Assembly (NCBI GenBank): GCA_965649205.1
Contig: CBFGJV010000006.1
Span: 26,015-90,014, forward strand
Reading direction: 5' to 3'
From: a candidate division WOR-3 bacterium
GTDB taxonomy: Bacteria; Hydrothermota; Tepidihabitantia; Tepidihabitantales; Tepidihabitantaceae
Length of the DNA: 64,000 nt
Shown: one piece after another, positions 1 through 64,000 of the stretch
How positions within the stretch are numbered: the first letter of the stretch is position 1
Layout of the letters: every line of letters starts with the position of its first letter
Translations under genes and position numbers: made by a program
The notes under the pieces: model-generated
What the model was told of the DNA's origin: nothing
What the model saw: the letters and a program-made list of their open reading frames with translations, nothing else
Databases searched by the model: none

Positions 1-538
1 CCAGGCGCGTGATTGTTTCCACCTCGGGGTAGCTGTCAAATCGGGCATGGCGGAAAAGAGGATGGCCCGACTTGCCCTTATCAATATAACTTGCAGCCCA
101 TTTTCCGTTCCTATCCATATATCCGTTTATTACTCTTCCTTCTGGCTTGAGAACACGATAGCACTCCTTCAGAACCTCAAACGGACGAGAGAGAAATTCC
201 CAGGTGGTGAGGAGGAAAACCGTGCCAAAGCTTTCCGCCCGAAAAGGTATTTCCTCGCCTTTTCCGTATAACACCTCAATCCCCCGGGCCCGCGCCTTTT
301 CCAGCAAGGCAACTGCGGGGTCAATACCGACAGGAATCCCAAGCGCCTGAGCAAAACGTCCTGTACCCACTCCAACTTCCAGCCATGGCTTGGGCAACCC
401 ATCAAGTAGAGGCCGCAGAGCCGCTAGCTCGGTTTCAAAGGCAATCCTGCCCTTAGTATCGTACCAGGCATCATACTTCTCGGCCAGCTCGTCGAAAGGA
501 GAAACTGCTTCCACTGCCCGCATCTTACCCTGTTTCAT
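1..538 (-). CDS. Class I SAM-dependent methyltransferase (UbiE/COQ5 type 11-like). 3' end truncated by the window edge; start at the ATG that is the reverse complement of 536-538
   Basis: Reverse-complement translation gives MKQGKMRAVEAVSPFDELAEKYDAWYDTKGRIAFETELAAL...LEVGVGTGRFAQALGIPVGIDPA...VLKPEGRV. The motif is a glycine-rich SAM-binding EVGVGTG. It is absent from the ORF track because the stop lies outside the window. Confidence 0.6.
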   Translation of the reverse strand, partial: MKQGKMRAVEAVSPFDELAEKYDAWYDTKGRIAFETELAALRPLLDGLPKPWLEVGVGTGRFAQALGIPVGIDPAVALLEKARARGIEVLYGKGEEIPFRAESFGTVFLLTTWEFLSRPFEVLKECYRVLKPEGRVINGYMDRNGKWAASYIDKGKSGHPLFRHARFDSYPEVETITRL

Positions 539-609
539 TCTGACCTGTCAAGTCTGCGGGTTTTCTTTGGCTTGACTTCTGCCGGCCGCTTGGCTAGATT
601 CTTCCGCTG

Positions 610-683
610 GCGCCCGTAGCTCAGATGGATAGAGCGGCAGACTCCGGATCTGCAGGCCACGCGTTCGACTCGCGTCGGGCGCT
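610..683 (+). tRNA. tRNA-Arg, anticodon CCG
   Basis: GCGCCCGTAGCTCAGATGGATAGAGCG...CTCCGGA anticodon loop...GGTTCGACTC T-arm. Perfect 7-bp acceptor stem GCGCCCG/CGGGCGC. No encoded CCA; followed by a TTTTT run. Confidence 0.85.
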
Positions 684-771
684 TTTTCCCGATGGGGTCT
701 GGCTTCACTCTCCGCATGCAAGCGACAGAGAAAAAGAAGCCCCCACGTAGTAAGCAGGACTTATATGGGAG

Positions 772-1296
772 GTGAGTATGGATTTCTATGAAGTTGTTCG
801 GCGGCGCTTGAGCGTCCGCTCCTACAGACCCGACCCAGTTCCTGAGGAAACTTTGAACCGCATTCTGGAAGCTGCCCGGCTTGCCCCTTCAGCAAAGAAC
901 CTGCAGCCATGGAAATTCATTGTGGTCAGAGACCGAAGCATAAGGAATCAGCTGGTTCCAGCCTGCCGAAATCAGCAATTCATTGCCGAGGCACCTCTGG
1001 TTATCTGCGGTTGTGCTCTGGAAAAGCAAGCTTGGCAAGGTATGGGGGGATACTGGAGTGCTGCCGCCGTGGATGTCACCATTGCGCTGGAGCACATAAT
1101 GCTGGCTGCCACAGCCGAAGGACTGGGCACCTGCTGGATTGGAGCTTTTCTGGAAGAAGAAGTCAGAAAGGTATTATCCATACCCGCAGACGTAAAACCG
1201 ATTGCTTTGACTCCTCTGGGCTACCCGGCCGGCACTTCGCTTCCGCGACCTCGCAAACCGCTCTCGGAAATTGTTTGCTACGACAGATTTGTTTAG
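772..1296 (+). CDS. Nitroreductase family protein (FMN-dependent NAD(P)H nitroreductase)
   Basis: 174 aa. Contains RRSVRSY...LEAARLAPSAKNLQPWKFIVV...GTCWIG, typical of the nitroreductase fold. Confidence 0.85.
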   Translation: MSMDFYEVVRRRLSVRSYRPDPVPEETLNRILEAARLAPSAKNLQPWKFIVVRDRSIRNQLVPACRNQQFIAEAPLVICGCALEKQAWQGMGGYWSAAAVDVTIALEHIMLAATAEGLGTCWIGAFLEEEVRKVLSIPADVKPIALTPLGYPAGTSLPRPRKPLSEIVCYDRFV

Positions 1297-1303
1297 CCGA
1301 GAA

Positions 1304-1783
1304 TCAGGCTGAAGGCGGCAGCAGGTCTTTTTCCATTATTACCGCATTATCCCGGTTGGCATAGTAGCCGGGGCGGACATAGGTCTGCACAAATCCCTGT
1401 CGCCGATAGAAAGCCTGCGCCCCTACATTGCTCTCTCTTACCTCAAGATAAACAGAACTCGCCCCCAATTCCCGCCCGAACTCCTCTACCTTCGCCAACA
1501 AAGCTGTCCCTATTCCCTTTCTGCGTTCTGCCGGTGCGACGGCAATATTGGCCAGATGCAACTCTCCTTGCACCCAGGCCACGGCATACCCCACCACACG
1601 CTCTGTTTTCCCTCCAGCCCCCTCGTCTCTCGTCACTGCCACTAGTGCCAGACTATGCGGTCTGTACACATCTCGACTGAAATATGTTCTAGGCCAGGGA
1701 TCAGGAAAAATCTCTCGTTCCAACTTCGCCACCTGATCCAGGTCTACCTCGGTCATGGGACGAATCGAAAATTCTGCTCTCAC
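1304..1783 (-). CDS. rimI: GNAT N-acetyltransferase, ribosomal-protein-alanine acetyltransferase RimI-like
   Basis: 159 aa. Contains LANIAVAPAERRKGIGTALL (acetyl-CoA-binding motif A) and the YLEVRESNVGAQAFYRRQGF motif. Confidence 0.75.
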   Translation of the reverse strand: MRAEFSIRPMTEVDLDQVAKLEREIFPDPWPRTYFSRDVYRPHSLALVAVTRDEGAGGKTERVVGYAVAWVQGELHLANIAVAPAERRKGIGTALLAKVEEFGRELGASSVYLEVRESNVGAQAFYRRQGFVQTYVRPGYYANRDNAVIMEKDLLPPSA

Positions 1784-1792
1784 CGCTCTGAC

Positions 1793-2419
1793 TTATCGGA
1801 TCAGACGCAACCAGTCGTGCAGCAGGAAATAGAAACGGCCTATCAAAAGAGAAATGCGGGCCATCACTGTGTAGCCGAAAGACGCACCGAAAGCCACCAT
1901 GATGAATATGATACCCACACGCGACACCACACCCAAAGCCCCTTTGTGCTCTCGAGAAAAATAGAAATAGAACAACGTGGCTACGACTCCGACATACACT
2001 ATAAAATTGTTTACCGTGATAAGTGGCCGCAAAGTATCGGAAATCTGTGGCAACAGATACCCCTGCACCGCCGCCACCAAGCCCAGCCCGGAGCCTATAC
2101 CTACAGTGAAAGAAATCGGCCAGCGGGAAATCCACTCTGACTTGGGAATAGACCGACACAGCATCATAATGCCCAGAATCGTCGGCACAACTAGTATCCA
2201 GGCCTCCCAGTAGTTACCCTGGGCCAGGTTAGTCCGAAATGCATCAACCAACATAGGATAGACATCAAAGGCCCAAGCATAGATAACCGCAAAACCAGCA
2301 GAAGTTCCCACATAGATATGTTCAGCCACCTTGTAAAAAGGATTGTCTTTGTAGAGAAAGGAAAGAATAGCCAGAGTCAAAGTAGCCGCCACCCAAGTAC
2401 CAATGATGTTCAGCAACAT
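1793..2419 (-). CDS. Hypothetical polytopic membrane protein (gene 4 of the uncharacterised envelope cluster)
   Basis: 208 aa with at least 5 hydrophobic spans. No recognisable motif. Tightly packed with the three upstream genes on the same strand. Confidence 0.6.
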   Translation of the reverse strand: MLLNIIGTWVAATLTLAILSFLYKDNPFYKVAEHIYVGTSAGFAVIYAWAFDVYPMLVDAFRTNLAQGNYWEAWILVVPTILGIMMLCRSIPKSEWISRWPISFTVGIGSGLGLVAAVQGYLLPQISDTLRPLITVNNFIVYVGVVATLFYFYFSREHKGALGVVSRVGIIFIMVAFGASFGYTVMARISLLIGRFYFLLHDWLRLIR

Positions 2420-2501
2420 AAGTCAAGAATCATACATAAGGTAGCAGGCGAACCAAAAATGGACGCATCCTTAGTTCTTCTGTGCCTGCTCACCCTGGGC
2501 T

Positions 2502-3335
2502 TCACTTTCGCCTCCTGGACAATAAAAATCCCACATTGCCGATAACCAGCAGCAAAAGAATGAGGCCATGCGCAGCAGATTGAGCCGGCATTCCCAGGGT
2601 TGCAGAACCCGCCTTTTCCACCAGAGTCTCGTATTCAGACGCTCCCTGCAGTCCGCCGATTAGGCCCTTGATCTGACCCGAATGTAAATACTGGTAGAGA
2701 TTAGGCGCATTCACGCCTGTACAGCCCACTATGATAGTCTGGTTGAAACGACCTCCCACGTATTGAATCCAAGCGTCAGCGACGGCTCCGTGCGCAAGAC
2801 TGACCAGTAAGCCGATATCCTTATAGTTATGCACTGAGCGCATAAAGGGAAAAGAATCTATCGGCACACCCCGGTAGTCAGTCCGGAAGTAGTCTCTTAT
2901 TTCCCGGCCGATGCCAACCATCATCGCGGTGAATCCGGGACGGTAACCAAGATTGACATAGTCTTCCCCGTACTCTTTTCCCATCTGGGGAGCCACCTCG
3001 GCCAACGCCATCTCGGCCAGAGGCAGACCCAGCGCCAGCTGTCCCATAACAACAACCTTGTGGCCTTTGCGGAAAGCATGCCGCAGCAGCGCCACAAGCA
3101 TCGGCTGTACTTCCGGGGCGGAGGAAGGGTCGTAATCAATAGAAATCATTATCGCCGAACCGGCCGGAAGCTGCTCCACTGCATTAAATGCACTCCGTAC
3201 CGGCTCAGAAACACGCACCCGGGTTTGGGGCTTTAGAATCAAGGGAACTGCCACAGACAGAGCAAGCAGAATATACAGAATCCTCCGGTCCACATTTGCT
3301 AGACGACTCCAGAATTCCTTCATTGCCATTCTCAA
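2502..3335 (-). CDS. Hypothetical bitopic protein with N- and C-terminal TM helices and a ~200-aa soluble domain (gene 3 of cluster)
   Basis: 277 aa. Has an N-terminal TM (ILYILLALSVAVPLIL) and a C-terminal TM (GLILLLLVIGNVGFLL). Overlaps the upstream gene by 4 nt, consistent with translational coupling. Confidence 0.6.
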   Translation of the reverse strand: MRMAMKEFWSRLANVDRRILYILLALSVAVPLILKPQTRVRVSEPVRSAFNAVEQLPAGSAIMISIDYDPSSAPEVQPMLVALLRHAFRKGHKVVVMGQLALGLPLAEMALAEVAPQMGKEYGEDYVNLGYRPGFTAMMVGIGREIRDYFRTDYRGVPIDSFPFMRSVHNYKDIGLLVSLAHGAVADAWIQYVGGRFNQTIIVGCTGVNAPNLYQYLHSGQIKGLIGGLQGASEYETLVEKAGSATLGMPAQSAAHGLILLLLVIGNVGFLLSRRRK

Positions 3336-4033
3336 GACATATAGGTCCGCTCGATACCAAGGATTATGCGCAAAGACATGGCAATACCGCCCAGCGCTAA
3401 ACCTATACCGATACCCCGGACCGCAGCTGCTGTGACAATAGACATAAGCCAGTCCTTGACCACCGCAAACAATTCTAGTCCGGCGAACTTGTCTGTTTCC
3501 AGACCGGGAATCATCAATCCGACCAGCTGGCCGATGCCCCGCCAGATGGCACTACCCAAGGGCACATTTCCGAGCATAACGAAACACGCCGCCACGAGCA
3601 ACAGAGTGGCGGCGAAATTGCGCACCCGAAAGGCTCTATACGCTGCCGAAACGATAAAAAAAGCCAGGCTGGCAAACATTGTCGCCTGCAGCGGCATTAT
3701 CACATAAGTGTAAAGCCACATGAAAGGAGCGCGCAAAGCAAACGGACTCTGGAAACGTATCCAGGAATAGAAACCCAACCCCATCGTCACAAACAAAGAC
3801 AAAACAAGCATCAGACTGTATGGCCAACCTTCCCTGCGCCGCCACACTCTGTTCAGGTGATGTCGCACCAACGAATCCAATCCTAAAAGAAAAGTGAAGC
3901 CCGATACTATCGCATACCAGTTGAGAAACCTGGATTCCAAGTCGCCAAACGGACGGTGGGGAATAGAGAATGCCACAATGAGCAGAAGCGCGGTAACAAA
4001 AACAATCAGAAGAGGGATATTCTTTTTCAACAT
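3332..4033 (-). CDS. Hypothetical polytopic membrane protein (gene 2 of cluster)
   Basis: 233 aa with about 6 TM spans. No known motif recognised. Confidence 0.6.
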   Translation of the reverse strand: MLKKNIPLLIVFVTALLLIVAFSIPHRPFGDLESRFLNWYAIVSGFTFLLGLDSLVRHHLNRVWRRREGWPYSLMLVLSLFVTMGLGFYSWIRFQSPFALRAPFMWLYTYVIMPLQATMFASLAFFIVSAAYRAFRVRNFAATLLLVAACFVMLGNVPLGSAIWRGIGQLVGLMIPGLETDKFAGLELFAVVKDWLMSIVTAAAVRGIGIGLALGGIAMSLRIILGIERTYMS

Positions 4034-4062
4034 AACCGGAATCTGAAAGTATCCATCTGGCC

Positions 4063-5217
4063 TCAGTAAGCTGGCGTTGCCCAGCGCACCACAGTCTCAA
4101 ACGCTTTTTGTAGCCAGGGGGCCTGCTGTTGCAGGATTGACGCCCCAGTTCCCAGCAGCACTACGGCGGTAATGAAAACAATCAGCCAGAAACGGATAAA
4201 GTCCTCTCCCTTGAGTGTACCCAGCATCACCGGTTCCGGCCGCAGATAACAGGAGGCCGCGTAAATCTCCTCGCCTATCATGGTATAGTCGCACGCAGCA
4301 ACGAAAAAAGGCAGCTGAGTAGTCTCGGTTGTACCCGCCAGCTGAATCGCCCCTACTGCATGACCGGTTTCAGCCATAATCAGCGACTCGGCGTAGAAGT
4401 AACCCAGCCAGAATATCGCTCCCGGCTTTTCCCGCAGAATAATTCCATCTACTCCGGCAGCGTATCCAAACTGATCAGAAGTCAGGAAGGTAATATTGTC
4501 CGGATTGTAGAAATCCGGCCGACCCATTTCGGTATAGGCTTCCTTGACCGTCTCCTGAGCCGCCGTCATTACTATCGGGTCAGAGTTAGGCACCAAAAGA
4601 CGGGTGGCATATTCCGCTGACTTCATTGCCACCTTGCGCAACAGGGGCAAAGCGGCTATGACCACCATATCCGTGATATAGCCCAGCCCAAAACTGAACA
4701 ATATCGGCCGTCCCATCTCCGTCGCCCGACCCAGGGCTTCATCAATCGCATCCAGACCGGCTATCTTGCGCACGTACATCTTCGCGCCCCTGCGTGCCCG
4801 GTAGATGTAAAAAAGAAACAAAGCAGAAATCGCCAAAGTCAGAACCAATATATTCATACGGCTGGAATTGAACCACTGAGCAGAAGGAACTACCGGTCCG
4901 ACCACAGCACTGGCTACTGAGTCGCCGTCAACAAGCATAAGCACGTAATAGTAATAAGAACTTCCATCCCGCAACGAGGAATCTGTATCAACAATCTCGG
5001 AACTCGCAGCCGGTTCCTCTGCAATCAGTACGAAACCCGTATCTGGTTTCTCTGACCGAAAAATCTTGTATGTTTTTACGGAAACAGATTCGGCGTTCAC
5101 AGCTTCCCATGTCACCAGTATTGCTCTCCCCTGGTCATTGGGATTATCCCTGGCTGAAACGGAAACGGATAATGCCCCCCAAAGGCCCTGCAGGAAGAGC
5201 AGCATAACCGTGAGCAT
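4063..5217 (-). CDS. Hypothetical exported/membrane-anchored protein with an FN3-like N-terminal ectodomain (gene 1 of cluster)
   Basis: 384 aa. Layout is signal peptide, a beta-rich ~110-aa segment (VSVKTYKIFRSEKPD...SSYYYYVLMLVDG), a TM, a ~230-aa domain, then a C-terminal TM. Confidence 0.6.
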   Translation of the reverse strand: MLTVMLLFLQGLWGALSVSVSARDNPNDQGRAILVTWEAVNAESVSVKTYKIFRSEKPDTGFVLIAEEPAASSEIVDTDSSLRDGSSYYYYVLMLVDGDSVASAVVGPVVPSAQWFNSSRMNILVLTLAISALFLFYIYRARRGAKMYVRKIAGLDAIDEALGRATEMGRPILFSFGLGYITDMVVIAALPLLRKVAMKSAEYATRLLVPNSDPIVMTAAQETVKEAYTEMGRPDFYNPDNITFLTSDQFGYAAGVDGIILREKPGAIFWLGYFYAESLIMAETGHAVGAIQLAGTTETTQLPFFVAACDYTMIGEEIYAASCYLRPEPVMLGTLKGEDFIRFWLIVFITAVVLLGTGASILQQQAPWLQKAFETVVRWATPAY

Positions 5218-5273
5218 AATTAGGCTACAATCCTAATACTGCTCTTTCTGCTGTCAAATTGTGAACTGTGAAC

Positions 5274-6032
5274 TCAGGCTTTCCGCCCACTATATCCTTC
5301 CGTCCGGTCTGCGGACCTGGCCAGTTCCTCAAATTTCTGCCGCATCTCAGCGTTAATGCGTTGCACCTCTGCGCGCAGACAAGGCCCGGAATTACAGAAA
5401 TCTTTTCTGGGATAAATCGGATCTCCAACCAAAATCTCAATCTCGGTATTGAAAAGGTTTTCGGCCACAGAAAGAAAACCGGTCCAGCACTCCGTCCATA
5501 CTGTAGTCTGAACTACTCGGCCGGCGTACCTCAGATTACGTATATACACCGGCAATACTGGCGCGCCGGTACGTGCCGCCAGATACGCGGCACCGTCCTT
5601 GATATCCCTGACTTGGCCGCTCAGGTTGAAAGTACCCTCCGGGTAAATACCCACACACCCACCCAGCCGCAGAACCTCCATACACCTCCGCACTCCTCCT
5701 ACATTGTACCACGGCTCTCCCGTTTCCACTGGAAACGCATCACATATATTGCGCATTATAAAACGGGAAAAAGGACCCCGAAACCATCGGCTGGAAGCTG
5801 CAAAGAAAAGCCTGGTACGCAGAGCTATCTGCAGTATGACCGAATCTGCCCCATTGAGATGGTTGGCTACAACTATAAATCCTTTCCGCAAGAGCACCGT
5901 AACGCGACCAACCACCCGGACGCGAACACATAAACTGTAGATGACCAAGAGCAGCTGTTTGATACGAGTCCAGACCGTAGCACGCACCAGCTGCAACCGG
6001 GACCGCTCTGAAACAGACATGGACCGCCGCAT
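5274..6032 (-). CDS. plsC: 1-acyl-sn-glycerol-3-phosphate (lysophospholipid) acyltransferase, PlsC family
   Basis: Contains the HX4D motif (ANHLNGADSV) and the YPEGT motif, which together are diagnostic of the LPLAT/PlsC family. Confidence 0.8.
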   Translation of the reverse strand: MRRSMSVSERSRLQLVRATVWTRIKQLLLVIYSLCVRVRVVGRVTVLLRKGFIVVANHLNGADSVILQIALRTRLFFAASSRWFRGPFSRFIMRNICDAFPVETGEPWYNVGGVRRCMEVLRLGGCVGIYPEGTFNLSGQVRDIKDGAAYLAARTGAPVLPVYIRNLRYAGRVVQTTVWTECWTGFLSVAENLFNTEIEILVGDPIYPRKDFCNSGPCLRAEVQRINAEMRQKFEELARSADRTEGYSGRKA

Positions 6033-6132
6033 CTCTTCGCCTTCGCTTCAGTGTACTACTCGCACTCCTGCTGTCAAGATACCCCGACTTGCCTTGACCG
6101 CTTCCCTTGTCGTTGTTACACTGGCACTGATT

Positions 6133-7248
6133 ATGAAAAAAGTATTACCTCTGCTTATACTGATACTGGCTTTTGTTCTGCCAGCCGTACTCTGCAGTGC
6201 CGGGCCTCAGAACCAGTCGTCCCGGGACCAGAATGTCAGTCTGAGCGAATCCCGCCGTACCGCCATCGTCCGAGCCGCCGAACTGGTGAGTCCCTCTGTA
6301 GTTTCGGTAGTCGTGACTCAAGTACAGGTAGTAACCTATGATCCGTTCGCAGGTCTCGGCCTGGATAACTTCTTCCGAGATTTCTTTCCGCCTCGTCAGT
6401 TTCGGCAAGAAGCAAAGTCCATGGGCTCGGGCGTAATAATTTCGGAAGATGGCGACATTATCACCAATGCCCACGTAGTACGCAACGCCACCCAGATAAA
6501 AGTTACTCTGCCTTCAAACCAGGAGTTTGATGCTGAACTGGAAGGCATTGACAACGTCCGGGACCTGGCCCTGCTCAAAGTAAGAGCAAAGAACCTCCCT
6601 TCTGCTCCGCTGGGCAACTCAGATGACCTGATGATAGGAGAGTGGGCGATTGCCTTCGGCAATCCTTTTGGATTTCTGCTGGAAGATGCTCAACCCACTG
6701 TTACGGTTGGCGTCATCTCCGCCCTGCACCGGGATGTAAAGACCGGACACGGCCAGGTTATGTCGGACATGATACAGACAGATGCCGCCATCAACCCGGG
6801 AAACTCTGGCGGCCCCCTGGTTAATGCTGCAGGAGAGGTAATTGGCATAAACACCTTCATTTTTACTCATTCAGGCGGCTCAGAAGGAATTGGCTTTGCC
6901 CGACCCATCAACGACGTAAAACAGTTCGTGGCTGAGGTACGCGGTACCGCCGCTACCCCCCGCTCAATTTCCACCCGACTGGGCTGCTCGGTGGCAAATA
7001 TTGAGTCCCGTCTGCGAGCACGCTTCAACCTCTCCTACGACCGGGGAGTGGTAATTACAGAAGTGTCCAGCAAGGGTATCGCCCAAGCTATGGGACTGGC
7101 GCCCGGTGACGTCATCCTCATGGCCCAAGGCCGGGTGGTGCGAGATGCAGCCAGTTTCCAAAAGATCTATGAAAAACTACCCGCCGTAGTGAATATCGTC
7201 ATAGACCGAGCAGGAGAACAGGCCCGGCTGGTCTATCCCCTGCAATGA
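6133..7248 (+). CDS. htrA: Periplasmic serine endoprotease DegP/HtrA (S1C) with PDZ domain
   Basis: Contains GSGVIISEDGDIITNAHVV (His), DLALLKV (Asp) and GNSGGPLVN (Ser), with a PDZ-like C-terminus. The ORF-track start at 5941 overlaps plsC. The internal MKKVLPLLILILAFVLPAV signal peptide at 6133 is taken as the true start. Confidence 0.85.
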   Translation: MKKVLPLLILILAFVLPAVLCSAGPQNQSSRDQNVSLSESRRTAIVRAAELVSPSVVSVVVTQVQVVTYDPFAGLGLDNFFRDFFPPRQFRQEAKSMGSGVIISEDGDIITNAHVVRNATQIKVTLPSNQEFDAELEGIDNVRDLALLKVRAKNLPSAPLGNSDDLMIGEWAIAFGNPFGFLLEDAQPTVTVGVISALHRDVKTGHGQVMSDMIQTDAAINPGNSGGPLVNAAGEVIGINTFIFTHSGGSEGIGFARPINDVKQFVAEVRGTAATPRSISTRLGCSVANIESRLRARFNLSYDRGVVITEVSSKGIAQAMGLAPGDVILMAQGRVVRDAASFQKIYEKLPAVVNIVIDRAGEQARLVYPLQ

Positions 7249-8543
7249 TAGAACGATACACCACGCCAGAAATGGCCGCGCTCTGGTCTGAGCAGGCCAA
7301 ATTTGAATCCTGGCTGCAGGTAGAAAAGGCAGTAGCCCAGGTGCAGGGCGAACTTGGACTTATCCCCCGTACCGCGGCCCGGGCTATTCAGCGTGCCAGC
7401 TTCAAACTGGAAGAAATAGCAGAATACGAAAAGGAAACAAACCACGATGTTATCGCCTTTGTCCGCAGCGTCGCCCGTAGCATAGGTCAGGCCGGCGCCT
7501 ACGTGCACTATGGCCTCACCTCCTACGACGTCGTGGATACGGCTCTGTCGCTGCGTATACTCGCCGGTCTGAAGGTTGTAAGCAAAGCTCTAGAGGAACT
7601 GCGGCGCCATATCCTTCACCTTGCACGGAAACACCGGCGCACGCCGATGATCGGCCGTACCCACGGCATGCATGCTGAACCTATTACTTTCGGTCTCAAA
7701 TGCCTTTCCTGGTCTGAAGAAGTCGGCCGTAATCTGACCAGACTGCGCCAAGCGGCAGAGGAAATGCGCCATGGCAAACTATCCGGCACAGTTGGAGCCT
7801 ATACCCAGCTTCCCCCCTCCTTTGAGGTTCGCGTTTTGAAGATTCTGAAACTGAAACCAGAGCCTGTATCCACTCAGGTCATTCCCCGTGATCGGCACGC
7901 CTATCTGCTCTGCGTACTCGCATTGGCAGCCACCGGTCTGGAACGGATTGCCACGGAAATCCGCAATCTGCAACGCCCGGAAATTGGCGAACTCGCCGAA
8001 CCTTTCACCCGGGGCCAACGCGGTTCATCTGCTATGCCGCATAAGCAGAATCCCATCATCTGTGAAAGAATCTGCGGCCTCGCTCGCGTTGTACGGGGAC
8101 TTACCGCAGTCGGATATGAAAACATCCCGCTCTGGCACGAACGAGACCTGACTAACTCTGCCCCGGAACGGATTGCCATCCCGGGGGCTTTTTCTCTGGT
8201 TCATTATATCACTCGCAAGCTCTCCGCAGTTATGTACGGACTGGTAGTGAGGCAGGACCGGATGAAAGAAAATCTGGAAGCATCGGGCGGTATTTTTTTC
8301 TCCCAGGGACTGATGCTCGCCCTGGTACGCGCTGGTCTGGATCGGGAAAGCGCCTATAAACTGGTACAGCGATTGGCTTTTGAAGCCCAGGAAACGGGCC
8401 GCCCGTTCACCGAACTGTGTCGTCAGAATCCAGTTATTCTCCAGAAGCTGGGCGAACGCAATCTGGCCCATGTGTTCGACCTGCAACACCTGCTCCGGCA
8501 CGTGGACGTGGTTTACCGTCGAACCGGTCTTACTCGCCGCTGA
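7245..8543 (+). CDS. purB: Adenylosuccinate lyase
   Basis: 432 aa. Has the fumarase/ASL signature GSSAMPHKQNP. The N-terminus MIERYTTPEMAALWSE is typical of PurB. Confidence 0.9.
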   Translation: MIERYTTPEMAALWSEQAKFESWLQVEKAVAQVQGELGLIPRTAARAIQRASFKLEEIAEYEKETNHDVIAFVRSVARSIGQAGAYVHYGLTSYDVVDTALSLRILAGLKVVSKALEELRRHILHLARKHRRTPMIGRTHGMHAEPITFGLKCLSWSEEVGRNLTRLRQAAEEMRHGKLSGTVGAYTQLPPSFEVRVLKILKLKPEPVSTQVIPRDRHAYLLCVLALAATGLERIATEIRNLQRPEIGELAEPFTRGQRGSSAMPHKQNPIICERICGLARVVRGLTAVGYENIPLWHERDLTNSAPERIAIPGAFSLVHYITRKLSAVMYGLVVRQDRMKENLEASGGIFFSQGLMLALVRAGLDRESAYKLVQRLAFEAQETGRPFTELCRQNPVILQKLGERNLAHVFDLQHLLRHVDVVYRRTGLTRR

Positions 8544-8561
8544 ACCTCAGTCTATGCTCTG

Positions 8562-9683
8562 ATGGATGCCGCCATTTCTAACACCGGTCGCTGTCTCATT
8601 GACGGTTCCCGCCTTATCGTCGAGTCCCTGGCTAGGGCTGGGGCTGATACCTTTTTAGGTTATCCGATAACGCCGGCCAATCTCATCTATCAGTACGCAT
8701 TTCGACGCATTCCCCTGGCCATAGCCGCCCCGGACGAAATCACCGCCTTGCAATGGATGGCGGGATTCGCAGCCTGCGGGAGGCTTCCCTTCACCGCCAC
8801 TTCCTACCCCGGTTTCGCCTTGATGGCTGAATCTATTGGCATGTCACATATGATGGAACTACCCATGGTCATAGTGCTAGCCCAACGTCTGGGACCTTCT
8901 ACCGGTAGTGCTACCGACAGTGCCCAAGGCGACCTGTTGCTGGTGCGCGGCCTGCTTTCTGGAGGCTACTCTCTTCCCGTGCTCTGTCCGTCCAGTTTTG
9001 CCGATTGCTGGGAGCTACCAGCTCTGGCTGTGCAGACTGCTCTTCGATTACGCAGCCCGGTCATATTGCTGACTTCCAAGGAGATGGTCATGACGCAGCG
9101 GGACTGGGACCTGTCCAGCTTGACCAGCATCACCCCAGCCAGACGTGATTTCTACTCCGGTTCTGCACCTTATGAAACATATGCTCCCCAGAGTAATCTG
9201 GTTCCTGCCTTCCTGCCTGTAGGCAACTCCTCGCACCAGGTACGTCTAAACGCCTCCACCCACGACACCAGAGGTCTTCCCGGACCTGCCGCGGGACCTG
9301 GTCTGGCTAACGCCTTGCGGCTGGAGAAAAAGGTGAGAAACAATCTGTCCGATTTTACCCGCTTCGATTTGGACGAACAGGCTGGAGCGCAAACAGTCAT
9401 TGTTTCCTGGGACATCACAGCCCTGGCGGCTCGCGAGGCTACCCTGCTCTTGCGCCGTCAAGGCCGGCAGGTGTCTCTGCTCATACCTAAAACACTTCTA
9501 CCTGTTCCCCCTATTTATCTGGAGATTCTGAACCGCTACTCCAGAATTGTGATTGCCGAAGAAAACTTCGGCGGACAGCTGAAGGAAATTATATTTGGCA
9601 CCTATGAACGACCAGGGGTCATACCCGTGAACGCGGTAGGTCGCTTGCTCACTCCGAATGAAATTGCCGAGGCAGCCGCATGA
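8562..9683 (+). CDS. 2-oxoacid:ferredoxin oxidoreductase, alpha subunit (KorA/PorA-like), without a ferredoxin domain
   Basis: Contains GYPITPANLI...FTATSYPGFALMAESIGMSHMMELPMVIVLAQRLGPSTGSATDSAQGDLL. This is the pyrimidine-binding/transketolase-like domain of OFOR alpha. Confidence 0.8.
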   Translation: MDAAISNTGRCLIDGSRLIVESLARAGADTFLGYPITPANLIYQYAFRRIPLAIAAPDEITALQWMAGFAACGRLPFTATSYPGFALMAESIGMSHMMELPMVIVLAQRLGPSTGSATDSAQGDLLLVRGLLSGGYSLPVLCPSSFADCWELPALAVQTALRLRSPVILLTSKEMVMTQRDWDLSSLTSITPARRDFYSGSAPYETYAPQSNLVPAFLPVGNSSHQVRLNASTHDTRGLPGPAAGPGLANALRLEKKVRNNLSDFTRFDLDEQAGAQTVIVSWDITALAAREATLLLRRQGRQVSLLIPKTLLPVPPIYLEILNRYSRIVIAEENFGGQLKEIIFGTYERPGVIPVNAVGRLLTPNEIAEAAA

Positions 9684-10951
9684 ACAACCGGTTTCTATCT
9701 GATGGAGACTTGCCCTTCTGCCCAGGCTGTGGCCACGCTCTTACTGTACGCAACACGGCGAGAGCGCTGGAAAAACTACAACTCGACCCTCTTGATGTGG
9801 TCTTGGTCACTGACATTGGCTGCCATGGCATCATTGATCGTAACTTTCATACCCATACGGTACACGGCATCCACGGTCGCTCGCTTGCCTTGTCCGCAGG
9901 CATAGCCTCCTGCCTGCCAGAAGGCAAGGTAGTCATCGCTTTCTTGGGAGATGGCGGGGCAATCATCGGTCTCCAGCATCTCTTTCAGGCCGCTCACTAC
10001 AACTTTCCCCTTACCGCTGTCGTTTTTAACAACATGCTTTATGGCATGACCGGCGGTCAACCCTCCGGACTTACTCCCTGCGGCTACCGCACGCCTACCC
10101 ACCCCACAGGTACCAGAGAAGCGGGGATTGACCTGTGTCGCTGGTTGCATGCCGCAGGAGCTGCCAGCGTGGAACGGGTCATCTGCCGCGGCGACTTCTC
10201 AGACGCAATTTCCCGGGCCATTTTGACACCCGGGTTTTCGCTCGTGGAAGTGATAGAACAATGTCCTAGCTACGGAATTAAGCACAACCCTGGCCGGTCT
10301 GTGGAAGAACTACTGGATGCCGCCGGCCTCTCCGTAGGTTTATGGCGCAACGAAAATGCCGTACCGACTCGCTTCTCACCCCGGGAAAACCTGGACTCGC
10401 TCCTGCATCTGGAACCCCTTGAGCAGAAGTATACCGCCACTCTGAACCGCCGCATCTCCATACTTGTTGGCGGCTCGGCTGGCGAGGGAGTACAATCTGC
10501 CGCCGAGATGTTCGCTCGTGCGGCCATTTCTTCCGGACTAAGCGCCACCAAACGGGGTTGGTACCCGGTAACTGTCGGCACCGGTTATTCGGCTGCAGAC
10601 ATCGTCATTTCCCCAGAACCAATTCTTTACGCGGGCGTAGTAGTACCGGACCTGGCCGTTCTTACTTCTGAAGACGGCTTCAAACGTTGTGCTTCTACCG
10701 TACGCCCTATGCCTTCCGGGTGGGTACTGCTTGATGATGACCTGCCCGAATTGGAAACCAGAGCCTGTCTAAAACGTGCCCCGCTTCGCCGAACCGCTGG
10801 CCGCCGTCAGGCAGCGTTGTATGCGCTTGCCCTCCTTTTACGCGAACACAAACTGTTTCCCCTTTCCGCCCTGCTGGAGGCACACAAACACAGCAAACTC
10901 GCAACTAAATTGGATCTGACCCGTCTTCTCTCTGCAGAGGAGAACGTATGA
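9680..10951 (+). CDS. 2-oxoacid:ferredoxin oxidoreductase beta subunit (TPP-binding) fused to a gamma-like C-terminal domain
   Basis: The N-terminus has CPGCGH...IGCHG...FLGDGG (TPP/Fe-S binding). The C-terminal ~170 aa (ILVGGSAGEGVQSAAEMFARAA...YPVTVGTGYSAADIVISPEPI) resembles the OFOR gamma subunit. It overlaps the alpha gene by 4 nt. Confidence 0.75.
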   Translation: MNNRFLSDGDLPFCPGCGHALTVRNTARALEKLQLDPLDVVLVTDIGCHGIIDRNFHTHTVHGIHGRSLALSAGIASCLPEGKVVIAFLGDGGAIIGLQHLFQAAHYNFPLTAVVFNNMLYGMTGGQPSGLTPCGYRTPTHPTGTREAGIDLCRWLHAAGAASVERVICRGDFSDAISRAILTPGFSLVEVIEQCPSYGIKHNPGRSVEELLDAAGLSVGLWRNENAVPTRFSPRENLDSLLHLEPLEQKYTATLNRRISILVGGSAGEGVQSAAEMFARAAISSGLSATKRGWYPVTVGTGYSAADIVISPEPILYAGVVVPDLAVLTSEDGFKRCASTVRPMPSGWVLLDDDLPELETRACLKRAPLRRTAGRRQAALYALALLLREHKLFPLSALLEAHKHSKLATKLDLTRLLSAEENV

Positions 10952-11027
10952 GTCAGAAAGCCTTTGTTTGCCTGCGTCAGTACGGTTTTTCGTTTTATTT
11001 AATCCTAAACAATAATCAGGAGGACTT

Positions 11028-12227
11028 ATGATAGACTTCTCTTTCACTGAAGAACAGAAGTTTGTACAAGACTTGGCGCGCAAGTGGGCCCAAGCCGAGG
11101 TGCTGCCTCTAATTCAGGAAAAAGACCAGAAAGCCGAATTCGACCCTGCGTTTCTTCGCGGCATGGCGGCGCTGGGGTTGCTGGGCCTTTCCCTGCCCTC
11201 AAGGTATGGCGGCATCGGCAATGACTATATCGCCCTAGGCTTGGCCTGCGAAGAACTGGAGTATGTTGATACCTCCCTGCGCGTCATTCTCTCGGTCCAC
11301 ATCGGACTAAACAGTCTCACCCTGCTCTCCTGGGCAACGGAAGAGCAGAAACAGCGCTGGCTGGTGCCACAGGCCAAAGGGGAAAAACTGGGCACCTTTG
11401 GTCTTACGGAACCTGCAGCTGGCAGCGACGCTCTCGGTATCCAGTGCACCGCCCGCAAAGACGGCACTGACTATGTGATCAGCGGCGAAAAAATGTGGAT
11501 TTCTCTGGCTGACATTGCCGACCATTTCATAATCCTTGCCTGGACCGATGCAGAAAAAAAGCAACGCCGCGACCACACGGGCATGTCTGCTTTTCTTCTC
11601 GAACGAGGTATGAAGGGCCTTTCAACAGCCACCATACACGGCAAATTGGGAGTGCGGGCGGGAAACACCGGTTCCATCGCCCTGGACGAGGTCCGCGTAC
11701 CAAAGGAAAACATCTTAGGCCAGGAGGGTGAAGGATTCCGCATCGCCATGTTTGCCATAGACCAGGGCCGCTACACCGTAGCCGCCGGCTCTACTGGCCT
11801 GATTCGCGCCTGCCTTGATGCATCAGTAGAATACGCTCAGACTCGCACCACCTTCGGCCGCCCCATAGCAGAGCATCAACTTATCAAAGAGATGATAGCG
11901 GAAATGGCTTCCGACTACGAAGCTGCCCGATTGCTCTGGCTAAAAGCCGGGTGGCTTAAGAACGAAGGACGGCGCAATACCCGCGAAACATCACTTGCCA
12001 AGATGTACGCCTGCCAGTGTGCGGAAAAAGCCGCTTCCAACGCGGTCCAGATTCATGGCGCCTATGGCTTCTCCAACGAATACAACGTGGAACGCTTCTA
12101 TCGCAACGCCAAAGGCGCACAGATATACGAAGGTTCGCGGGAAATACACAAACTCCTGCAAGCTGACTATGCACTCGGCTTGCGCCAGGATAAGCCCACC
12201 CGCTGCACACTGCCCAAACCTGAATAG
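11028..12227 (+). CDS. acd: Acyl-CoA dehydrogenase
   Basis: 399 aa. Contains GLTEPAAGSDA, YEGSREIHKLL and QIHGAYGFSNEYNVERFYRNAK, typical of the ACAD family. An AGGAGG SD lies 5 nt upstream. Confidence 0.9.
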   Translation: MIDFSFTEEQKFVQDLARKWAQAEVLPLIQEKDQKAEFDPAFLRGMAALGLLGLSLPSRYGGIGNDYIALGLACEELEYVDTSLRVILSVHIGLNSLTLLSWATEEQKQRWLVPQAKGEKLGTFGLTEPAAGSDALGIQCTARKDGTDYVISGEKMWISLADIADHFIILAWTDAEKKQRRDHTGMSAFLLERGMKGLSTATIHGKLGVRAGNTGSIALDEVRVPKENILGQEGEGFRIAMFAIDQGRYTVAAGSTGLIRACLDASVEYAQTRTTFGRPIAEHQLIKEMIAEMASDYEAARLLWLKAGWLKNEGRRNTRETSLAKMYACQCAEKAASNAVQIHGAYGFSNEYNVERFYRNAKGAQIYEGSREIHKLLQADYALGLRQDKPTRCTLPKPE

Positions 12228-12239
12228 AGAGGAGCAGAA

Positions 12240-12428
12240 ATGCCGGTCATATATCTGAAGTCTGGCGGCAGCGTGACCTGCGCCGCCTACACTCTCAAGG
12301 AAGGAATGATCCGCGCTGTAGACGTAAAGTTCAACGACGTACCCGGCATCCCGGAAGAAAAGTCAACCATGAGCAATGCGGACGTTTCTCCGGCTAACAT
12401 ACTATATATATTGCCGGGCAAGGTATAA
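12240..12428 (+). CDS. Small hypothetical protein (62 aa)
   Basis: Strong AGGAG SD 6 nt upstream of the ATG and 12 nt after the acd stop. No recognisable motif. Confidence 0.4.
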   Translation: MPVIYLKSGGSVTCAAYTLKEGMIRAVDVKFNDVPGIPEEKSTMSNADVSPANILYILPGKV

Positions 12429-12466
12429 CCGCACAACTCTCGGATTCATACCTCCTTTATGACTGA

Positions 12467-13579
12467 ATGAGCGCTACGTCCCCTCGCGTTCTGGTACGCC
12501 GGGTGGGCGACTTGGCGAATGCCGTCGACGAAGCCTTGGACTTTATCGGCTACGACTTTGCCGGCAAGAAGGTATGGGTCAAACCTAACCTGCTGGGCCC
12601 TCACCCGCCAGAACGGTCAGTTACCACCGCACCAGAACTTGTCCGTCATGTTGTCCGTGCTCTCCGCGCTCGCCAAGCTACAGAAATCTGGGTAGCAGAC
12701 AATCCGGCTGGAGGACTTCAACGTCACATCGCCGAATACCTTGCCCCTACGGGCGTAGTCCAGGCTAGCGAAGGCTGTTTTCGCAGCATATCTGAAACGC
12801 CCGTCACGCTGCGACTGCAATCCCGCTTTATTCCTGAGATAGTAGTTTCCCGCATCATCACTGAAGCAGATGTCATTCTCAATCTCCCCGTGTTCAAAAC
12901 CCATGCCCTCACTATACTCACTGGAGCAGTAAAAAACCTGTTTGGCATTATTCCTGGTGGCCAGAAATCTGCCCTGCACATGCTTGCCCGCTCTGGTGAC
13001 GATTTTGGCGAACTTCTGGTTGATATCTACCAGGCTATCCCAATCCCGGTGCTTACAATAATGGATGCGTTACGCGGTATGGACGGCCTCAACGGTCCTT
13101 CTAGCGGACGCGTACTGTCTTTGGGCAGAATCTTATCCTCGCCCGACCCTGCCGCTCTGGATCTGGTAATGGCTAAGCTGGCTGGCGCAGACCCCCAAAG
13201 AATTCCCACGGTAAGAATTGCCGCTCAACGTGGACTTGGCCCTGCTCACCTAAACGAGATAAACTTGGCAGGCGACTGGGAACCGATACGCGGATTCAAA
13301 CTACCTCCGACCCGGCTCGCCACCAGTCTTACAGGCATCTCCTCCCTGCTCGCCTATCCCCTTCTCCGTCGCTGGCCCCTGCTCAAACCCCACCGCTGTA
13401 TCAAATGTAGCCGCTGCACTGATAACTGCCCAGTTAAGGCTATCAAGCTGATCCCCTTTCCCCAAATAGACCGTTCCAGATGCATACTCTGCTATTGTTG
13501 CGCGGAACTATGTCCAGTGAGCGCCATGCATGTCCCCGGTCAATTCCAAGCGCTGGTGCAAAACCTGCTCCGCCGCTAG
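12467..13579 (+). CDS. DUF362-domain protein with a C-terminal 2x[4Fe-4S] ferredoxin domain
   Basis: The C-terminus has CIKCSRCTDNCP and CILCYCCAELCP (two CxxCxxCxxxCP motifs). The N-terminal ~300 aa matches the DUF362 architecture. Confidence 0.7.
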   Translation: MSATSPRVLVRRVGDLANAVDEALDFIGYDFAGKKVWVKPNLLGPHPPERSVTTAPELVRHVVRALRARQATEIWVADNPAGGLQRHIAEYLAPTGVVQASEGCFRSISETPVTLRLQSRFIPEIVVSRIITEADVILNLPVFKTHALTILTGAVKNLFGIIPGGQKSALHMLARSGDDFGELLVDIYQAIPIPVLTIMDALRGMDGLNGPSSGRVLSLGRILSSPDPAALDLVMAKLAGADPQRIPTVRIAAQRGLGPAHLNEINLAGDWEPIRGFKLPPTRLATSLTGISSLLAYPLLRRWPLLKPHRCIKCSRCTDNCPVKAIKLIPFPQIDRSRCILCYCCAELCPVSAMHVPGQFQALVQNLLRR

Positions 13580-13917
13580 TAGTTTCTGCCTTCCCGGCTG
13601 TATGCTGACTTGTGTGCCCCCCACTGACAAGAACCCTCCACCCAATGACTTCGGAGCCTACCCCGACTTCCAACCGCAGGACATAGCACGCAACCCACCT
13701 ACTCTTCCTGCCGCCATTGATATCCTACGCCAGTTCCCAACTGCCATGACCACTTAACCCGTTACCATCACGTCAGTTACAGCCAAAACTCTTTTTCTGA
13801 TTCGTACTCGTATTCGTTCCCCCCCCCTCTCCTGAACCTGCTGACCGACTCAGTGGGGGAGTCACTCCCCCATCAATTTCCGTGCCAATTTTGCCGTCTT
13901 CGGGCCGTTCTCTTGTC

Positions 13918-14847
13918 TCAAACAGAAACCTGGGGAATATCTTTCGGGCGACTTACTGCCAGGTAGATAGCAAAAAGTATGACAACCCCGCCTATCACCT
14001 CCCAAGTTTTGGGCGGTTCTCGCAGCAGAAGCCAGCCCAAAAGCGAAGCCCCGACCGGTTCAAATAGGATGACCATCGCTACCACAGGTGCGGGCAAATA
14101 ACGAAGTGCCCAGTTGAAACTGGTATGACCTATCAATTGAGGACCAAGTCCCAGAAGCAGTATCAACATGTAACTTTTGCCTGAATACCCGACCACAGGC
14201 AAGCCCGCAACCGCCACAACCCCCAATAACAAGAGGGCGGCTACGGTGTACATCACGTAAACATAGCCCACCAGTCCCACCCGCTGTCTCACCCTTCTCC
14301 CCAGGAGAAGATACCCTGCCGCACATACAGCTCCTCCTATAGCCAGAAGATTTCCACTAGTAACAAGACTCGAGCCCAACCCCGGTCCGGCAATGAGAGC
14401 AGCACCCGCAACTCCCATGCCTGTAGCCAGATACAGACGCCAGGAAGTCTTTTCTCGCAAGAACAGGGGTGCAGCTAGAGCGACAAACACGGGGTCCATT
14501 GCCACAAGTACAACCGAACTGGTTATCGACGTACGTCTCAACGACTCTATCCAGAAGGCAAAGTGCAAAGCCAGAAAGACACCTGCGGCAATGGAAAACA
14601 TCCAATCTCTGGCTTGAAACTGTACCCTCATAAGCCGCCATCGTGTCCAGAAAAAAGGAGCAAGAAACAGCGCGGCAACAACCAGCCTGCCCGCCGCTAT
14701 TATCAGTGCCGGAGCTACCACAAGCCGGATTATGATGGCAGCAAAAGAAAGAGTGGTCACTCCTGCGGCCAAAACCAGTCCGGGGTTGACCTGCGCCTTT
14801 TTGTTTGCTGGCACAGTTTGTTCTAGCAAGTTCTGCCCGTCGGTCAA
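13918..14847 (-). CDS. EamA/DMT-family transporter (10 TM)
   Basis: 309 aa with two EamA-like halves, highly hydrophobic. Confidence 0.75.
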   Translation of the reverse strand: MTDGQNLLEQTVPANKKAQVNPGLVLAAGVTTLSFAAIIIRLVVAPALIIAAGRLVVAALFLAPFFWTRWRLMRVQFQARDWMFSIAAGVFLALHFAFWIESLRRTSITSSVVLVAMDPVFVALAAPLFLREKTSWRLYLATGMGVAGAALIAGPGLGSSLVTSGNLLAIGGAVCAAGYLLLGRRVRQRVGLVGYVYVMYTVAALLLLGVVAVAGLPVVGYSGKSYMLILLLGLGPQLIGHTSFNWALRYLPAPVVAMVILFEPVGASLLGWLLLREPPKTWEVIGGVVILFAIYLAVSRPKDIPQVSV

Positions 14848-14906
14848 GACGATTAATCGGGAAAAAGCCCGTTTGACTTACCAGTTGGTATTTCTAAGAT
14901 TCCGCC

Positions 14907-17165
14907 ATGCCTTGGTTCCTGCTGCTGCTTTCCAGTCAAACTCCTCTCACGAGCCCCGGAGTACTGATTTTCTCGGACACCGTTTTCTACGGCGGTAAAT
15001 TGGTACGTTTCTACAGCCGCACGGAAGAAGTGGTACTTTTGGATTCTGCCTGGGTCCGGTATCGGGATATGACTGTGTATTCTGATTCCATTCACTACCA
15101 CGTGGGAAAACACAGATTGACCGCAACCGGAGACGTACTCTTTGTCGCCGGCGAACAGAATGTCACCGGTTCCCTATTGCAGTATGATATTGACACCCGC
15201 AAAGGCTGGATGCGACAGGCACGCACCCGGGTAGAAAATGGTTTTTTCTGGGCCAGGGAACTCTGGCTGGTAAAAGAAAGAGTGCTGCACGCCCGCACCG
15301 GTTATTACACAACGTGTGATCATTACCCTCCTCATTACTATTTTCTGGGTCCGCGCACCAAGTTGCTTATGCATGATGTGGCTATCGCTGAACCCGTGGT
15401 GTTGAAGATTCTTGGTATGCCGGTACTGGCTGCTCCCTTCTGGCTGGTACCAGTCTCAGAAAAGCGTAAGTCAGGACTCATGTCCTTCAAAGTAGGAAAC
15501 GCCAAAGACCAGGGACTGTATGCCAAGAATCTGGCTTACTACTGGGTCATAAACGACTACGCAGACGCCACTTTCTACTGCGACGTAATGACCCGAAAAG
15601 GAATCCAGCCGCGGCTGGAGGCTGTGTACATAGTGAACCCCTATGCCCGCGGCTCTCTGCAAGGTTCTTTCATCCAGGAGTGGGATACCCGACGCAGACG
15701 GTACAGCGTAAACGCGGCTCACAACTCGCGCTTTTTCTTTGGTTCCGAACTGGCCGCCAAGGTTGACTACATCTCAGACCGCTCCTATGCGCCCGATTAC
15801 GCCGAGGAAAGATTGGAATGGCTGAAACAGGACGTACTGTCTTATGCCGAACTCGTACGCAGTTTCGGTCGTACCGCTCGAAGCTCAGCCCGAATTGAGT
15901 ATCAAAATGACTTCGCTCGCCATCGTCGTTTCATCAGCTTGCCCTCCGCCCGAGTAAGTTTCAGCGCTCGACCTCTGGCTGGGGGCTGGACGGCGAGCCC
16001 CAATCTTTCCGCCACAAACCTAATTTCGGTGTACTCTGATTCCCTCGGCAATGATACGGCGACGGTTGTCAACCGCAACGGAAAAACCAGCTTGGGAATC
16101 TCCAGCCCGCAGTATTCTTTAGCCCAGTTCGGCAATCTGAGCCTTTCCTGGGATTTGAGCTTGGCCGAGATGCGCTCTTGGCGCAATAGTCTGATCGCCT
16201 CCGCTTCCCGGCCGGCCACGCTTGGTTTCAACCTGCAGACTTCCCAAAAACTGGCCGGCTCTTTCCAGTTCTACGAAGACCTGAATTTTTCGCGCACCGA
16301 TAACCTGCTTGATTCAACTGCAGCTCCACCTGATTACTCGGCTTCACTTTCTTCCAGCTTCTCACTGTTCCGCATCTATGCTCTTGAAGCACTCGGACTT
16401 TACGGTGTCCTGCACACCGCTCGCCCCCTTATTCAAATTCGCTACTCACCGCAAGTCACAAGTTCCGGCTTCTTTGGTCGGTTGACCCCTCTCAACCCCG
16501 CAGCCGCAGCCGTCGATTTGGCCTTAGACAACGGATTTGAAGCTAAAACCGGAAAAGAAAAAAGCAAGTTCGACCTTGGTCGGCTAAGCCTGAACACAAA
16601 CTATGACCTGTTAAGCGGCAAATTGTCGCCGCTGCGGGCCGATGTCGCTGTTACACCCCTCAGTTTCGTGTCTGGCCTCCAGCTCCAGATAAACGCAGGA
16701 ACGAGCTTGAACTTTGCTACAAGACGTGTGAGCGAAGACTATTCATTTCTGACCACTTTGAACTGGAACAAAAGCGTATCCTGGAGACAAGCACGGCAAA
16801 CTCCGACAAACAAAGAAGAGTCGTTGCCCAAGTCGCCTGATTCTTCTCCTCCAGCTCCACAGCCCGGCATGGACATCGGGGTGAGCCTGAACTACGTTCT
16901 GACCAGAACCAGCAATATGCTTACCGGTAACATAACCATCTCTTTTCCCGGCTGGAAAGTTTCCGTAGGTAGTTTTGGTTACAACTTCGCCACCTCTCAA
17001 CTCACCAACTACAGTCTGACTATCTGGAAAGACCTACACTGTTGGGAGGCTATCGGAGAGCTGCGCAGACTTGGCAACAGATGGACCTACGATTTTCAGG
17101 TGCGTATCAAACTGTTGCAGGATGTGAGATTCAGCAAAAGTATGTTTGGTGCTTTCCTTCCATGA
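14907..17165 (+). CDS. lptD: LPS-assembly outer-membrane protein LptD (OstA family)
   Basis: 752 aa. An N-terminal OstA-like jellyroll is followed by a long beta-barrel region with alternating hydrophobic residues and a C-terminal aromatic residue (…FGAFLP). Confidence 0.6.
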   Translation: MPWFLLLLSSQTPLTSPGVLIFSDTVFYGGKLVRFYSRTEEVVLLDSAWVRYRDMTVYSDSIHYHVGKHRLTATGDVLFVAGEQNVTGSLLQYDIDTRKGWMRQARTRVENGFFWARELWLVKERVLHARTGYYTTCDHYPPHYYFLGPRTKLLMHDVAIAEPVVLKILGMPVLAAPFWLVPVSEKRKSGLMSFKVGNAKDQGLYAKNLAYYWVINDYADATFYCDVMTRKGIQPRLEAVYIVNPYARGSLQGSFIQEWDTRRRRYSVNAAHNSRFFFGSELAAKVDYISDRSYAPDYAEERLEWLKQDVLSYAELVRSFGRTARSSARIEYQNDFARHRRFISLPSARVSFSARPLAGGWTASPNLSATNLISVYSDSLGNDTATVVNRNGKTSLGISSPQYSLAQFGNLSLSWDLSLAEMRSWRNSLIASASRPATLGFNLQTSQKLAGSFQFYEDLNFSRTDNLLDSTAAPPDYSASLSSSFSLFRIYALEALGLYGVLHTARPLIQIRYSPQVTSSGFFGRLTPLNPAAAAVDLALDNGFEAKTGKEKSKFDLGRLSLNTNYDLLSGKLSPLRADVAVTPLSFVSGLQLQINAGTSLNFATRRVSEDYSFLTTLNWNKSVSWRQARQTPTNKEESLPKSPDSSPPAPQPGMDIGVSLNYVLTRTSNMLTGNITISFPGWKVSVGSFGYNFATSQLTNYSLTIWKDLHCWEAIGELRRLGNRWTYDFQVRIKLLQDVRFSKSMFGAFLP

Positions 17166-17235
17166 GCGGAACAAACGCACTGCTTTCTCGCTTGCTCTTT
17201 CCCGTTCTTCCCGGTAGGTTCAACCACTGTCTCTG

Positions 17236-17808
17236 ATGTTGTATTTGGCTTCCACCTCTCCCCGCAGACGTCAGATAATGCGAATGCTGGCCATTCCTTT
17301 CCGGGTTATCCCGCCCCGCTGGAATGAACCTGAACCTTCAGCCGGCACCGACCCGGCGGCTTATGTTCTCACCAATGCCAGAGCTAAAGCTGGTTCGGTC
17401 GGTATAAGAAAACCTGAGGCTCTGATTATTGGCGTGGATACTGCCGTAGTTCTGGGAAATACTGTCTTGGGCAAGCCTACCGGTCCTGCCCAAGTAATGG
17501 AAATGATGAAAATGCTGTCCGGGCGCACGCACCAAGTAATCACAGGCGTCTCCGTTCTTGCTGTTGCCCGACAGGTCACTTGGTCTGGAACAGAAATCAG
17601 CCTTGTGACTTTCCGCCGGCTCAATGCTCGGGAACTCTGTAATTACTCCCGCTTGCGAGAACCCTTAGACAAAGCCGGTGCCTATGCCATACAGGGATAC
17701 GCCGGCAGATTCATCACCGACCTTTCCGGAAGCTATTTCAATATAGTAGGACTGCCGGTCATGCTTCTGGTTAAACTGCTGATTCGCGCCGGCTACAACC
17801 CAGGGTAA
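17236..17808 (+). CDS. maf: Maf-like nucleoside triphosphate pyrophosphatase
   Basis: Contains LYLASTSPRRRQIM...IIGVDTAVVLGNTVLGKP...AYAIQG, which are Maf family signatures. Confidence 0.85.
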   Translation: MLYLASTSPRRRQIMRMLAIPFRVIPPRWNEPEPSAGTDPAAYVLTNARAKAGSVGIRKPEALIIGVDTAVVLGNTVLGKPTGPAQVMEMMKMLSGRTHQVITGVSVLAVARQVTWSGTEISLVTFRRLNARELCNYSRLREPLDKAGAYAIQGYAGRFITDLSGSYFNIVGLPVMLLVKLLIRAGYNPG

Positions 17809-17815
17809 GGTCTCT

Positions 17816-18526
17816 TCAGGGAGTTCTCTTCTTTAAAACAAAATGCAGGTCCTTGTCCCGACGCTCATCGTTATTTTCCAGCACGAACGCATATACATCG
17901 CTTGTTCGCAGACTGAAACGCAACGAATCCTCCCGAACCCGTATCCTACTGGCTAGAGTTTCGCAAGGTTGCCGTTGTAGCCAATGTCCGTAATTAGCCC
18001 GGTCAAACACAAGAACCGATACAGCCGGGGTATCCACAGCGAAAAAGACCTCTACTTCGTATCCTGCAGACAGACTCTCATGCCAGACCCGGAAAGTGCC
18101 AGCTTTTACTGCGCCCCAGTAGTCCATCAGCACAGTGGTTCGTCGGTTCACCCATATCACTATACTGTCGCTCGTCTTCAGACCTTCCTGGTCTGTCACT
18201 GTGCAACGTAACAATGCATACCCGGAAGACTCCGGCGCATACCACTTCACCCTGAACAAAGAGTCCCACGCCAGTCGACCGCGTGTTGCTTGCCAGGAGT
18301 AGACTACTGGTCCGCCTCCCCAATCCCAGGCCAGACAGTCATACTGAGCGCTGTCCAACGCAAGTACCACAGAATCACCCTTTATGTATTCAAGATGCGG
18401 GGGCTTGCCTTTCACGCAACCGGAGTATCCCCAAATCCCCAGAATCAGGAAAAACCAGGCTAACCGACAGACAGAAGACACAGGTGGCACTTCAAAGAAG
18501 TGTAACCGGCCCGACCGCCGTTTCAA
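17816..18526 (-). CDS. Hypothetical secreted/lipoprotein
   Basis: 236 aa. The N-terminal hydrophobic segment ends in GYSGC (lipobox-like). No other motif. Confidence 0.45.
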   Translation of the reverse strand: MKRRSGRLHFFEVPPVSSVCRLAWFFLILGIWGYSGCVKGKPPHLEYIKGDSVVLALDSAQYDCLAWDWGGGPVVYSWQATRGRLAWDSLFRVKWYAPESSGYALLRCTVTDQEGLKTSDSIVIWVNRRTTVLMDYWGAVKAGTFRVWHESLSAGYEVEVFFAVDTPAVSVLVFDRANYGHWLQRQPCETLASRIRVREDSLRFSLRTSDVYAFVLENNDERRDKDLHFVLKKRTP

Positions 18527-18573
18527 GAGCCGGAGGTCTTAGAATGCGATTTTGGACAGAAACCAAAAATGCC

Positions 18574-18601
18574 TTGACTTCGCTCTAGGCTCAAATATCC
18601 T
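18574..18601 (+). promoter_or_regulatory. Candidate sigma70-type promoter for the gap-pgk-tpiA operon
   Basis: TTGACT (18574-79), a 16-nt spacer, then TATCCT. AAAGGAGG SD 7 nt before the TTG start of gap. The 13-mer CCTTGACTTCGCT is shared with the secG upstream region. Confidence 0.3.
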
Positions 18602-18626
18602 TAGGCCAGACTGAAAGGAGGTCTAT

Positions 18627-19634
18627 TTGGCAGCCAGAATCGCAATCAACGGCTTCGGACGTATCGGCCGACTCGTAGCCCGCCTGACCGTTGATCATCC
18701 TCGTCTCACTCTGGTGGGCATCAACGATGTCACCGACTCCAAAACCTTGGCACACCTGCTCAAATACGACTCCGTACATGGCCGACTCCAAGTTGATATC
18801 ACTGCGCGCGAGAACGAAATCGTCATTGCCGGCCGCCCGGCCCGAGTTACAGCAGAGAAAGACCCGCAGAAGCTTCCCTGGCGAGAGCTGGGCGTGGATA
18901 TTGTCATTGAATCAACTGGAGTGTTTCGTTCCCAGGAAAAAGCCGGTTCCCACTTAGCTGCAGGTGCCAAAAAGGTGATTATTTCCGCTCCCCCAAAAGG
19001 CGAAGGAGTAAAATCTTTTGTCGTGGGCGTAAATCACACTACCTATAATCCCGAAACCGACCACATTATCTCCAATGCTTCTTGCACTACTAACTGCGTC
19101 GTACCAGTGGCCAAAGTCCTGCATGACAACTTTGGCATAAAAAGCGCATACATGACTACGGTTCACGCCTACACCAATGATCAGCGCATTCTGGATTTGC
19201 CTCACTCCGACCTGCGCCGAGCTCGAGCTGCTGGACTCTCCATGATTCCCACCTCCACCGGGGCCGCAAAACTCATCGGCGTCATATTTCCCGAGCTCAA
19301 AGGCAAAGTAGATGGAATGGCCATCAGAGTTCCCACCGCTAATGTTTCCCTTGTAGACCTCAGCTGTATAACAGAGAAAAAGACCACGGTAGAGGAAGTG
19401 AACGCTGCTTTCCAAGCGGCTGCCTCAGGTTCTCTCAAAGGCATTCTGGAATACGTAACCGAACCACTTGTATCTGTGGATTTCAACGGCAATCCGCACT
19501 CTGCCTGTTTCGACTCCAGCCTTACTGCGGTCGTGGACGGAAACCTGGTCAAGACCTATTCCTGGTACGATAATGAGTACGGATACTCCTGCCGTCTGGT
19601 AGATTTAGCCTGTTACATCGCTACGTACCTATGA
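18627..19634 (+). CDS. gap: Glyceraldehyde-3-phosphate dehydrogenase (type I), TTG start
   Basis: Contains INGFGRIGR (NAD-binding) and the SCTTNC active site. 335 aa. Confidence 0.92.
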   Translation: MAARIAINGFGRIGRLVARLTVDHPRLTLVGINDVTDSKTLAHLLKYDSVHGRLQVDITARENEIVIAGRPARVTAEKDPQKLPWRELGVDIVIESTGVFRSQEKAGSHLAAGAKKVIISAPPKGEGVKSFVVGVNHTTYNPETDHIISNASCTTNCVVPVAKVLHDNFGIKSAYMTTVHAYTNDQRILDLPHSDLRRARAAGLSMIPTSTGAAKLIGVIFPELKGKVDGMAIRVPTANVSLVDLSCITEKKTTVEEVNAAFQAAASGSLKGILEYVTEPLVSVDFNGNPHSACFDSSLTAVVDGNLVKTYSWYDNEYGYSCRLVDLACYIATYL

Positions 19635-20812
19635 ACAAATTAACAGTTAGAGACTTAGACGTACGGGCAAAACGCGTCTTTCTGCGCGTAGATTTCAATG
19701 TGCCCATGTCAGAAAATGGCCGGATACGTGACTTGGCACGTATTGTGGCCGCTCTGCCAACACTACAGTATCTCTTGGACCACGGAGCTGGGGTAATTCT
19801 GGCTTCCCATCTGGGTAAAGCCAAAGGCAGACCAGACCCCAGATATTCGTTGCACCCTATTCTACCAGTAATAGCCCAGCTGGTAGGTAGCCCGGTCGGC
19901 TATACCCCGGTCTATACTGGTGAAAACGCCGCTCAGGTAAGAGCCAGAGCCTTACCGGGCACTGTAACGTTACTAGAAAACCTACGTTTCCACCCCGGAG
20001 AAACAGCCAATGACCCCGGTTTCGCTAAGGAGCTGGCTTCCCTTGCCGACCTGTATGTCAACGACGCCTTTGGCGCCGCCCATCGCGCCCATGCGTCCAC
20101 AGTAGGGGTACCGAAGTTCTTTGGTCAGCCAGCAGCCGGTCTACTCATGGAAACAGAAATCTGTCGCCTTTCTCGCCTTCTCAATAATCCAGCCAGACCC
20201 TTTGTGGCCATAATCGGGGGGTCTAAAATATCTGACAAGGCCGGAGTACTTGCCAAGCTGCTTCCTCAGCTTGATCAAGCCATAATCGGCGGTGCAGCGG
20301 CTTTCAACTTCCTCAAAGCCCGAGGCATAAGTATAGGACGCTCTCTTTGGGAACCAGAGATTAGCGACACACTTGCCCCTCTCGCTCACGACCCCAAGCT
20401 AGTACTGCCCACCGATGTGGTAGTAAGCACCAGTCCGGACAACGAAGCCGGCGCCCTGGTTGTACCGGTAACGCGCATACCAGACGACCGCATGGGCCTA
20501 GACATCGGACCGCAATCTGCCGAGTTGTTTACCAAGGTACTACAGAAAGCCCAGACTATCGTGTGGGCAGGTCCGATGGGCGTGTTCGAACGGACAGCGT
20601 TTGCTTCCGGCACTCTGGCTGTAGCCAAAGCTATGGCCGAAGCAACGGAGAATGGCGCCAACACGGTAGTGGGAGGTGGCGACACAGGGGCTGCACTAAG
20701 CAAGTTCGGCTACGCACTCAAAATGACCCATGTTTCTACAGGCGGCGGCGCTTGCCTAGAATTTCTGCAGGGACGGGAACTTCCCGGGATAGCTGCACTG
20801 GCAGACAGGTGA
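19631..20812 (+). CDS. pgk: Phosphoglycerate kinase
   Basis: 393 aa. Contains RVDFNVP, the canonical PGK N-terminus, and GGGDT. Overlaps gap by 4 nt. Confidence 0.92.
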
Positions 20813-21579
20813 ATCCGAAAAGAATTCCTCTCATCGCCGCAAACTGGAAGATGCATTTTTCCGCCTCTGAGGCACGAGCCTTTATCATTACTCTCAAACC
20901 TTTTCTAAAGAATTTGCGTGATCGAGAAGTAGCTATCTTTCCCCAGTTTACCGCTATCGCTGCTGTCAGTGAAGAATTGCGTGACCCCAATATTACCTGC
21001 GGAGGTCAAGACCTGTACTGGGAAGCACAGGGACCTTACACCGGAGAAGTGTCTGCTTCCTCTCTTACTGACTTGGGCTGTGTTTATGTTCTCGTGGGTC
21101 ATTCAGAAAGACGCCGTCTTTTCGGCGAAACTGATGAAACTTGCCGACTCAAGATTCGCGCCGCACTCGGCGGCAAACTTACCCCAATTCTCTGCATAGG
21201 TGAAACTCTTGAGGAAAGAGAAACCGGCAATACGAAAATAGTATTAGAAAGGCAGATTAGAACCGCTCTTGCCGACGTTAATGAGCAAGACACGCTGGTC
21301 ATAGCCTATGAGCCGGTGTGGGCCATAGGCACCGGTCGCAATGCCAGTCCAGAACAAGCCCAGGAAATACATGCTTGGGCTAGGGAACTTATCGGTCAAA
21401 TCATCGGTTCCCACAGCGCCCAAGAAACGAGAATACTGTACGGCGGGTCGGTTAATCCTGCGAATATCGATGACCTGATGGCTCAACCAGACGTAGACGG
21501 CGTACTGGTGGGCGGAGCCAGTCTGGATGTTCAATCATTCAGCCGAATCGTATGGTTCCGTAAAACACCAGCAGTCTGA
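20809..21579 (+). CDS. tpiA: Triosephosphate isomerase (GTG start overlapping the pgk stop)
   Basis: Contains [14 protein letters not shown] and [11 protein letters not shown], the TIM signatures. The ORF-track ORF 20563-21579 is an upstream extension overlapping pgk in another frame and was trimmed to the GTG at 20809. Confidence 0.88.
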
Positions 21580-21605
21580 AGCGAGTCTTTGCTCTGCTCC
21601 AACGA

Positions 21606-22364
21606 CTAGAAAATACTGATTCGAAAGTAACGCCTAGGATTTGACTTTATGTCTATAAGAAGAGACTGTAATTTTTCGTTTGTGGCCCTCAACTCCTGAT
21701 ATAGCTCTTCTGAGCGCAGCAACTTACCTAATGTGGAAGGTGCTTCCAGTAACCCAACTAAACTATCCAGACGACAAGATATGGCCTGCAAACTACGATC
21801 AGCCTCCTCCAGCCCGACGCCGAGCCGGTCTACCCCTACGGCGAAATTCCGAATCTCACAGGCGAAGCTATCCAGAAACAAACGGGCTTTTTCTTCTATA
21901 TCCTTTTCCAGAGAAACGGGGTCAAGACTCTCTAACATTCTGTCCAGCCGCAAGAAGGTACTTTCCAAGCTGAGCACCTCGTTTGTTCCCTCGAACACAT
22001 ATCCTGGTCTCGCCTCCGGCCCGGAACCTGTGGTAACCATTAAGTAGCGGTCACTACCCAGATAGCTTACGGACCTTATGGCAAACTTCGTATCCTCTGT
22101 AAGCTTCACGTCGCCATCAATGGCAACCACACATTTAACCTTGGCTTTCTCCAGCGTAAGCGCTAGGACTCTGCCTTTGGGCAACCCCCTCACCTCCACC
22201 GGATCACCTGCTCTGAGGCCGGACACATCGTCGAACATCACCACCACCCTATACCGTCTCGCCGAAACTATTCTCCCCGAAAGCCACAGATAGGCAGCTA
22301 CCCCAAGGCCAAAACCCAAAACCAGAAACATAACCACCATTACCTCACGTGCGGACTTGCTCAT
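21606..22364 (-). CDS. mlaD: MCE-family protein MlaD (lipid asymmetry maintenance)
   Basis: N-terminal TM followed by an MCE domain (VVVMFDDVSGLRAGDPVEVRGLPKGRV). Confidence 0.8.
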   Translation of the reverse strand: MSKSAREVMVVMFLVLGFGLGVAAYLWLSGRIVSARRYRVVVMFDDVSGLRAGDPVEVRGLPKGRVLALTLEKAKVKCVVAIDGDVKLTEDTKFAIRSVSYLGSDRYLMVTTGSGPEARPGYVFEGTNEVLSLESTFLRLDRMLESLDPVSLEKDIEEKARLFLDSFACEIRNFAVGVDRLGVGLEEADRSLQAISCRLDSLVGLLEAPSTLGKLLRSEELYQELRATNEKLQSLLIDIKSNPRRYFRISIF

Positions 22365-23043
22365 AATCCTCCTTTCTCACCTGACTCAAAGGCAATACTT
22401 TCCCCTCGCGCAACATCAGAACCTCATCAGCTACAGCCGTAACTGCTTCCAAATCGTGCGTCACCACTATCTCGGTTTTACCCTCTTCGCCTCGCAAACT
22501 GCCCAGAAGGCTACATATTCTCTCTCTCATTATCGGGTCGAGCCCGGAAGTGGGCTCATCAAGAAAAAGATAGCGTGGGTTCATTACTAGGGCTCGTGCC
22601 AGAGCTACCAACTTTATCATTCCGCCCGACAACTCCCTAGGCTTGAAATGGGCGCATCCCCGCATACCTACCTTTTCTAACGCCATGGCGACCCGTTGCT
22701 CTACAACTCTTTTGTCCAACCACTCGTTCTCTACCAGGGGTAGAGCTACGTTACCGAATACATCTAGAGAATCAAACAGCGCCCCTCCCTGAAATACAAA
22801 ACCGATCTGCTGTAATATACGTTGATTATCAGCAAAGGCTCCATAATGTATCGGCACGCCATCGTAACTTACTCCGCCCGTATCAGGCTTAAGCAGGCCC
22901 GTCATAATCCGAAGTAAAACACTCTTTCCCGCACCAGAGGCTCCCAGAATCACTAGAACGCGAGCATCAGCTACATTAAAGGTAACCCGATCCAGAACCA
23001 GACGAGAACCAAAACGCTTGGAAACTTCCCGTACTTCTACCAT
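22345..23043 (-). CDS. mlaF: ABC transporter ATP-binding protein MlaF
   Basis: Walker A GASGAGKS, signature LSGGM, Walker B LFLDEP. 232 aa. Confidence 0.85.
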   Translation of the reverse strand: MVEVREVSKRFGSRLVLDRVTFNVADARVLVILGASGAGKSVLLRIMTGLLKPDTGGVSYDGVPIHYGAFADNQRILQQIGFVFQGGALFDSLDVFGNVALPLVENEWLDKRVVEQRVAMALEKVGMRGCAHFKPRELSGGMIKLVALARALVMNPRYLFLDEPTSGLDPIMRERICSLLGSLRGEEGKTEIVVTHDLEAVTAVADEVLMLREGKVLPLSQVRKEDYEQVRT

Positions 23044-23867
23044 GCCCTGAAGAATATTAGGGCCACGACAAAATCGACAGCCAGTATCATTATGGAAGAA
23101 CTTACCACCGCCTTTGTCGTTGCCCTTCCTACCTGTTCTGCCCCTCCCCTGACAGCAAATCCAGCATAACAGCCGTTGGTACCAATGACCAAACCAAATA
23201 TCAAGGCCTTCACCAAACCCCCGAAAAAATCTCGGTCAAGAAAGAAACGGGTGACACCATAGACGAAGGTATGGGACGAGATATTCAAAACCGTGGACGA
23301 TACCCAGAGTGCCATACCAAGTGCCACTACCTCCATGAACACCACAAACACGGGCAAAACCACTGTCAGAGCTACTATTCTTGGCAGACAGAGGAAACGG
23401 TACGGATTTACCCCCATAACCATAAGCGCATCAATCTGCTCCGAAACCCGCATCGAACCGAGTTCGGCCGCAATGGCAGAAGCCGATTTCCCCGCAACCA
23501 CAAAAGCACTGAAAACCGGCGCCAACTCAATCAGCACCAACCGCCCCACACCCATACCTACAAAGTACTTAGGCACTACTCCCAGTAACTGATAACTTGT
23601 CTGTACCGCGGTTGTAAGCCCCACAAATACCCCGGCTACAAGCAATATCGGCAAAGCCTCCAGTCCCTGCTGACAAATTTGCTCCACTACCCGCGGCCAA
23701 GTACGACGCAAATCCCAGGGTTGGAAAACAGTCTTAGCCAGAAAAACAATATATCTGGCGGGAACGCCGACCCAGCTCACAGGCGCTATGTTAGCTCCGC
23801 CCTTCCAGGTGTCAATTCCAGTGACAGTAATCTTCAGCCCGCTTGACAACAAAAAGAAAGCTGCCAA
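23037..23867 (-). CDS. mlaE: ABC transporter permease MlaE
   Basis: 276 aa, polytopic. The order mlaF-mlaE-mlaD on one strand with 4-20-nt overlaps is the conserved Mla core. TTG start. Confidence 0.85.
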   Translation of the reverse strand: MAAFFLLSSGLKITVTGIDTWKGGANIAPVSWVGVPARYIVFLAKTVFQPWDLRRTWPRVVEQICQQGLEALPILLVAGVFVGLTTAVQTSYQLLGVVPKYFVGMGVGRLVLIELAPVFSAFVVAGKSASAIAAELGSMRVSEQIDALMVMGVNPYRFLCLPRIVALTVVLPVFVVFMEVVALGMALWVSSTVLNISSHTFVYGVTRFFLDRDFFGGLVKALIFGLVIGTNGCYAGFAVRGGAEQVGRATTKAVVSSSIMILAVDFVVALIFFRAW

Positions 23868-24038
23868 GATTCTCTCATAGTACGCGATTTAGTCATAGAA
23901 GCCGCCTCACCCCACCTTGCGCAGATACAGTTTGTAGCTTCGGAATTAGTACGCAGAGGCTGGGCCGAAGCCAATGCCGGTAACTTTTCTATTCGCGTAA
24001 CTGAAATCCATCCACCTGGGAAATCCAAACATCCATTA

Positions 24039-25178
24039 GTGCCACCACGCCCAGCCTTGGCCAACCAGACTTTGCTCATCAAGCAAGCCGGGGGCAGAAT
24101 GCGCGACCTTGCTATCAACCCTTTACCCAACCTGTGTGTTATATCTATATCTGAAACTGGCGACACTTACGAGCTACTGGGTGATAGTCCACCATCGAGC
24201 GAACTTCCTGCTCATCTTGCCATTCACGAAACACTGCTACACTTTCGACCTGCCCACGTCTGCGTGCTGCACAGTCATCCCACTGCCCTTGTGGCCTTGA
24301 GCCTCCGTTATCCCGAACCGGAAAGTCTACTCGCTCTGCTTTTTCGAGCCCATGCAGAAATGTCATTGGTACGAGATGAGATTTACGCTCTACCCTTCTT
24401 GGCACCTGGCACTCAAGCGCTGGCCGAAGCTACCGGCAAAGCTTTCTGTAAACATTCGGGGGTCGTCTGGTCACGCCACGGCATGATTGCATCCGGCTCG
24501 GACCTGTATAAAGCGCTGGACCTACTGGAACTATGTGATAAAGCAGCCCAAATCTCCCTTCTTGCTGGTGCTCCCCCACCGGTTAGAAACGTTACCCCCC
24601 CCCCCAGCAAGCTATCTAAACGCGGCTTCCTCGCAGCAGACGGCCTGGAAACATTCTACGACGTTAAATCTCTTGACTCTACGCTGCCTTGGGAGGAATT
24701 CAAACGCCTACCTCGCATTCCGGTAAGCTTGGTACTAGATAACCTTCGTTCTGCCTTTAATGTCGGCTCCATTTTCCGTCTGGCTGATGCCGTACGTGTC
24801 AAGGAGATAATCACTTGTGGATATACCGCCCATCCTCCGCATCCAAAACTAGAACAAACCGCACTAGGTGCAACCGCCTTTGTTCCTTGGCGCGCTGTTC
24901 CTCAGACAACTACGGCTTTACAAGAACTCAAAGCAAATGGTGTACAAGTTGTGGCTCTGGAAACCGCAGCGAATGCACAGCCCTACGACCATTTTCCCTT
25001 CAGAGCACCGTTGGCATTAGTTTTAGGGAATGAAGCACTGGGAGTATCTCAATCCACCCTCCAGGCCTGCGAGGCAATAATTGCCCTGCCCGTATTCGGA
25101 TTTAAGAATTCCATCAATGTAGCGGCAGCCGCAGCAGTAGTACTGTACGACCTTGTCCGCCGATACCGCTGGCTCTGA
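24039..25178 (+). CDS. Fusion protein of a class II aldolase/adducin-like N-domain and a SpoU/TrmH-family 2'-O-RNA methyltransferase C-domain. Probably N-terminally extended to about 23880 with no canonical start codon
   Basis: The C-terminal domain has LVLDNLRSAFNVGSIFRLADA...LVLGNEALGVS...INVAAAAAVVLYDL (SpoU motifs). The N-terminal domain has the HSHP metal-binding motif of class II aldolases. The frame is open and conserved upstream (…ELVRRGWAEANAGNFSIRV, matching the aldolase GN(V/F)S motif) back to the stop at 23844. It contains no ATG, GTG or TTG. Confidence 0.7.
   Translation: MPPRPALANQTLLIKQAGGRMRDLAINPLPNLCVISISETGDTYELLGDSPPSSELPAHLAIHETLLHFRPAHVCVLHSHPTALVALSLRYPEPESLLALLFRAHAEMSLVRDEIYALPFLAPGTQALAEATGKAFCKHSGVVWSRHGMIASGSDLYKALDLLELCDKAAQISLLAGAPPPVRNVTPPPSKLSKRGFLAADGLETFYDVKSLDSTLPWEEFKRLPRIPVSLVLDNLRSAFNVGSIFRLADAVRVKEIITCGYTAHPPHPKLEQTALGATAFVPWRAVPQTTTALQELKANGVQVVALETAANAQPYDHFPFRAPLALVLGNEALGVSQSTLQACEAIIALPVFGFKNSINVAAAAAVVLYDLVRRYRWL
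24595..24605 (+). repeat. C11 homopolymer inside the aldolase-SpoU interdomain linker
   Basis: gttaCCCCCCCCCCCagc encodes TPPPS. This is the longest homopolymer noticed in the window. Confidence 0.6.
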
Positions 25179-25199
25179 CCTCCAAGACCAGCCAATCTC

Positions 25200-27542
25200 C
25201 TACGGAAGGACTAAGAAACTAACTTCCTCACTAGTATGCCCTGCCGCCAATAATCGCAACCTGTGTTTACCCGGTTCCAGACGCCAGAAGCAAGCATAAG
25301 GAGGCCCAACTACGGCCAATTCTCTTTCATCGAGTATCCATCTTGCTTCAGTAGCGCCGGCAGGTACAACCGCTCTGAAAAGAACTGCCTGAAATTCCCG
25401 GCTAAGGTCGGGGTCAATCTTGAACACATCTCCTTCGTCAGGGAAAAGCACAACCGGCTGTGAGCAAACTGTACGTGCCTGAGTTTGAGTTAAACCCGTC
25501 ACCGGAGGCAACGGCAAACCGTTGTCCGCCATCCAGGCCCAGTACTCCGGAGGATATACCTCATATACCTTATCCTGTATTAACAGATGAACCGAGCAAG
25601 TTTCTCTGGGCAGTCTGGAAGCAATGAATTTTTCCTGTACCGCTGCTGGACAATGTGGACCCGGGATTAAACCAGATTTGGGACACACCGCACACAACAC
25701 TATACCCGGAGGAAGGTCAAATCCGGAAGGCGAGCGTGTTTGCGCTGCCAGCATCACATCACGAAAAAGCGGACCGGCTCCTGTTACGCCCGAAACCCGG
25801 TGCATCGGCGAACCATCAAAGTTTCCCACCCATACACCTACCACATAATCGCGGGTGTAACCTACAGCCCAATTGTCCCGGTAATCCTTGGAGGTACCGG
25901 TTTTAACCGCACAAGGAAAAGGTAATGACAAACATGAGAACTGTCCAAAAGCGGGTGCACGTGCCTGATTATCGCAAAGAATATCTGTCACCAGATAAGC
26001 AGATTGGGGACTGAATACGCGAATCTGCGATCCACCAGTCCGCAATCCTGTTTCTGGTTCCGCATCAGACATTATCACCCGCACCTCTGAAAACTCTCCG
26101 TAGTTTGCCAGAACACGATATGCGTTTACCAGCTCCAGCAAACGTACATCACCCACCCCCAAACTCAGAGCCAAACCATAATAACCAGGTTCCCTCCGCA
26201 AACTGGTCAACCCACACTGACGAAGAACAGTAAGCAGACGGTCAACCCCCAGCTCCTCAGCAAGCCTCACGGCCGGAACATTGTAAGACGAACCAAGTGC
26301 CACCCGGCAACTCACAGGACCGCGAAATTGTCGGTCATAGTTACGGGGCACAAAATCGCCGGCCAGTTCTGCAAAATGGCCAGGCAAGTCAGGTACTATC
26401 GCGGCTGGAGACTTTTCCTGTTCAAATGCAAGGGCGTAAACAAAAGGCTTCAACGCCGAACCTGGCTGCCGCAGGCTCAAGCAAGCATTCACCTGCCCGG
26501 CATCCGGGGAAAAATAATCCCTTGAACCTACCATGGCCAAGACCTCCCCGGTAGCACGATCAAGAACCACGACAGCAGCGTTGGTAACGTGGTAGGAAGC
26601 AAATTGCCGCAGATGCACCTCAACCAAATCCTCACACTGCTGCTGAAGTCGGTAGTCGAGGGTAGTACGGAGCAGACGTTCTCTACCTCGCCAAGCTCCC
26701 TTTGGAAGACCTGTAGAAAGAACAAAATCAACGAAATGAGAGGCTTTGAATGGCCTGCGAGGACGACATGGTGTAATGCTTTCAGCCAACGCCGCCTCAA
26801 AATCAGAAAGTTTTATCCGGCGCCGTGCCAGCAGATTTTCCAAAATCCACCGTTGTCTTCGGCGACACCTTTCAAAGTGACGATATGGGTCACACTCTCC
26901 AGGTGAACGCAGCACTCCAGCCAGGAAACACGCCTGCGCCAGCGACAAACGGTCAGCGCTTCGATTGAAATAGGTCCGGGCAGCAGCATCAATACCATAG
27001 AGTTGGTTACCGAACCAGACCCGATTCACATACGCTTCCAAAATCTCCCGCTTCGACAAATGAAGTTCTAGGCGTATTGCACCAAGCAGTTCGCCCAGTT
27101 TTGTCGCTATTCCCCGTCGCCCAGAATGACGCAGAACACGCACAAGTTGCTGGGTGATAGTTGAACCCCCTGACACTACCCGACCTGCCCGCAGATTTGT
27201 CAGCGTGGCACGCACCAAAGCCAGCAGATCCACTCCACAATGACGCCAGAATCTTCTGTCTTCCGCGACTATTACCGCTTCCACAAACCAAAGACTCACC
27301 TGGTCAAGTTCCACCCAGTGGTTCACGCCATATTCGGAAGAACAGACTTCCCTCAGTGGTTCTCCTCTGCGGTCGGTAACTACCAGTGTAGCCAGTTGCT
27401 CCCCGCGTACGTAGCTGCGGCTCAACGGCAATAACAAGAATAAACCAACGCCCAGCCATAACAGCTGAACTATACTACACCCTACGGCTAGGACTCCGAT
27501 GGTAACTGTGTGCCTAGCTGCGGTAAATTTTACTCTCCTCAC
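25200..27542 (-). CDS. pbpC: Penicillin-binding protein 1C (bifunctional glycosyltransferase/transpeptidase)
   Basis: N-terminal TM, GT51 motifs (EDRRFWRHCGVD, GGSTITQQL), a transpeptidase domain and a C-terminal PBP1C-type extension. Its start codon directly abuts the stop of the alpha-2-macroglobulin gene. Confidence 0.85.
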   Translation of the reverse strand: MRRVKFTAARHTVTIGVLAVGCSIVQLLWLGVGLFLLLPLSRSYVRGEQLATLVVTDRRGEPLREVCSSEYGVNHWVELDQVSLWFVEAVIVAEDRRFWRHCGVDLLALVRATLTNLRAGRVVSGGSTITQQLVRVLRHSGRRGIATKLGELLGAIRLELHLSKREILEAYVNRVWFGNQLYGIDAAARTYFNRSADRLSLAQACFLAGVLRSPGECDPYRHFERCRRRQRWILENLLARRRIKLSDFEAALAESITPCRPRRPFKASHFVDFVLSTGLPKGAWRGRERLLRTTLDYRLQQQCEDLVEVHLRQFASYHVTNAAVVVLDRATGEVLAMVGSRDYFSPDAGQVNACLSLRQPGSALKPFVYALAFEQEKSPAAIVPDLPGHFAELAGDFVPRNYDRQFRGPVSCRVALGSSYNVPAVRLAEELGVDRLLTVLRQCGLTSLRREPGYYGLALSLGVGDVRLLELVNAYRVLANYGEFSEVRVIMSDAEPETGLRTGGSQIRVFSPQSAYLVTDILCDNQARAPAFGQFSCLSLPFPCAVKTGTSKDYRDNWAVGYTRDYVVGVWVGNFDGSPMHRVSGVTGAGPLFRDVMLAAQTRSPSGFDLPPGIVLCAVCPKSGLIPGPHCPAAVQEKFIASRLPRETCSVHLLIQDKVYEVYPPEYWAWMADNGLPLPPVTGLTQTQARTVCSQPVVLFPDEGDVFKIDPDLSREFQAVLFRAVVPAGATEARWILDERELAVVGPPYACFWRLEPGKHRLRLLAAGHTSEEVSFLVLP

Positions 27543-30500
27543 TCACTTAATTTCTAGATACTGCTGACCAGTGTGGCCAAAAACCTCAGGTGTATACATT
27601 TCCTCCACCCGCGTGGGTGGAAGGAAAAATCTGCCGCTTGTAAGCGCTCTAACCCGATAAGTCTCCGTGTGCACACCCTTGGTAAGGTAAGTAGCCACCA
27701 GAAGGTAACGGTCATGGTATGTTTCTTCGTAGTTAAAGCCGCCCCACCACTGTTTGTTCGATTTCGTAGAAAGAGGTTGAGTCTGACGTTCAGTGGCAAA
27801 GGAAGTATTAACTATCTCCCAGCCCGCAGGCAGAGGGTCGTCCAGCACCACAAATATCCGGTCCTGAGCAGTGTGTACTTTCAAAGTTATGATATACTCT
27901 GCTCCGCGTACGTAACCTGATACCTTGCCCACGGGCCTGATAACTTTCTCTACTCGGAATCCCTGATCCTTGGCCTTTAGCTCGCCCTTGCGGGCATAAT
28001 AAAGCCTGAGTCCATAATACATTCTGCCCTGTCCCTTTCTGCTGATGTTTACTGGCAAGGTCGTTTTTGCCAAACTATCAATCGGCAGGAAACGACGAGC
28101 AGTCTTCAACGAACGACCAGAGAATACTGCACTGAGCACGTCTTTACCTGCAATCCTGACTGAAGCTCTGAAATTCGGCCTCTCCTTTTCATACGTGCGG
28201 TAGAAAGTTGCCAACGCATCAAAAACACAGGCATTTTCTTGGGTCGTACGCCAACGGCCAACCCTACGCTCCGCAATCAGCCACCTGACTATTTTCTCTG
28301 CAAACTCAATCTGCCCTTGATGTTCTAGTAGCGCTTGCAGTACCACAGCCGTGGTTCGCACATCTGAATGAAACAGCCATCCTCCTTCTCTTTCTTCCTC
28401 ATAGTGTGCCATAGTCGGCTCGAGCTTGAGTTTGTTATTCATCGCCCGTATAAGATTACTCCTTGCCTCCGCATATACAGACTTAGGAAGCAAAGCTAGC
28501 GTCTTCAACAGGTATGCTTTACCATACACTGACATTTGGTCAACTTGGTCAAGCAAGAAAGGTAGGTGAGATTCTACTTTCTCCCCCCATAGCGCAATTG
28601 CATACACAGCCAGACTGCGGGCAGTGAGATACTCATCTGTTGAATACGGCCAGTCTGTCCCACGTTTACCGTAGTTGAGCCAGTTCGTCAGGTAACTCTT
28701 GCCTCGCTCGCTAACCCGGGAAGCCACTTGGAAACCCTTCTTCTCTGCCAGTGCCAGAACGTACATGGTATAAGCTGAAAGCCAAGGAGAAGGCTTTTCG
28801 TAGGCATAAGACTCGAGGTCTGGCCAGAAGTAAAAGCCGCCAGATTCATCCTGGTATCTGCTTACCACATCCAATTCAGCCTGCACAAACTTACGCAAAG
28901 CCGAGCCCCGCAACTCAGACAAACCAAATTGGTTTATCACATCCTCCCCGACAATAAAAGGCAGTATTTTGCTCATCCGCTGCTCCAGACATTCATAAGG
29001 ATACGTACGCAAGAATTCCAGCCCTCTTTCCAGTCCTGTGAGTCCCGAAGAAGAAACTGCAACCTCCAGCCCCCCGACTCCCGCAAAGACGTCAGGCGGC
29101 ACACTCACCGTCTGTTGTATCACTGAATCCATTGTCTGCTCGTACAGAGCCACTGCTTCTGAAACTACAGAAGGTATTGCTGGCAAAGTTACACGCAACC
29201 TGTCCCTTGCTCCCTCCCCACTCGCCTCAAAGGTAAACTCTGCCTCGCCTGCACCGATACAAAGGTAGTCAAACACAACTTCCACAGGACGGTTCGGCTC
29301 TACTTCCACTTGCCGACTTGTACTGCCATCAATCCTCACTCCCTTGGCAGCTGTTGCTTTCACCGTAACTTTCATCTTCTTGTCAGTGCGATTGTGCACC
29401 ATTACGCCGGCCGAAAAACGGTCCTCAGGCCGTATGAAACGCGGTAAAGAACTCACCAGAAGCAGCGGTTTATTAGTCTGAAACTTGCTTTCGCCCGAAC
29501 CAAACTTGTCAACTGTTGCCGCCACGGCCATTATCTGCCAAGTGGTGAGATTATCTGGCACACGAAAACGGACACGAGCTCTGCCGTTCTCATCGCTTCT
29601 CAAAGACGGTATCCAAAGCGCCGTTTCGAGAAACTTCTGCCGGTAGGCATAATCATACCCACCATCAAGCCCTACCCCATCTAATCCGCCACCACCTGCA
29701 GCCTCACCTTTCTCACCGTAATTGCGCTGACCAATCACATGCAGCCTGGACTCAGCTGTTACCACCGAAAGAGATCGAGAGGCGTAAAACATACTGAACG
29801 GATCCGGCGTCCTGTAGCCAACCAGCTTTAAGACGCCAAGATCAACGACCGCAAGCGATACTTCTGAGCGAACTCCTCTACCTTTCTTGTCCAAGACTTG
29901 CAAGTCAATTTCTACCTCCTGCCCTGGCTGGTACTCGGTCCGCCCCGTTTTCACAACCACCGTCAACTTCTTGGCTTCCGGATCAACTGGCAACTCTACA
30001 TATCCAATCTTGAAGCCCGGTTTACCCAGGTCCTGGCCTTCGTCTCCAAAGCTGTTATAGGCAGTTCTCCCTTTCAGCAGAACTACCGAAACAAATACGT
30101 TGGGAAGATACTCTTCTTTTATCGGTATTCTGATCAAATCCGCATTGCCGCTAATCTCTGTTCCAAAGTAGTCCAGTACCAGCTCCCGCTCAACCGTCAC
30201 CATAGCCTTAACCCCGGTCCACGGTGATTTTACAAGTATCTTCGCAGTATCGCCTGGCTTATAAGCATTCTTATCCCTCACCAACTCAATCAGGTCGTCA
30301 TCTCGTATCATCCACGCAGCTTCGCCCTTGCCTGCAACCCAGAACTCCAGATCGGTTCTCGCAGTATTATTCCGTCTGTCTCTCATTTCACACTTGCACC
30401 AGTATTGACCTGGCTTGTCCGGTCTGAACCACTTGCGCACCGCTTCGGACTCTGTTCTGACCTCGAAAGTGGCTACTTTCTCGTCTACTTTCTCGCTCAA

Positions 30501-33197
30501 CCAAGAATACCTACCCCCGGTCTGAGCCTTACGCGCCGAACGCCATATCCGCCGGAACACCGTAACCGTCACGTTTTCACCACTGGCTGGTCTACCGTCT
30601 GGGAACGCAGCCACTAAATCTAAACCTACAGAATCACCCAGTTCTACCATACCCCTGGTCATCTTTACGCCTACATAGCGTTCTGCTCGGTGGACGATAT
30701 ACGATTCTCGACCGGTAATACTCCTCTGGTTAGTGGCAGTAACCGTCGCTTCGCAGGTCACACGACAGCTGGAAAGCCGCCTCCCTAAATTCAGCTTAGT
30801 TTGTACCTGCAAATGCCCCTGGACGTCTAATTTGCCGCTCCCTGAACTCAGCAGACTTATTGCTTGTTCAGTCTCATCCATGTACGCGCCCCAGCTGAAC
30901 CCTTCGTATCCGGGAGGCGAGAAAGACGTAGGTTCCAAACTCACCGTCCAATCCACCTGTTCGCCTGCCATCTGAGCTCCAAACAGATATCTGGCGTTGA
31001 TATGCGCCGTGAACATGTCACCCGCAACATAGCTATCTTTGTCGCCCTTTACTGTGACTTCGAACTCTGCTGGCCTGTATGCCTCAACCCGAAAATGTCC
31101 ATAGAATTCGTGCTCACCCTGAGAAAAAACAATACTGTAGTAACCGGTGAAAGCCTCTGCCCCCAGTGGCAAAGAAATATCAAAGCTACCCCAGTCAGAC
31201 AATCTCACCCGCCGGGTGAAAATCTCCTCATCCCGCGAATCTGTTACTCGTACCAACCCATCCCTGCGACTGGGAATAATCCACCTGCCTCGCTGCTTGT
31301 GGCGGATAATACCCTTAATGCGAACCGTATCCGCCTGTTTGTACAGCCCCTTTTCGGTGTAAATGAAGCCCGAAGGTTCGGTAGGGTCAGGAGACCAATC
31401 ATAGCTCACGCCAAGCTCATAAGGATGAATTCCAGTGCCCCATTCCGAATGCACAAAACCTTCTCCTCCCGGTTCCCGGACAAACATCCACAAACGAGGA
31501 CTATCCCACTCGCTTCGCGCCTTAACACCCAGCATAGCCCATCCAGGGAACACCACAAACCCGTTCTTATCCGTGCGACCAGTCCAGACGGACCGGTTGG
31601 CATCATCTCGCAACTCAACTGTGACTCCTGCTACAGGTGCGCCGTCAACCAGACGAGTCACATAACCTAGCCCGTTTTCTGGTGAAAACTTTGCTGTCAG
31701 CCCAAACGGTGATACCTGCAGAAAAGCTCGACGATACCTTGCACCCCGTTCTGGTTGGTGAAGCATATCCAGTTCACAGAACAAAAAGCCGGATTTCCTT
31801 CCTCCTAATCCGGGCGCTATATCCAGAGGCAGTAGCGTACGTCTGTTCCTGACCAGCTTTGGTCTCCAAACAGTCTGATAATTAAAACCGGTCTGCCAGA
31901 TTCGCTCCAATTCGCCAGGCTTCTCTTTCTCCTCCTCCCCATGACCTTCGTACCGCTTCCGCCAGAAGGGAATAACTTCCCCGGCCTCCAGCCTCCTCAT
32001 CCTTACCTTCACTGATTCTACATTCACCATCCATACCGGATGACGCAACTCTGTGGCAGACTCCACAATACCCAAACCAACAGGCATACCCAGGGCTGGG
32101 CGATAGGAGACTGTCTTCAGTCGCAAACGGACGTCTTTACCCAGGCGATTGCCAAAACGGTCAGTAAGCTGGCGGGAAAGAATTACCTCGTACTGCGTCT
32201 CTGGAGCAAGTTCTACATAGAGGTACTGCTGCGTGGTTGCAAAATCATATTCGTACCGAGGCAACTTCACTGGAGGAGAGAATTTCACGTGCCTGAGTAA
32301 CTCTTCTTGCGCTACAGGATTGGAAAAAACAAATACCAGCGGATCTTCCGGGTGATGAGCGGACGCCCTCTCCAATCTTTCCAGCCGAAAGTGATTGAAG
32401 GTACGAAACTCTATTCTGCGTTCCTTCTCTAATCCCAAGTTGCCCTCAGCCGCCAATAATCCCTCCGCCAGGATAATCTGGTACTGAGTCTGTTTTCTCA
32501 ACTGCACTTTCGAGGTAAGCACTAACACCGAACTAAGTTTTTCTGGTTCATACCACCATGCATCTTCCGTTCTCTCCTTGGGTCTTGGATGACGGAGTCG
32601 AAAAGGCACCCTGGTTCCGTCGCCCGCCACCAACTGCAGAAATTTCTGGGCACGTTTTGGGTCCATCGGCATGTTAAAGTGAAGCCAGATGTTTGGCTTG
32701 AGTGTTACAAACTCCGCACCATGAAAGGGAACAGAATATTCCAGGCTAGGTCTCACAGTCTCAAACTCAAACTCGTAGTCCTGCTTGAGCATCCGTCCAC
32801 TCAACGAACGGACGCCTCGCGGTATTTTCACTTTAAATCTGGTCGCTGTGGGTAGAACAGTCGCCGGGCGAAAGACGACAGTATTTGGACTCAACCAGTC
32901 ACAAAAACCTGGGACTTCCGGGTCAAGGAGCAGTGGAAAATTCTCCTCCTCAGAGACTTCGCCAAGAGACACCATGGCATCATCGAAAGTCACCAGGATT
33001 TCGCTTGCCTCTTCTGTTTTCTCCAGCACCCCTACGGGTGTCGCAGCCACAATCCGCAGAGAATCGGCCCGACGCAATTCCTCTTCACTAAATACAGGCA
33101 TCGCTACACGCCGAGCCAAGGGCTGTCTAGGTTTCTCGCGGGGACAACTACCGACAACAACTAGGACAGCGCACAGAACCCATGCTCTTGTCCTCAC
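27543..33197 (-). CDS. yfhM: Bacterial alpha-2-macroglobulin (YfhM/ECAM-like) with intact thioester motif; probable lipoprotein
   Basis: 1884 aa. Contains the CLEQ thioester motif (…TYPYECLEQRM…). The N-terminus (VVVGSC) is lipobox-like. GTG start with AAGGAGGA SD. Paired with pbpC as in Proteobacteria. Confidence 0.85.
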   Translation of the reverse strand: MRTRAWVLCAVLVVVGSCPREKPRQPLARRVAMPVFSEEELRRADSLRIVAATPVGVLEKTEEASEILVTFDDAMVSLGEVSEEENFPLLLDPEVPGFCDWLSPNTVVFRPATVLPTATRFKVKIPRGVRSLSGRMLKQDYEFEFETVRPSLEYSVPFHGAEFVTLKPNIWLHFNMPMDPKRAQKFLQLVAGDGTRVPFRLRHPRPKERTEDAWWYEPEKLSSVLVLTSKVQLRKQTQYQIILAEGLLAAEGNLGLEKERRIEFRTFNHFRLERLERASAHHPEDPLVFVFSNPVAQEELLRHVKFSPPVKLPRYEYDFATTQQYLYVELAPETQYEVILSRQLTDRFGNRLGKDVRLRLKTVSYRPALGMPVGLGIVESATELRHPVWMVNVESVKVRMRRLEAGEVIPFWRKRYEGHGEEEKEKPGELERIWQTGFNYQTVWRPKLVRNRRTLLPLDIAPGLGGRKSGFLFCELDMLHQPERGARYRRAFLQVSPFGLTAKFSPENGLGYVTRLVDGAPVAGVTVELRDDANRSVWTGRTDKNGFVVFPGWAMLGVKARSEWDSPRLWMFVREPGGEGFVHSEWGTGIHPYELGVSYDWSPDPTEPSGFIYTEKGLYKQADTVRIKGIIRHKQRGRWIIPSRRDGLVRVTDSRDEEIFTRRVRLSDWGSFDISLPLGAEAFTGYYSIVFSQGEHEFYGHFRVEAYRPAEFEVTVKGDKDSYVAGDMFTAHINARYLFGAQMAGEQVDWTVSLEPTSFSPPGYEGFSWGAYMDETEQAISLLSSGSGKLDVQGHLQVQTKLNLGRRLSSCRVTCEATVTATNQRSITGRESYIVHRAERYVGVKMTRGMVELGDSVGLDLVAAFPDGRPASGENVTVTVFRRIWRSARKAQTGGRYSWLSEKVDEKVATFEVRTESEAVRKWFRPDKPGQYWCKCEMRDRRNNTARTDLEFWVAGKGEAAWMIRDDDLIELVRDKNAYKPGDTAKILVKSPWTGVKAMVTVERELVLDYFGTEISGNADLIRIPIKEEYLPNVFVSVVLLKGRTAYNSFGDEGQDLGKPGFKIGYVELPVDPEAKKLTVVVKTGRTEYQPGQEVEIDLQVLDKKGRGVRSEVSLAVVDLGVLKLVGYRTPDPFSMFYASRSLSVVTAESRLHVIGQRNYGEKGEAAGGGGLDGVGLDGGYDYAYRQKFLETALWIPSLRSDENGRARVRFRVPDNLTTWQIMAVAATVDKFGSGESKFQTNKPLLLVSSLPRFIRPEDRFSAGVMVHNRTDKKMKVTVKATAAKGVRIDGSTSRQVEVEPNRPVEVVFDYLCIGAGEAEFTFEASGEGARDRLRVTLPAIPSVVSEAVALYEQTMDSVIQQTVSVPPDVFAGVGGLEVAVSSSGLTGLERGLEFLRTYPYECLEQRMSKILPFIVGEDVINQFGLSELRGSALRKFVQAELDVVSRYQDESGGFYFWPDLESYAYEKPSPWLSAYTMYVLALAEKKGFQVASRVSERGKSYLTNWLNYGKRGTDWPYSTDEYLTARSLAVYAIALWGEKVESHLPFLLDQVDQMSVYGKAYLLKTLALLPKSVYAEARSNLIRAMNNKLKLEPTMAHYEEEREGGWLFHSDVRTTAVVLQALLEHQGQIEFAEKIVRWLIAERRVGRWRTTQENACVFDALATFYRTYEKERPNFRASVRIAGKDVLSAVFSGRSLKTARRFLPIDSLAKTTLPVNISRKGQGRMYYGLRLYYARKGELKAKDQGFRVEKVIRPVGKVSGYVRGAEYIITLKVHTAQDRIFVVLDDPLPAGWEIVNTSFATERQTQPLSTKSNKQWWGGFNYEETYHDRYLLVATYLTKGVHTETYRVRALTSGRFFLPPTRVEEMYTPEVFGHTGQQYLEIK

Positions 33198-33353
33198 AAC
33201 TCCTCCTTAGATTAGCTAGTTAGAATACCACAATAATGATATGAGACAGACCGTTTTTGTCTTTGAGCCTCATGACTAACTATCGCTGCCCCCATCATAA
33301 GTTGGGAGGGTCGGTACAATCTACGACCACAGCCGGCTTAGGGCTACAACTTA

Positions 33354-34451
33354 TTAATCTAAGCGAATCGGCATAAGTAGGAATATTATCTCTCGCTCAG
33401 GGTTTTGCTCCTCCGGTTTCATCAAACCAGGAGCAAGTGGATTCTGGAGCTCGAGAACAAGCCGTTTCCCAGGCAGATGTCGCAACGCCTCAAGTATATA
33501 ACCAACATTGAAACCAATCCTTATCGGTTCTCCCTGGTACTCACACGGCATCTCTTCCTCACTTGAACCTACATCCGGCGTTTCAGCACTAACTCGTAGT
33601 TTATTTTGCGAAAACTCGAGAGTAACTGGTCTACCGAGCGGATTGACAAAAACGGCCGCACGCCTTACGCAAGCAAAGAAAGCGTCGTGCTCCAGCACAG
33701 CGCGCATAGGATATCCCTTTTGGGGCAGGACTCGTTCATAGTCAGGAAATGTCCCTTCCAAGGGGCGGCTGATGGCCAAAGTGTTCTCTGTGACAAAAGA
33801 AATCCTGCCCGGGTCCACTCGGAAGGTGGCCGTTTTTTGCTCTCGGGGCAAGAGTGCAAAGAATTTGGGGACAACCGTCGTCTTAAAGGTAGTAGTGAAT
33901 TCTCCCTTGTGGTTGACAAAAGCGAGGCGATGGCCATCAGTAGCAACCATCCGCATTGAATTCTTATGCACTTCCCAATTCAATCCCGCCATGGCCGGAC
34001 GAGACTCGTCTGTGGAAACGGCGAAAGACACAAAATCCACCATCTCCGTCAGGGTGGCGATTGACAGGTCAAGAGCCGCTGCCTCAGGTAATTTGGGCAT
34101 TTCCGGAAACTCAGCCGGGTCCGGGCTTGCTAAAGTCGCCTTGCTATTGCCCGAGCGAAAATGCACGTTTGTATTCTTTGTCTGGCAGGTCACAGTTTCT
34201 CCCGCGAATTCGCGACACATTTCTGATAGTTTCCTGAAAGGAAGCAGACACTTGCCTTCTTCGGAGTCACCGGAAAGAACGAGTTGTTTCTGCACGAACG
34301 TGTCTAAATCAGTCCCAGAAATGTACAGCTTCCCGTCTGTGACTTCCAGCAGCACATTCTGCAGTACCTGATATACAGCTCGGGAAGGTATTACATTCCC
34401 AACCGCGGCCAACATTCCAGAAAGCAGGCTTCGTTCGATCTCAAAACGCAT
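33354..34451 (-). CDS. dnaN: DNA polymerase III beta sliding clamp
   Basis: 365 aa. Contains MRFEIERSLLSGMLAAVGNVIPSRAV...LLEVTDGKLYISGTDLD, the canonical DnaN N-terminus, and three clamp domains. Confidence 0.9.
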   Translation of the reverse strand: MRFEIERSLLSGMLAAVGNVIPSRAVYQVLQNVLLEVTDGKLYISGTDLDTFVQKQLVLSGDSEEGKCLLPFRKLSEMCREFAGETVTCQTKNTNVHFRSGNSKATLASPDPAEFPEMPKLPEAAALDLSIATLTEMVDFVSFAVSTDESRPAMAGLNWEVHKNSMRMVATDGHRLAFVNHKGEFTTTFKTTVVPKFFALLPREQKTATFRVDPGRISFVTENTLAISRPLEGTFPDYERVLPQKGYPMRAVLEHDAFFACVRRAAVFVNPLGRPVTLEFSQNKLRVSAETPDVGSSEEEMPCEYQGEPIRIGFNVGYILEALRHLPGKRLVLELQNPLAPGLMKPEEQNPEREIIFLLMPIRLD

Positions 34452-34808
34452 TCTGTCTCCTTTCGCAACGCTTAGTGAACTTCACCCAATACTACTATCG
34501 TAAACGCAGCCCAAGTCAAGCCCAGAACTCCGCCCGACTTACTATCCAGCGGTGCAAAACTGCACCTTACTGCCTAAGAGCCAACCGAGGCATCCTGTAG
34601 CCCTGCCTGATTGTTATGCCTTTTCTATGACGTACAATACACATTGAGCCGTTATCTCCCGTTGACTATTGTTGTCGCAATTGGAGTACTTTTGCTCCGC
34701 GCTGTGTCAGAAGTAGTACCTACTCTCGCTTGGGCAAGGTAATCGCGCGACTTCCTGACGTAATACCACTGGTCGCTACGCATTGAAAGCCAAGAGTTTG
34801 GACTAAGG

Positions 34809-34836
34809 TTGACTACCGTCCCCTCCTTTCTATAAT
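34809..34836 (+). promoter_or_regulatory. Candidate sigma70 promoter upstream of tRNA-Leu
   Basis: TTGACT (34809-14), a 16-nt spacer, then TATAAT (34831-36). The tRNA starts about 65 nt downstream. Confidence 0.35.
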
Positions 34837-34901
34837 CCCTCAGTGACAGGAGACGATCGGGAACCTCTCGCGGGCTTCACGGTCGTGTTACCAACCGCTG
34901 A

Positions 34902-34984
34902 GCCGGGGTGGTGGAATTGGCAGACACGCTTGGTTGAGGGCCAAGTGCTTCACGGCATGCAGGTTCAAATCCTGTCCCCGGCAT
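34902..34984 (+). tRNA. tRNA-Leu, anticodon GAG (long variable arm)
   Basis: GCCGGGGTGGTGGAATTGGCAGACACGCTTGGTTGAGGGCCAAG…long variable arm…GGTTCAAATCCTGTCCCCGGCA. 7-bp acceptor stem. No encoded CCA. Confidence 0.85.
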
Positions 34985-35096
34985 CCAGCCTCCAGAGGTG
35001 CTGTCAGAAACGCAGGCCTTCACTCCGTTGCGCTTCAACCGATAGAACTATTCGCAGACTCCCTTGCCGGACTACAAACCAATCAAGGAACCCAGC

Positions 35097-36299
35097 GTGA
35101 ACCGGGTCACTATTCTACTATTGGACGGGGTCGGCTGCGGCGAAATGCCTGACGCTGCCAAGTATGGAGACGAAGGCTCCAATACACTGGCCAACATCGC
35201 TTCAGCAGTCGGCGGTCTGCATCTTCCCAATCTCGCCACACTAGGCTTAGGCAACATAATCCCTGTACTGGGTGTGCCGGCACAAACCTCACCGAGCGCC
35301 TGCTTTGGCAAGATGGCCGAAGCTTCGGCCGGCAAGGATTCGACCACAGGACACTGGGAAATAGCCGGTCTGATTACTGACCGGCCTTTTCCTGTTTTCC
35401 CACACGGTTTTCCGCCGGCCTTCATCAAGCAATTCGAACAAGCCATCGGCCGCGAGACTCTAGGTAACGTAGCAGCATCCGGTACAGAAATTATCAATCG
35501 TCTGGGGGCAGAGCATATCAGAACCGGAAAGCCTATCGTCTACACCTCGGCTGACAGCGTTTTTCAGATTGCCTGTCACGAAGAAGTAGTACCTGTTGGG
35601 GAACTATACCGTTACTGCGCAATAGCCCGCGAAATGCTCAAAGGTCCCTGGTGCGTAGGTCGCGTTATCGCCAGACCTTTCGTGGGCCGACCGGGCTCCT
35701 TTGTACGTACCCCGAGACGGAAAGACTTTTCGTGTCCTCCACCCAGGCCTACTTTGCTCGACCTCACAAAAGAAGCAGGAATGCCCGTGATTGCCATCGG
35801 TAAGGTGGACGACCTATTTGCAGGTCGCGGTTATACCCGGGCGTACCACCCCGTAAGTAATCAGGAGTGTGTCGACCTGACCCGGGAAGTATTGGCAAGT
35901 CTCGAAGCCGGATTGGTGTTCACCAATTTTGTCCAGTTTGATATGGACTGGGGCCACCGGAACGACATCGCCGCTTTTGCCGCCGGTCTGGAAGAGTTTG
36001 ACAGAACCTTACCTGACATTTTGTCTCACTTAAGAAAAAACGACCTGCTCTTCATTACCGCTGATCACGGCAACGACCCAACAACGCCTTCAACCGATCA
36101 TTCCCGCGAATACGTGCCTCTCCTGGTATACAGTCCGATTTTAAAAAGAGGAATACATCTGGGCACGCGTTCTACCTTCGCTGACCTGGGTCAAACTGCT
36201 GCCGAGTTTCTCGGCACAAAGCCTACCCCGTATGGCACCAGTTTTCTTAAAAAGATTTTGAATCAAGGAGCCCAACGTGAACACAATTCTAACGGCTAG
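35097..36299 (+). CDS. deoB: Phosphopentomutase (GTG start; the ORF-track TTG at 35064 is a likely over-extension)
   Basis: [17 protein letters not shown] aligns with the E. coli DeoB N-terminus (AFIMVLDSFGIGA). Also [16 protein letters not shown] and [14 protein letters not shown] lies 7 nt upstream of the GTG. Confidence 0.88.
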
Positions 36300-36681
36300 A
36301 TTATTGCGTGCTGCCTGTAGTGCTTCAAGCCGGGCATACGCACCCTATTCCGGATTCAAAGTAGGAGCCGCCCTTCTTGATGAAAAGGGGCGTGTACATG
36401 CAGGCTGTAATGTAGAAAATTCATCCTATGGCCTGACAATCTGTGCAGAACGGGCCGCTATATGCAAAGCCGTGTCTGCAGGCGCAAAACAGATAAGAGC
36501 CATTGCGGTCTATGCGCAGTCGCCGGTACTCACCTATCCTTGCGGCGCCTGTCTGCAGGTGATATTTGAGTTTGGCCCGCAGGCCGAAGTGATCCTATCC
36601 AACGGCACGCAGATAAGACAGTACTCTATGCCTAAACTGTTGCCTTGTGGTTTTCGCCTTGCCCCAGCCCGCAGCGAATAA
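36277..36681 (+). CDS. cdd: Cytidine deaminase
   Basis: Zinc-binding motifs CAERAAI and PCGACLQ. 134 aa. Overlaps deoB by 23 nt. Confidence 0.85.
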
Positions 36682-36704
36682 GGATTGCTTGGCGGTAGAA
36701 TTTT

Positions 36705-37955
36705 TCAGTCTATTCTTTCCAGCCCGGACATATAAGGCCGCAGAACTGGGGGAATCAAAACTGAACCGTCAGCCTGCTGATAGTTCTCCAATATCGCCAC
36801 AAAAATACGGGGCAAAGCCAGAGCGGAAGCGTTCAATGCGTGCGGATAGTAGGTAATGCCCTCATCGGTTCTGACTCTTATGTTCCCCCGTCGAGTCTGA
36901 TAGTCCTCACAATTCGAAGCCGAAGAAACCTCCAACCACCGTGCCACGCCCGCCGCCCATACCTCCAAATCATACGTTTTGGCTGATTGGAAAGCAATAT
37001 CCCAAGCAGCCAGCCGCTTCACCCGATAGGGCAATCCCAAATCACGCAGAAGACTTTCTGCCTCTGAACGCATCTCTTCCAGTGCAGCATATGATTCTTC
37101 GGGTTTCACCAGGCGCACTATCTCCACTTTGTCAAACTGATGAATCCTTATCATCCCGCGTACGTCCTTGCCGTACGAACCGGCTTCGCGTCTGAAACAG
37201 GGAGTGTAAGCTACGTACTTCAGAGGCAGGTTTGCTTCTGGGATTGTCTGGCCACGATGATAACTCACCAGTTGCGGCTCAGCCGTAGGAATAAGATAGA
37301 AGCTGTCATCCCGCGTTGTATACATTTCTGTCTCCAAATGAGGTAACTGCCCAGCAGCTTCCAGCGTAACAACATTAGCCAGTACTGGCGGTGCAATCTC
37401 CGTATAACCATGACGTCTGACATTGACATCGAGAAAATAGTTGATGAGAGCTCGTTCCAGTAATGCCCCCTTGCCTCTGAACACCACAAACCTGGAGCCA
37501 GACAACCGAGCTGCTGCTTCCAAGTCAATTATGTTCAGAGCTGCGCCCAAATCCCAATGTGCCAGCGGCTCGAAGCTGAAACTCGGCAATTCGCCCCATT
37601 CTCCCACAATTTCTTCCTCTGCCGTCACCGATTCATGTACTCGATTAGGAAGAGCCCTTACCATATTTTCCAGCTCCGCATCCAGGGCGGCCAGCTCGGT
37701 TTCCAACCGCTTTATCTCATCTGAAAGTTGTCGAGCCTCTGCCTGCATTTCTGCGCAATCCCTGCCGGCACGTCTTTCCTGAAAAACTCGTTCCGATACC
37801 TGTTTTTGCTTATGACGCAATTCATCCCTTGTGGCCGATATTTTCCTCCGTTTTGCATCCAGCTCCAGCATACGGTCCAAGTCGTGCTTAAACCTGCGCA
37901 ACTCCAGCATACGGCGGACTTCTTCCGGCCGTTCACGCACCAGTTTCAAATTCAT
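36705..37955 (-). CDS. serS: Seryl-tRNA synthetase
   Basis: 416 aa. N-terminal coiled-coil arm plus class II aaRS core (FRREAGSYGKDVRGMIRIHQFDKVE). Confidence 0.92.
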   Translation of the reverse strand: MNLKLVRERPEEVRRMLELRRFKHDLDRMLELDAKRRKISATRDELRHKQKQVSERVFQERRAGRDCAEMQAEARQLSDEIKRLETELAALDAELENMVRALPNRVHESVTAEEEIVGEWGELPSFSFEPLAHWDLGAALNIIDLEAAARLSGSRFVVFRGKGALLERALINYFLDVNVRRHGYTEIAPPVLANVVTLEAAGQLPHLETEMYTTRDDSFYLIPTAEPQLVSYHRGQTIPEANLPLKYVAYTPCFRREAGSYGKDVRGMIRIHQFDKVEIVRLVKPEESYAALEEMRSEAESLLRDLGLPYRVKRLAAWDIAFQSAKTYDLEVWAAGVARWLEVSSASNCEDYQTRRGNIRVRTDEGITYYPHALNASALALPRIFVAILENYQQADGSVLIPPVLRPYMSGLERID

Positions 37956-38580
37956 AGGGTATTCTATGAGACACTTCTTTTCTCGTCAATTTCTCCGCCC
38001 GGGAAATCATCTCCGCAGCTGCCTTTACCAGAAAATCATATTCTACATTCACCTTGCTCCCTCCTCTCAATTCCTTCAGGTTTGTATTCTCCCAGGTATA
38101 CGGAATCACATTGACGTGGAAGCAAGTTTGAGTTACAAGGGCCACGGTCAGACTCACACCATTCACGCACACAGAACCGCGGTCAACCAGAACTCGTGCT
38201 CCTCTGCTGGTGAGCTGCAGACTAATCTCCCAGTACCCCGACCTACGCTCCACCTTACGTACCTGCAGCACTTCATCCACATGTCCCTGAACAAAGTGTC
38301 CTCCCAGCCGTTCGCCCACCATCAGAGCCCGCTCCAGATTCACCCGCGAACCTACCTTCAGACTGCCTAACGTAGTTGCTTTCAGTGTAGCCGCCACCGC
38401 CTCTACCTCAAAACTTTGTCCAGTTGCCTTCACCACCGTCAGACAGCATCCGTCTACGGCGACGCTGTCACCCTGCCTCAGCTGCCCTGCGAACTTTGCG
38501 GCAACACGCAAGCTGCGGTTATCTCCGAGTCCTGAAATTCGCAGAACCTTGCCAACTTCCTCTATGAGCCCGGTAAACAC
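37933..38580 (-). CDS. ribE: Riboflavin synthase alpha chain
   Basis: MFTGLIEEVG…GDSVAVDGCCLTV and a second lumazine-binding repeat (VNGVSLTV). Confidence 0.88.
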   Translation of the reverse strand: MFTGLIEEVGKVLRISGLGDNRSLRVAAKFAGQLRQGDSVAVDGCCLTVVKATGQSFEVEAVAATLKATTLGSLKVGSRVNLERALMVGERLGGHFVQGHVDEVLQVRKVERRSGYWEISLQLTSRGARVLVDRGSVCVNGVSLTVALVTQTCFHVNVIPYTWENTNLKELRGGSKVNVEYDFLVKAAAEMISRAEKLTRKEVSHRIPYEFETGA

Positions 38581-38582
38581 TG

Positions 38583-39695
38583 TTAGTTCATAACTTTCAT
38601 GGACCTAGCCGGACCGACTACATACCCTTCAGTCAACACATCCTCGCCAAAACACCTGTGCCGGACCTTCTGCAGAACCAGTGCCCGTCCAAAGCTACGC
38701 GGCTTCATCCTGGCACCAAAACTTCGACCCGGTCCTATAATTTTCGGAGCGTGAAAGAAACATATCTTGTCCACGATGCCGGCATCCATAGCCGTGGCGG
38801 CCACCATTGCCCCACCTTCCACCAAAACCGACATAACTTCCCGACGATATAACTCGGCCAAAATGCGAGACCACGACAAAATTCCTGACTTATTTCCCCT
38901 GCCTATCGCCACCACCTCTGCTCCAGCTCGTTCCAACAGCTCTCTCCGTTTCTGGTCGCGCGAACTGGTAAACACCAGCGCAATTCCTTTACCTCTTAGA
39001 AATCGGCTGCGAGAGGAAACTCTCAACTCAGAATCCAGCACCACCTTCAACAAGGGCCGCCTCCGATTCAACCGACAATCCAAACTGGGGTCATCATATA
39101 GTATCGTTCCCGCTCCCACGAGCACTGCGTCCGACGCCTGCCGCAGTTTCTGCACTTCTCTCCTTGCCTTTTCACCTGTAATCCACTGCGACTCCCCCCT
39201 GCTAGTTGCCACCATGCCATCCAGACTCAGAGCCAGTTTCAGAGTGACAAAAGGCCTGTGCCGCGTATGGTAACTAAAATACCCCTCATTCAGACGTTTC
39301 GCCTCTTCGGTCAGCATCCCCACCTGTGTAAATATCCCAGCCTCAGACAAACACTTCATTCCCCGACCCCGGACTCGAGGATGAGGGTCCAGCGTAGCCG
39401 CAAAAACGCGTCTTACGCCGGCTCGTATCAAAGCATCGGTGCAAGCACCGGTCTTACCGCAAAAACAACAAGGCTCCATGGAAACGAAGAGGTCAGCCCC
39501 GCGAGCCCTGGCTCCCGCCTGCTTTAGAGCTTCAATCTCTGCATGTGGCCCACCGAAACGGCGATGATAACCACATCCAACTAACTTGTTTCCCTTGACC
39601 AGTACTGCTCCCACCATTGGATTTGGAGAAGTGAAACCCTGGCCGCGTCGCGCCAGACGCAAAGCCAGACGCATCATCTGCTCGGACACGGCCAA
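38583..39695 (-). CDS. ribD: Bifunctional riboflavin biosynthesis deaminase/reductase RibD
   Basis: CMP/dCMP-type deaminase motifs (HAEIEAL, MEPCCFCGKTGAC) plus a RibD C-terminal reductase domain. Confidence 0.88.
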   Translation of the reverse strand: MAVSEQMMRLALRLARRGQGFTSPNPMVGAVLVKGNKLVGCGYHRRFGGPHAEIEALKQAGARARGADLFVSMEPCCFCGKTGACTDALIRAGVRRVFAATLDPHPRVRGRGMKCLSEAGIFTQVGMLTEEAKRLNEGYFSYHTRHRPFVTLKLALSLDGMVATSRGESQWITGEKARREVQKLRQASDAVLVGAGTILYDDPSLDCRLNRRRPLLKVVLDSELRVSSRSRFLRGKGIALVFTSSRDQKRRELLERAGAEVVAIGRGNKSGILSWSRILAELYRREVMSVLVEGGAMVAATAMDAGIVDKICFFHAPKIIGPGRSFGARMKPRSFGRALVLQKVRHRCFGEDVLTEGYVVGPARSMKVMN

Positions 39696-39763
39696 TCATA
39701 GAACTGCTTCCCTCGATGTCAAGCACGGGCAGGATAGGGCCTTGGAACGAAGAGAAATTCTAC

Positions 39764-40807
39764 TTATCTGTCTGCATCGCCGGGCTGGCTCTGGCTTTCC
39801 TGCCTGCGCCCGGAATCTAACTTGGGGAAAAAGGCCTCATCGGCCCGAAAAAACTGCGGAACTGTTATCCAGCTTCTCACCTTCCGACCCTCTTTTATGG
39901 CCGGTCGAAATTTGGCCCTTTGTACATTGAGCAAGGCAATCGTGTCCAGAAACCTGACTCCGCTGGAACGCTCAAGTTCCAACCGGGAAACAGACCCATC
40001 TGGTTCTATCAGCGCCCTGACGAGAACAGTAGCCGTGTCTTCAGGTTTTACTCTGGGCAACTCGGCAATACTGACAACCTCTGCCGGCTGGTCAACCGGT
40101 GCCGGTATCGGCAAAGGCAAAACTGCAGAAGGTTTCTCCGCCGGTGTACTTACACCTCGAGCAACTGTTACAGCTCCCTTTTCGGACGCAATCCGCACCT
40201 TTGCTACAGTGACCACCGCTTCTGGTTGAGAATCTGTGCCTGGTGCACTAGTGGCGGAGTGATATTCACGGCGAGAAGGCTGACTCTCAACCTCCGCCTC
40301 TGTCCTGTTTTCATAGTCTTTTACAGCGGAAACTACATTTTTCAACGACTCTGGAGCCCTCCTACCACGACCAGATTCCTCCGTCAGTGACATAGAATCC
40401 GGCGTGCGTGACGCTGTCCCGTCGACACCCGGTTTCTGCGTTCCGCTCCATAACTGCCACCCGATAACCGCCAGAACCACTATAACCGCCAGCCCGCCAG
40501 CCAAGACTGCTACCCGAAACCACGAAAACACCGGTTCGAATGTCTGGTGAAGTCGTCTCCTGCCCATCCCGCGGATACGTTTCCACACCTGTTGTCTGTG
40601 CCAGTCCCAGTAGTCATCAGCCAATTCCGGGCCGGTGTCTCTCTCCTTCACTAATCGGTACAGGGTTTCCAGTGTCGCCAGCTCGGCCCGACAGCCCGCA
40701 CAAACCCGCAGGTGTTCCTCCACTCGTAACCTGTGAATGGTATCCAGCTCTCCATCCAGATAGGCTCCCAACCATTGCAAACAACTCTGACAGTCGTGCT
40801 TCATCAC
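39764..40807 (-). CDS. Anti-sigma factor (zinc-finger N-domain) with TM helix and TonB C-terminal-like domain
   Basis: The N-terminus has CQSCLQW…HLRVCAGC (HxxxCxxC zinc-binding anti-sigma motif). A TM helix (VAVLAGGLAVIVVLAVIGW) and a Pro/Ala-rich linker follow. The C-terminus (LVRALIEPDGSVSRLELERSSGVRFLDTIALLNVQRAKFRP) resembles TonB-C. Overlaps the sigma gene by 4 nt. Confidence 0.7.
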   Translation of the reverse strand: MMKHDCQSCLQWLGAYLDGELDTIHRLRVEEHLRVCAGCRAELATLETLYRLVKERDTGPELADDYWDWHRQQVWKRIRGMGRRRLHQTFEPVFSWFRVAVLAGGLAVIVVLAVIGWQLWSGTQKPGVDGTASRTPDSMSLTEESGRGRRAPESLKNVVSAVKDYENRTEAEVESQPSRREYHSATSAPGTDSQPEAVVTVAKVRIASEKGAVTVARGVSTPAEKPSAVLPLPIPAPVDQPAEVVSIAELPRVKPEDTATVLVRALIEPDGSVSRLELERSSGVRFLDTIALLNVQRAKFRPAIKEGRKVRSWITVPQFFRADEAFFPKLDSGRRQESQSQPGDADR

Positions 40808-41373
40808 GATGGTAAATAGTCTTTCAACAATTCTCGCAACTTAAGCCGTGCCCGGTTGAGACGGGACATCACCGTCCCAACCGGAATCCTCAAAGAGTGT
40901 GCTATTTCACTGTAGCTCAATTCATCCCTGACGCGCAATACGAAAACCGCTCGCTGGTCAGGAGGTAGCCGGGTTAGAGCTCTGTCCAAGTCACGGGAAA
41001 GCTCCGCCTCGGCTGGAGACCCTGCCGGATCTGGTACGTCCTGCCATTCCGCCCCGGCTTCACCCGCAGGCAACGGTACGGTGCGCTGCTGTCTGTTACG
41101 TTTGAAATGGTTCATGCACAAATTCACGCAGATACGGTGCAACCAGGTGTAGAATCGGTAATGTTCGTCGTACCGACCTATAGCGCGATAGGCGCGCACG
41201 AAGGTCTCCTGACAAATGTCTTCTGCATCCGGGTGGCTGCGTACCAGCGAATAAGCCAACCGATAAATAGCTTGATTGTATCGTCTCATGAGTTCATCGA
41301 AAGCCCGGGTATCGCCTTTCTGCACCAGCCGGATAAGTTCCAGGTCCGACACTGTGCCTTGTGGTTCACCCAT
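40804..41373 (-). CDS. ECF (group IV) RNA polymerase sigma factor
   Basis: Sigma-70 region 2 (FDELMRRYNQAIYRLAYSLV…DICQETFVRAY) and region 4 (LSYSEIAHSLRIPVGTVMSRLNRARLKLR). Confidence 0.88.
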   Translation of the reverse strand: MGEPQGTVSDLELIRLVQKGDTRAFDELMRRYNQAIYRLAYSLVRSHPDAEDICQETFVRAYRAIGRYDEHYRFYTWLHRICVNLCMNHFKRNRQQRTVPLPAGEAGAEWQDVPDPAGSPAEAELSRDLDRALTRLPPDQRAVFVLRVRDELSYSEIAHSLRIPVGTVMSRLNRARLKLRELLKDYLPS

Positions 41374-41380
41374 ATATATT

Positions 41381-41406
41381 TACGATTGTACCGCTGCAAT
41401 TATTCC
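41381..41406 (-). promoter_or_regulatory. Candidate ECF-type promoter (GGAAT-N17-CGTA) immediately upstream of the ECF sigma gene
   Basis: The minus-strand sequence GGGAATAATTGCAGCGGTACAATCGTAAATATATATG fits the AAC/GGAAT…CGT pattern of ECF-dependent promoters. It lies very close to the start codon, so the transcript may be leaderless. Confidence 0.25.
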
Positions 41407-41427
41407 CTGATAAGTGACGGCCCATCT

Positions 41428-41461
41428 TGTAAAAAAGACAAACCGCTTCCTGGTGAAGCGG
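41428..41461 (-). terminator. Rho-independent terminator after secY
   Basis: On the minus-strand transcript: CCGCTTC-ACCAG-GAAGCGG (7-bp perfect stem) followed by TTTGTCTTTTTTAC. Confidence 0.55.
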
Positions 41462-41523
41462 CATCTGTGGGAACGAGTCTTTCTAGGTTTTCCGGCTGCA
41501 GCTTCCGTAGTCGTCAGTCCCGA

Positions 41524-42834
41524 CTAGCCGAACCTGCGTCCTTGGAACTTGCCGCCCTTGATTAATCCTTCGTAATGGCGCATAACCAGATGTGCTTCTA
41601 TCTGCTGTAGGGTATCCAGAGCCACACCCACAATAATCATCAGAGTTGTACCGCCAAAGTAAAAGGGAACCCTGAATACGTTCATCAGATACAAGGGCAG
41701 AAGCGCCATAACCACCAGAAAAAGAGCCCCAGGCAGAGTGATAAGAGACAGCCGCCGGTCTATGTAACGGGCCGTATTCTCACCCGGCCTGATTCCGGGA
41801 ATAAACCCTCCATACCGCTGCATGTTATCAGCCAAGTCCAGAGGATTAAATACTACCGAAGTATAAAAGTAGGTGAAAAAGATAATCAGCGCTGCAAACA
41901 GCAGATTATATAGCCATCCGCCAGCAGACAGAATGCTGGCCAGTGTTTGGAAAAACGGAAGTTTGATAAGTCCCGCCAAGGTGGAAGGAAACACCACCAG
42001 ACTCTGAGCAAAAATAATGGGGATCACCCCAGCGGTGACCACGCGCAAAGGAATGTGAGTTGACTGTCCCCCGTACATCTTGCGGCCGACAATGCGCTTC
42101 GGATACTGAACCGGTATCTTGCGTACGGCCATCGTCATCATTACCACACCGGCATACACGCCAAACACCATAAGACCAATGATGATGAGCGCCAGCCAGG
42201 AAAGCTCGCCTGCCCGCACCATGGCAAAGGCTCGACCAATATCAGCTGGAGTAGAATCCAGACAACCTACAAGTATCAGGAAAGAAATACCGTTGCCAAT
42301 TCCCCGGTCCGTTATCTGCTCGCCCAGCCACATAACAAATATGGTACCGGCGGTAAGAGTGAAAACTGTCATCAGACGAAAGAAAAAGCCCGGGTTCATC
42401 ACGATGGGTCCGAATGCGGTCGGCGCCTGATTCTCCAGGTAAACTGCAATGCTGGCCGATTGAATAATAGCCAGCCCAACCGTGGCATAACGAGTGTATT
42501 GGTTTATCTTCTTACGCCCTTCTTCATCGCGCTGCAGCTTTTCCAAATAGGGAAAAACCGAACCCATGAGCTGGAAAATAATGGAAGCGGAGATGTAAGG
42601 CATCACCCCTAACGCAAACACCGAAGCACGGGAAAGCGCACCCCCTACAAAAATGTCGTACAGACCGAACACTGTCCCCCGCAACTGACCCAGAAGATAA
42701 CCCAGAGCCTGACCATTGATACCGGGTACTGGGACATGAGTACCTAACCGGTAGACCACTATCATGGCCAGAGTAAAAATTATCTTCTTACGCAGATCTG
42801 GAATCTTGAATATATTGGGAGCGCTGCCCAGCAT
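41524..42834 (-). CDS. secY: Preprotein translocase subunit SecY
   Basis: 436 aa, 10 TM. Conserved IPLRVVTAGVIPIIFA and the N-terminal LRKKIIFTLAMIVVYRLG. Confidence 0.92.
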   Translation of the reverse strand: MLGSAPNIFKIPDLRKKIIFTLAMIVVYRLGTHVPVPGINGQALGYLLGQLRGTVFGLYDIFVGGALSRASVFALGVMPYISASIIFQLMGSVFPYLEKLQRDEEGRKKINQYTRYATVGLAIIQSASIAVYLENQAPTAFGPIVMNPGFFFRLMTVFTLTAGTIFVMWLGEQITDRGIGNGISFLILVGCLDSTPADIGRAFAMVRAGELSWLALIIIGLMVFGVYAGVVMMTMAVRKIPVQYPKRIVGRKMYGGQSTHIPLRVVTAGVIPIIFAQSLVVFPSTLAGLIKLPFFQTLASILSAGGWLYNLLFAALIIFFTYFYTSVVFNPLDLADNMQRYGGFIPGIRPGENTARYIDRRLSLITLPGALFLVVMALLPLYLMNVFRVPFYFGGTTLMIIVGVALDTLQQIEAHLVMRHYEGLIKGGKFQGRRFG

Positions 42835-42839
42835 CTCAG

Positions 42840-43292
42840 TTACTTCCCTGCCGCAATGGGCACTACTTCAGCTTTGCCGCCAACCGCTTCGATCTTTTCT
42901 TTCGCCGTCTTGGAAAAAGCGTGAGCCTGCACCACAATTGGCCCGGCCAACTCTCCGTCTCCAAGTATCTTAACCCGGTTGCCGCGCTTCACCACGCCCC
43001 GCTCGCGCAATACTTCGGGGGTAATCTTGTCAGTCTGCATCTTGGCCAGACTGGCCAGATTCACCACCTCGTATTCCTGCCGGCAGTAATTCTTAAATCC
43101 CCGTTTGGGGATGCGGCGATAGAAAGGCATTTGGCCGCCCTCAAAGCGGGCGTCAAATTCAGGTGCAGAATGTTGACCTGCGCCTTTGTGGCCCCGGCCT
43201 GAAGTCTTGCCGTGACCAGACCCCGGCCCACAACCGCGCCGCTTACGTCGCTTGGTCGCTCCGGGATTAGGAGACAACTCTACCAGTCTCAC
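42840..43292 (-). CDS. rplO: 50S ribosomal protein L15
   Basis: Gly/Arg-rich N-terminus (KRRKRRGCGPGSGHGKTSGRGHKG). 150 aa. GTG start. Confidence 0.9.
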   Translation of the reverse strand: MRLVELSPNPGATKRRKRRGCGPGSGHGKTSGRGHKGAGQHSAPEFDARFEGGQMPFYRRIPKRGFKNYCRQEYEVVNLASLAKMQTDKITPEVLRERGVVKRGNRVKILGDGELAGPIVVQAHAFSKTAKEKIEAVGGKAEVVPIAAGK

Positions 43293-43467
43293 AATTCCTC
43301 CACCTTTACCAGGTGCTTAACCTTGAACAACATACCTCTAATAAGCGGTTCATCTCTGTGCACGCGCACCATCCCCCTTCGCCGCAAACCCAGGGCCAGA
43401 GCCGTCTTTCTGACCCCCGGTTTCTGATCAATCAGGCTACGCACCAGTGTAACTTTCAACTGTTTCA
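43289..43467 (-). CDS. rpmD: 50S ribosomal protein L30 (59 aa; below the ORF-track size cutoff)
   Basis: Manual translation [59 protein letters not shown] aligns with E. coli L30. Confidence 0.8.
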
Positions 43468-44000
43468 TGAGCTCTTTCCCTTTTCACAAAATGAGAAATC
43501 GGCTTGTTGCAGGCACGGGCCACCTGGTCGATGGTACGAAGTTTCTTCAGCGCAATAATTGTGGCGCGCGCCGTACTGTAGGGATTGCGCGACCCCAGAG
43601 ACTTAGATAAGGCATCCTTCAGCCCCACCGCTTCCAGCACTGCGCGTACGTGACTGCAAGCAATCAGACCGGTACCAGCTGCTGCCGGTCTTACCAACAC
43701 CTTGCTAGCCCGGAACTTACCATAGGTTTCATGCGGTATCGTACGACCCTTGACTGAAACCTTGACCATATCTTTCTTGGCACGGGCTGTAGCCTTGCGC
43801 ACCGCAGCCGCCACTTCGGACGACTTGCCATGACCCAACCCCACCTGACCCGCACCGTCTCCTACGACAACCGCGGCGGAAAGCTTCATCCGCTTGCCGC
43901 CTTTCACAACCTTGGATACGCGCTTTATGTCTATAACCCGTTCAATGAGCTCTTGCTCAGGCAGGCTCAGTTCGTTTTCGGTATCGTGCTGTTCAATCAA
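43437..44000 (-). CDS. rpsE: 30S ribosomal protein S5
   Basis: [34 protein letters not shown]… is the S5 dsRBD/S5 domain. A C-terminal extension overlaps rpmD by 31 nt. Confidence 0.9.
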
Positions 44001-44389
44001 AACTTCAGTCCTCCTTCGCGCGCGCCATCAGCCACAGCCTTTACGCGACCGTGATAATTATAGCCCGCGCGGTCAAAAACCACGGCGGTTATGCCCAGCT
44101 CTTTTGCTTTAGCCGCAATTAACCGCCCTACTTCCTTGGCCGCTTCCATCCGCTTCAGCTTTTTCTCTCTTATCGCCGGTGTCAAAGAAGAAACACCGGT
44201 CAGAACCCTACTTGCGGAATCATCCACCAGTTGGGCAAACATATTGGCATTACTACGCTTTACGCAAAGACGGGGACGCTCGGCTGTGCCGACCACCCGC
44301 TTGCGTATATGCAGGTGACGTCTTTTTCTGGGATTCCGAATCATTCTGGCAATACTATCCGAAAAACCATTTTTGTCAACCTCATTCAA
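43997..44389 (-). CDS. rplR: 50S ribosomal protein L18 (the true start may be the internal Met at about 44344)
   Basis: [37 protein letters not shown]…[26 protein letters not shown] aligns with E. coli L18. Confidence 0.85.
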
Positions 44390-45333
44390 TCCAACGTCTG
44401 GGCGAGTATCCGAAATATCAACTCATCATAGGAAATGCCTGCAGCCTGGGCCTCGGCCGGCAGGTCCGACATATCTGTAAGACCGGGAAGCGTGTTAATC
44501 TCCAGAAAATAGGGATGTTTTCCATCTTTTACTATCAGGTCCAGTCGGGCAAACCCGCGGCAGCCTATCAAGCGGAAAGCCTCCAACGCCATTTCTGATA
44601 CCCGTTCCGCAGTTTTCGCGTCCAGACGTGCCGGAACAATGAACTCTGTTTCTCCTCGCGTATACTTTGCCTGAAAATCGTAGAACTGCTGCCGCTTGGG
44701 TACCAGCTCCAGAATAGGTAGTGCCTTGTCCTCCAGAATGCCCACTGTAGCAATCATACCAGATATGAAAGGTTCAATGATAATGTCGCCGTAGCCCCGG
44801 TGCACCTTCAGGCAGATATCTTCTGCCCCTCTCTTGCCAGAAATTACCTCCACGCCCACACTTGAACCTTCGGAACGGGGCTTGACAATCATCGGATAAC
44901 CAAATTTCTTTTCTGCTGTAACAAGTGCTGGCGCAATCTCCTGTTCGGTACGCACGGCCACAAAGTCAGGAGTGGGGATACCCGCCTGCCTGAGCAGCAT
45001 TTTCGTCAGCAACTTATCCATTCCAACGGCCGAGGCGGTAACGCCGGAACCGGTATAGGGTATTCCCTCCAACTCGAGGAAACCCTGGATGGTACCGTCC
45101 TCGCCCGGGCGGCCATGCAGAATAACAAACGCAATGTCAATCTTCGCTTTCTTTATCTGAGTGGCAAAACCCCGCGTGATGTCTATGCCGATGCCAGTCA
45201 AACCTTGGTCAGCCAGAGACTTCAACACCCGTTGACCAGAACGGAGAGAAATTTCTCTCTCGCTCGACCACCCGCCCATAAGGACGCCGATCCGGCGCTT
45301 TCTCAACCTGCGCAACAAATCGCTTCTACTCAT
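44386..45333 (-). CDS. ddl: D-alanine--D-alanine ligase
   Basis: ATP-grasp. Contains [31 protein letters not shown] and [10 protein letters not shown]. Confidence 0.88.
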
Positions 45334-45372
45334 AGTGTCTCACCTCTTCAGCATAAAGAACGAGTCCATATT

Positions 45373-46740
45373 CTACCATACCCCGGTTTTCAAATACTCG
45401 TCTATGGAATTCGCCGCCAATCGGCCGGCGCCCATCGCCAGAATAACCGTTGCCGCACCTATCACTATATCTCCGCCAGCGAAAACACCCTTCTTGGAGG
45501 TCCTGCCGGTCTTGGGATCGGCTACAATCGTGCCCCATTTGGATATCTCCAGACCAGGTGTTGTCTGCGGGATCAGCGGATTAGGACCGTTGCCGATCGC
45601 AACCACAACGGTGTCAACAGGAATACGAAACTCCGAACCGGGAATAGGAACTGGCCGTCTGCGACCGGACGCATCCGGTTCCCCCAGCTCCATCCGCAAA
45701 CACTCTATCTCCCTCACCCACCCTTTTTCGTCTGTAACGTACCGCACGGGATTGGTCAGAAATAAGAATTCTATCCCTTCTTCCTCAGCGTGATGTATCT
45801 CCGCTGCTCGTGCCGGCATCTCCTCCCTGGACCGTCGGTAGATTACAAGGGACCGCTCTGCTCCCAGTCGCAACGCGGTACGAGCTGCATCCATAGCCAC
45901 ATTTCCGCCACCAATGGTTGCCACTTGCCTGCCCCGCACTATGGGCGTGTCATAATAGGGAAATAGATAAGCCTTCATAAGATTGGAACGGGTCAGGTAT
46001 TCATTAGCGGAATAAATACCCAGAGCATTTTCTCCTGGTATCCCCATAAACCAAGGGCGGCCCGCGCCAGTCCCGATAAACACCGCATCAAATTCCTCCA
46101 GCAGCTCATCCACCGTCTTCGTCATGCCCACCACGTAATTCAATACCAGCTTGGCACCGGTGCGGCACACAAAATCAACTTCTCGCTGTACTATCGCTTT
46201 GGGCAAACGGAATTCCGGTATGCCATACACCAGAACTCCACCCGGTTTATGCAAAGCTTCAAAAATGGTTACCTCGTGTCCCAGTTTCAGACAATCACCA
46301 GCCACGGTCAACCCGGCAGGCCCTGAACCTACTACTGCCACATTCTTCCCGGTCGGAGGCAACTTCTCGCACATCACGCATTCTGCCTGCTCTGCTTCCC
46401 AATCGGCGATGAACCGTTCCAGATTGCCGATAGCCACCGGTTCCATCTTCTTGCCCAAAACGCACTCACCTTCGCATTGCGTCTCCTGAGGGCAGACTCG
46501 TCCGCATATAGCCGGCAGCACATTCGTCCGTTTCATTATCTTCATCGCCTCCAGGAAGGCACCCTCGGCAATCTGACTCACGAACCCCGGTATGTCCACT
46601 TCTACCGGACAACCCTTCACACAGGAAGGCTTTCGACACTGCAGACACCTCTGGGCTTCGGCTATGGCTTCTTCCGGCGTATATCCGTACGGCACCTCGT
46701 CAAAATTACGTGCCCTCAGCTTGGGGTCCTGCTCTCGCAT
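45373..46740 (-). CDS. nfnB: NADPH-dependent glutamate synthase beta-chain-like oxidoreductase (NfnB/SudA-type). Start taken at the internal Met (MREQDPKLRARNFDEVPYGY)
   Basis: Two N-terminal Cys clusters (CLQCRKPSCVKGCPV, CGRVCPQETQCEGEC). FAD/NAD(P) Rossmann motifs (VAVVGSGPAGL, VATIGGGNVAMD). The ORF-track start at 46821 would overlap nfnA by 59 nt. Confidence 0.8.
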   Translation of the reverse strand: MREQDPKLRARNFDEVPYGYTPEEAIAEAQRCLQCRKPSCVKGCPVEVDIPGFVSQIAEGAFLEAMKIMKRTNVLPAICGRVCPQETQCEGECVLGKKMEPVAIGNLERFIADWEAEQAECVMCEKLPPTGKNVAVVGSGPAGLTVAGDCLKLGHEVTIFEALHKPGGVLVYGIPEFRLPKAIVQREVDFVCRTGAKLVLNYVVGMTKTVDELLEEFDAVFIGTGAGRPWFMGIPGENALGIYSANEYLTRSNLMKAYLFPYYDTPIVRGRQVATIGGGNVAMDAARTALRLGAERSLVIYRRSREEMPARAAEIHHAEEEGIEFLFLTNPVRYVTDEKGWVREIECLRMELGEPDASGRRRPVPIPGSEFRIPVDTVVVAIGNGPNPLIPQTTPGLEISKWGTIVADPKTGRTSKKGVFAGGDIVIGAATVILAMGAGRLAANSIDEYLKTGVW

Positions 46741-46762
46741 CGGCGTACGTTTGGGATTTGGT

Positions 46763-47638
46763 CTAGCCACGACAACCGCCCTTTCCGCCGCAGCAACTGC
46801 GCTTGGCCTGCCGCGTTTCAAACATCTCCAGAGACTGTTTCTCTTCAGGCAGGTACAGTTGCAAACGCTGCATCAGCAAATCAAAGTCAACTTTGTGGCC
46901 GTCAAACTCCGGCCCGTCAACACAGGCCAGCCTGGTCTCGCCATCCACCTCCACCCGACATGCGCCGCACATTCCGGTCGCGTCCAGCATAATAGGATTG
47001 AGACTGACAACGGTGGGAATCGCATACGGCTGGGTCAGCTTGGAAACCATTTTCATCATTATCACCGGCCCTACCGCAAATACCCGGTCTACTTTCCTGC
47101 CACGTTCAATCACCGCTTTCAGAGCATCAGTCACAAGACCTTTCTGACCATAACTACCATCATCTGTCATCACTATGAGCTCATCTGAGACTTTTCTCAT
47201 TTCCTCTTCCATCATACGCAGACCGCCATGACGGAAACCGAGTATGGAAACAACGTAGTTTCCCGCTTGCTTCAACCCCCGCGCCACCGGGTAAATCTCC
47301 GGAGTACCCACTCCTCCGGCAACGCACACTACGGTTCCAAAATTTCTGATGTCTGTGGGTCTGCCTAGCGGACCAATGAAGTCAAGAATAGAATCCCCCG
47401 CTTCTAAAGTGCCCAGAAGCTTGGTCGACTTGCCAACTTCCTGAAATACTATGACCACCACCCCCTCATCTGGTCGCAAATCGCCAATAGTTAAAGGGAT
47501 TCTTTCGCCCTGCTCGTGTATACGCAGCACCACAAATTGACCCGGCCTGGCTTTGCGGGCTATTTCTGGTGCCTCCAAATCCATTCTTTTAATACCGGGC
47601 GCCAGAACTTCCTTTCGCAGTATTTTAGTCAAATGCAC
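46763..47638 (-). CDS. nfnA: Ferredoxin-NADP+ reductase-like subunit (NfnA/SudB; PyrK-like, [2Fe-2S])
   Basis: FAD-binding FNR-like fold (RPGQFVVLRI…) and the C-terminal Cys cluster CGACRVEVDGETRLACVDG. Confidence 0.8.
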   Translation of the reverse strand: MHLTKILRKEVLAPGIKRMDLEAPEIARKARPGQFVVLRIHEQGERIPLTIGDLRPDEGVVVIVFQEVGKSTKLLGTLEAGDSILDFIGPLGRPTDIRNFGTVVCVAGGVGTPEIYPVARGLKQAGNYVVSILGFRHGGLRMMEEEMRKVSDELIVMTDDGSYGQKGLVTDALKAVIERGRKVDRVFAVGPVIMMKMVSKLTQPYAIPTVVSLNPIMLDATGMCGACRVEVDGETRLACVDGPEFDGHKVDFDLLMQRLQLYLPEEKQSLEMFETRQAKRSCCGGKGGCRG

Positions 47639-48132
47639 TCCTTCGAAACTTCCTCAAATAGACTGCAAATAATAAATGACTGCGCCGGCATACGCCGGCA
47701 CCTTCCGGAACAACCGTTTCTCTCAGTTAGCACCGGAAAACTGCCAAAGAGATACTGATTATACCGGCGGCCGGCTGTCGGTCAAGACCGCCCGACAAAA
47801 ACGCTCGTCGTAGTCGCCTGCTCAATGGGATGCAGCCTCAGCAGTACGCTATCAGCCACATATCAAAGGAATCTGCTGGTATGCTACAGGAACTGACCCG
47901 CCCGCCAGCCCAGCTCTGTTTCATGGCACCGGCCGACGCTCCTTCACGACCCGCAGAAAATGTATAGTCCGAACTCGCAGCAGAAGACAAACTTCCATCG
48001 GCTCACCAGCGCTGAAACTGCCAATCTGACTGCACATTCCCGTCTTCAAATAATGCTCATCAGTATTATTCTCCGTCTGGGCTTATTACCGACTAACTGC
48101 CTTACCAGCAATAAGATAGGCCAAACCACATC

Positions 48133-48185
48133 TTGCCCCCCCCTCCCCAGCCCCCCAGCCACTCCCCCAGTCGTTGCCTCCCCAA
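48133..48185 (-). repeat. G-tract cluster (C-rich on the + strand) fitting a G-quadruplex motif
   Basis: Minus strand: GGGGG-N7-GGGGGG-N2-GGGG-N1-GGGGGGGG. It lies in the 960-bp non-coding region between nfnA and secG. Confidence 0.3.
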
Positions 48186-48601
48186 CCTAATCTGTGGCTC
48201 TCAGGCATGGCATCTGACTCTCTCGCCCTGCCAACCACCCGGACGCATTCCCTACGATAGGACAGAACACTCAGAAAGCAGTCAGTCTGGTTCTCATCCG
48301 GGCCAAAATCAGTTTCAGGGGTATTGAAGAATACTGTGCCCCTCACCGACCAGTTTCGCCCATCAGGGTCTGGAGCAAAAAGCAGTTAACCTACAGGATA
48401 GGTTTCTGTTTGATTTGGTTGCAGGCCTACTGCATCGCAGGGACAAAACGCATCTGCATCTGACACTGTAATCTCTTTGTTTCCCTCGTCCTCGAGGACA
48501 AACTGACCATCTTCTTCGGGCGAAACCAGGTACGTCCTTGACTTCGCTTTCACTTATAGTAAGCTTCCAAATAAAGATAAAGATAATAAGGAGCAACCTC
48601 A

Positions 48602-48922
48602 ATGTACGGTGTTTTAATATTTATTCACCTGCTTGTGGCGGTGCTGCTGATTCTCGTGGTGCTCATACAACAACCACAGAAGGGAGGCATGGCTACCATC
48701 ATGGGCGGTGGAGAGACAATCTTTGGCGGCTCCGGGGCGGCGCCATTTATGACCAGACTGACTTCAATTCTGGCCATTCTTTTCATGCTGACTTCCATCG
48801 GTCTTGTCCTAACTTCGCCCAGCAGGGCCCGGACAGCAATCCCGACCCAGACCGTTCCTGCTGAAGCCACTCCGCCCCAGCCGGAACCAGAACAACCTGC
48901 TGTACCAACAGGAGGTGAATAG
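48602..48922 (+). CDS. secG: Preprotein translocase subunit SecG
   Basis: 106 aa with two TM helices. Contains LIQQPQKGGMATIMGGGETIFGG, the conserved SecG Gly-rich loop. AAGGAG SD. Confidence 0.75.
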   Translation: MYGVLIFIHLLVAVLLILVVLIQQPQKGGMATIMGGGETIFGGSGAAPFMTRLTSILAILFMLTSIGLVLTSPSRARTAIPTQTVPAEATPPQPEPEQPAVPTGGE

Positions 48923-49257
48923 TGTACGCAGTACTACGTATAGCCGGATTTCAATACCTGGTAAAGGAAGGCGATGTAGTTACGGTTCCACATCTCGGAC
49001 TAGAACCCGGGGCTCGTCTGCGCCTGGAGGACGTGCTTTTTCTCCGTACCGCCAACCAGGCCATCGCAGGACGCCCGCATGTGCCCGAACCGTCAGTAGA
49101 AGCAGAAGTTGTAGAAAACTTGCGTGGGCCCAAGCTGCATGCCTTCAAATTCCGCCGTCGTGAGAACTACAGACGCAAACTTGGGCACCGCCAGCTTCTT
49201 ACCAAGTTGCGCATCTCCAAGATAGACTATATGGCAGATTCAACCATCAAAGGCTAA
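48922..49257 (+). CDS. rplU: 50S ribosomal protein L21 (GTG start overlapping the secG stop by 1 nt)
   Basis: MYAVLRIAGFQYLVKEGDVVTVPHL… aligns with bL21 (MYAVIETGGKQYRV…). GGAGGT SD. Confidence 0.88.
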   Translation: MYAVLRIAGFQYLVKEGDVVTVPHLGLEPGARLRLEDVLFLRTANQAIAGRPHVPEPSVEAEVVENLRGPKLHAFKFRRRENYRRKLGHRQLLTKLRISKIDYMADSTIKG

Positions 49258-49275
49258 CCCCGAAGGAGGTAAGTA

Positions 49276-50127
49276 ATGCGCCTTGCTGTAATAACAGCCT
49301 TTGCAGTCTGCGCCTCGGCACTGACCGTTCGAGCAAATCTCCTGGTAAATCCGGATTTTTCCGGATGGACCAATCCGAACAGACCTACAGGCTGGTTTGT
49401 GGAAGACACAACCAAAGCCAGGGTCGAACAAGCTACTAACCCGGTCCGTAGCGCTCCCTATGCGGTTAAACTGACCCGGCGTGTAGCAGGCACTGGCAAC
49501 AACGCCGGTATCATACAATATGTAGCGGTATCTCCCAATCTCGACTATACGCTATCCGTATGGTTTCTGGACGACGACGTGAACGCCAGCGGCGGCTGCG
49601 GCATCAGTTGGTACACCCAAGATACTACCTTTATATCAAGTACCACCAATGCCTATACCGATTCGGCTATTCGCACCTGGCAGAAAGTAGTAAAAACGGC
49701 CACTGCACCGGCCACTGCGGCTCTGGCTAAAGTATACTTCCGAGTGTACGGCTTCACTGGCAGCCCGGCCGGGGGAGTAGTCTATCTGGATGACGCCAGT
49801 TTTGTGCAGGGGTCAGGTGTAACAGAGGACAAATTCTACCCTGCCGCACAGACCTGTCGACTAAGAATCAGCCCCAATCCGACACCAGGCCAAACTGTAA
49901 TGCAGGTAACTCTGACTCAGCGAGAACAAGTTAAACTCGCGGTATACGATCTGACTGGCAGAATCGTCTCCTCTGTTTTCTCTGGCGTCCTGAATGCGGG
50001 TTCGCATTCTTTCTCCTGGAAAGCAATTGATCTGGATAACAAACCTCTGTCTAACGGTCTTTATTTCGTGTTAATGTCAGACGCCAGCGATAAGGTTGCC
50101 GTAGCCAAGCTGCTCATCGAACGCTAG
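49276..50127 (+). CDS. Secreted CBM4/9-like carbohydrate-binding protein with a T9SS (Por) C-terminal sorting domain
   Basis: Signal peptide. NLLVNPDFSGW…YTLSVWF…VYLDDASF is the CBM_4_9-like jellyroll. The C-terminal ~80 aa (KLAVYDLTGRIVSS…NGLYFVLMSD…KLLI) match the T9SS CTD pattern. GAAGGAGG SD 6 nt upstream. Confidence 0.7.
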   Translation: MRLAVITAFAVCASALTVRANLLVNPDFSGWTNPNRPTGWFVEDTTKARVEQATNPVRSAPYAVKLTRRVAGTGNNAGIIQYVAVSPNLDYTLSVWFLDDDVNASGGCGISWYTQDTTFISSTTNAYTDSAIRTWQKVVKTATAPATAALAKVYFRVYGFTGSPAGGVVYLDDASFVQGSGVTEDKFYPAAQTCRLRISPNPTPGQTVMQVTLTQREQVKLAVYDLTGRIVSSVFSGVLNAGSHSFSWKAIDLDNKPLSNGLYFVLMSDASDKVAVAKLLIER

Positions 50128-50142
50128 AAAACCGGCGTTGAA

Positions 50143-50658
50143 GTGTCTAAACCGAACAAAACGATGAAGGCCAGACAACCAACTGCTCTGGAAGCAATAA
50201 ACAAGCTTGGCAAGAAAGTTGCTACCATGACCCAGGCCGAGCTGGCGCGAGCGGTAGGTGTATCCCGCGAACGAATTCGTCAGCTGGTGCCGCGTATGAA
50301 GATAAAACCAGGCCGGCGGGTGCGCGCCTGGCATCGGACCTTGTCAAAAAAGGTCTGTGCTGAGATGGCACGCCTGCATGACAAGGGGAAATCTCTGGCT
50401 GAAATCGGCCGGCAGTTCGGTGTGAGCGACTACCACGTACGCGAAGCCATACGGCAGGTACGCCTGCAAATCGAACCAGCAGGGAAGATTCAACGCCTGC
50501 GCCGACTGGACGCTCTACGTCGACTTCTGGACCAGGGACTCACCTTTGAGCAGGCCTGCGACAAGCTGGGATTCAGTGCGTTGCAGCGACGGCGCTATCG
50601 TCGCCAACTGGGTCTGTGCTGGGACGGAAAGAAAACTGTTCCGGAGAAAAAAGCGTAG
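50143..50658 (+). CDS. Hypothetical DNA-binding protein with three tandem helix-turn-helix motifs
   Basis: 171 aa, highly basic. Repeats: MTQAELARAVGVSRERIRQL, KSLAEIGRQFGVSDYHVREAIRQV and LTFEQACDKLGFSALQRRRYRRQL. Confidence 0.55.
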   Translation: MSKPNKTMKARQPTALEAINKLGKKVATMTQAELARAVGVSRERIRQLVPRMKIKPGRRVRAWHRTLSKKVCAEMARLHDKGKSLAEIGRQFGVSDYHVREAIRQVRLQIEPAGKIQRLRRLDALRRLLDQGLTFEQACDKLGFSALQRRRYRRQLGLCWDGKKTVPEKKA

Positions 50659-50686
50659 CGTATCTTCGGCACGCTCCTTCTTTTCT
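50657..50686 (+). terminator. Weak candidate intrinsic terminator after the HTH gene
   Basis: AGCGT-atcttcggc-ACGCT (5-bp stem) followed by CCTTCTTTTCT. Confidence 0.25.
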
Positions 50687-50792
50687 GGCCGCATAGGAAT
50701 TTTTAATCGATGCTATGTACTTGACTGTGGGAGCACGTAGCTATTTGCTGTCGAAACCAACCCCCAACGAACCAGACACCAAAAAACAAAAA

Positions 50793-50866
50793 TGGGCGAT
50801 ACAAGAGTTGAACTTGTGACCTCTGGTATGTGAGACCAGCGCTCTAACCAACTGAGCTAATCGCCC
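50793..50866 (-). tRNA. tRNA-Val, anticodon CAC
   Basis: Reverse complement: GGGCGATTAGCTCAGTTGGTTAGAGCGCTGGTCTCACATACCAGAGGTCACAAGTTCAACTCTTGTATCGCCCA. 7-bp acceptor stem. Followed on its strand by a TTTTTGTTTTTT run. Confidence 0.85.
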
Positions 50867-50929
50867 TCTAAAAAGTATTTTAGCCAGCGGCCATAGTTAG
50901 TCAACTACCAGCCGATACCCTCGGCCTGG

Positions 50930-50967
50930 GAAGTAGACAAAGAGGGCGGCGCCGAGACGCCGCCCTC
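50930..50967 (-). terminator. Rho-independent terminator of the RRM-protein gene
   Basis: Perfect 10-bp stem GAGGGCGGCG/CGCCGCCCTC with a 6-nt loop, 17 nt after the TAA stop. Followed on the minus transcript by UUUGUCUACUU. Confidence 0.55.
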
Positions 50968-50983
50968 CTGCTTCAGGTCTTAC

Positions 50984-51274
50984 TTACCAGCGGTTGCCGG
51001 AATCACCGCCAGACCTGCCGCCTTCCTTGCGCGAACGCGCCTCGTTAACGGTCAGGGCTCGGCCGTTCATCTGGTAACCGTTCAGGGCAGAAATAGCTGC
51101 CTGAGCTGCTTCGTTGTTTGCCATCTCTACGAAGGCAAAACCACGCGAACGGTCGGTGAATTTGTCTTTGACTATCTCAGCCGAAGTTACTTCACCATGC
51201 TTGCTGAACAGCTCATGCAGCTGCTCTTCTGTAGCGCTGAAGGGAAGATTCCCTACGAAAATGCGCTGACCCAT
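50984..51274 (-). CDS. RRM-domain RNA-binding protein
   Basis: RNP-2 IFVGNL and RNP-1 RGFAFVEM. Gly/Arg-rich tail. 96 aa. Confidence 0.85.
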   Translation of the reverse strand: MGQRIFVGNLPFSATEEQLHELFSKHGEVTSAEIVKDKFTDRSRGFAFVEMANNEAAQAAISALNGYQMNGRALTVNEARSRKEGGRSGGDSGNRW

Positions 51275-51605
51275 CGAAAAACCTCCGATGTATTTTTGCT
51301 TGGGAGTCGCTAAAGGACACTACGGCTCAGGACTCAGGCGCTAACACGGTCCGGACTCATAGGCCAATGAACGAACACAAGCTGCTTAGTGGACCTCTTC
51401 TTACTTTTCCTTAGAGCTGGATGTGAGGTCCCTCCACAACCAACTGATTGTATTATAGAGGCCATAACTCTCTCTGTCAAATTCTACGCCTACCTGTAAA
51501 TAGGCCGGTAACTTGACATCTGCTGGCGGCGGATGCTACAACAATTCAGTGCCGCTAGATGTAAGAGCAAGCCATTTACCTAATAGCCCGAAAAGATGAG
51601 GTAGC

Positions 51606-53765
51606 TTGAACAAAGTGCTGACCGCGGTCCTGCTTACTGCTGGTGTGCTGCTAACAGCCGCACAGGGTAACCTGTTGACCAATGGCGACTTTGAACAGCC
51701 GCTCACGGTCGGCTGGAGCCAAGAGTTTGATGATAGCCAGGGGTCATACGTAATCACCCGTGATACAACACTGCAACCAGACCCGGATTTCGAAGTGCGC
51801 ATATATAAGTACTTGCGCTACTACGCCAGGTTGAAACAAACAGTAGCCGTGCCTGGTACAAACGTGCGTTTCTCTGGCGCGGCCAAACTGGTTGCCACTA
51901 AAGGTCCGACCAGCGGTTACTATGCCTATGCTGCCATAATTCTGGAATATCAGAACGCCGGCGGAGAAGTTCTGGGCCGTACCTGGATAATGAAAAAGAT
52001 AGGCGACTTCAATCCCCAGAATACCCCCACTCAGCACTACATACTGACTATAAGCGATGTTTGGGAGAACTACGGTTTTGTTCTCGCTGATGAGTTAGCC
52101 AATCTGCCAGGCATCAACCCCCGGGATATTTCCCGGGTAAGTGTCGTTGTGGAAAGCTACGGCACCGGCGCTTCAGGTTGAGGGGGATGTGAAACCACGA
52201 CGGAGGTCTCCGCCGATGACATAGCCCTCACATACCTGGGCGCTGCTCCATTTCTCACCTACCAGTCAAACACAATTATTGACCCGCCACCCGGAAGAAA
52301 TAACAACGGCCGATTTGATCCGGGCGAGAGCGGCGATATACGTGTGAAAGTGAAGAATGTAGGCAACCAGGAGGCACACACTGTCACCGCAGTTCTGCGG
52401 TCAGGGCATGATCTGTTTGTCGTCACCGACTCTACCGGTAGTTTTGAAGACATACCAGCCGGTGGCAGTGCTGAGAACGATGCGGACCGGTTCTCAATTC
52501 AAGTCAACAGCAGCATGCGTCCCGGCACGACAGTCCTCTGCACCCTCCTGCTGCACTGCGAGAACTGGGGATACGACTGGAAGTATGTTTTCACCCTCCA
52601 GGTAGGCACGGCACCGCGGCCAGGCCAATACGTGGTTACGCTAGATACCGGCTCAGTTTCGCTTTCAGTCTGTGCCATAGGCTCGCTGGGCTTCAACGAG
52701 CCTGGCGGAACTGGTAACGGCTTCCGCGTGCCCAAGACCGTCGCCAACACTCTTTACTATGGTAGCATAATGGCTGGGAATTCAGACGCCTATCTGGTTG
52801 ACCACTTCTTCTCGCGACCTGCTTCTGGTCCCACACACAAGGACTGGGCGATGGAAGAGAGCTTCAGGTTCATATTCCCCGGTTCACCGGCAGATATGCA
52901 CTGGATGAACACAATGAACGATGCAGGTCACACTTCGCCCCGCCGGCTGCGGACAGAGCAGCACTGGTATATGAATGCCAATCCCACTAATTCCAACTGG
53001 ACAGTTGTAACGCTGGAACTGAAGAACGACGGCACCAGCCCGCTGAATGAAATGTACGCCGGCATCATAGGCGATTTTGATGTTGGGTCTTCGCCTACGA
53101 CCAATATTGTCGGTTCAGATGAAACCCGGCGTGCGATCTGGATGGCACAGGCCACAAGCGAAAACCCCACAGTAGGCTTTGTTCTCCTGGACCCGCCGAT
53201 GTTCGCCAACCTGACTGCGGTAGACCACGCGCGCTATGTGTATCCTGATTCGGCTATGACCGATGGTATGAAGTGGCGTCTGCTCAATGGTACCATCTCT
53301 TTACGTCAGTCTAATCGCAGCTATGACTGGTCAGTGCTGGTCTCGGCCGGACCGTTCAACCTGCCAATTGGTTCAAGTCAGAAACTGGCCTTCGCAGTTG
53401 TAGGAGCAACAAGCCGGGCCGGCTGGTTTGCCGCGGTCGAGAGCGCGCAGAAGTGGTACGACGCTAACCTGGTAGGTGTAGAGGAAGAAAAACCGTGCCC
53501 TGCCTACATCGAACAGTCTCTGCTACTTCGGCCCAATCCTTTCTCTCGTGCCACTTACGTGTACTACTTCGCACCGACAGCATCCCGCGTATGCCTGTCC
53601 GTGTATGACATCTTGGGCCGGGAAATAGAACGAACGTATTTTGATGCTGGTGCAGGCGTAAACCGCTACGTCTGGCAACCTAAAAACGTTACTCCTGGTA
53701 TCTACTTCGTGAAAGCGACCACACCAAACCACGAAACTACAGCTAGAGCTCTTCTGCTGGAATAA
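51606..53765 (+). pseudogene. T9SS cargo protein (CBM4/9-like N-domain, CARDB-like middle, Por C-terminal sorting domain) interrupted by a single in-frame TGA at 52179-52181
   Basis: The ORFs 51606-52181 and 52344-53765 are in the same frame. The frame reads open across the gap, and the translation remains protein-like (…GESGDIRVKVKNVGNQEAHTVTAV…). Signal peptide with an NLLTNGDFEQP N-terminus. The C-terminus (LLLRPNPFSRATYVYYFAPT…GIYFVKATTPNHETTARALLL) matches the T9SS CTD. Confidence 0.7.
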
Positions 53766-53858
53766 GAAGATCCGCTCGGTGTTATGGATGGGGCGCTCTG
53801 CGGAGCGCCCCCGACTTTCTGTGCCATTTTGACTTACAGCCAGCCGGTACTATTGTTT

Positions 53859-56243
53859 ATGAACAAGGCAGAGATGTCTATGATGTCGGCACTAGTGCTG
53901 GCCGGAGCGGCTCTGGCGCAGCCGATTGGTGCGGACGCGGCCATCAAATGCAGAGGCGGGCGAGCCGGTGGAGTTCGCGGACGCTGTCCTGTACTCGCTG
54001 CCGGACGGCTCCCAGGTGCAGGGCACGATCACAGATAAAACTGGCAGTTTCGCCCTTACCGCGCTTCGTCCCGGACGTTACTATCTAGAGGTCTCTTTCA
54101 TCGGATATCAGACGAAAACAGTGGACAATATTGAATGCGCGGAGGGAGCCAGACTGGACCTGGGTCGGCTGGAATTGCAGGCAAAGCCGGTACCGGTAGA
54201 AGGCGCGGAGGCAACAGCTACCACTCTTACCATTTCTCGCAAGCTGGACAAGATTGTGATTGACGTTACCAAACTGCTCAATGCCGGGTCGGGCACCGCG
54301 GTGGATGCTCTGAAAAACGCGCCGTCGGTGAAGGTGAACATTGACGACAACGTCACCCTGCGCGGCAGTTCCAACTTCAAGGTACTGGTGGACGGCAGAC
54401 CGAGCGAGCTGGAGCCACAGGACGCCTTGAAGCAGATTCCGGCCGCGACGATCGACAATCGGCCAGGTACGAGGCGGATGGGCCCGCGGGTATCGTCAAC
54501 ATACTGCTGAAGAAGCAGAAGGGTCCGGGCATCAGCGGGATGGCTAACGCCAACGCAGGTCTGAACAACCGGTATGGCACTGACCTCCTGGCCGGGTATC
54601 GTGAGGGGAAAGTCAACGTCTACGGCGGCGGCAACATCAACCGCTTCTCGTGGCTGAACCGCAGTGAGTCAAAGAGGAAGATAGTCACAGGAAGCGATAC
54701 TCTTGTTACAGCGAGCAAGGGTTCGGGCCGCGGGGGCCCGGTCTTTGGTGGCGGCCGGGCTGGTGGAGACATCGAGCTGGGGCCCAGGGATAAGGTCGGT
54801 CTGTCGTGCCGGATGCGCGGTTTTCGCACCGGCGGTGTCTGCGGTTCGGATGCAACAGAGCGTCGTCTGCCTCAAAATTCGGTCAGGCACTATACGACCG
54901 AGGAAACCTGGCTTTGGACCGGCACAGCACTGTTCGGCATGGCCGATTACGAGCACGGGTTTGATACCAGCGGCCAGAAGTTGACCGGACGGCTCTACCT
55001 CATCAATCGTTCCGGCGGCTCCAGCGGGTTGCGCCAGGAGATGGAAGCAAAAGATACAGTCTATGGTAGACGCAATGAGCAGGGAAGGCCGTGGCTGCGT
55101 CTTACCGGTGAACTGGGGTACGAGAAACCGGCACTGGCCGGCGGCAAGCTGGAATCGGGCTACGAAGGTAATCTGGAACGCACGTCGGACGATATGAAGC
55201 AGTGGCAGTACGATACAGCCGCGCACGCCTACGAGCCGGATACATTGTCCAATCACTCCAACTCTGGAGCAGACCAGGTGCACGCGGCGTACGCCACATG
55301 GTCAACAGAGTGGCGCGGGCTGGGAATACAGCCCGCTCTGCGCGTGGAGTATGAGGGCCGCGCGGTCGAGGTATTGGACACGGATTCGACCTACCTGGTG
55401 AACCGATGGGACGCATTTCCCAGCCTGCACTTGTCTTACGGCCTGCCCGCGAATCAGCAAGTGAGCGCGAGCTATTCCCGTCGGGTGAACCGGCCAAGCA
55501 TCTGGGAGCTGGACCCGTTCCCGAACTGGCAGGGGCCGCACAGCGTGTACCAGGGCAACCCGCTGCTTTCCCCTGAGTTCACCGATTCCTGGGAGGCCGG
55601 GTACGAGTTGTCGTTCGGACAGAACTCGGTCAACGCGGGTCTGTACTACCGTGTCACGCGCGACCTGTTTCAGTGGGTGACGATGAAGTATGCTCCGGAC
55701 ACGGCTGCACTCTTGACTACACCGCGCAATGTGGGACAGGACTATTCGCTGGGAGGCGAGTTCTCAGCCAATCTCAATCCGTGGAAGTGGCTGACGCTCG
55801 CGCCCAGCGCGGACCTGTACGACTATCGCGTTACCGGCAATCTGCTCGGCCAGGACTTCGCCCGTTCGAGTTTCGCCTGGAGCAGTTCCCTCAGCCTGAC
55901 TCTGCGCGCACCCTTTGGCACACAGGTACAGTTGGATGGAAACTACACTGCTCCAACGGTCACGTCTCAGGGCAGAGAAGGAGGCTGGTTCGATACCGAT
56001 GTGGCGGTCAGGCAGATGTTCTTGAACCGGACATTGTCAGTTACCCTACGGATCGGACACATCTTCGGCGGTGTGCCCTGGAGAACTGAATCAGCGGGCC
56101 CGGGGTTTTCCGCCAGCTCATCCTATTTCCACGACGAAAGGGTGGTGACTCTTTCCATAAGCTACAACCTGAACAACTTCCGGCCCAACCCGAAAATGCG
56201 CGCTGGCGAAGGCGAAGAAATGCAAGGTGGTCCGGGTCGCTGA
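53859..56243 (+). pseudogene. Outer-membrane TonB-dependent-receptor-like beta-barrel protein (CarboxypepD_reg + plug-like + barrel) disrupted by two frameshifts
   Basis: Three consecutive ORFs lie in frames 0/1/0. The first carries the signal peptide (MSMMSALVLAGAALAQPIGADAA). The second carries the carboxypeptidase-regulatory-like and plug motifs (VQGTITDKTGSFAL…; DALKNAPSVKVN…LRGSSNFKVLVDGRP). Frame 0 resumes upstream of the third ORF's ATG with conserved …ARYEADGPAGIVNILLKKQ, and the barrel ends …SISYNLNNF. Confidence 0.6.
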
Positions 56244-56307
56244 GTTGCAACTTCGGTTCTGGTCTGCTTGACACGGGGCAGGTGGTTTCTATCATAACTT
56301 TCTTACC

Positions 56308-57216
56308 TTGAGTACCAAAAGCGAATCTGTTTCGCCCCAGTCCATCCGGCCCTATGTGTACTATCCGGGCTGCACGCTCTACACCAAGGGACGGAGTCTG
56401 GACCTGTGCGCGCGCAAGGCAGCGGAGCGCGTAGGATTCAGTCTGGCTGAGATGCAGTCGTGGACCTGCTGTGGAGCGATATACAACACCAATTCAGACG
56501 ATTTCGCGGCGCAGGTTGGGCCGGTGCGTAATCTGGCCAGGGCGAGTCAGGCAGGCGACAAGCTGGTTACCCTGTGTGCCGCGTGTTACAACGTGCTGAA
56601 ACGGGCGAATGACAACCTGAATGCGAGGGGAAACGAGGAGACGCGGGACAGGCTGCTGGCATTCGTGGACGAAAAGTTCGAGCGGCCGGTAGAAGTGGTG
56701 CATTATCTGGATGTGCTGAAAACTGACATAGGCTGGGAGAATCTGAAGCAGAAGGTGACAAAGTCTCTGGCTGGACTGAAGGTGGCGTCCTACTACGGCT
56801 GTCTGATGGTGCGCCCGGCCTCGGTGCTGAGCTTCGACGACCCGGACAATCCCAGCGTGATGGACGAACTGGTGTCAGCTCTAGGCGGCCAGCCGGTAGA
56901 CTATGATTTCAAGACAGAATGTTGCGGCGGGTATCTGGTTACGAACCAGCGCGCCACCGCGGTGGAGTGTTCGCGCCGAGTATTGGACAACGCGGCCCAG
57001 ACCGGTGCAGAGGTGGTGGTGACTACCTGTCCTCTTTGTCAGTACAACTTGGACGCGTTGCAGAAAGATATGGGCCGGGAAAGCCAGATGCCGGTTTTGT
57101 ACTTCACCCAGCTTCTCGGGCTTGCAGTCGGGCTGGACGAGTCAGAGCTTGCCTTGGACTATAACCAGACAGATGCGAGGCCGCTCTTGAAGTCCAAGGG
57201 TCTGCTTACCGCGTGA
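56308..57216 (+). CDS. hdrB: Heterodisulfide reductase subunit B-like protein (two CCG domains)
   Basis: YYPGCTL…C…CCGAIY and YYGCLMVRP…CCGGYL…CPLCQ are the two Cys-rich CCG domains. The TTG start is uncertain. Confidence 0.78.
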   Translation: MSTKSESVSPQSIRPYVYYPGCTLYTKGRSLDLCARKAAERVGFSLAEMQSWTCCGAIYNTNSDDFAAQVGPVRNLARASQAGDKLVTLCAACYNVLKRANDNLNARGNEETRDRLLAFVDEKFERPVEVVHYLDVLKTDIGWENLKQKVTKSLAGLKVASYYGCLMVRPASVLSFDDPDNPSVMDELVSALGGQPVDYDFKTECCGGYLVTNQRATAVECSRRVLDNAAQTGAEVVVTTCPLCQYNLDALQKDMGRESQMPVLYFTQLLGLAVGLDESELALDYNQTDARPLLKSKGLLTA

Positions 57217-57220
57217 GGTT

Positions 57221-58540
57221 GTGAGCATGGCAACCACCAGAAAGGCATTGGTCATCGGCGGCGGCATAGCGGGCATTCAGGCGGCTCTGGACATAGCCAA
57301 CGCAGGAGTAGAGGTAGTGCTGGTGGAACGCAAGTCATCTATCGGCGGGCATATGGCGCAGTTGTCCGAGACTTTCCCCACCCTGGACTGCTCGCAGTGC
57401 ATCCTCACGCCGAAGATGGTGGACGCGGCTCAGCACCCGCGCATCAGGCTGATGACCTACTCCGAAGTGGAATCGGTCAGCGGCTCGACCGGCGATTTCC
57501 AGGTACGGATCAGGCAGAAGGCCAAATATGTGGACTGGGATGTATGCAACGGTTGCGGCCTGTGTATGACCAAGTGTCCGGGCAGGACAGAGTCTGAGTT
57601 CAATGAGGGACTGGAGAAACGCACGGCGATACACAGGCTATTCCCTCAAGCAGTACCGAACAAACCGGTCATAGATCGCAACTCGTGCATCTATCTGCAG
57701 AAGGGCAAATGTCGGGTATGCGAGAAAATCTGCCCGCCCCAGGCAATAAGGTTCGAGGACCAGGACCGGCTAGTTCAAGAAAACGTTGGCGCTATCGTAG
57801 TAGCTACCGGATTTGAGCTGCTTCACCTTAAAACTTATGGTTCCTACGGACTGGAACGGCATCCGGACGTTCTCACCGGTCTGGAGTTTGAGCGGCTGCT
57901 ATCAGCGTCCGGCCCGACCAAGGGAGAAGTGAAGCGACCTTCGGACGGCAAGGAACCCAAACGTGTTGTGTTTGTGAAGTGCGCGGGCTCAAGAGACAGG
58001 GAACGGGGCGTACCATACTGCTCCAAGGTGTGCTGCATGTACTCGGCCAAGCACGCGCTTCTGTACAAGCACCGGGTGCACGACGGCGAGGCCATCATTT
58101 TCTACATTGACGTGAGGACAGCGGGTAAGGACTTTGAGGAGTTCTACAAGCGGGCAACAGACGAGGGTGTTATCTATGTGCGCGGCAAAGTGTCCAAAAT
58201 TTTCCGCCGGGGCGACAAGATGGTGGTATGGGGTTCGGATACGGTCGCAGGCCGGAAAATGGAAGTGGAAGCTGATTTGGTGGTATTGGCCACAGCGATG
58301 ATTCCAGATTCCCATGCCAGCTCGATAGCAGATATGCTGGGTATCCAAGTAGATCAGTATGGATTCTTCACTGAAGCGCAGTACAAACTGAAACCGGTAG
58401 AAACAAACCGGCCAGGCATATTCCTAGCTGGCGCTTGCCAAGGGCCGAAGGATATTCCAGAAACAGTAGCTCAGGGCTCAGCCGCTGCAAGCAAGGTTCT
58501 GGAGCTTCTGGCACAAAGACAGGAGGAGAAGCGTGGCTAA
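57221..58540 (+). CDS. hdrA: Heterodisulfide reductase subunit A-like FAD/Fe-S oxidoreductase (short form, no MvhD or C-terminal ferredoxin domain)
   Basis: FAD motif ALVIGGGIAGIQAALD. Inserted ferredoxin-like clusters CNGCGLCMTKCP and CRVCEKICPP. 439 aa. Confidence 0.78.
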   Translation: MSMATTRKALVIGGGIAGIQAALDIANAGVEVVLVERKSSIGGHMAQLSETFPTLDCSQCILTPKMVDAAQHPRIRLMTYSEVESVSGSTGDFQVRIRQKAKYVDWDVCNGCGLCMTKCPGRTESEFNEGLEKRTAIHRLFPQAVPNKPVIDRNSCIYLQKGKCRVCEKICPPQAIRFEDQDRLVQENVGAIVVATGFELLHLKTYGSYGLERHPDVLTGLEFERLLSASGPTKGEVKRPSDGKEPKRVVFVKCAGSRDRERGVPYCSKVCCMYSAKHALLYKHRVHDGEAIIFYIDVRTAGKDFEEFYKRATDEGVIYVRGKVSKIFRRGDKMVVWGSDTVAGRKMEVEADLVVLATAMIPDSHASSIADMLGIQVDQYGFFTEAQYKLKPVETNRPGIFLAGACQGPKDIPETVAQGSAAASKVLELLAQRQEEKRG

Positions 58541-59522
58541 GCCGAGGTTCGGATTTTACTGGGCGGCGTCGTGCGGCGGATGCGAAATTTCAGTATTGGA
58601 CACGAACGAAAAGCTTCTGGACATTGCGGCCAGGGCTGAAATCCTGCTCTGGCCAGTGGCAATGGATACCAAAAAGGCGGATGTGGAGAAGATGCCGGAC
58701 AAGCACCTAGACACAGTGTTCTTCAATGGTTCGGTGCGTAACTCAGAGCAGGAGGAATGGGCGCACCTGCTTCGGCGCAAGGCTAAGACACTGGTGGCGT
58801 TCGGATCCTGCGCGCATCACGGCTGCATCCCCGGACTGGCCAACCTCTATAGCCGAGAGGAAATCTTCCGCACTATTTATCGCAACGAACCCTCGCTCGA
58901 CGAATCAAGGGGAATCGAACCGAAGACAAAAGTTACAGTAGCGGAGGGAGAGTTGACCCTGCCGGAGTTCTTTGACCTGGTTAGACCGCTGGACCAGGTA
59001 GTGGAAGTTGACTATTATCTCCCGGGGTGTCCACCGCCAGTACCGATTGTCCTAAAAGCGATGGACACAATAATATCCGGTAGTCTGCCGGCAAAAGGCA
59101 CTGTGCTTGCGCCGACCAAAGCGTTGTGCGACGAGTGCTCGCGGAACGAAAGTCTGCCTAAGAAGATGCCGGACGTGAAACGTACCTGGGAAGTGCAGGC
59201 AGACCCCAAGGTGTGCTTTCTGCGGCAGGGCATCATCTGTATGGGCCCGGCTACGCGCTCCGGGTGCGAGCAACGTTGTATCAACGGCAACTGGCCCTGT
59301 ACCGGTTGTATGGGCCCGGTTCCGGAGGTGAAAGACCAGGGCGCAAAGATGATTTCCGCCCTGGGTGCAATACTCGCTTTAGACGAGGAAGCAAAACTCA
59401 CTGAAGACCAGACCAAAGCTCTGATAGCGAAAGTCAAAGATCCGGTAGGCACGTTCTATATGTACGGCTTGGCCAGTGCAACCATAAACAAAAGACAACG
59501 GAAAGAGTCTGCTGGAGCTTAG
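58533..59522 (+). CDS. mvhG: [NiFe]-hydrogenase small subunit, MvhG-like (group 3c)
   Basis: Proximal-cluster motifs CGGCE, GSCAHHGC and GCPP. C-terminal medial/distal cluster cysteines. Overlaps hdrA by 8 nt. Confidence 0.8.
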   Translation: MAKPRFGFYWAASCGGCEISVLDTNEKLLDIAARAEILLWPVAMDTKKADVEKMPDKHLDTVFFNGSVRNSEQEEWAHLLRRKAKTLVAFGSCAHHGCIPGLANLYSREEIFRTIYRNEPSLDESRGIEPKTKVTVAEGELTLPEFFDLVRPLDQVVEVDYYLPGCPPPVPIVLKAMDTIISGSLPAKGTVLAPTKALCDECSRNESLPKKMPDVKRTWEVQADPKVCFLRQGIICMGPATRSGCEQRCINGNWPCTGCMGPVPEVKDQGAKMISALGAILALDEEAKLTEDQTKALIAKVKDPVGTFYMYGLASATINKRQRKESAGA

Positions 59523-59523
59523 T

Positions 59524-61002
59524 ATGGACAGACGCATAACTGTTGACCCGATTACACGACTGGAAGGACATGGAAAGATAGAAATCTTTTTGGACGAGCA
59601 CGGCGAGGTAGACAACGCCTATCTCCAAGTTCCTGAACTACGTGGTTTCGAGCAGTTCTGCGTGGGCAGGAAGGCTGAAGATATGCCCCAGCTTACCTCA
59701 CGCATCTGTGGTGTCTGTCCGGTCGCCCACCACTACGCTGCTACCAAGGCACTGGATATGGCCTTTGGCGTAGAACCAACCGCAACCGCAAGGAAGCTGC
59801 GCGAGCTCATCTACGCCGGTTATATCATCTATGATCACATTTTGCACTTCTACTTTCTGGCCGGGCCGGATTTTGTGTTAGGACCGGACGCACCCAAGGA
59901 AAAGCGGAATATCCTCGGTGTTATAGAAAAAGTAGGACTGGATGTGGCAAGAGAAGTAATTAAGCACCGAGCCTATGGTCAGAAGATAACAGAGATTCTC
60001 GGGGGCAAACCAACCCATCCTGTGTCGGGCGTTCCCGGAGGCCAGACCAAATCACTAGACGAAGATGGACGGAAGCAAATAGAAGAAATGGCGAAGTCCT
60101 GCGTAGCATTCGCTGAATTCAGTTTGGAGCTTTTCCGCAAGACGGTATTGGAAAACAAACAGTATATGAACCTTGTCACTGACCCCCGTTTCAGTCTCAA
60201 ACTGTACAATATGGGTCTTGTAGACGAGAAGAACCGGGTGAACTTCTACGACGGCAAAGTACGCGTAACTACCCCAAACGGTGAGGAGTACCTCAAATTT
60301 GAGTTAAAGGATTACCTGAAGCATATCCGGGAACACGTTCTGGAATGGAGCTATGTGAAGGTACCTTACCTTGCGGCAATTGGCTACAGGGGACTCACTG
60401 ATGGCCCGGAATCTGGCATCTATCGTGTAGGACCTCTAGCTCGCTTGAATGCGGCCGAAGGAATGGCAACACCCAAAGCAGATGCTGCATACCGAGAAAT
60501 GTACAACACTTTCGGCACCAAACCGGTACACTCTACGCTTGCATTCCACTGGGCTAGGCTTATAGAATTGCTCTACGCTTCCGAACTAGCGCTTGCACTT
60601 GCCTCGGACACCAACATCACCGGAACAGACATCCGCAATATGGACTACAAGATGCAGGAGCAGGGCATCGGCGTGGTAGAGGCGGCGCGGGGAACTCTGT
60701 TCCATCACTACTGGCTGGATGAAAACAGATTGGTGAAGAAAGTGAATCTGATTGTGGCCTCAACCAACAATATGGGCCCGATCTGTATGTCAGTCCGAGA
60801 CGCAGCAAGGAGTCTAATCCACGCCGGCAAGGCAGACGACGGACTGTTGAATACGGTAGAAATGTTCTTCCGTGCCTACGACCCGTGCTTTGCCTGTGCT
60901 AGCCACACCCTCGGAAGCGCACCGCTGGAAGTCAACCTGCGCCTCTCAGATGGCACATTACTAGAGACCCTGACAAACCAATCCAACCGGGATACACATT
61001 AA
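59524..61002 (+). CDS. mvhA: [NiFe]-hydrogenase large subunit, MvhA-like
   Basis: N-terminal RICGVC and C-terminal DPCFACASH Ni-Fe ligand motifs, plus RLEGHGKI. 492 aa. Confidence 0.88.
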
Positions 61003-61119
61003 AACCAGGAAAATTCTATATCAGTTACAAACCACCAGCGCTCCACAGTCTAATTAAACCGCACTGGTCTTTCCAAATTAGAACGTAGAGCTGGTACTAA
61101 GCCTTCGTGACCCGCCTGC

Positions 61120-62190
61120 CTACCAGCGGATAACCACTCCGCCCCAGGTGAGGCCAGCACCGAAAGCTACCATAACTACGGCATCTCCGGCGTGTATTCT
61201 GCCACTGCGTCTGGCTTCATCCAGAGCAATAATTGTAGAAGCGGAAGATGTATTGGCGTATTTTTCTATGTTAACAAAGACTTTCTCTTTCGGAAAGCCC
61301 AGCATCTTGGCCACCGCCTCAATGATGCGCAGGTTCGCCTGGTGCGGAATGAGCAACTTGATATCCTCGGCCTTAAGCCGGGCCATATCCAAGAGCCGTC
61401 TCACCGCATCACTCATACTCCGTACGGCCACCTTAAATATAGCGTTGCCGTTCATCTTTAGGTAATGAAGTCGTTCCTTGACCGATTCCACTGTGGCTGG
61501 TATGCGGGAACCGCCCGCGGGCATCATCAGATCGGGACCACGTGAACCATCCGCAGCCAGATAGCTCGCTATAATACCACGACCCGTATCTCCTTCCGCC
61601 CTGACCACTGCCGCACCCGCCCCATCTGCAAGCAGTACACAAGTCCCGCGGTCAGTCCAGTCTGTAATCTTGGAAAGTATCTCCACCCCTACGACCAGAA
61701 CTGTTTTGTAGGTTCCGGCCGCTATGAACTGCCGAGCTGTGGCTAGTGCGTAGATAAACCCGGTGCAGCCAGCAGAGACGTCCATCGCCGCCGCTTTCTT
61801 CGCACCCAGTCGGTTCTGCAGTATGCAAGAAGTAGAAGGAAACAGCATGTCACCGGTCACAGTCGCCACCAATATCAGGTCCAGGTCTTCAGGATGCACT
61901 TTGGCGTCAGCCAGTGCTTTCTGAGCAGCCCGGAGAGCGAAGTCCGACGCTGCCTCGTCCGGCCGCGCAATCCTGCGTTCTCTCATCCCGGTACGCTCTA
62001 CGATCCATTCATCAGAAGTGTCTACCAGCTTCTCCAAATCGGCATTGGTCATAATCCGCTCCGGCACATCAAAGCCGGTGCCGGAAATTATGGCCGCGGG
62101 CCGACTCACTACATTCACAGCAAGAGAAGAAAAAAGATGCGGCTCTTCCTTCGCCGCCAGGGACTCCGGGTCAATAGCTACTTTGTTCAC
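61120..62190 (-). CDS. fabH: 3-oxoacyl-ACP synthase III (true start possibly GTG at about 62118)
   Basis: AIISGTGFDVPERIMTNADLEKLVDTSDEWIVERTGMRER aligns with E. coli FabH residues 5-45. Cys-His-Asn triad context (AGCTGF, HQANLRI, NTSSAS). Confidence 0.88.
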   Translation of the reverse strand: MNKVAIDPESLAAKEEPHLFSSLAVNVVSRPAAIISGTGFDVPERIMTNADLEKLVDTSDEWIVERTGMRERRIARPDEAASDFALRAAQKALADAKVHPEDLDLILVATVTGDMLFPSTSCILQNRLGAKKAAAMDVSAGCTGFIYALATARQFIAAGTYKTVLVVGVEILSKITDWTDRGTCVLLADGAGAAVVRAEGDTGRGIIASYLAADGSRGPDLMMPAGGSRIPATVESVKERLHYLKMNGNAIFKVAVRSMSDAVRRLLDMARLKAEDIKLLIPHQANLRIIEAVAKMLGFPKEKVFVNIEKYANTSSASTIIALDEARRSGRIHAGDAVVMVAFGAGLTWGGVVIRW

Positions 62191-62255
62191 GACTGCTAAA
62201 TACTACCATGCTGTTCCGCTGTGTCAAATCGCCTGCTCTCGCAGTTTTGGTTCTA

Positions 62256-63011
62256 CTAGCTTTTCGGCGACGCTGACCAACCTCTTTCTGCCAACCGTTC
62301 TAGGAACTGCTCTATCCGCCGTTGGTTCAAAAAATACCCAACAGAAAGCGCAGCCGCGATCAAACCAAGCAACGCCCACTGCTGCCAACCGAAGCGAGTT
62401 GCACCTGCCCCCAGGGCACATTCTATCAGGTTCGATGGCAACCGCGCCACAAGCACCAATATCAGGAACACAGGCAACGGTAACGGGGTCAGACCGGCAA
62501 GGTAATATATCCAGTCCCCAAACGGATTAGGCACCAGGAGCAAAAGAAACACATAAAAGGTACCCCGACGCAGTATTACTGCATCCAACCGCCGCAGTTG
62601 CTCAGCCGGGACTAGATACTTGAGTAACCTACGACCCAAAAGCCTGGTCAAAAGAAAATCTACAGTCGCTCCCAAGAGCACACCCAACATCAACCAGATA
62701 ATAGTGGGCCAGGTACCCAGCGCATAACCGCAGGCGAATGCAACCACATTACCAGGAAGCGGCGCCACAGCTATCTGCACTGCCTGAAGAATAATAATGC
62801 CCACAGGGGCCCAGCCTCCCCATCCCTTTACCAATGCCCTGAGTTCCAATGGATTGCGGAAGCAATGCCACACCTGCCTGCCGCCTGCAGCGATAGCCAG
62901 AGCCAGAACCACAATGAGTAGAAACAGAAGCCCAACTGAAATCCGCCTACCCGCCACTCTGCTTTCCCTCACATCTCTACGATTATTGACGGTTCTGCTG
63001 CTAGAAAACAA
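62256..63011 (-). CDS. DedA/TVP38/TMEM64-family membrane protein
   Basis: Polytopic. The conserved motif (LLLVPNPFGDWIYYLAGLT) is typical of the SNARE-associated/DedA family. Confidence 0.65.
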   Translation of the reverse strand: MFSSSRTVNNRRDVRESRVAGRRISVGLLFLLIVVLALAIAAGGRQVWHCFRNPLELRALVKGWGGWAPVGIIILQAVQIAVAPLPGNVVAFACGYALGTWPTIIWLMLGVLLGATVDFLLTRLLGRRLLKYLVPAEQLRRLDAVILRRGTFYVFLLLLVPNPFGDWIYYLAGLTPLPLPVFLILVLVARLPSNLIECALGAGATRFGWQQWALLGLIAAALSVGYFLNQRRIEQFLERLAERGWSASPKS

Positions 63012-63122
63012 AGGGAGAAAATTGGCATTGGTACCCTATATCTAGCTCAGTCCAATACAAAGTCAAGTATGCATTCAGGGTTTGTGTTGACGTTGTCTGG
63101 CTCATGGTTATCCTGAGCTTGT

Positions 63123-64000
63123 ATGCATCAAACAGGAAGATTACTGATAGGCGGCAAGTGGGTTAAGACAGAAAAAACGATGCCAGTGAGAAATCCCTAC
63201 GATGACTCTGTTCTCGCCGAAGTTGCAGTCGCCGGTCCGAACGAAGTCGAACAAGCTCTAACCTCCGCGGAAGCCGGCGCCGAGGAAATGCGCCGCTTAC
63301 CTACACACCGCCGCACCGGCATCCTTACGCGCTGCGCCGAGTTGGTCGAAACCCGCAAGCAAGAGTTCACAGATACCATCATTGCTGAAGCTGGCAAACC
63401 CCGCCGCTACGCAGAAACCGAGGTTAACCGGGCCATAGAAACCTTACGCCTTGCTGCAGCTGAAGCCTCCCGCCTTCACGGCGAAACAATACCGATGGAT
63501 GCGTGCGTCGGTTCTGAAAACCGCCGGGGATTCTTCATTCGCGTGCCCCTCGGTGTAGTCGCAGCTATAACACCTTTCAACTTTCCCTTAAACCTCGTCG
63601 TCCACAAGGTCGCGCCAGCACTCGCGGCCGGCAACTCAGTAGTCTTAAAGCCAGCCAGTGCGACTCCCTTGTCCGCGCTCAAACTCGGAGAAACCCTCCT
63701 CGAGGCCGGTTTACCAGTCCAAGCTCTGAACATCTTGGTTGGATCAGGCAACACGTTAGGGGCCATGCTAGTTAAAGACCGCCGGGTACGTATGGTAACC
63801 TTCACCGGCAGCGCCGCGGTGGGAGAAAAAATCAAGACTTCATCCGGACTGAAGCGAGTAACACTTGAACTCGGTTCCAACTCTGGAGCCATCATTGACG
63901 AAACGGCGGACTTCAACAAGGCACTTGGCCGCTGCTTAGTCGGGGCTTTCTCCTATTCCGGACAGGTGTGTATCCACACCCAGCGACTGTATGTACACCA
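63123..64000 (+). CDS. NAD(P)-dependent aldehyde dehydrogenase (3' end truncated by the window edge)
   Basis: MHQTGRLLIGGKWVKTEKTMPVRNPYDDSVLAEV is an ALDH N-terminus. Also FTGSAAVGEKI and ELGSNSGAIID. The catalytic Cys lies in GQVCIHTQRLYVH at the window edge. Confidence 0.8.
   Translation, partial: MHQTGRLLIGGKWVKTEKTMPVRNPYDDSVLAEVAVAGPNEVEQALTSAEAGAEEMRRLPTHRRTGILTRCAELVETRKQEFTDTIIAEAGKPRRYAETEVNRAIETLRLAAAEASRLHGETIPMDACVGSENRRGFFIRVPLGVVAAITPFNFPLNLVVHKVAPALAAGNSVVLKPASATPLSALKLGETLLEAGLPVQALNILVGSGNTLGAMLVKDRRVRMVTFTGSAAVGEKIKTSSGLKRVTLELGSNSGAIIDETADFNKALGRCLVGAFSYSGQVCIHTQRLYVH

Follow-up and report, generated by a model that had tools for sequence, protein, structure and literature searches.

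A coding sequence that is interrupted by one in-frame TGA raises the question of whether the gene ends there, is broken there or is read through. The case considered here lies at 51606-53765 on the forward strand of a 64,000-nucleotide stretch of DNA from a candidate division WOR-3 bacterium, the whole of which we refer to as the window. The ORF at 51606-52181 (+) starts with TTG, has 191 codons and stops at the TGA at 52179-52181; past this TGA, frame 1 runs on for 527 further codons without a stop, up to the TAA at 53763-53765. The initial annotation had placed the two halves in one frame with no other stop and had read the context as ...YGTGASG-[TGA]-GGCETTTEVSADDIAL..., and both statements are exactly right.

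It had also left four explanations standing, a recent nonsense mutation, a sequencing or assembly error, programmed read-through and selenocysteine (Sec), and it is the last of these that our analysis supports. On comparative sequence evidence, we consider it very likely that 51606-53765 is one gene of 719 codons plus stop, in a frame open save for the TGA, and that the UGA, the proposed codon for residue 192, is decoded as Sec by the bacterial SelB/tRNA-Sec pathway, directed by a SECIS hairpin at 52199-52214. The product would begin with a signal peptide and a CBM-like beta-sandwich, followed by passenger domains and, at the end, a T9SS C-terminal sorting domain, and it is most likely a member of a large and apparently undescribed family of cell-surface selenoproteins secreted by bacteria of candidate division WOR-3.

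Conservation of the in-frame TGA

The comparison of orthologues proposed by the initial annotation gave a uniform answer. At one alignment column, TGA (never TAA or TAG) was present in all 68 non-redundant relatives checked on DNA, and the relatives all share the architecture and the frame of the 51606-53765 gene. With TGA making up 47% of stops, the naive chance of finding it in all 68 members is 0.47^68, about 5e-23, a figure that treats the sequences as independent and ignores their relatedness. Wherever the contig was long enough, the frame of these members remained open for at least 104 codons 3' of the TGA, and coding conservation continues both 5' and 3' of it. The same in-frame TGA was observed in a relative of 88% identity that came from an independent sample, as well as in others whose C-terminal part is about 60% identical, and identity in the N-terminal domain among TGA-bearing relatives falls to about 27%. 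At one locus with tandem paralogues, the TGA is found in four complete copies and in a fifth, cut copy, and it is kept even where the downstream modules of the members differ entirely.

Furthermore, an unbiased scan of GTDB species representatives, for which the query was the protein upstream of the TGA alone, showed the in-frame TGA in 17 of 17 family loci. Metagenome loci contained it in 43 of 47 cases; of the four others, two were frameshifted matches, one lay at a contig end and one was not a family member. Among profile matches (n = 102, length 126-222 aa), not one ran beyond the TGA column, and in the full HMMER scan about 134 of the best 150 relatives stop at this column, as proteins of 180-200 aa.

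The downstream hairpin and the cysteine forms

The small hairpin that the initial annotation had flagged about 19 nt downstream, ACGGAG-GU-CUCCG, does begin 19 nt 3' of the TGA, occupies 52200-52213 and turned out to be a conserved, covarying SECIS-like element. A hairpin is found 3' of every TGA in the family, with the consensus GGCGGAG-GU-CUCCGCC. In the window, the SECIS-like upper hairpin (G-A-CGGAG-GU-CUCCG-C-C; 52199-52214, +) is the one match to the family hairpin pattern; its GU apex lies at 52206-52207, with the apex G 28 nt from the U of the UGA. Its stem has 5 bp, a mismatch and then 1 bp, the mismatch being an A.C (52200/52213) found in none of the other sequences, and it is the weakest of the 64 hairpins compared.

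Over these 64 distinct sequences, 99.6% of 448 cells were paired and compensatory double changes occurred at five of the seven hairpin pairs (44 cells), and none of 500 shuffles matched the observed percentage paired, the double-change cells or the covariation score. Some of the covariation is purely synonymous, GAG/GUC being replaced by GAA/GUU in 15 sequences and GCG/UCC by GCA/UCU in 3. The codon 5' of the stem varies among 10 amino acids, but its last base is G in 62 of the 64 sequences, and the Asp codon adjoining the stem, outside the pairing, is unconstrained (GAT 33, GAC 31). The hairpin is selected at the RNA level.

Published criteria for bacterial SECIS elements (bSECIS) specify a loop of 3-9 nt with a G as its first or second nucleotide, an upper stem of 4-16 bp, a gap of 16-37 nt between UGA and loop, and an MFE of at most -7.5 kcal/mol (PMC13188914). 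The family hairpins agree with them, having a 4-nt loop (GGUC or AGUU), a stem of 6-7 bp and a gap of 17, 20 or 23 nt. As in E. coli fdhF, an in-frame UGA is followed by a hairpin within the coding region with an identical apex (A-GGUC-U); across the family the loop G falls at nt 22, 25 or 28, versus G23 in fdhF, and the distance of the G-U pair of nucleotides (nt 22-29 versus G23/U24) is nearly the same. For the window sequence, folding gave -6.0 kcal/mol for the isolated 20-nt upper hairpin and -18.7 kcal/mol (z -1.4) for 60 nt. In the same folding test the authentic fdhF SECIS reached a z of just -1.2, showing that single-sequence folding does not discriminate, and we therefore relied on covariation. 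A possible lower stem between CCCUCA (52225-52230, +) and UGAGGG (52179-52184), which would include the UGA itself, is weakly predicted, appearing only in the MFE fold of 52179-52238.

A strict scan of the window and related loci for an in-frame TGA with a GU-loop hairpin gave 82 matches, all of this family. A search of 52000-52400 against Rfam at permissive E-values returned two chance matches and no SECIS model, and blastn of the junction against E. coli genomes had no match.

Sense codons in place of the TGA are confined to rare homologues and specify Cys (TGC). In two homologues, P0138 and P0194, the Sec column itself is occupied by Cys, and three others, P0166, P0199 and P0204, have Cys within the same loop; the DNA available for P0138 (L087) and P0166 (L088) has TGC in place and the hairpin absent. 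Such pairs of Sec and Cys homologues also exist for SelB/SECIS-dependent genes.

The initial annotation had further pointed to a U-G-G-C arrangement at the TGA. The motif (52179-52190, +) is real and is specific to one subfamily, in which Cys195 (52188-52190) is likely to be the selenylsulfide partner of Sec. Across the family, 50 of 68 members have the Cys of a 'CWP' motif and no Cys within five residues of the U, a local Cys (UGGC, UHGC, CU or CxxxU) without CWP occurs in 13, both types occur in 3 and neither in 2. Local and distant Cys are thus nearly exclusive (Fisher p = 1.7e-9), and because they exclude each other we infer a Sec-Cys pair, as this pattern suggests. In the UGGC subfamily Sec would probably pair with Cys195, and in most relatives it would pair instead with the CWP Cys elsewhere in the domain. 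Either arrangement would form a surface-exposed selenylsulfide or selenol site for binding, or reacting with, a ligand outside the cell.

The best of the rival explanations, programmed read-through without Sec, was also among those first proposed, and it has to be weighed against the same data. The hairpin would then stimulate near-cognate decoding of the UGA (e.g. as Trp, Cys or Arg), and short and long products would be made in a constant ratio. A read-through signal would also predict a conserved UGA with a conserved hairpin downstream, and no Sec machinery was detected in the 64-kb window or in 466 kb of related sequence: ARAGORN found no tRNA-Sec in the window or related loci, Pfam no SelA, SelB or SelD among 32 of the 57 long window ORFs, and tblastn with E. 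coli SelA, SelB and SelD no match in the 466 kb. One WOR-3 MAG is listed with selA, selB, selD and grdA/B (PMC9469722 Table S5). If a standard amino acid were inserted, however, sense codons would be expected often at this position, but none of the 68 members has one and the rare sense homologues have Cys specifically. The hairpin also has a SelB-type G-U apex at a SelB-type distance, gain and loss of the partner Cys compensate each other, pointing to a chalcogen residue, and the short product would be left without a core strand. We regard plain read-through as unlikely, and as much less likely than Sec insertion.

Domain layout on both sides of the TGA

The predicted signal peptide, MNKVLTAVLLTAGVLLTAAQ (51606-51665, +, extent inferred), is modelled as a hydrophobic helix at residues 3-17 with low pLDDT ahead of the first domain, and a hydrophobic N-terminus precedes the motif NLLxNGDFE in every member. 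The domain itself begins with NLLTNGDFE, and 51666-52178 (+) encodes all strands save the last of a CBM-like beta-sandwich (AF2 pLDDT 88.4, pTM 0.82). The last strand, EVSADDIAL (52203-52229, +), is encoded 3' of the UGA. It contains the motif A-x-V-x-A-D-D/N, which is present in all members and in the sense-codon homologues, and when this segment was modelled with the downstream part alone it was disordered (pLDDT <50). In the model, the UGA is inside the beta-sandwich, in the loop before its last strand. The SECIS-like hairpin overlaps a conserved peptide motif, so that part of its conservation is at the protein level.

The initial annotation had labelled the N-terminal half a CBM, and this stands at the level of fold. 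Foldseek returned jelly-roll and CBM-type domains at TM 0.4-0.55 and 11-18% identity; the jelly-roll fold is common to the family and to CBM61, CBM11, CBM22 and the Fbs1 sugar-binding domain, the similarity being at fold level only. No Pfam family, CBM families included, matched the N-terminal half, and NCBIfam release 20 gave a chance-level match at best (E 0.037). Since there is similarity in fold only and no curated family match, we call the modelled domain CBM-like rather than a CBM, and sugar binding is hypothetical. The N-terminal NLLxNGDFE and C-terminal xVxADDIsL strands are what we take to be typical of CBM-type or galactose-binding-like modules.

Downstream, an Ig-like domain of beta strands is predicted at 52254-52556 (+; residues 25-125 of the downstream part), for which the earlier CARDB-like label finds faint backing (E 0.25). 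It is followed by a large beta-sandwich passenger module (52578-53471, +) that is common to the C-terminal region of WOR-3 C25 (gingipain-family) peptidases, to which it is 50-54% identical; the homologues P0005-P0013 combine PF01364/PF08126 with the module. AF2 and Foldseek relate it, at low TM, to beta-supersandwich domains of glycoside phosphorylases. The gene ends with a T9SS type A C-terminal sorting domain and the TAA (53532-53765, +); TIGR04183 matches residues 451-520 of the downstream part at 35.1 bits, above its cut-off of 23, and PF18962 matches at E 2e-5, in line with the earlier T9SS label. A sorting domain above cut-off and swappable passengers are shared with other T9SS type A cargo, including the WOR-3 C25 peptidases. 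A further ORF in the window bearing such a C-terminal domain (CTD) is found at 49276-50127, and many CTD proteins occur in related loci, which hints, indirectly, at T9SS machinery (PorK/L/M/N, SprA/Sov, PorV, PorU) in the genome.

This layout bears on the possibility of two real genes, a secreted 191-aa protein and a downstream protein translated separately by coupling or re-initiation. Gene callers and NCBI do split the halves, e.g. as the 'T9SS type A sorting domain-containing protein' MEO0082060.1 and as 180-200 aa 'hypothetical proteins'. The pattern that the initial annotation had set against read-through, orthologues that end here and carry a separate gene downstream, therefore exists in the databases, but it describes gene-caller annotation and not biology. 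Without exception the stop is TGA and the ORF after it is in frame; the called downstream starts vary among orthologues and fall inside conserved coding sequence. Between the TGA and the called start the sequence is itself coding and conserved, and it includes the final strand of the upstream domain; the downstream piece lacks a signal peptide. T9SS cargo must cross the inner membrane first, and the putative signal peptide is encoded only upstream of the UGA and the T9SS tag only in the downstream half, leaving the upstream piece without a CTD. The complete read-through extensions of relatives likewise end in Por_Secre_tail or FlgD_ig in nine of nine cases, with a tenth leaving its contig, and the Cys homologues are single, uninterrupted proteins. 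Two separate genes are thus, in our view, improbable.

If the UGA is decoded as Sec, the Sec translocon would carry the full-length protein over the inner membrane, and the T9SS would then export it or anchor it at the surface. Chains terminated at the UGA would be 191-aa fragments that lack a core strand and the secretion tag, so that selenium supply would gate the amount of full-length protein. On a practical matter, it would also mean a systematic annotation error, with genes routinely cut in two at the UGA by pipelines: the records for at least 100 clusters (90% identity) and for the majority of the 244 representatives obtained at 50% identity (E up to 1e-10) are 'hypothetical proteins' of 180-200 aa, and their downstream halves have separate entries in N-terminally truncated form, e.g. 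as 'T9SS sorting domain proteins'.

Stop-codon usage and relation to known selenoproteins

The identical TGA across independent samples, assemblies, paralogues and deep divergence refutes both a recent nonsense mutation and an error of sequencing or assembly at 52179-52181. Their probability is negligible, even though the adjoining gene for a TonB-dependent receptor looks damaged (14 nt and 22 nt missing compared with L001) and shows that there are some lesions in the assembly or strain. Equally negligible is a lineage-wide reassignment of UGA to sense (code 4 or 25, Trp or Gly), for which the Gly-rich loop around the UGA (SG-U-GG), reminiscent of UGA=Gly lineages, could be cited: as already noted in the initial annotation, TGA is a genuine stop elsewhere, ending 27 of the 57 long window ORFs (TAG 16, TAA 14), among them a full-length pgk (19631-20812) that matches the full Pfam PGK model, and it also terminates several of the read-through products of relatives. 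The one other striking junction of this kind in the window, the in-frame TGA at 27543 between ORFs of 1884 and 780 aa, proved to be a normal stop that overlaps a GTG start. Cys is used by the window's remaining candidate selenoenzymes, the [NiFe] hydrogenase large subunit (DPCFAC) and an HdrA-like protein.

None of the 119 catalogued prokaryotic selenoprotein families resembles the family described here (PMC13188914). The texts of BSepDB and deep-Sep make no mention of T9SS or WOR-3, and in the literature searched nothing relevant linked T9SS/type IX secretion or WOR-3 to selenoproteins beyond one supplementary table (PMC9469722 Table S5). Several envelope or outer-membrane selenoproteins have been predicted in silico, namely an FCYXU-type TonB-dependent receptor (NF049945), a GSU2204/MtrB-type barrel, DsbA/DsbG-like proteins and a selenobacteriocin. 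These also leave the cytoplasm, and several have Sec beside or near Cys (CxxU, UxxC), but none is T9SS cargo or has the present N-terminal domain. Conversely, no known T9SS cargo has been reported to contain selenocysteine.

The proposed protein would differ from familiar selenoproteins in other respects too. Unlike in FdhF, to which it is unrelated, Sec would sit in a loop of a lectin-like beta-sandwich and not in the active site of a redox enzyme, and, unlike in usual bacterial selenoprotein genes, Cys forms are rare rather than the majority and the Sec machinery is so far hypothetical for the source genome. To our knowledge, the bacterial selenoproteins known so far are almost all redox enzymes that work inside the cell or in the periplasm, most of them with a thioredoxin-like fold and plentiful Cys homologues, and an extracellular selenoprotein without a thioredoxin fold is unusual. 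It is, we believe, rather likely that we are dealing with the first cell-surface selenoprotein family secreted by the type IX system, with a lectin-like module, an exposed Sec, a movable partner Cys and very rare replacement by Cys; the module would then have expanded into tandem arrays and been fused to many passenger domains in WOR-3.

If so, selenium biology would come to include the cell surface and a new fold, a Sec-containing beta-sandwich exported by the T9SS, and the uncultured and poorly known phylum WOR-3 would join the selenium-using lineages. Selenium chemistry would then take place outside the cell, e.g. to capture or reduce sulfur species, metals or thiol ligands, and selenium availability would control part of the surface proteome. 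Furthermore, the uniform and clearly covarying hairpin would serve as a clean natural test set for SECIS prediction, and at the DNA level the family can be recognised by its signature, a TGA followed after 14-20 nt by GGCGRAG-GU-CUYCGCC.

Conservation of the in-frame TGA

The gene at 51606-53765 (+) begins with an ORF of 191 codons (51606-52181; TTG start, TGA stop at 52179-52181) and continues for 527 more stop-free codons in the same frame, up to a TAA at 53763-53765. The halves therefore share one reading frame and are separated only by the TGA, as the initial annotation described (junction ...YGTGASG-TGA-GGCETTTEVSADDIAL...). Four explanations had been offered for this codon: a recent nonsense mutation, a sequencing or assembly error, programmed read-through and selenocysteine (Sec, U). 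We consider the last quite probably correct, as it is borne out by the conservation of the UGA, by the covariation of a downstream hairpin and by relatives that have TGC and no hairpin.

For an unbiased test, the locus searches were queried with only the protein upstream of the TGA. All 17 family loci in GTDB species representatives have a TGA at the corresponding alignment column (hereafter the Sec column) followed by an in-frame extension, as do 43 of 47 loci from JGI metagenomes, the other four being two matches with a frameshift, a contig end and an unrelated protein. The orthologue comparison proposed initially thus returns TGA in 68/68 non-redundant members, and Cys in two of the rare uninterrupted relatives. 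At the protein level, the matches of a single-query search (13/13) are 180-195 aa long and those of a profile search (102/102) 126-222 aa, with none of the latter running past the TGA column, and in a full HMMER scan of 1.84 billion representatives, which gave 557 matches, about 134 of the best 150 end there. Some homologues of the downstream part are stand-alone 'proteins' of 473-523 aa that begin just past the junction; in public annotation the halves are entered as separate proteins. The named source organisms of the relatives are candidate division WOR-3 MAGs.

The TGA and its context are the same in L001, a locus from an independent Logan assembly (~88% identical). In L002, from a WOR-3 MAG (~60% identical in the C-terminal part), the junction reads ...YTYSG-TGA-GTPEAKVFADDVSL..., and a second paralogue there likewise has its own TGA. 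The codon is also present in locus L003, in four complete tandem paralogues (and a fifth, cut copy) of locus L004, and in distant members (33-39% identity) with entirely different downstream modules, one of which has a 113-aa T9SS tail alone after the TGA and another a 568-aa module. The L004 paralogues (2085-11500; also L005 and L006) number at least five, head to tail, measuring 188+513, 188+523, 186+494, 189+510 and 185+... aa before and after the TGA, and every complete copy in L004 has its own TGA and its own hairpin.

Because the TGA is conserved among relatives, mutation and error can be excluded: its presence in every non-redundant member and its recurrence in an independent assembly, in MAGs and in paralogues are at odds with both a recent nonsense mutation and a sequencing or assembly error. 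Reassignment of TGA in the source genome is ruled out, since the codon ends 27 of the 57 long window ORFs (TAG 16, TAA 14), including, as already noted from the sequence, pgk, which matches the whole PGK model.

The hairpin downstream of the TGA

The small hairpin first noticed after the TGA (ACGGAG-GU-CUCCG) lies at 52200-52213, and an equivalent, GGCGGAG-GU-CUCCGCC or a variant, follows each family TGA. In an alignment of 64 distinct junctions, 99.6% of the 448 cells of the 7-bp helix are paired, with changes on both sides in five of the seven pairs (44 cells). None of 500 column shuffles equalled the observed percentage paired, double-change cells or covariation score, and pairing fell to 26-66% when the partner was slid by 1-3 columns. 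A covarying change from G-C to A-U, via E/S to K/F, occurs in 23 sequences, and two adjacent pairs are swapped in RVL variants; synonymous double changes turn GAG/GUC into GAA/GUU in 15 sequences and GCG/UCC into GCA/UCU in three. Furthermore, the first Ala codon in the hairpin is GCG in 60/63 and the second GCC in 62/64, and the codon preceding the stem has G as its third base in 62/64, even though ten different amino acids are encoded there. The Asp codon just beyond the stem is unconstrained (GAT 33, GAC 31), and all four TCN codons occur for the Ser two positions later. As judged from the alignment, this codon choice shows selection on the hairpin at the RNA level. No hairpin of the 64 is weaker than that of the window, where ACG in place of GCG gives one A.C mismatch, and single-sequence folding energy is unremarkable (z -1.4 for the window, -1.2 for fdhF). 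When 466 kb of related DNA was scanned strictly for an in-frame TGA flanked on both sides by 60 or more open codons and followed at 18-32 nt by a hairpin with a GU apex and at least 6 bp, 82 sites were returned, all from this family.

SECIS hairpins have a 6-8 bp stem and a conserved loop G about 20 nt past the UGA (Itoh et al., PMC4605307), and the family hairpin fits the bacterial SECIS model of a 2026 review (PMC13188914). Its stem is 6-7 bp long, its loop is GGUC or AGUU with a covarying closing pair, and the loop G, counted from the U of UGA, is at nt 22 in 48 sequences, 25 in eight and 28 in eight, the window among the last. The E. coli fdhF SECIS, which reads UGACACGGCCCAUCGGUUGCAGGUCUGCACC (G23/U24), has an identical A-GGUC-U apex. 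The recoding proposed here follows the usual bacterial mechanism: SelB with Sec-tRNA(Sec) would bind the hairpin (52199-52214) and insert Sec at 52179-52181.

The protein family, within this known mechanism, appears to be new. It is not among the 119 selenoprotein families tabulated in PMC13188914, the BSepDB and deep-Sep texts make no mention of T9SS or WOR-3, and full-text searches found no relevant literature linking T9SS or WOR-3 with selenoproteins; other papers, e.g. Deng et al. 2026, might contain the family.

Architecture and the putative selenocysteine partner

Neither half makes sense alone: the predicted signal peptide is found only on the upstream half and the secretion tag only on the downstream half. 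The T9SS sorting signal reported there is confirmed by a C-terminal type A sorting domain (TIGR04183, 35.1 bits, cut-off 23; PF18962), and a T9SS-type tail terminates all nine complete extensions tested. Upstream of the UGA, the protein gives a confident beta-sandwich model (pLDDT 88.4, pTM 0.82) with structural matches at TM 0.4-0.55 to CBM61, CBM11, CBM22, the Fbs1 sugar-binding domain and phage tailspike modules. The N-terminal CBM of the initial annotation thus survives as a modelled resemblance to jelly-roll/CBM-type domains at fold level only, but the N-terminal half matched no Pfam or NCBIfam family. A conserved strand completing such a domain (A-x-V-x-A-D-D/N-I-S-L) is encoded past the UGA, and the first 20 residues of the downstream part are disordered when it is modelled alone (pLDDT <50), which fits their membership of the upstream domain. 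There follow an Ig-like domain, a large beta-sandwich that WOR-3 C25 peptidases also have in their C-terminal region, and the T9SS CTD. Across the family the passengers vary or are absent (SGL-like, Kelch, Reelin-B, ThuA-like, CARDB). The window passenger (~300 aa, 52578-53471) shares 50-54% identity with the C-terminal region of C25 (gingipain-family) peptidases of ~1190 aa from WOR-3 (P0005-P0013), so one module is attached to either a protease or a Sec-containing head.

A minority of the relatives found by the deep scan are uninterrupted, and these were aligned with the family. P0138 (278 aa, T9SS tail) reads YDSHS-C-GDGWAEVCVDN against YDNGT-U-GGGWAEVSADN; Cys lies exactly at the Sec column in P0138 and P0194 and elsewhere in the same loop in P0166, P0199 and P0204, and more distant relatives have a shorter loop without Cys. 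At the DNA level, the Cys codon of P0138 and P0166 is TGC and neither has the hairpin; UGA and hairpin therefore co-occur and are lost together. Very large proteins of other lineages (P0185, 2727 aa; P0208, 1862 aa) have the beta-sandwich domain in one to three internal copies, all lacking the Sec/Cys loop, which suggests that the Sec-bearing loop is an elaboration peculiar to the T9SS/WOR-3 clade.

The Cys of a 'CWP' motif, ~85-90 residues upstream of Sec, is present without a local Cys (within five residues of Sec) in 50/68 members, and a local Cys without the CWP Cys in 13/68; three have both and two neither. This exclusivity is significant by Fisher's exact test (p = 1.7e-9), which ignores kinship, with at least three different local motifs involved. 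The U-G-G-C arrangement pointed out initially is indeed present in the window gene, but is only one of several local motifs, along with U-H-G-C, C-U and C-x-x-x-U. Such a pattern would be expected if Sec and Cys form a selenylsulfide pair whose Cys can be exchanged for another; the CWP Cys would then lie close to Sec. The two members with neither Cys (L003 and L037, U-G-A/G-G-H) have a His four residues past Sec, which may be a third partner type or a metal-binding variant.

We propose that export of the full-length protein takes place through the Sec translocon and subsequently the T9SS, and that a surface Sec-Cys pair in the lectin-like head would be the functional site, for redox chemistry or chalcogen/metal binding. 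Failure to insert Sec would leave an unstable 191-aa fragment, so that selenium supply would gate production. The proposed selenoprotein family is unusual in its extracellular destination, fold, near-obligate Sec and WOR-3 expansion.

Selenocysteine machinery and neighbouring genes

A search for selA, selB, selC and selD, as initially suggested, found none in the window or the related loci examined; the only phylum-level support for Sec machinery is a supplementary table (PMC9469722) in which a Lost City WOR-3 MAG is credited with selA, selB, selD and grdA/B. The Hdr/Mvh-like cluster at 56308-61002 encodes a CCG-domain protein, an HdrA-like flavoprotein and the small and large subunits of a [NiFe] hydrogenase. 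The large subunit ends in DPCFACASH, and in the HdrA-like protein Cys occupies a position that is Sec in some lineages, so that the classic selenoenzymes are Cys forms here. Recoding was rejected for a single TGA at 27543-27545 (25200-33197, -), which parts a same-frame 1884-aa ORF and a 780-aa class A penicillin-binding protein: the sequence shows a normal stop codon that overlaps a GTG start, with a membrane anchor coming next.

The window and L001 have in common a 96-aa RNA-binding protein with an RRM domain, encoded directly upstream of the proposed selenoprotein gene and on the other strand (window 50984-51274, -; L001 199-489, -). Just downstream, a TonB-dependent receptor (CarboxypepD_reg, Plug and OMP_b-brl_3; 53784-56243) is split across frames, the same receptor being one intact 801-aa gene in L001 (3099-5504; 88% identical). 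Relative to L001, the window copy is 14 nt short at ~53948 and a further 22 nt short at ~54459 (36 nt altogether), which puts its middle 170 codons out of frame with both ends; either the gene is decaying or the assembly is at fault. Another T9SS cargo ORF, unrelated to the first (49276-50127; FlgD_ig and Por_Secre_tail, 283 aa), lies 1.5 kb upstream of the proposed selenoprotein gene and is followed by a multi-HTH protein (50143-50658).

Follow-up and report, generated by a model that had tools for sequence, protein, structure and literature searches.

Two adjacent genes for cell-surface proteins, in a contig from an uncultured bacterium of candidate division WOR-3, look damaged: in one, an outer-membrane receptor-like gene, the reading frame changes twice, and in the other a TGA codon stands in frame. 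Are both genes broken and, where there is damage, does it belong to the organism or to the assembly? We address these questions by a comparative analysis of the window, a stretch of 64,000 nucleotides of this contig.

The receptor gene spans positions 53859-56243. The ORF listing and a three-frame translation agree with a preliminary description of this DNA in that the signal peptide, the CarboxypepD_reg domain with the plug, and the barrel lie in frames 0, 1 and 0 (position modulo 3), and the places given there for the two junctions are confirmed, at 53947/53948 and 54458/54459. Two relatives with an intact gene serve as references. The closer one, L006, is a 6658-bp contig from the Logan assembly of SRR32459165 that is syntenic with positions 50939-57397 of the window at 87.8% nucleotide identity and has one 801-aa ORF at the position of the receptor; its product, P0117, is an intact orthologue that a cluster look-up returned as the second cluster member beside a 567-aa ORF of the window. 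The more distant one, L001, is the locus of P0002, a receptor with 69% amino acid identity. Intact orthologues in relatives are 801-806 aa long. The protein collections searched contained no second assembly of the same strain, the best non-self match being P0117 (~90% identical), and a scan of genome contigs with the receptor barrel found no relative. The receptor gene consists of the following elements:

53859-53947, plus strand: segment 1 (frame 0), with the ATG, the signal peptide MNKAEMSMMSALVLAGAALA followed by QP, and the first CarboxypepD_reg residues (..DAAIK), from translation and homologue alignment
53947/53948, plus strand: deletion 1, 14 nt absent where L006 has GGGGCGGGTGTACG, from DNA alignments to L001 and L006 and from protein alignment
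53948-54458, plus strand: segment 2 (frame 1), CarboxypepD_reg and the N-terminal part of the plug (Pfam CarboxypepD_reg, 1e-12; Plug, 23.3 bits against a cut-off of 23.9)
54036-54038, plus strand: premature TAA in frame 0; translation from the ATG at 53859 gives a 59-aa product
54458/54459, plus strand: deletion 2, 22 nt absent where L006 has GATAGAGCTAATCACCAACCCT, from the same DNA and protein alignments
54459-56243, plus strand: segment 3 (frame 0), the remaining plug, the full OMP_b-brl_3 / TonB_dep_Rec barrel and the TGA stop (Pfam OMP_b-brl_3, 2.9e-78, profile positions 1-408 of 408)

The ATG lines up with the start of P0002, and the signal peptide, seen by inspection as a hydrophobic core followed by ALA-QP, aligns with the N-termini of the homologues. 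From there frame 0 reads MNKAEMSMMSALVLAGAALAQPIGADAA and then nonsense up to the TAA. Frame 1 reads SNAEAGEPVEFADAVLYSLPDG and, further on, ALKQIPAATIDN, ending at 54508-54510, and frame 0 picks up again with SARYEADGPAGIVNILLKKQKG and stays open until the TGA at 56241-56243. The longest ORF inside segment 3 (54540-56243) encodes the 567-aa protein that gene callers report (P0001).

When the three segments are stitched together, the product matches CarboxypepD_reg (8.7e-12), OMP_b-brl_3 (6.1e-78; 263 bits against a cut-off of 27; the full profile, 1-408 of 408) and TonB_dep_Rec_b-barrel (9.2e-18; 65.7 bits). The Plug domain, present in P0117 and the homologues as PF07715, scores 21-23.3 bits in the gene as sequenced, just below the Pfam cut-off of 23.9, because deletion 2 takes out its conserved IE(I/L)ITNP strand. 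The gene thus shares with TonB-dependent receptor-like outer-membrane proteins, built of CarboxypepD_reg (PF13620/PF13715), Plug (PF07715) and OMP_b-brl_3 (PF14905) or TonB_dep_Rec_b-barrel (PF00593), the domain order and a full-length barrel, but differs from them in that its ORF is interrupted twice and its Plug match lies under the cut-off. The product reaches no NCBIfam cut-off and hence is assigned to no substrate-specific family, and no SusD-like partner gene is adjacent to it. A 16-residue tail after the last barrel strand is conserved throughout the receptor family. The CarboxypepD_reg-plug-OMP_b-brl_3 architecture is common in the FCB group and in candidate division WOR-3.

In a protein search, more than 100 single proteins of ~800 aa covered 95-100% of the stitched query, colinearly and at E = 0. 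Many of these come from candidate division WOR-3 and are named TonB-dependent receptor by their sources, with 55-70% identity between the receptor and the intact WOR-3 proteins. All three pieces belong, in colinear order, to a single TonB-dependent-receptor-like gene, so the identification of a single outer-membrane receptor-like barrel gene in the preliminary description stands, and the outcome that it had named as speaking against itself, three pieces matching three distinct proteins, is not what was found. The notion of three different genes or fragments can draw on the 567-aa ORF, which a gene caller treats as a stand-alone protein; it is refuted, and in our estimate has practically no chance of being correct, given the colinear, non-overlapping placement of the pieces on single proteins in all these homologues and the one ORF at the same syntenic place in L006. 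Furthermore, neither the 194-aa nor the 567-aa ORF of the gene has a signal peptide.

Each junction had been described as resembling a 1-nt indel. Compared with the two intact relatives, however, the gaps measure exactly 14 nt and 22 nt. Within the receptor gene, neither L006 nor L001 shows any further gap when aligned with the window at the DNA level, and a protein alignment with 11 intact homologues has gaps at both junctions; neither place is interrupted in L006, L001 or 10 other homologues. Deletion 1 shifts the gene from frame 0 to frame 1 and eliminates the (K)GRVYD strand, about five conserved residues between DAAI and (D/N)AE. Deletion 2 shifts it from frame 1 to frame 0 at the cost of 6-8 residues (KIELITNP) of a nearly invariant plug strand: the consensus around this point in the homologues is ID(K/N/R)IE(I/L)ITNPSA(K/R)Y, from which (K/N)IE(L/I)ITNP has been removed. 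Putting the missing nucleotides back yields ...A I K G R V Y D A E... at the first junction and ...I D K I E L I T N P S A R... at the second, all in a single frame. The two losses add up to 36 nt, so that the gene returns to frame 0 after the second one, but the product is still lost, for frame 0 has already stopped at 54036, upstream of deletion 2. As sequenced, the gene is unable to make its protein; the uninterrupted ORF required of a functional family member is missing.

A net frame change of zero (0 to 1 to 0), together with conservation of all three segments, is also what programmed recoding would produce, that is, a +1 followed by a -1 ribosomal frameshift, or a bypass, at the junctions. 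The shifts are nonetheless not conserved: no interruption exists in the orthologue at 88% nucleotide identity or in any of the more distant homologues. The junction sequences, GCC ATC AAA TGC and ATC GAC AAT CGG, contain neither an X XXY YYZ heptamer nor a prfB-like CUU UGA, so that the gene differs from programmed-frameshift genes of the prfB or dnaX type both in the lack of a slippery sequence and in the lack of a conserved shift. Even perfect shifting would leave a product without about 5 and about 7-8 conserved residues at the two junctions, including the IE(I/L)ITNP strand. On these three grounds we rule out programmed frameshifting, to which we attach a vanishingly small probability.

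Both deletions are, moreover, the only indels in coding DNA in the 6.46-kb alignment of the window with L006, in which indels are distributed as follows:

Intergenic DNA, 536 nt: 9 indels
RRM gene, neighbouring gene and HdrB-like gene, 3357 nt: no indels
Receptor gene, 2385 nt: 2 indels

Substitutions in the receptor gene tell of sustained constraint. In comparison with L006, dN/dS is 0.089 in segment 2 and 0.11-0.13 in segment 3, and 0.08-0.17 in the neighbouring genes; all three receptor segments, at about 0.09-0.13, show strong purifying selection like that on their neighbours, and there are no stops beyond the damage caused by the two deletions. With L001 as the reference for polarising changes, 32 nonsynonymous and 48 synonymous ones fall on the window branch and 23 and 49 on the L006 branch, a small nonsynonymous excess that is not significant (Fisher p = 0.32). 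Judging from these patterns, the gene was under selection over essentially all of its divergence from L006, and a long-standing pseudogene is ruled out by the dN/dS values typical of functional neighbours and by the non-significant branch excess. The break is therefore either very recent or an assembly artefact. If the intergenic indel density is taken as the neutral rate, 2 indels in 2.4 kb would have taken about the final 5% of the divergence path to arise, with wide Poisson limits, and the small nonsynonymous excess is compatible with inactivation in the last few percent of the divergence.

We favour the former possibility and estimate at about 60% the probability that both deletions are genuine and very recent, making the receptor gene a young pseudogene. 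Three considerations lead to this preference: the assembly is otherwise clean, sequencing errors do not typically remove 14 or 22 nt, and the numbers are consistent with neutral decay. Losses of this size are unlike the homopolymer-type errors of sequencing chemistry, and the finding of such deletions instead of single-base homopolymer indels weakens any simple explanation by base-calling errors. At the breakpoints, no homopolymer, repeat or microhomology was seen; the absence of microhomology from the deletion ends points to no particular mutational mechanism and counts against genuine deletions. In the proposed course of events, one deletion would have inactivated the receptor first, and the other would have followed neutrally, which agrees in rate with the indel density seen in the intergenic DNA on either side. 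As to the cause of the loss, we can only speculate that the receptor had become dispensable or that, serving phages or toxins as a surface receptor, it was selected against.

Alternatively, the gene of the organism might be intact, with 14 and 22 nt lost during the building of the contig, for instance if strain-variable sub-contigs were joined without their true ends or if a minority deletion allele was chosen as consensus, both of which are possible. We consider an artefact of assembly or consensus somewhat unlikely, though it deserves serious attention: both lesions fall within one gene, 511 nt apart, and receptor genes are often strain-variable. The strong purifying selection on all three segments, without extra stops or other decay, fits an artefact as well. 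In addition, the 511 nt that separate the breakpoints show a slightly greater divergence from L006 than the sequence on either side (84.5% versus 88.3% identity; 66% versus 77% at third positions), which would also fit a short contig with a join at each end. The identity profile across the breakpoints, examined for a chimeric segment, nevertheless shows a more diverged middle piece without a sharp boundary, and the breakpoints lack repeats and homopolymers that might mislead an assembler. The absence of coding indels elsewhere in the 6.5 kb of synteny also speaks against an artefact, as does the clean remainder of the window: no further frameshifted gene was found in it, it contains no N, and ORFs of 1884 aa and 780 aa are intact. 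Same-strand overlapping ORF pairs, when checked, turned out to be complete separate genes (PGK, positions 1-379 of 379; TIM, 1-242 of 245; and a GltD-like protein), which rules out a genome-wide sloppy assembly; the otherwise clean window makes a generally error-prone assembly unlikely.

In several respects, a young receptor pseudogene would resemble ordinary small-deletion pseudogenes: the deletions are short, the gene that they interrupt is otherwise well conserved and has its orthologue intact in a close relative, and no mechanism compensates for them. It would differ in having two lesions, no other decay and a dN/dS indistinguishable from that of a functional gene, and two lesions without further decay again imply a break that is very young or not real. 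Be it a pseudogene of recent origin or a flaw of the assembly, the broken receptor is an ordinary case in an uncultured bacterium, and it flags the contig for read-level checking.

The more interesting object is the neighbouring gene, whose TGA had been taken for damage, so that the locus was described as two adjacent disrupted cell-surface genes. This part of the description is not borne out: the TGA is retained in every homologue examined and a SECIS-like hairpin follows it. The relevant features are these:

51606-53765, plus strand: neighbouring gene, a single reading frame of 719 codons, predicted to encode a selenoprotein from its domains, the conservation of the TGA and the hairpin
52179-52181, plus strand: in-frame TGA, predicted selenocysteine (Sec) codon in the context YGTGASG-U-GGCE, TGA in 27 of 27 family members
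52198-52215, plus strand: SECIS-like hairpin CGACGGA-GGUC-UCCGCCG, from folding and covariation

The encoded protein consists, in order, of a signal peptide, a beta-jelly-roll domain of ~190 aa, the TGA position, a linker encoded by the SECIS-like element, a module of ~450 aa that is also found at the C-terminal end of C25 peptidases from WOR-3, and a C-terminal sorting domain of the type IX secretion system (T9SS). The residues flanking the predicted Sec are YGTGASG-U-GGCETTTEVSADD. The N-terminal domain has no match in Pfam or NCBIfam; it is predicted to form a beta-jelly roll (pLDDT 88) with weak resemblance to CBM and tailspike-lectin domains, and its similarity to a nearby Sec-less T9SS protein (49276-50127) is not significant by BLASTP (E = 0.03).

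The family was assembled from the window, the loci of homologues of the downstream part and one metagenome scan with an alignment of the N-terminal domain, giving 27 instances. In all of them, L006 included, TGA occupies the Sec position, always in frame with the downstream ORF. The 54 codons from the TGA to the next possible start (GTG at 52344) contain no ATG, GTG or TTG and evolve with a dN/dS of 0.137, like the flanking coding sequence. Only a read-through product has both the sole signal peptide, at the N-terminus, and the T9SS sorting domain, at the C-terminus. Database entries reflect the TGA from both sides: the N-domain homologues in the protein database are, in 13 of 13 cases, 180-195 aa long, that is, cut at the TGA, and homologues of the downstream part are either C-terminal modules of 1190-aa WOR-3 C25 peptidases or ORFs of ~500 aa called from just after the equivalent of the TGA. 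A reassigned genetic code is ruled out, given that TGA terminates 21 of 40 ordinary long ORFs in the window and is the commonest stop there. A window-wide scan for in-frame TGAs with long ORFs on both sides revealed no other SECIS-like case.

The apical loop GGUC of the hairpin (52205-52208) lies 26 nt past the U of the UGA. An apical loop of the GGUC type at about this distance after the UGA is the target of SelB in fdhF of E. coli and fdhA of Moorella thermoacetica. Across the family, the hairpins have a stem of 6-7 bp and a GGUC or AGUU loop, 20-26 nt after the UGA; in L023, a divergent member, a different, perfectly paired hairpin at an equal distance is capped by a GUU loop. Among 22 distinct sequences, 4 of the 7 pairs are changed on both sides and 93.5% of the cells are paired; none of 500 shuffles did as well, and pairing collapses in slid registers. 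The compensatory stem pairs include GGCGGA/UCCGCC, GGCGAA/UUCGCC, GGCAAA/UUUGCC and GGCGAG/CUCGCC, and the stem pairing accounts for an amino acid covariation of E-V-S, K-V-F and R-V-L. Homologous C25 peptidases lack the insert that encodes the hairpin. Rfam contains neither a SECIS match nor a model for it.

No tRNA-Sec, selA, selB or selD gene is located within the 64-kb window. In a relative, L020, two family members arranged in tandem have Sec-decoding genes immediately upstream: tRNA-SeC (2076-2169) and selB, of which the 3' end is present (SelB-wing_3, 3.2e-17). No locus among the 27 has a Cys codon at the Sec position, and no full-length homologue spans this position; Cys-containing homologues are usual for selenoproteins, although not strictly defining. 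The Sec context itself varies across the family (U-G-G-C, C-U or no Cys nearby).

Considered together, these sequence comparisons make it very probable that the neighbouring gene is an intact selenoprotein gene and not a pseudogene. It resembles bacterial selenoprotein genes with a SelB-binding SECIS in the in-frame UGA, the downstream hairpin with compensatory changes and, in one relative, the genes for tRNA-Sec and SelB near family members. Unlike classical selenoproteins, the predicted product is a T9SS cargo (signal peptide, CBM-like jelly roll, Por_Secre_tail) instead of a cytoplasmic redox enzyme, and its family has no Cys homologue found so far and no uniform redox motif. Most likely, then, it is a T9SS-secreted selenoprotein of an apparently undescribed family. 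The broader proposal, for which we see roughly even odds, is that it may be the founding member of a selenoprotein family, so far undescribed, whose products are exported by type IX secretion to the cell surface or the extracellular space in WOR-3 and relatives, a family in which an obligatory Sec would end the CBM-like jelly roll and the segment after the UGA, A-E-V-S-A-D-D and variants, would double as the SECIS. Selenoproteins are linked neither to T9SS cargo nor to WOR-3 in any paper that a literature search brought up, and no such secreted family appeared when a 2026 selenoproteome review was searched by keyword, although these absences are no proof of novelty.

If confirmed, these observations would add a secreted, non-classical family to the known selenoproteins and would imply that annotation of these genomes systematically truncates such genes: gene callers split every member of the family into ORFs of ~190 aa and ~500 aa. 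The family also occurs in tandem arrays, with four copies in one locus (L007).

The gene directly upstream of the receptor gene is predicted to encode a selenoprotein secreted by the type IX secretion system (T9SS):

51606-53765, plus strand: Sec-family gene, with an in-frame TGA at 52179-52181 and a hairpin at 52198-52215

The in-frame TGA is kept in all 27 examined members of the family formed by this gene and its relatives, and is followed on the 3' side by a covarying, SECIS-like hairpin with a GGUC loop. No Cys homologues were found (27 family members examined), and gene callers split every member into an ORF of about 190 aa and one of about 500 aa. The N-terminal domain is a CBM-like jelly roll, without a match in Pfam or NCBIfam. 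In one relative's locus, L020 (Ga0299912_10000180; 1-5537), the family adjoins selenocysteine machinery:

L020 2-514: 3' end of selB
L020 2076-2169, minus strand: tRNA-SeC
L020, TGA at 3047 and 5096: two Sec-family genes

The selB tail and the tRNA-Sec gene lie directly upstream of the tandem Sec-family pair, and thus physically link the Sec machinery to the family.

Local expansion of the family is seen in another relative:

L007 1157-9572 (ENA k141_63825): four tandem Sec-gene paralogues

Each of the four consists of a part of about 188 aa, the TGA and a part of about 500 aa, in frame throughout, and the array is duplicated in part in a further locus, L012.

A possible Sec-less relative lies nearby in the window:

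49276-50127, plus strand: T9SS cargo gene with FlgD_ig and the C-terminal sorting domain Por_Secre_tail

The mature N-terminus of its product, ANLLVNPDFSGW, is akin to NLLxNGDFE..W, the invariant start of the Sec-family jelly roll, and ...VVYLDDASF occupies the place of U...EVSADDIAL. The product could be a distant paralogue of the family; the BLASTP comparison between the two was not significant (E = 0.03).

Elsewhere, a TGA separates another ORF pair:

25200-33197, minus strand: contiguous 1884-aa and 780-aa ORFs in one frame, TGA at 27543-27545

This TGA, immediately followed by GTG, is their sole separator, and no GGUC-type hairpin was seen after it. The ORFs are probably two adjacent genes, with read-through of the TGA as the less likely reading.

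Between the selenoprotein and receptor genes lies a GC-rich inverted repeat:

53790-53811: GGGGCGCTC-TGC-GGAGCGCCCC

The repeat, which probably terminates transcription of the selenoprotein gene, is kept in L006, the syntenic locus with an intact receptor orthologue; identity in the intergenic DNA around it is only about 66%.

The receptor-family proteins, in the window and among all aligned homologues, do not end in the usual terminal aromatic barrel strand. After ...SYNLN(N/S)F, all carry a highly conserved tail of 16 residues, PKMR(A/E)GEGxEMQGGPGR (receptor C-terminus, 56190-56240 in the window).

Follow-up and report, generated by a model that had tools for sequence, protein, structure and literature searches.

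A hydrogenase-linked hdrB-hdrA-mvhG-mvhA operon without hdrC, mvhD and the terminal cluster domains of HdrA in a candidate division WOR-3 bacterium

The DNA analysed here (a stretch of 64 kb, hereafter the window) carries four tightly linked genes on the + strand, hdrB, hdrA, mvhG and mvhA, whose open reading frames, first recognised in an earlier note made from the sequence alone, were confirmed between positions 56308 and 61002. These four genes form one operon, and the features of the locus are as follows.

56268..56295, + strand, sigma-70-like putative promoter (TTGACA-16 nt-TATCAT) directly 5' of hdrB
56308..57216, + strand, hdrB, 302 aa from a TTG start, two Pfam CCG domains
57227..58540, + strand, HdrA6-type hdrA core, 437 aa (start ATG 57227) or 439 aa (start GTG 57221)
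58533..59522, + strand, mvhG, 329 aa, small subunit of a group 3c-type [NiFe] hydrogenase with three [4Fe-4S] clusters
59524..61002, + strand, mvhA, 492 aa, [NiFe] hydrogenase large subunit

The neighbours are those described previously: upstream, a TonB-dependent receptor gene split into two frames and downstream, fabH in convergent orientation. The length of 439 aa attributed to HdrA in the earlier note holds for translation from GTG 57221, whereas the database copy of the same product, the identical protein P0121, begins at ATG 57227 and comprises 437 aa. The spacer between hdrB and hdrA is accordingly 4 nt (GTG) or 10 nt (ATG) rather than 5 nt, that between mvhG and mvhA is 1 nt rather than 2 nt, and the 8-nt overlap of hdrA with mvhG stands as reported. 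This overlap, in which the TAA stop of hdrA covers the mvhG start, is kept both in the window and in L086, a homologous locus from an independent sample and run, and a GGAGGAG Shine-Dalgarno sequence located inside hdrA precedes the mvhG start. Together, the conserved overlap and the internal Shine-Dalgarno sequence point to a coupled, stoichiometric synthesis.

HdrB aligns from end to end with the methanogen HdrB proteins (9sfi_C, 7bkb_B and 5odc_B, E about 1e-40), is 69% identical to HdrB of the canonical operon of locus L003 and contains both CCG cysteine sets; by its sequence, it would be a disulfide-reductase subunit of the catalytic type, with two non-cubane [4Fe-4S] sites. Its TTG start is found only 12 nt past the -10 hexamer and the third-position bias is absent from its first 16 codons, so that the N-terminal 13-15 residues are uncertain and this extension may go untranslated. 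The putative promoter matches 11 of the 12 consensus positions and lies inside a block of about 45 nt, beginning near 56262, that is conserved in L086, L001 and L168; the sequence farther upstream is unrelated. The same block (GTCTGCTTGACA-N17-TATTCT) precedes hdrC in L169, which suggests that hdrC was excised and that the native operon promoter was retained. The operon thus appears to begin at hdrB, with a near-consensus block directly upstream that probably acts as its promoter. It should be noted that the L001 contig terminates in a second copy of this block.

HdrA aligns with residues 140-569 of the methanogen protein 5odc_A (E 1e-129, 436 bits), a span that corresponds to the thioredoxin-reductase domain and its inserted ferredoxin domain. 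It covers positions 136-562 of the 777 of the NCBIfam HdrA2 model and shares 82% identity with residues 136-568 of L003 HdrA, a protein of 653 aa. The FAD-binding thioredoxin-reductase domain keeps the equivalents of Cys386, Cys399, Cys403 and Cys404, the ligands of its [4Fe-4S] cluster, and of the flavin-site residues E356 and K409 (E356, K409 and the cluster residues are named in PMC12054007). Both [4Fe-4S] clusters of the ferredoxin insert are kept, the insert of 5odc_A being matched by CNGCGLCMTKCP and CIYLQKGKCRVCEKICP. The equivalents of Cys194 and Cys197 are present as well, the FPTLDCSQCILT motif being identical to that of the canonical relative. The alignment bears out the earlier description of an HdrA with an internal ferredoxin insertion and with neither a C-terminal ferredoxin domain nor an MvhD-like domain, and further indicates that the reduction had been understated, since the N-terminal [4Fe-4S] domain of about 136 aa is missing as well. 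The window protein begins at a position equivalent to residue 137-140 and stops at one equivalent to about residue 569, both truncations coinciding with domain boundaries, and no relic of the N-terminal domain was found in the window. An HdrA without its N-terminal and C-terminal cluster domains corresponds to the known "HdrA6" architecture, a class whose domain layout is already described (Chadwick et al. 2022; PMC12054007), and the window protein keeps its Cys197 equivalent.

The full length of MvhG can be aligned with 5odc_E (residues 8-319 against 6-295, E 1e-62), with conservation of the cluster cysteines, and the protein is 74% and 86% identical to MvhG of L003 and L086, respectively. 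MvhA matches both 5odc_F MvhA (E 2e-106) and 7t2r_D (E 5e-109) and carries the L1 and L2 motifs, with both NiFe CxxC pairs; compared to the motifs reported for group 3c large subunits (L1 ICGxCxxxH and L2 AYDPCxxCATH, PMC6085437), L2 has Ser for Thr. It is about 81% identical to the MvhA proteins of L169 and L170, and its first 83 residues are 90% identical to an MvhA fragment of L003. The best NCBIfam matches, VhuA (404 bits for a cut-off of 800) and VhuG (192 bits for 450), are methanogen equivalog models and remain below their cut-offs. Among the features of group 3c, the long three-cluster MvhG-type small subunit is present and no MvhD (FlpD) is encoded with the hydrogenase, either in the operon or in the 64-kb window. 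The closest relatives of the hydrogenase (74-90% identity) are found in canonical hdrCBA-mvhDGA operons and not in a lineage foreign to Hdr, the latter being the placement that the earlier note had considered fatal to its reading. MvhG and MvhA display no clade-specific insertions, save 5 extra C-terminal residues in MvhG, relative rates are only slightly raised, and no clear compensating feature for the lost modules was found.

To search for these modules, tblastn was run on the 64-kb window with HdrC, MvhD and HdrA's N- and C-terminal domains from the closest canonical relative. Nothing credible was recovered, in agreement with the absence of hdrC and mvhD near the cluster noted earlier. A single CxxCxxCxxxC motif occurs in the six frames between 53 and 64 kb, within HdrA itself; the four ORFs carry no fused FlpD or additional Fer4 domain, and no second hdrA was found in the 64-kb window. 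Neither an adjacent nor a fused hdrC or mvhD, which the earlier note had regarded as refuting its proposal, was therefore detected, and the independent assembly L086 has identical junctions. When compared to the methanogen MvhADG-HdrABC complex (5ODC, 7BKB, 8RVU and 9SFI), the window encodes homologous MvhA, MvhG, HdrB and HdrA core with the same cofactor ligands, in a bacterium with no sign of CoM/CoB metabolism, but six wiring FeS clusters per protomer are lost. The modules removed, in each case at a gene or domain boundary, are HdrC (two [4Fe-4S]), the HdrA N-terminal domain (one [4Fe-4S]), the HdrA C-terminal domain (two [4Fe-4S]) and MvhD ([2Fe-2S]).

Canonical operons are carried by close relatives that are probably WOR-3-like (candidate division WOR-3, FCB group). 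In these loci (L002-L005), the proteins are 69-82% identical to those of the window and the order of the retained genes is unchanged, the operon of L003 being hdrC-hdrB-hdrA-mvhD-mvhG-mvhA. By contrast, hdrC, mvhD and both HdrA terminal domains are missing from the window, where hdrB comes directly after the promoter and the stop codon of hdrA overlaps the start of mvhG. The canonical operon is evidently the ancestral state and the window operon, as judged from these sequence comparisons, is a lineage-specific, pared-down descendant of it. Neighbour-joining places the window clade within the full-length HdrAs, and its HdrA6 form arose independently and recently from a full-length HdrA. This reduced clade is small, only about five sequences having been found.

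L086 shares the hdrB-hdrA-mvhG junctions of the window, with the 10-nt spacer and the 8-nt overlap, at 82-86% nucleotide identity. The dN/dS ratios are low for all genes (0.06-0.14, for dS values of 0.35-2.5), including in comparisons within the reduced clade, with 0.12-0.14 for hdrB, 0.06-0.07 for hdrA and 0.08-0.10 for mvhG, and the FeS, FAD-site and NiFe ligands are all retained across the four proteins. The L086 junctions, the low dN/dS and the intact ligands argue that the cluster is neither an artefact nor a pseudogene. The reduced architecture put forward in the earlier note thus stands as a real and selected state; the electron path that it would use is considered below.

Four lineages, namely the window, L086, L001/L168 and L087, have hdrB beside a short hdrA and lack an adjacent hdrC, mvhD and second hdrA. 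In L086, L001 and L168, only 73-276 nt are available upstream of hdrB before the contig ends, and the absence of hdrC there consequently rests on the conserved promoter block. The hdrB-hdrA pair is devoid of adjacent hydrogenase genes in L001/L168, being followed there by genes for a sensor kinase and a sigma-54 regulator, and in L087, where rubrerythrin is next. The absence of adjoining hydrogenase genes in two of the four reduced lineages indicates that the link of HdrA and HdrB to the hydrogenase is not obligatory. The hydrogenase genes are likewise found with other partners: hdrC-hdrB-mvhG-mvhA with no hdrA in L169, and a distant HdrA paralogue followed by mvhG-mvhA in L170. As no mvhD is adjacent in either case, MvhG in this clade appears able to pass electrons without MvhD.

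The other short HdrAs that we examined have different surroundings. About 40 such loci were found in total, about 22 of them motif-checked: an N-domain-bearing HdrA follows the short one, and hdrC-hdrB precedes it where the contig extends that far. At the approximately 22 motif-checked bacterial loci, the partner HdrA shows the complementary loss of Cys194/197. ANME archaea encode HdrA6 and HdrA5-type proteins as tandem pairs (PMC9012536, PMC12054007), and we found such pairs in Anaerolineae-type bacterial loci as well. By contrast, the window hdrA has neither a tandem partner nor hdrC and is joined in an operon with mvhGA; neither the window nor the immediate surroundings of the pair in L001, L086, L087 and L168 contain an N-domain-bearing HdrA without Cys197. 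The sHdrA flavoprotein of sulfur oxidisers (6TJR) is likewise a reduced HdrA without N- and C-terminal cluster domains that goes with HdrB-type subunits, but it has no inserted ferredoxin domain, it works with HdrC-type subunits and it has no hydrogenase link. The match of 6tjr_A to the window HdrA is partial (158 bits, residues 191-429) compared to the 436 bits of the bifurcating HdrA. The presence of the inserted ferredoxin domain, the single hdrB and the absence of hdrC set the window cluster apart from the sHdr system (sHdrA with sHdrB1B2C1C2).

In the solved complexes, electrons from the hydrogenase enter by way of MvhD and the C-terminal domain of HdrA, the low-potential branch uses the N-terminal cluster of HdrA, which the partner HdrA completes with its Cys197, and HdrB is reached through HdrC only (PMC9012536, PMC13518236). 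This canonical path cannot operate with the four proteins of the window alone. We lean, tentatively and short of calling it probable, towards the reading that the four proteins constitute a self-contained, rewired H2:disulfide reductase. H2 would be oxidised at MvhA of the cytoplasmic group 3c-type hydrogenase and electrons would cross the three MvhG clusters to the HdrA core, entering either at the FAD face bared by the loss of MvhD and of the terminal domains or through the inserted ferredoxin domain; HdrA would then deliver them directly to HdrB, without HdrC, and HdrB would reduce a disulfide. The formation of such a complex, its docking sites, the direct HdrA-to-HdrB transfer and the substrate are predictions of this scheme, and the enzyme most likely does not carry out bifurcation in the canonical manner. 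In Methanococcus maripaludis, the [2Fe-2S] cluster of VhuD joins FAD directly in one conformational state (PMC13518236), and by analogy the docking of a hydrogenase cluster at that face is geometrically conceivable. The retention of Cys194/Cys197 and of the bifurcating signature E356/K409 speaks against a self-contained enzyme, as these residues would be expected with an N-domain-bearing partner, although they may simply be inherited. A version in which the four proteins alone form a complete flavin-based bifurcating enzyme, which would be the smallest Hdr-type bifurcating machine known, is improbable; MvhG would then feed the HdrA flavin directly, the cluster of the thioredoxin-reductase domain would feed HdrB directly and the inserted ferredoxin domain would hand the low-potential electron to ferredoxin. 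A hydrogenase-linked Hdr stripped of its usual wiring, yet conserved and selected, offers a rare natural test of which parts of this energy-conserving enzyme are required.

The short HdrA could instead be completed in trans, the second of the two readings that the earlier note had offered with no preference, and we regard this as quite possible. It would heterodimerise with an HdrA paralogue bearing the N- and C-terminal domains (HdrA5-like or type II) and encoded elsewhere, which would dock MvhD and HdrC, also encoded elsewhere, to give a canonical-style bifurcating H2:disulfide/ferredoxin oxidoreductase. All the other HdrA6-type proteins examined are paired in this way with a partner devoid of Cys194/197, and the same complementary Cys pattern is known for HdrA5/6 and HdrA12/13 of ANME archaea (PMC9012536); the Cys194/197, E356 and K409 equivalents kept by the window HdrA fit such a partnership. 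Moreover, the gene pool contains spare connectors, namely the additional type II HdrA fusions, FlpD/MvhD and HdrC-like proteins of the sister lineages L002 and L003; the second promoter block of L001 hints at a paralogous operon in that genome; and some methanogens have hdrABC unlinked from mvhADG (PMC6085437). However, the partner gene, adjacent everywhere else, is found neither in the 64-kb window nor next to the pair in the four reduced lineages, the clean loss of all connectors from one operon would be odd if they were still required, and the mvhGA genes of this clade do without an adjacent mvhD in L169 and L170. Co-transcription of functionally separate modules is unlikely: MvhAG would be a stand-alone soluble hydrogenase with a carrier such as ferredoxin, HdrB would form a separate disulfide reductase with the HdrA core, supplied by another donor, and their adjacency would be an ancestral leftover. 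The hdrB-short hdrA pairs of L001/L168 and L087, the other partners of the hydrogenase in L169 and L170 and the purifying selection acting on each module by itself are compatible with such a separation, but the 8-nt hdrA/mvhG overlap with its Shine-Dalgarno sequence, conserved in the window and L086, points to coupled synthesis, and group 3c hydrogenases are so far known only with Hdr-type partners (PMC6085437).

That the operon is a decaying remnant heading to loss, with hdr genes devoid of coherent function, seems improbable. The relatives do look as if modules had been lost step by step (hdrC, the N-domain, the C-domain with mvhD, then mvhGA in L001 and L087, or hdrA with mvhD in L169), and the dN/dS of hdrB and hdrC in L169 is raised to 0.34-0.49 versus L003; but the window ORFs are intact, their ligands are kept, their dN/dS remains at 0.06-0.14, the promoter is conserved and the deletions are in frame, at domain boundaries. 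An assembly or binning artefact, in which a chimeric or collapsed contig would have dropped hdrC, mvhD and parts of hdrA, is very improbable indeed. The window does come from a metagenome-assembled contig (P0121 and P0124 have a 105,610-bp NCBI contig as their recorded location) and the upstream TonB-dependent receptor gene is frameshifted; nevertheless, L086, from a different run, shows the same architecture and the same junctions with a nucleotide identity of only about 84%, L001, L168 and L087 show the same hdrB-short hdrA layout, and a collapse would not yield three clean in-frame boundaries and a conserved promoter.

The four proteins of the window follow an overall logic similar to that of the four-subunit soluble [NiFe] hydrogenases (group 3b sulfhydrogenase, group 3d Hox and the NiFe-HydABCSL of A. 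mobile, 7T2R), in which large and small subunits are combined with FeS/flavin subunits, and the window large subunit scores equally against 7t2r_D and MvhA. By contrast with these enzymes, the small subunit is a long three-cluster MvhG and not a short HydS/HoxY, and the partner module is of the Hdr type rather than NuoEF or GltD.

The operon consists of four forward-strand genes preceded by a putative promoter.

56268-56295: putative promoter TTGACA-16-TATCAT, directly before hdrB, near-consensus (11 of 12 positions)
56308-57216, + strand: ORF 1, hdrB, 302 aa, two CCG domains, aligning end to end with methanogen HdrB
57221-58540, + strand: ORF 2, hdrA core, 439 aa (437 aa from the ATG at 57227)
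58533-59522, + strand: ORF 3, mvhG, 329 aa, full-length alignment with MvhG
59524-61002, + strand: ORF 4, mvhA, 492 aa, aligning with MvhA

The ORF 2 product was aligned with residues 140-569 of the HdrA in 5odc_A (E 1e-129); against the NCBIfam HdrA2 model, which is 777 positions long, it covers positions 136-562. This span comprises the FAD-binding thioredoxin-reductase domain, its [4Fe-4S] cluster and the inserted two-cluster ferredoxin domain. The solved and the window HdrA are 55% identical. Both alignment spans bear out the earlier note in that HdrA has no C-terminal ferredoxin domain; the N-terminal [4Fe-4S] domain, whose absence had been missed, is lacking as well. All cluster and NiFe ligands of MvhG and MvhA are present. 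Regarding the gene spacings, the 8-nt overlap between hdrA and mvhG was correct, but the 5 nt and 2 nt reported for the other two junctions are revised: the gap between mvhG and mvhA is 1 nt, and the hdrB-hdrA spacer is 10 nt, since P0121, the database copy of the window HdrA (437 aa, on a 105,610-bp NCBI contig that also carries P0124, the MvhG copy), begins at ATG 57227. Past its CxxCxxH motif, MvhA carries a C-terminal tail of about 30 residues that is conserved in relatives (L169 and L170, two loci described below) and aligns with the C-terminus of A. mobile HydL (7t2r_D). Among the scanned ORFs of the window, neither a maturation protease nor a hyp gene was recognised.

The absence of an adjacent or fused hdrC or mvhD was confirmed in the window by domain search, tblastn and motif scan. 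None of the four proteins contains a fused FlpD or an extra ferredoxin (Fer4) domain, tblastn returned no match to hidden partner genes in the window, and the single CxxCxxCxxxC motif found in all frames of the 53-64 kb region lies inside the HdrA insert. Stop read-through was also excluded, as hdrA ends with TAA and the TGA stop of hdrB (TAA in L086, a relative's locus) is out of frame with hdrA.

The hydrogenase agrees with group 3c in the features examined: it carries the L1 and L2 motifs, its small subunit is long and has three clusters, and its closest relatives are located in Hdr operons. It is nevertheless devoid of MvhD and scores under the curated methanogen NCBIfam cut-offs. The Hdr part comprises HdrB and the HdrA core. 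Because HdrC and both terminal HdrA domains are missing, the operon is a variant of the canonical bifurcating MvhADG-HdrABC and should not be classified as that complex itself. Two other assignments were rejected: the sHdr family, given the presence of the inserted ferredoxin domain and a weaker match to 6TJR, and the A. mobile HydABCSL type, given that the small subunit is of the long MvhG type.

The closest database matches to the window HdrA are the short proteins P0001 (92% identity) and P0002 (90%), followed by full-length HdrAs of 653 aa that are 80-82% identical and located in canonical operons. In WOR-3-like relatives (loci L002-L005), this canonical operon has the order hdrC-hdrB-hdrA-mvhD-mvhG-mvhA. 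The names attached to the nearest MvhG and HdrA hits, along with the type IX secretion (T9SS) sorting-domain proteins of the window, point to a host that is probably candidate division WOR-3 or a near relative in the FCB group. Identity to the proteins of L003, the closest canonical reference, reaches 69% for HdrB, 82% for the HdrA core, 74% for MvhG and 90% for the first 83 residues of MvhA. In a neighbour-joining tree, the window clade is nested inside the full-length HdrAs and is distant from other short HdrAs. Moreover, both termini of the window HdrA align only a few residues from domain boundaries, so that the operon is identified as recently derived from the canonical form. In this derivation hdrC was removed, as were the N-domain of HdrA and, together with mvhD, its C-domain.

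The promoter block is conserved in three relatives' loci with a short hdrA (L086, L001 and L168), and it also lies ahead of hdrC in L169, so that the native promoter seems to have been retained upon loss of hdrC. The conserved -10 hexamer ends just 12 nt before the putative TTG start of hdrB (window 56262-56352), which would leave a near-absent leader, and an inverted repeat, CTGC...GCAG, around the -35 hexamer is a candidate operator. The N-terminal extension of HdrB is found in the reduced clade only and may be untranslated: its first 16 codons vary among relatives with no third-position bias. As these codons lack a coding-like substitution pattern, the extension was not used as a compensating feature. 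It should be noted that a second, identical copy of the approximately 45-nt promoter block, with a different upstream flank, lies at the extreme contig end of L001 (L001:9126-9168). This copy suggests that the L001 genome holds another operon with this promoter, and the duplication may have caused the assembly to break there.

About five sequences make up the reduced clade (the window protein or P0121, P0001, P0002, P0122 and P0007) among 5.8 billion clustered proteins. HdrA scans of genome and metagenome contig collections, from which 160 loci were fetched for the architecture statistics, yielded only relatives of at most 66% identity and no additional member. In L001 and L168, hdrB and the short hdrA are followed by genes for a sensor kinase and a sigma-54 regulator; in L087, hdrB and a 469-aa short hdrA are followed by rubrerythrin, with a TspO gene upstream on the opposite strand. 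No hydrogenase genes adjoin the pair in these three loci, and therefore hdrB plus short hdrA forms the conserved core, to which the hydrogenase link is variable.

Short HdrAs in themselves are not uncommon: about 40 of the 160 fetched loci, mostly from Anaerolineae, contain one. In these, the next gene encodes an HdrA with an N-terminal and usually a C-terminal domain, and hdrC-hdrB lies upstream wherever the contig extends that far (hdrC-hdrB-short hdrA-long hdrA in L013:7447-12558, L073:8634-13113 and L052:8176-12639, for example). In the approximately 22 loci checked for motifs, the short copy keeps DCxQC (Cys194/Cys197) whereas its long, N-domain-bearing partner lacks both cysteines. In the tandem HdrA5/HdrA6 of ANME archaea, one subunit contributes its Cys197 to complete the N-terminal cluster of its partner (PMC9012536). 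Judged by these motifs, the pattern is the same complementarity, here widespread in bacteria. HdrA6, the class lacking both terminal domains, ranks second in frequency among the classes of methane-metabolising archaea (PMC12054007), and the domain architecture is thus already known. What sets the window apart is that this architecture arose independently, that neither hdrC nor a partner HdrA is present, and that it is coupled directly to mvhGA.

Two further relatives carry partial versions of the operon. L169:8545-12432 (GCA_016294905.1, JAEAMF010001208.1) reads hdrC-hdrB-mvhG-mvhA, without hdrA and mvhD and with a 67-nt spacer between hdrB and mvhG; its MvhG and MvhA are respectively 78% and 81% identical to those of the window, and its hdrB and hdrC display raised dN/dS values of 0.34-0.49 against L003. 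In L170:3-3625, a distant HdrA paralogue with a C-terminal ferredoxin domain (36% identical to the L003 HdrA) is encoded 12 nt upstream of mvhG-mvhA, without an intervening mvhD, and the MvhG is 83% identical to that of L003. The paralogue represents a third non-canonical partner for the hydrogenase clade of the window.

An assembly artefact or a pseudogene is very unlikely, since L086 has the same architecture, dN/dS is low and the chromosomal context is ordinary. Indeed, in L086, which comes from an independent sequencing run (sample SRR8371833), hdrB (302 aa), hdrA (437 aa) and mvhG (329 aa) share about 82-86% nucleotide identity with the window and keep its spacer and 8-nt overlap unchanged, leaving the chance that the operon was created by assembly close to nil. 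Pairwise dN/dS for hdrB, hdrA and mvhG is 0.06-0.14, whether compared inside the reduced clade or with L003, and we hold ongoing decay of the operon to be improbable. The window contains genes for ribosomal proteins, SecY, dnaN, glycolytic enzymes and seryl-tRNA synthetase.

In the solved complexes, electrons enter from MvhAG via MvhD and HdrA's C-terminal region to the FAD; the high-potential branch then runs from the thioredoxin-reductase-domain cluster through HdrC to HdrB, and the low-potential branch leads via the N-terminal cluster into the inserted ferredoxin domain (PMC9012536, PMC13518236). All three links (MvhD with the C-domain, HdrC and the N-domain cluster) are absent, making canonical wiring impossible with these four proteins. 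The reading that we tentatively favour is that the four proteins would form a self-contained, rewired H2:disulfide reductase. In its support, neighbouring partners are consistently missing in four lineages but present beside every other short HdrA, the excisions are clean with promoter and translational coupling kept, and the same hydrogenase clade is wired without mvhD in relatives (L169, and L170 with its distant HdrA paralogue). No clear compensating change was detected in MvhG, MvhA or HdrA: HdrA and MvhG are 2-4 identity points more diverged in a comparison of relative rates and HdrB is not, and MvhG and MvhA contain no clade-specific insertions beyond five C-terminal residues of MvhG. 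The main alternative, only slightly less likely, is that an N-domain-bearing HdrA, HdrC and MvhD encoded elsewhere complete the enzyme in trans, as suggested by the structural logic of the solved complexes, by the retention in the window HdrA of Cys194/197 and of the flavin-site residues E356 and K409, by the many Hdr paralogues of sister lineages and by the second promoter block of L001. It is by inference that we choose between the self-contained enzyme and completion in trans. That hydrogenase and Hdr act as independent modules is unlikely.

Mvh-Hdr is the model system of flavin-based electron bifurcation, whose structures assign a role to each FeS cluster between hydrogenase, flavin and HdrB. 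In the window operon all connecting modules are gone, while the catalytic ends and the flavin are kept under strong purifying selection; together with relatives bearing the full operon or partial versions such as hdrC-hdrB-mvhG-mvhA, it constitutes a natural deletion series. Should the four subunits be sufficient on their own, they would provide a much simpler path from H2 to disulfide and separate the modules needed for bifurcation from those for electron delivery. If partners in trans are needed, the HdrA5/HdrA6 heterodimer idea, so far derived from ANME genomes, would extend to bacteria and to a hydrogenase-linked case. On either reading, counting hdrA and mvhA in MAGs as evidence for bifurcating Mvh-Hdr would mislead for this lineage.

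Several other genes of the window deserve mention. The gene of a TonB-dependent receptor is broken into two ORFs that lie in different frames, one with CarboxypepD_reg and Plug domains (53926-54510) and one with the beta-barrel (54540-56243); this region (53926-56243) has a G+C content of about 0.60, compared with about 0.53 in the window, and could represent foreign DNA, an error in sequencing, or a frameshift or pseudogene. An NfnAB/SudAB-like pair (electron-bifurcating transhydrogenase or sulfide dehydrogenase type; 45373-47638, minus strand) about 9 kb upstream of the hdr-mvh operon encodes a 482-aa Fer4_20 and Pyr_redox_2 protein and a 291-aa DHODB_Fe-S_bind protein. Genes resembling the alpha and beta subunits of 2-oxoacid:ferredoxin oxidoreductase (8562-10951) are accompanied by genes for an acyl-CoA dehydrogenase (11028-12227) and for a DUF362 protein (12467-13579) that has a two-cluster ferredoxin domain. 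Judging from this ferredoxin-linked group (8562-13579), the host evidently has a ferredoxin-dependent metabolism. A bacterial alpha-2-macroglobulin of 1884 aa (27543-33197, minus strand) is encoded beside a penicillin-binding protein 1C-like gene, and two proteins (49276-50127 and 52344-53765) bear type IX secretion C-terminal sorting domains, consistent with an FCB-group (WOR-3-like) host.
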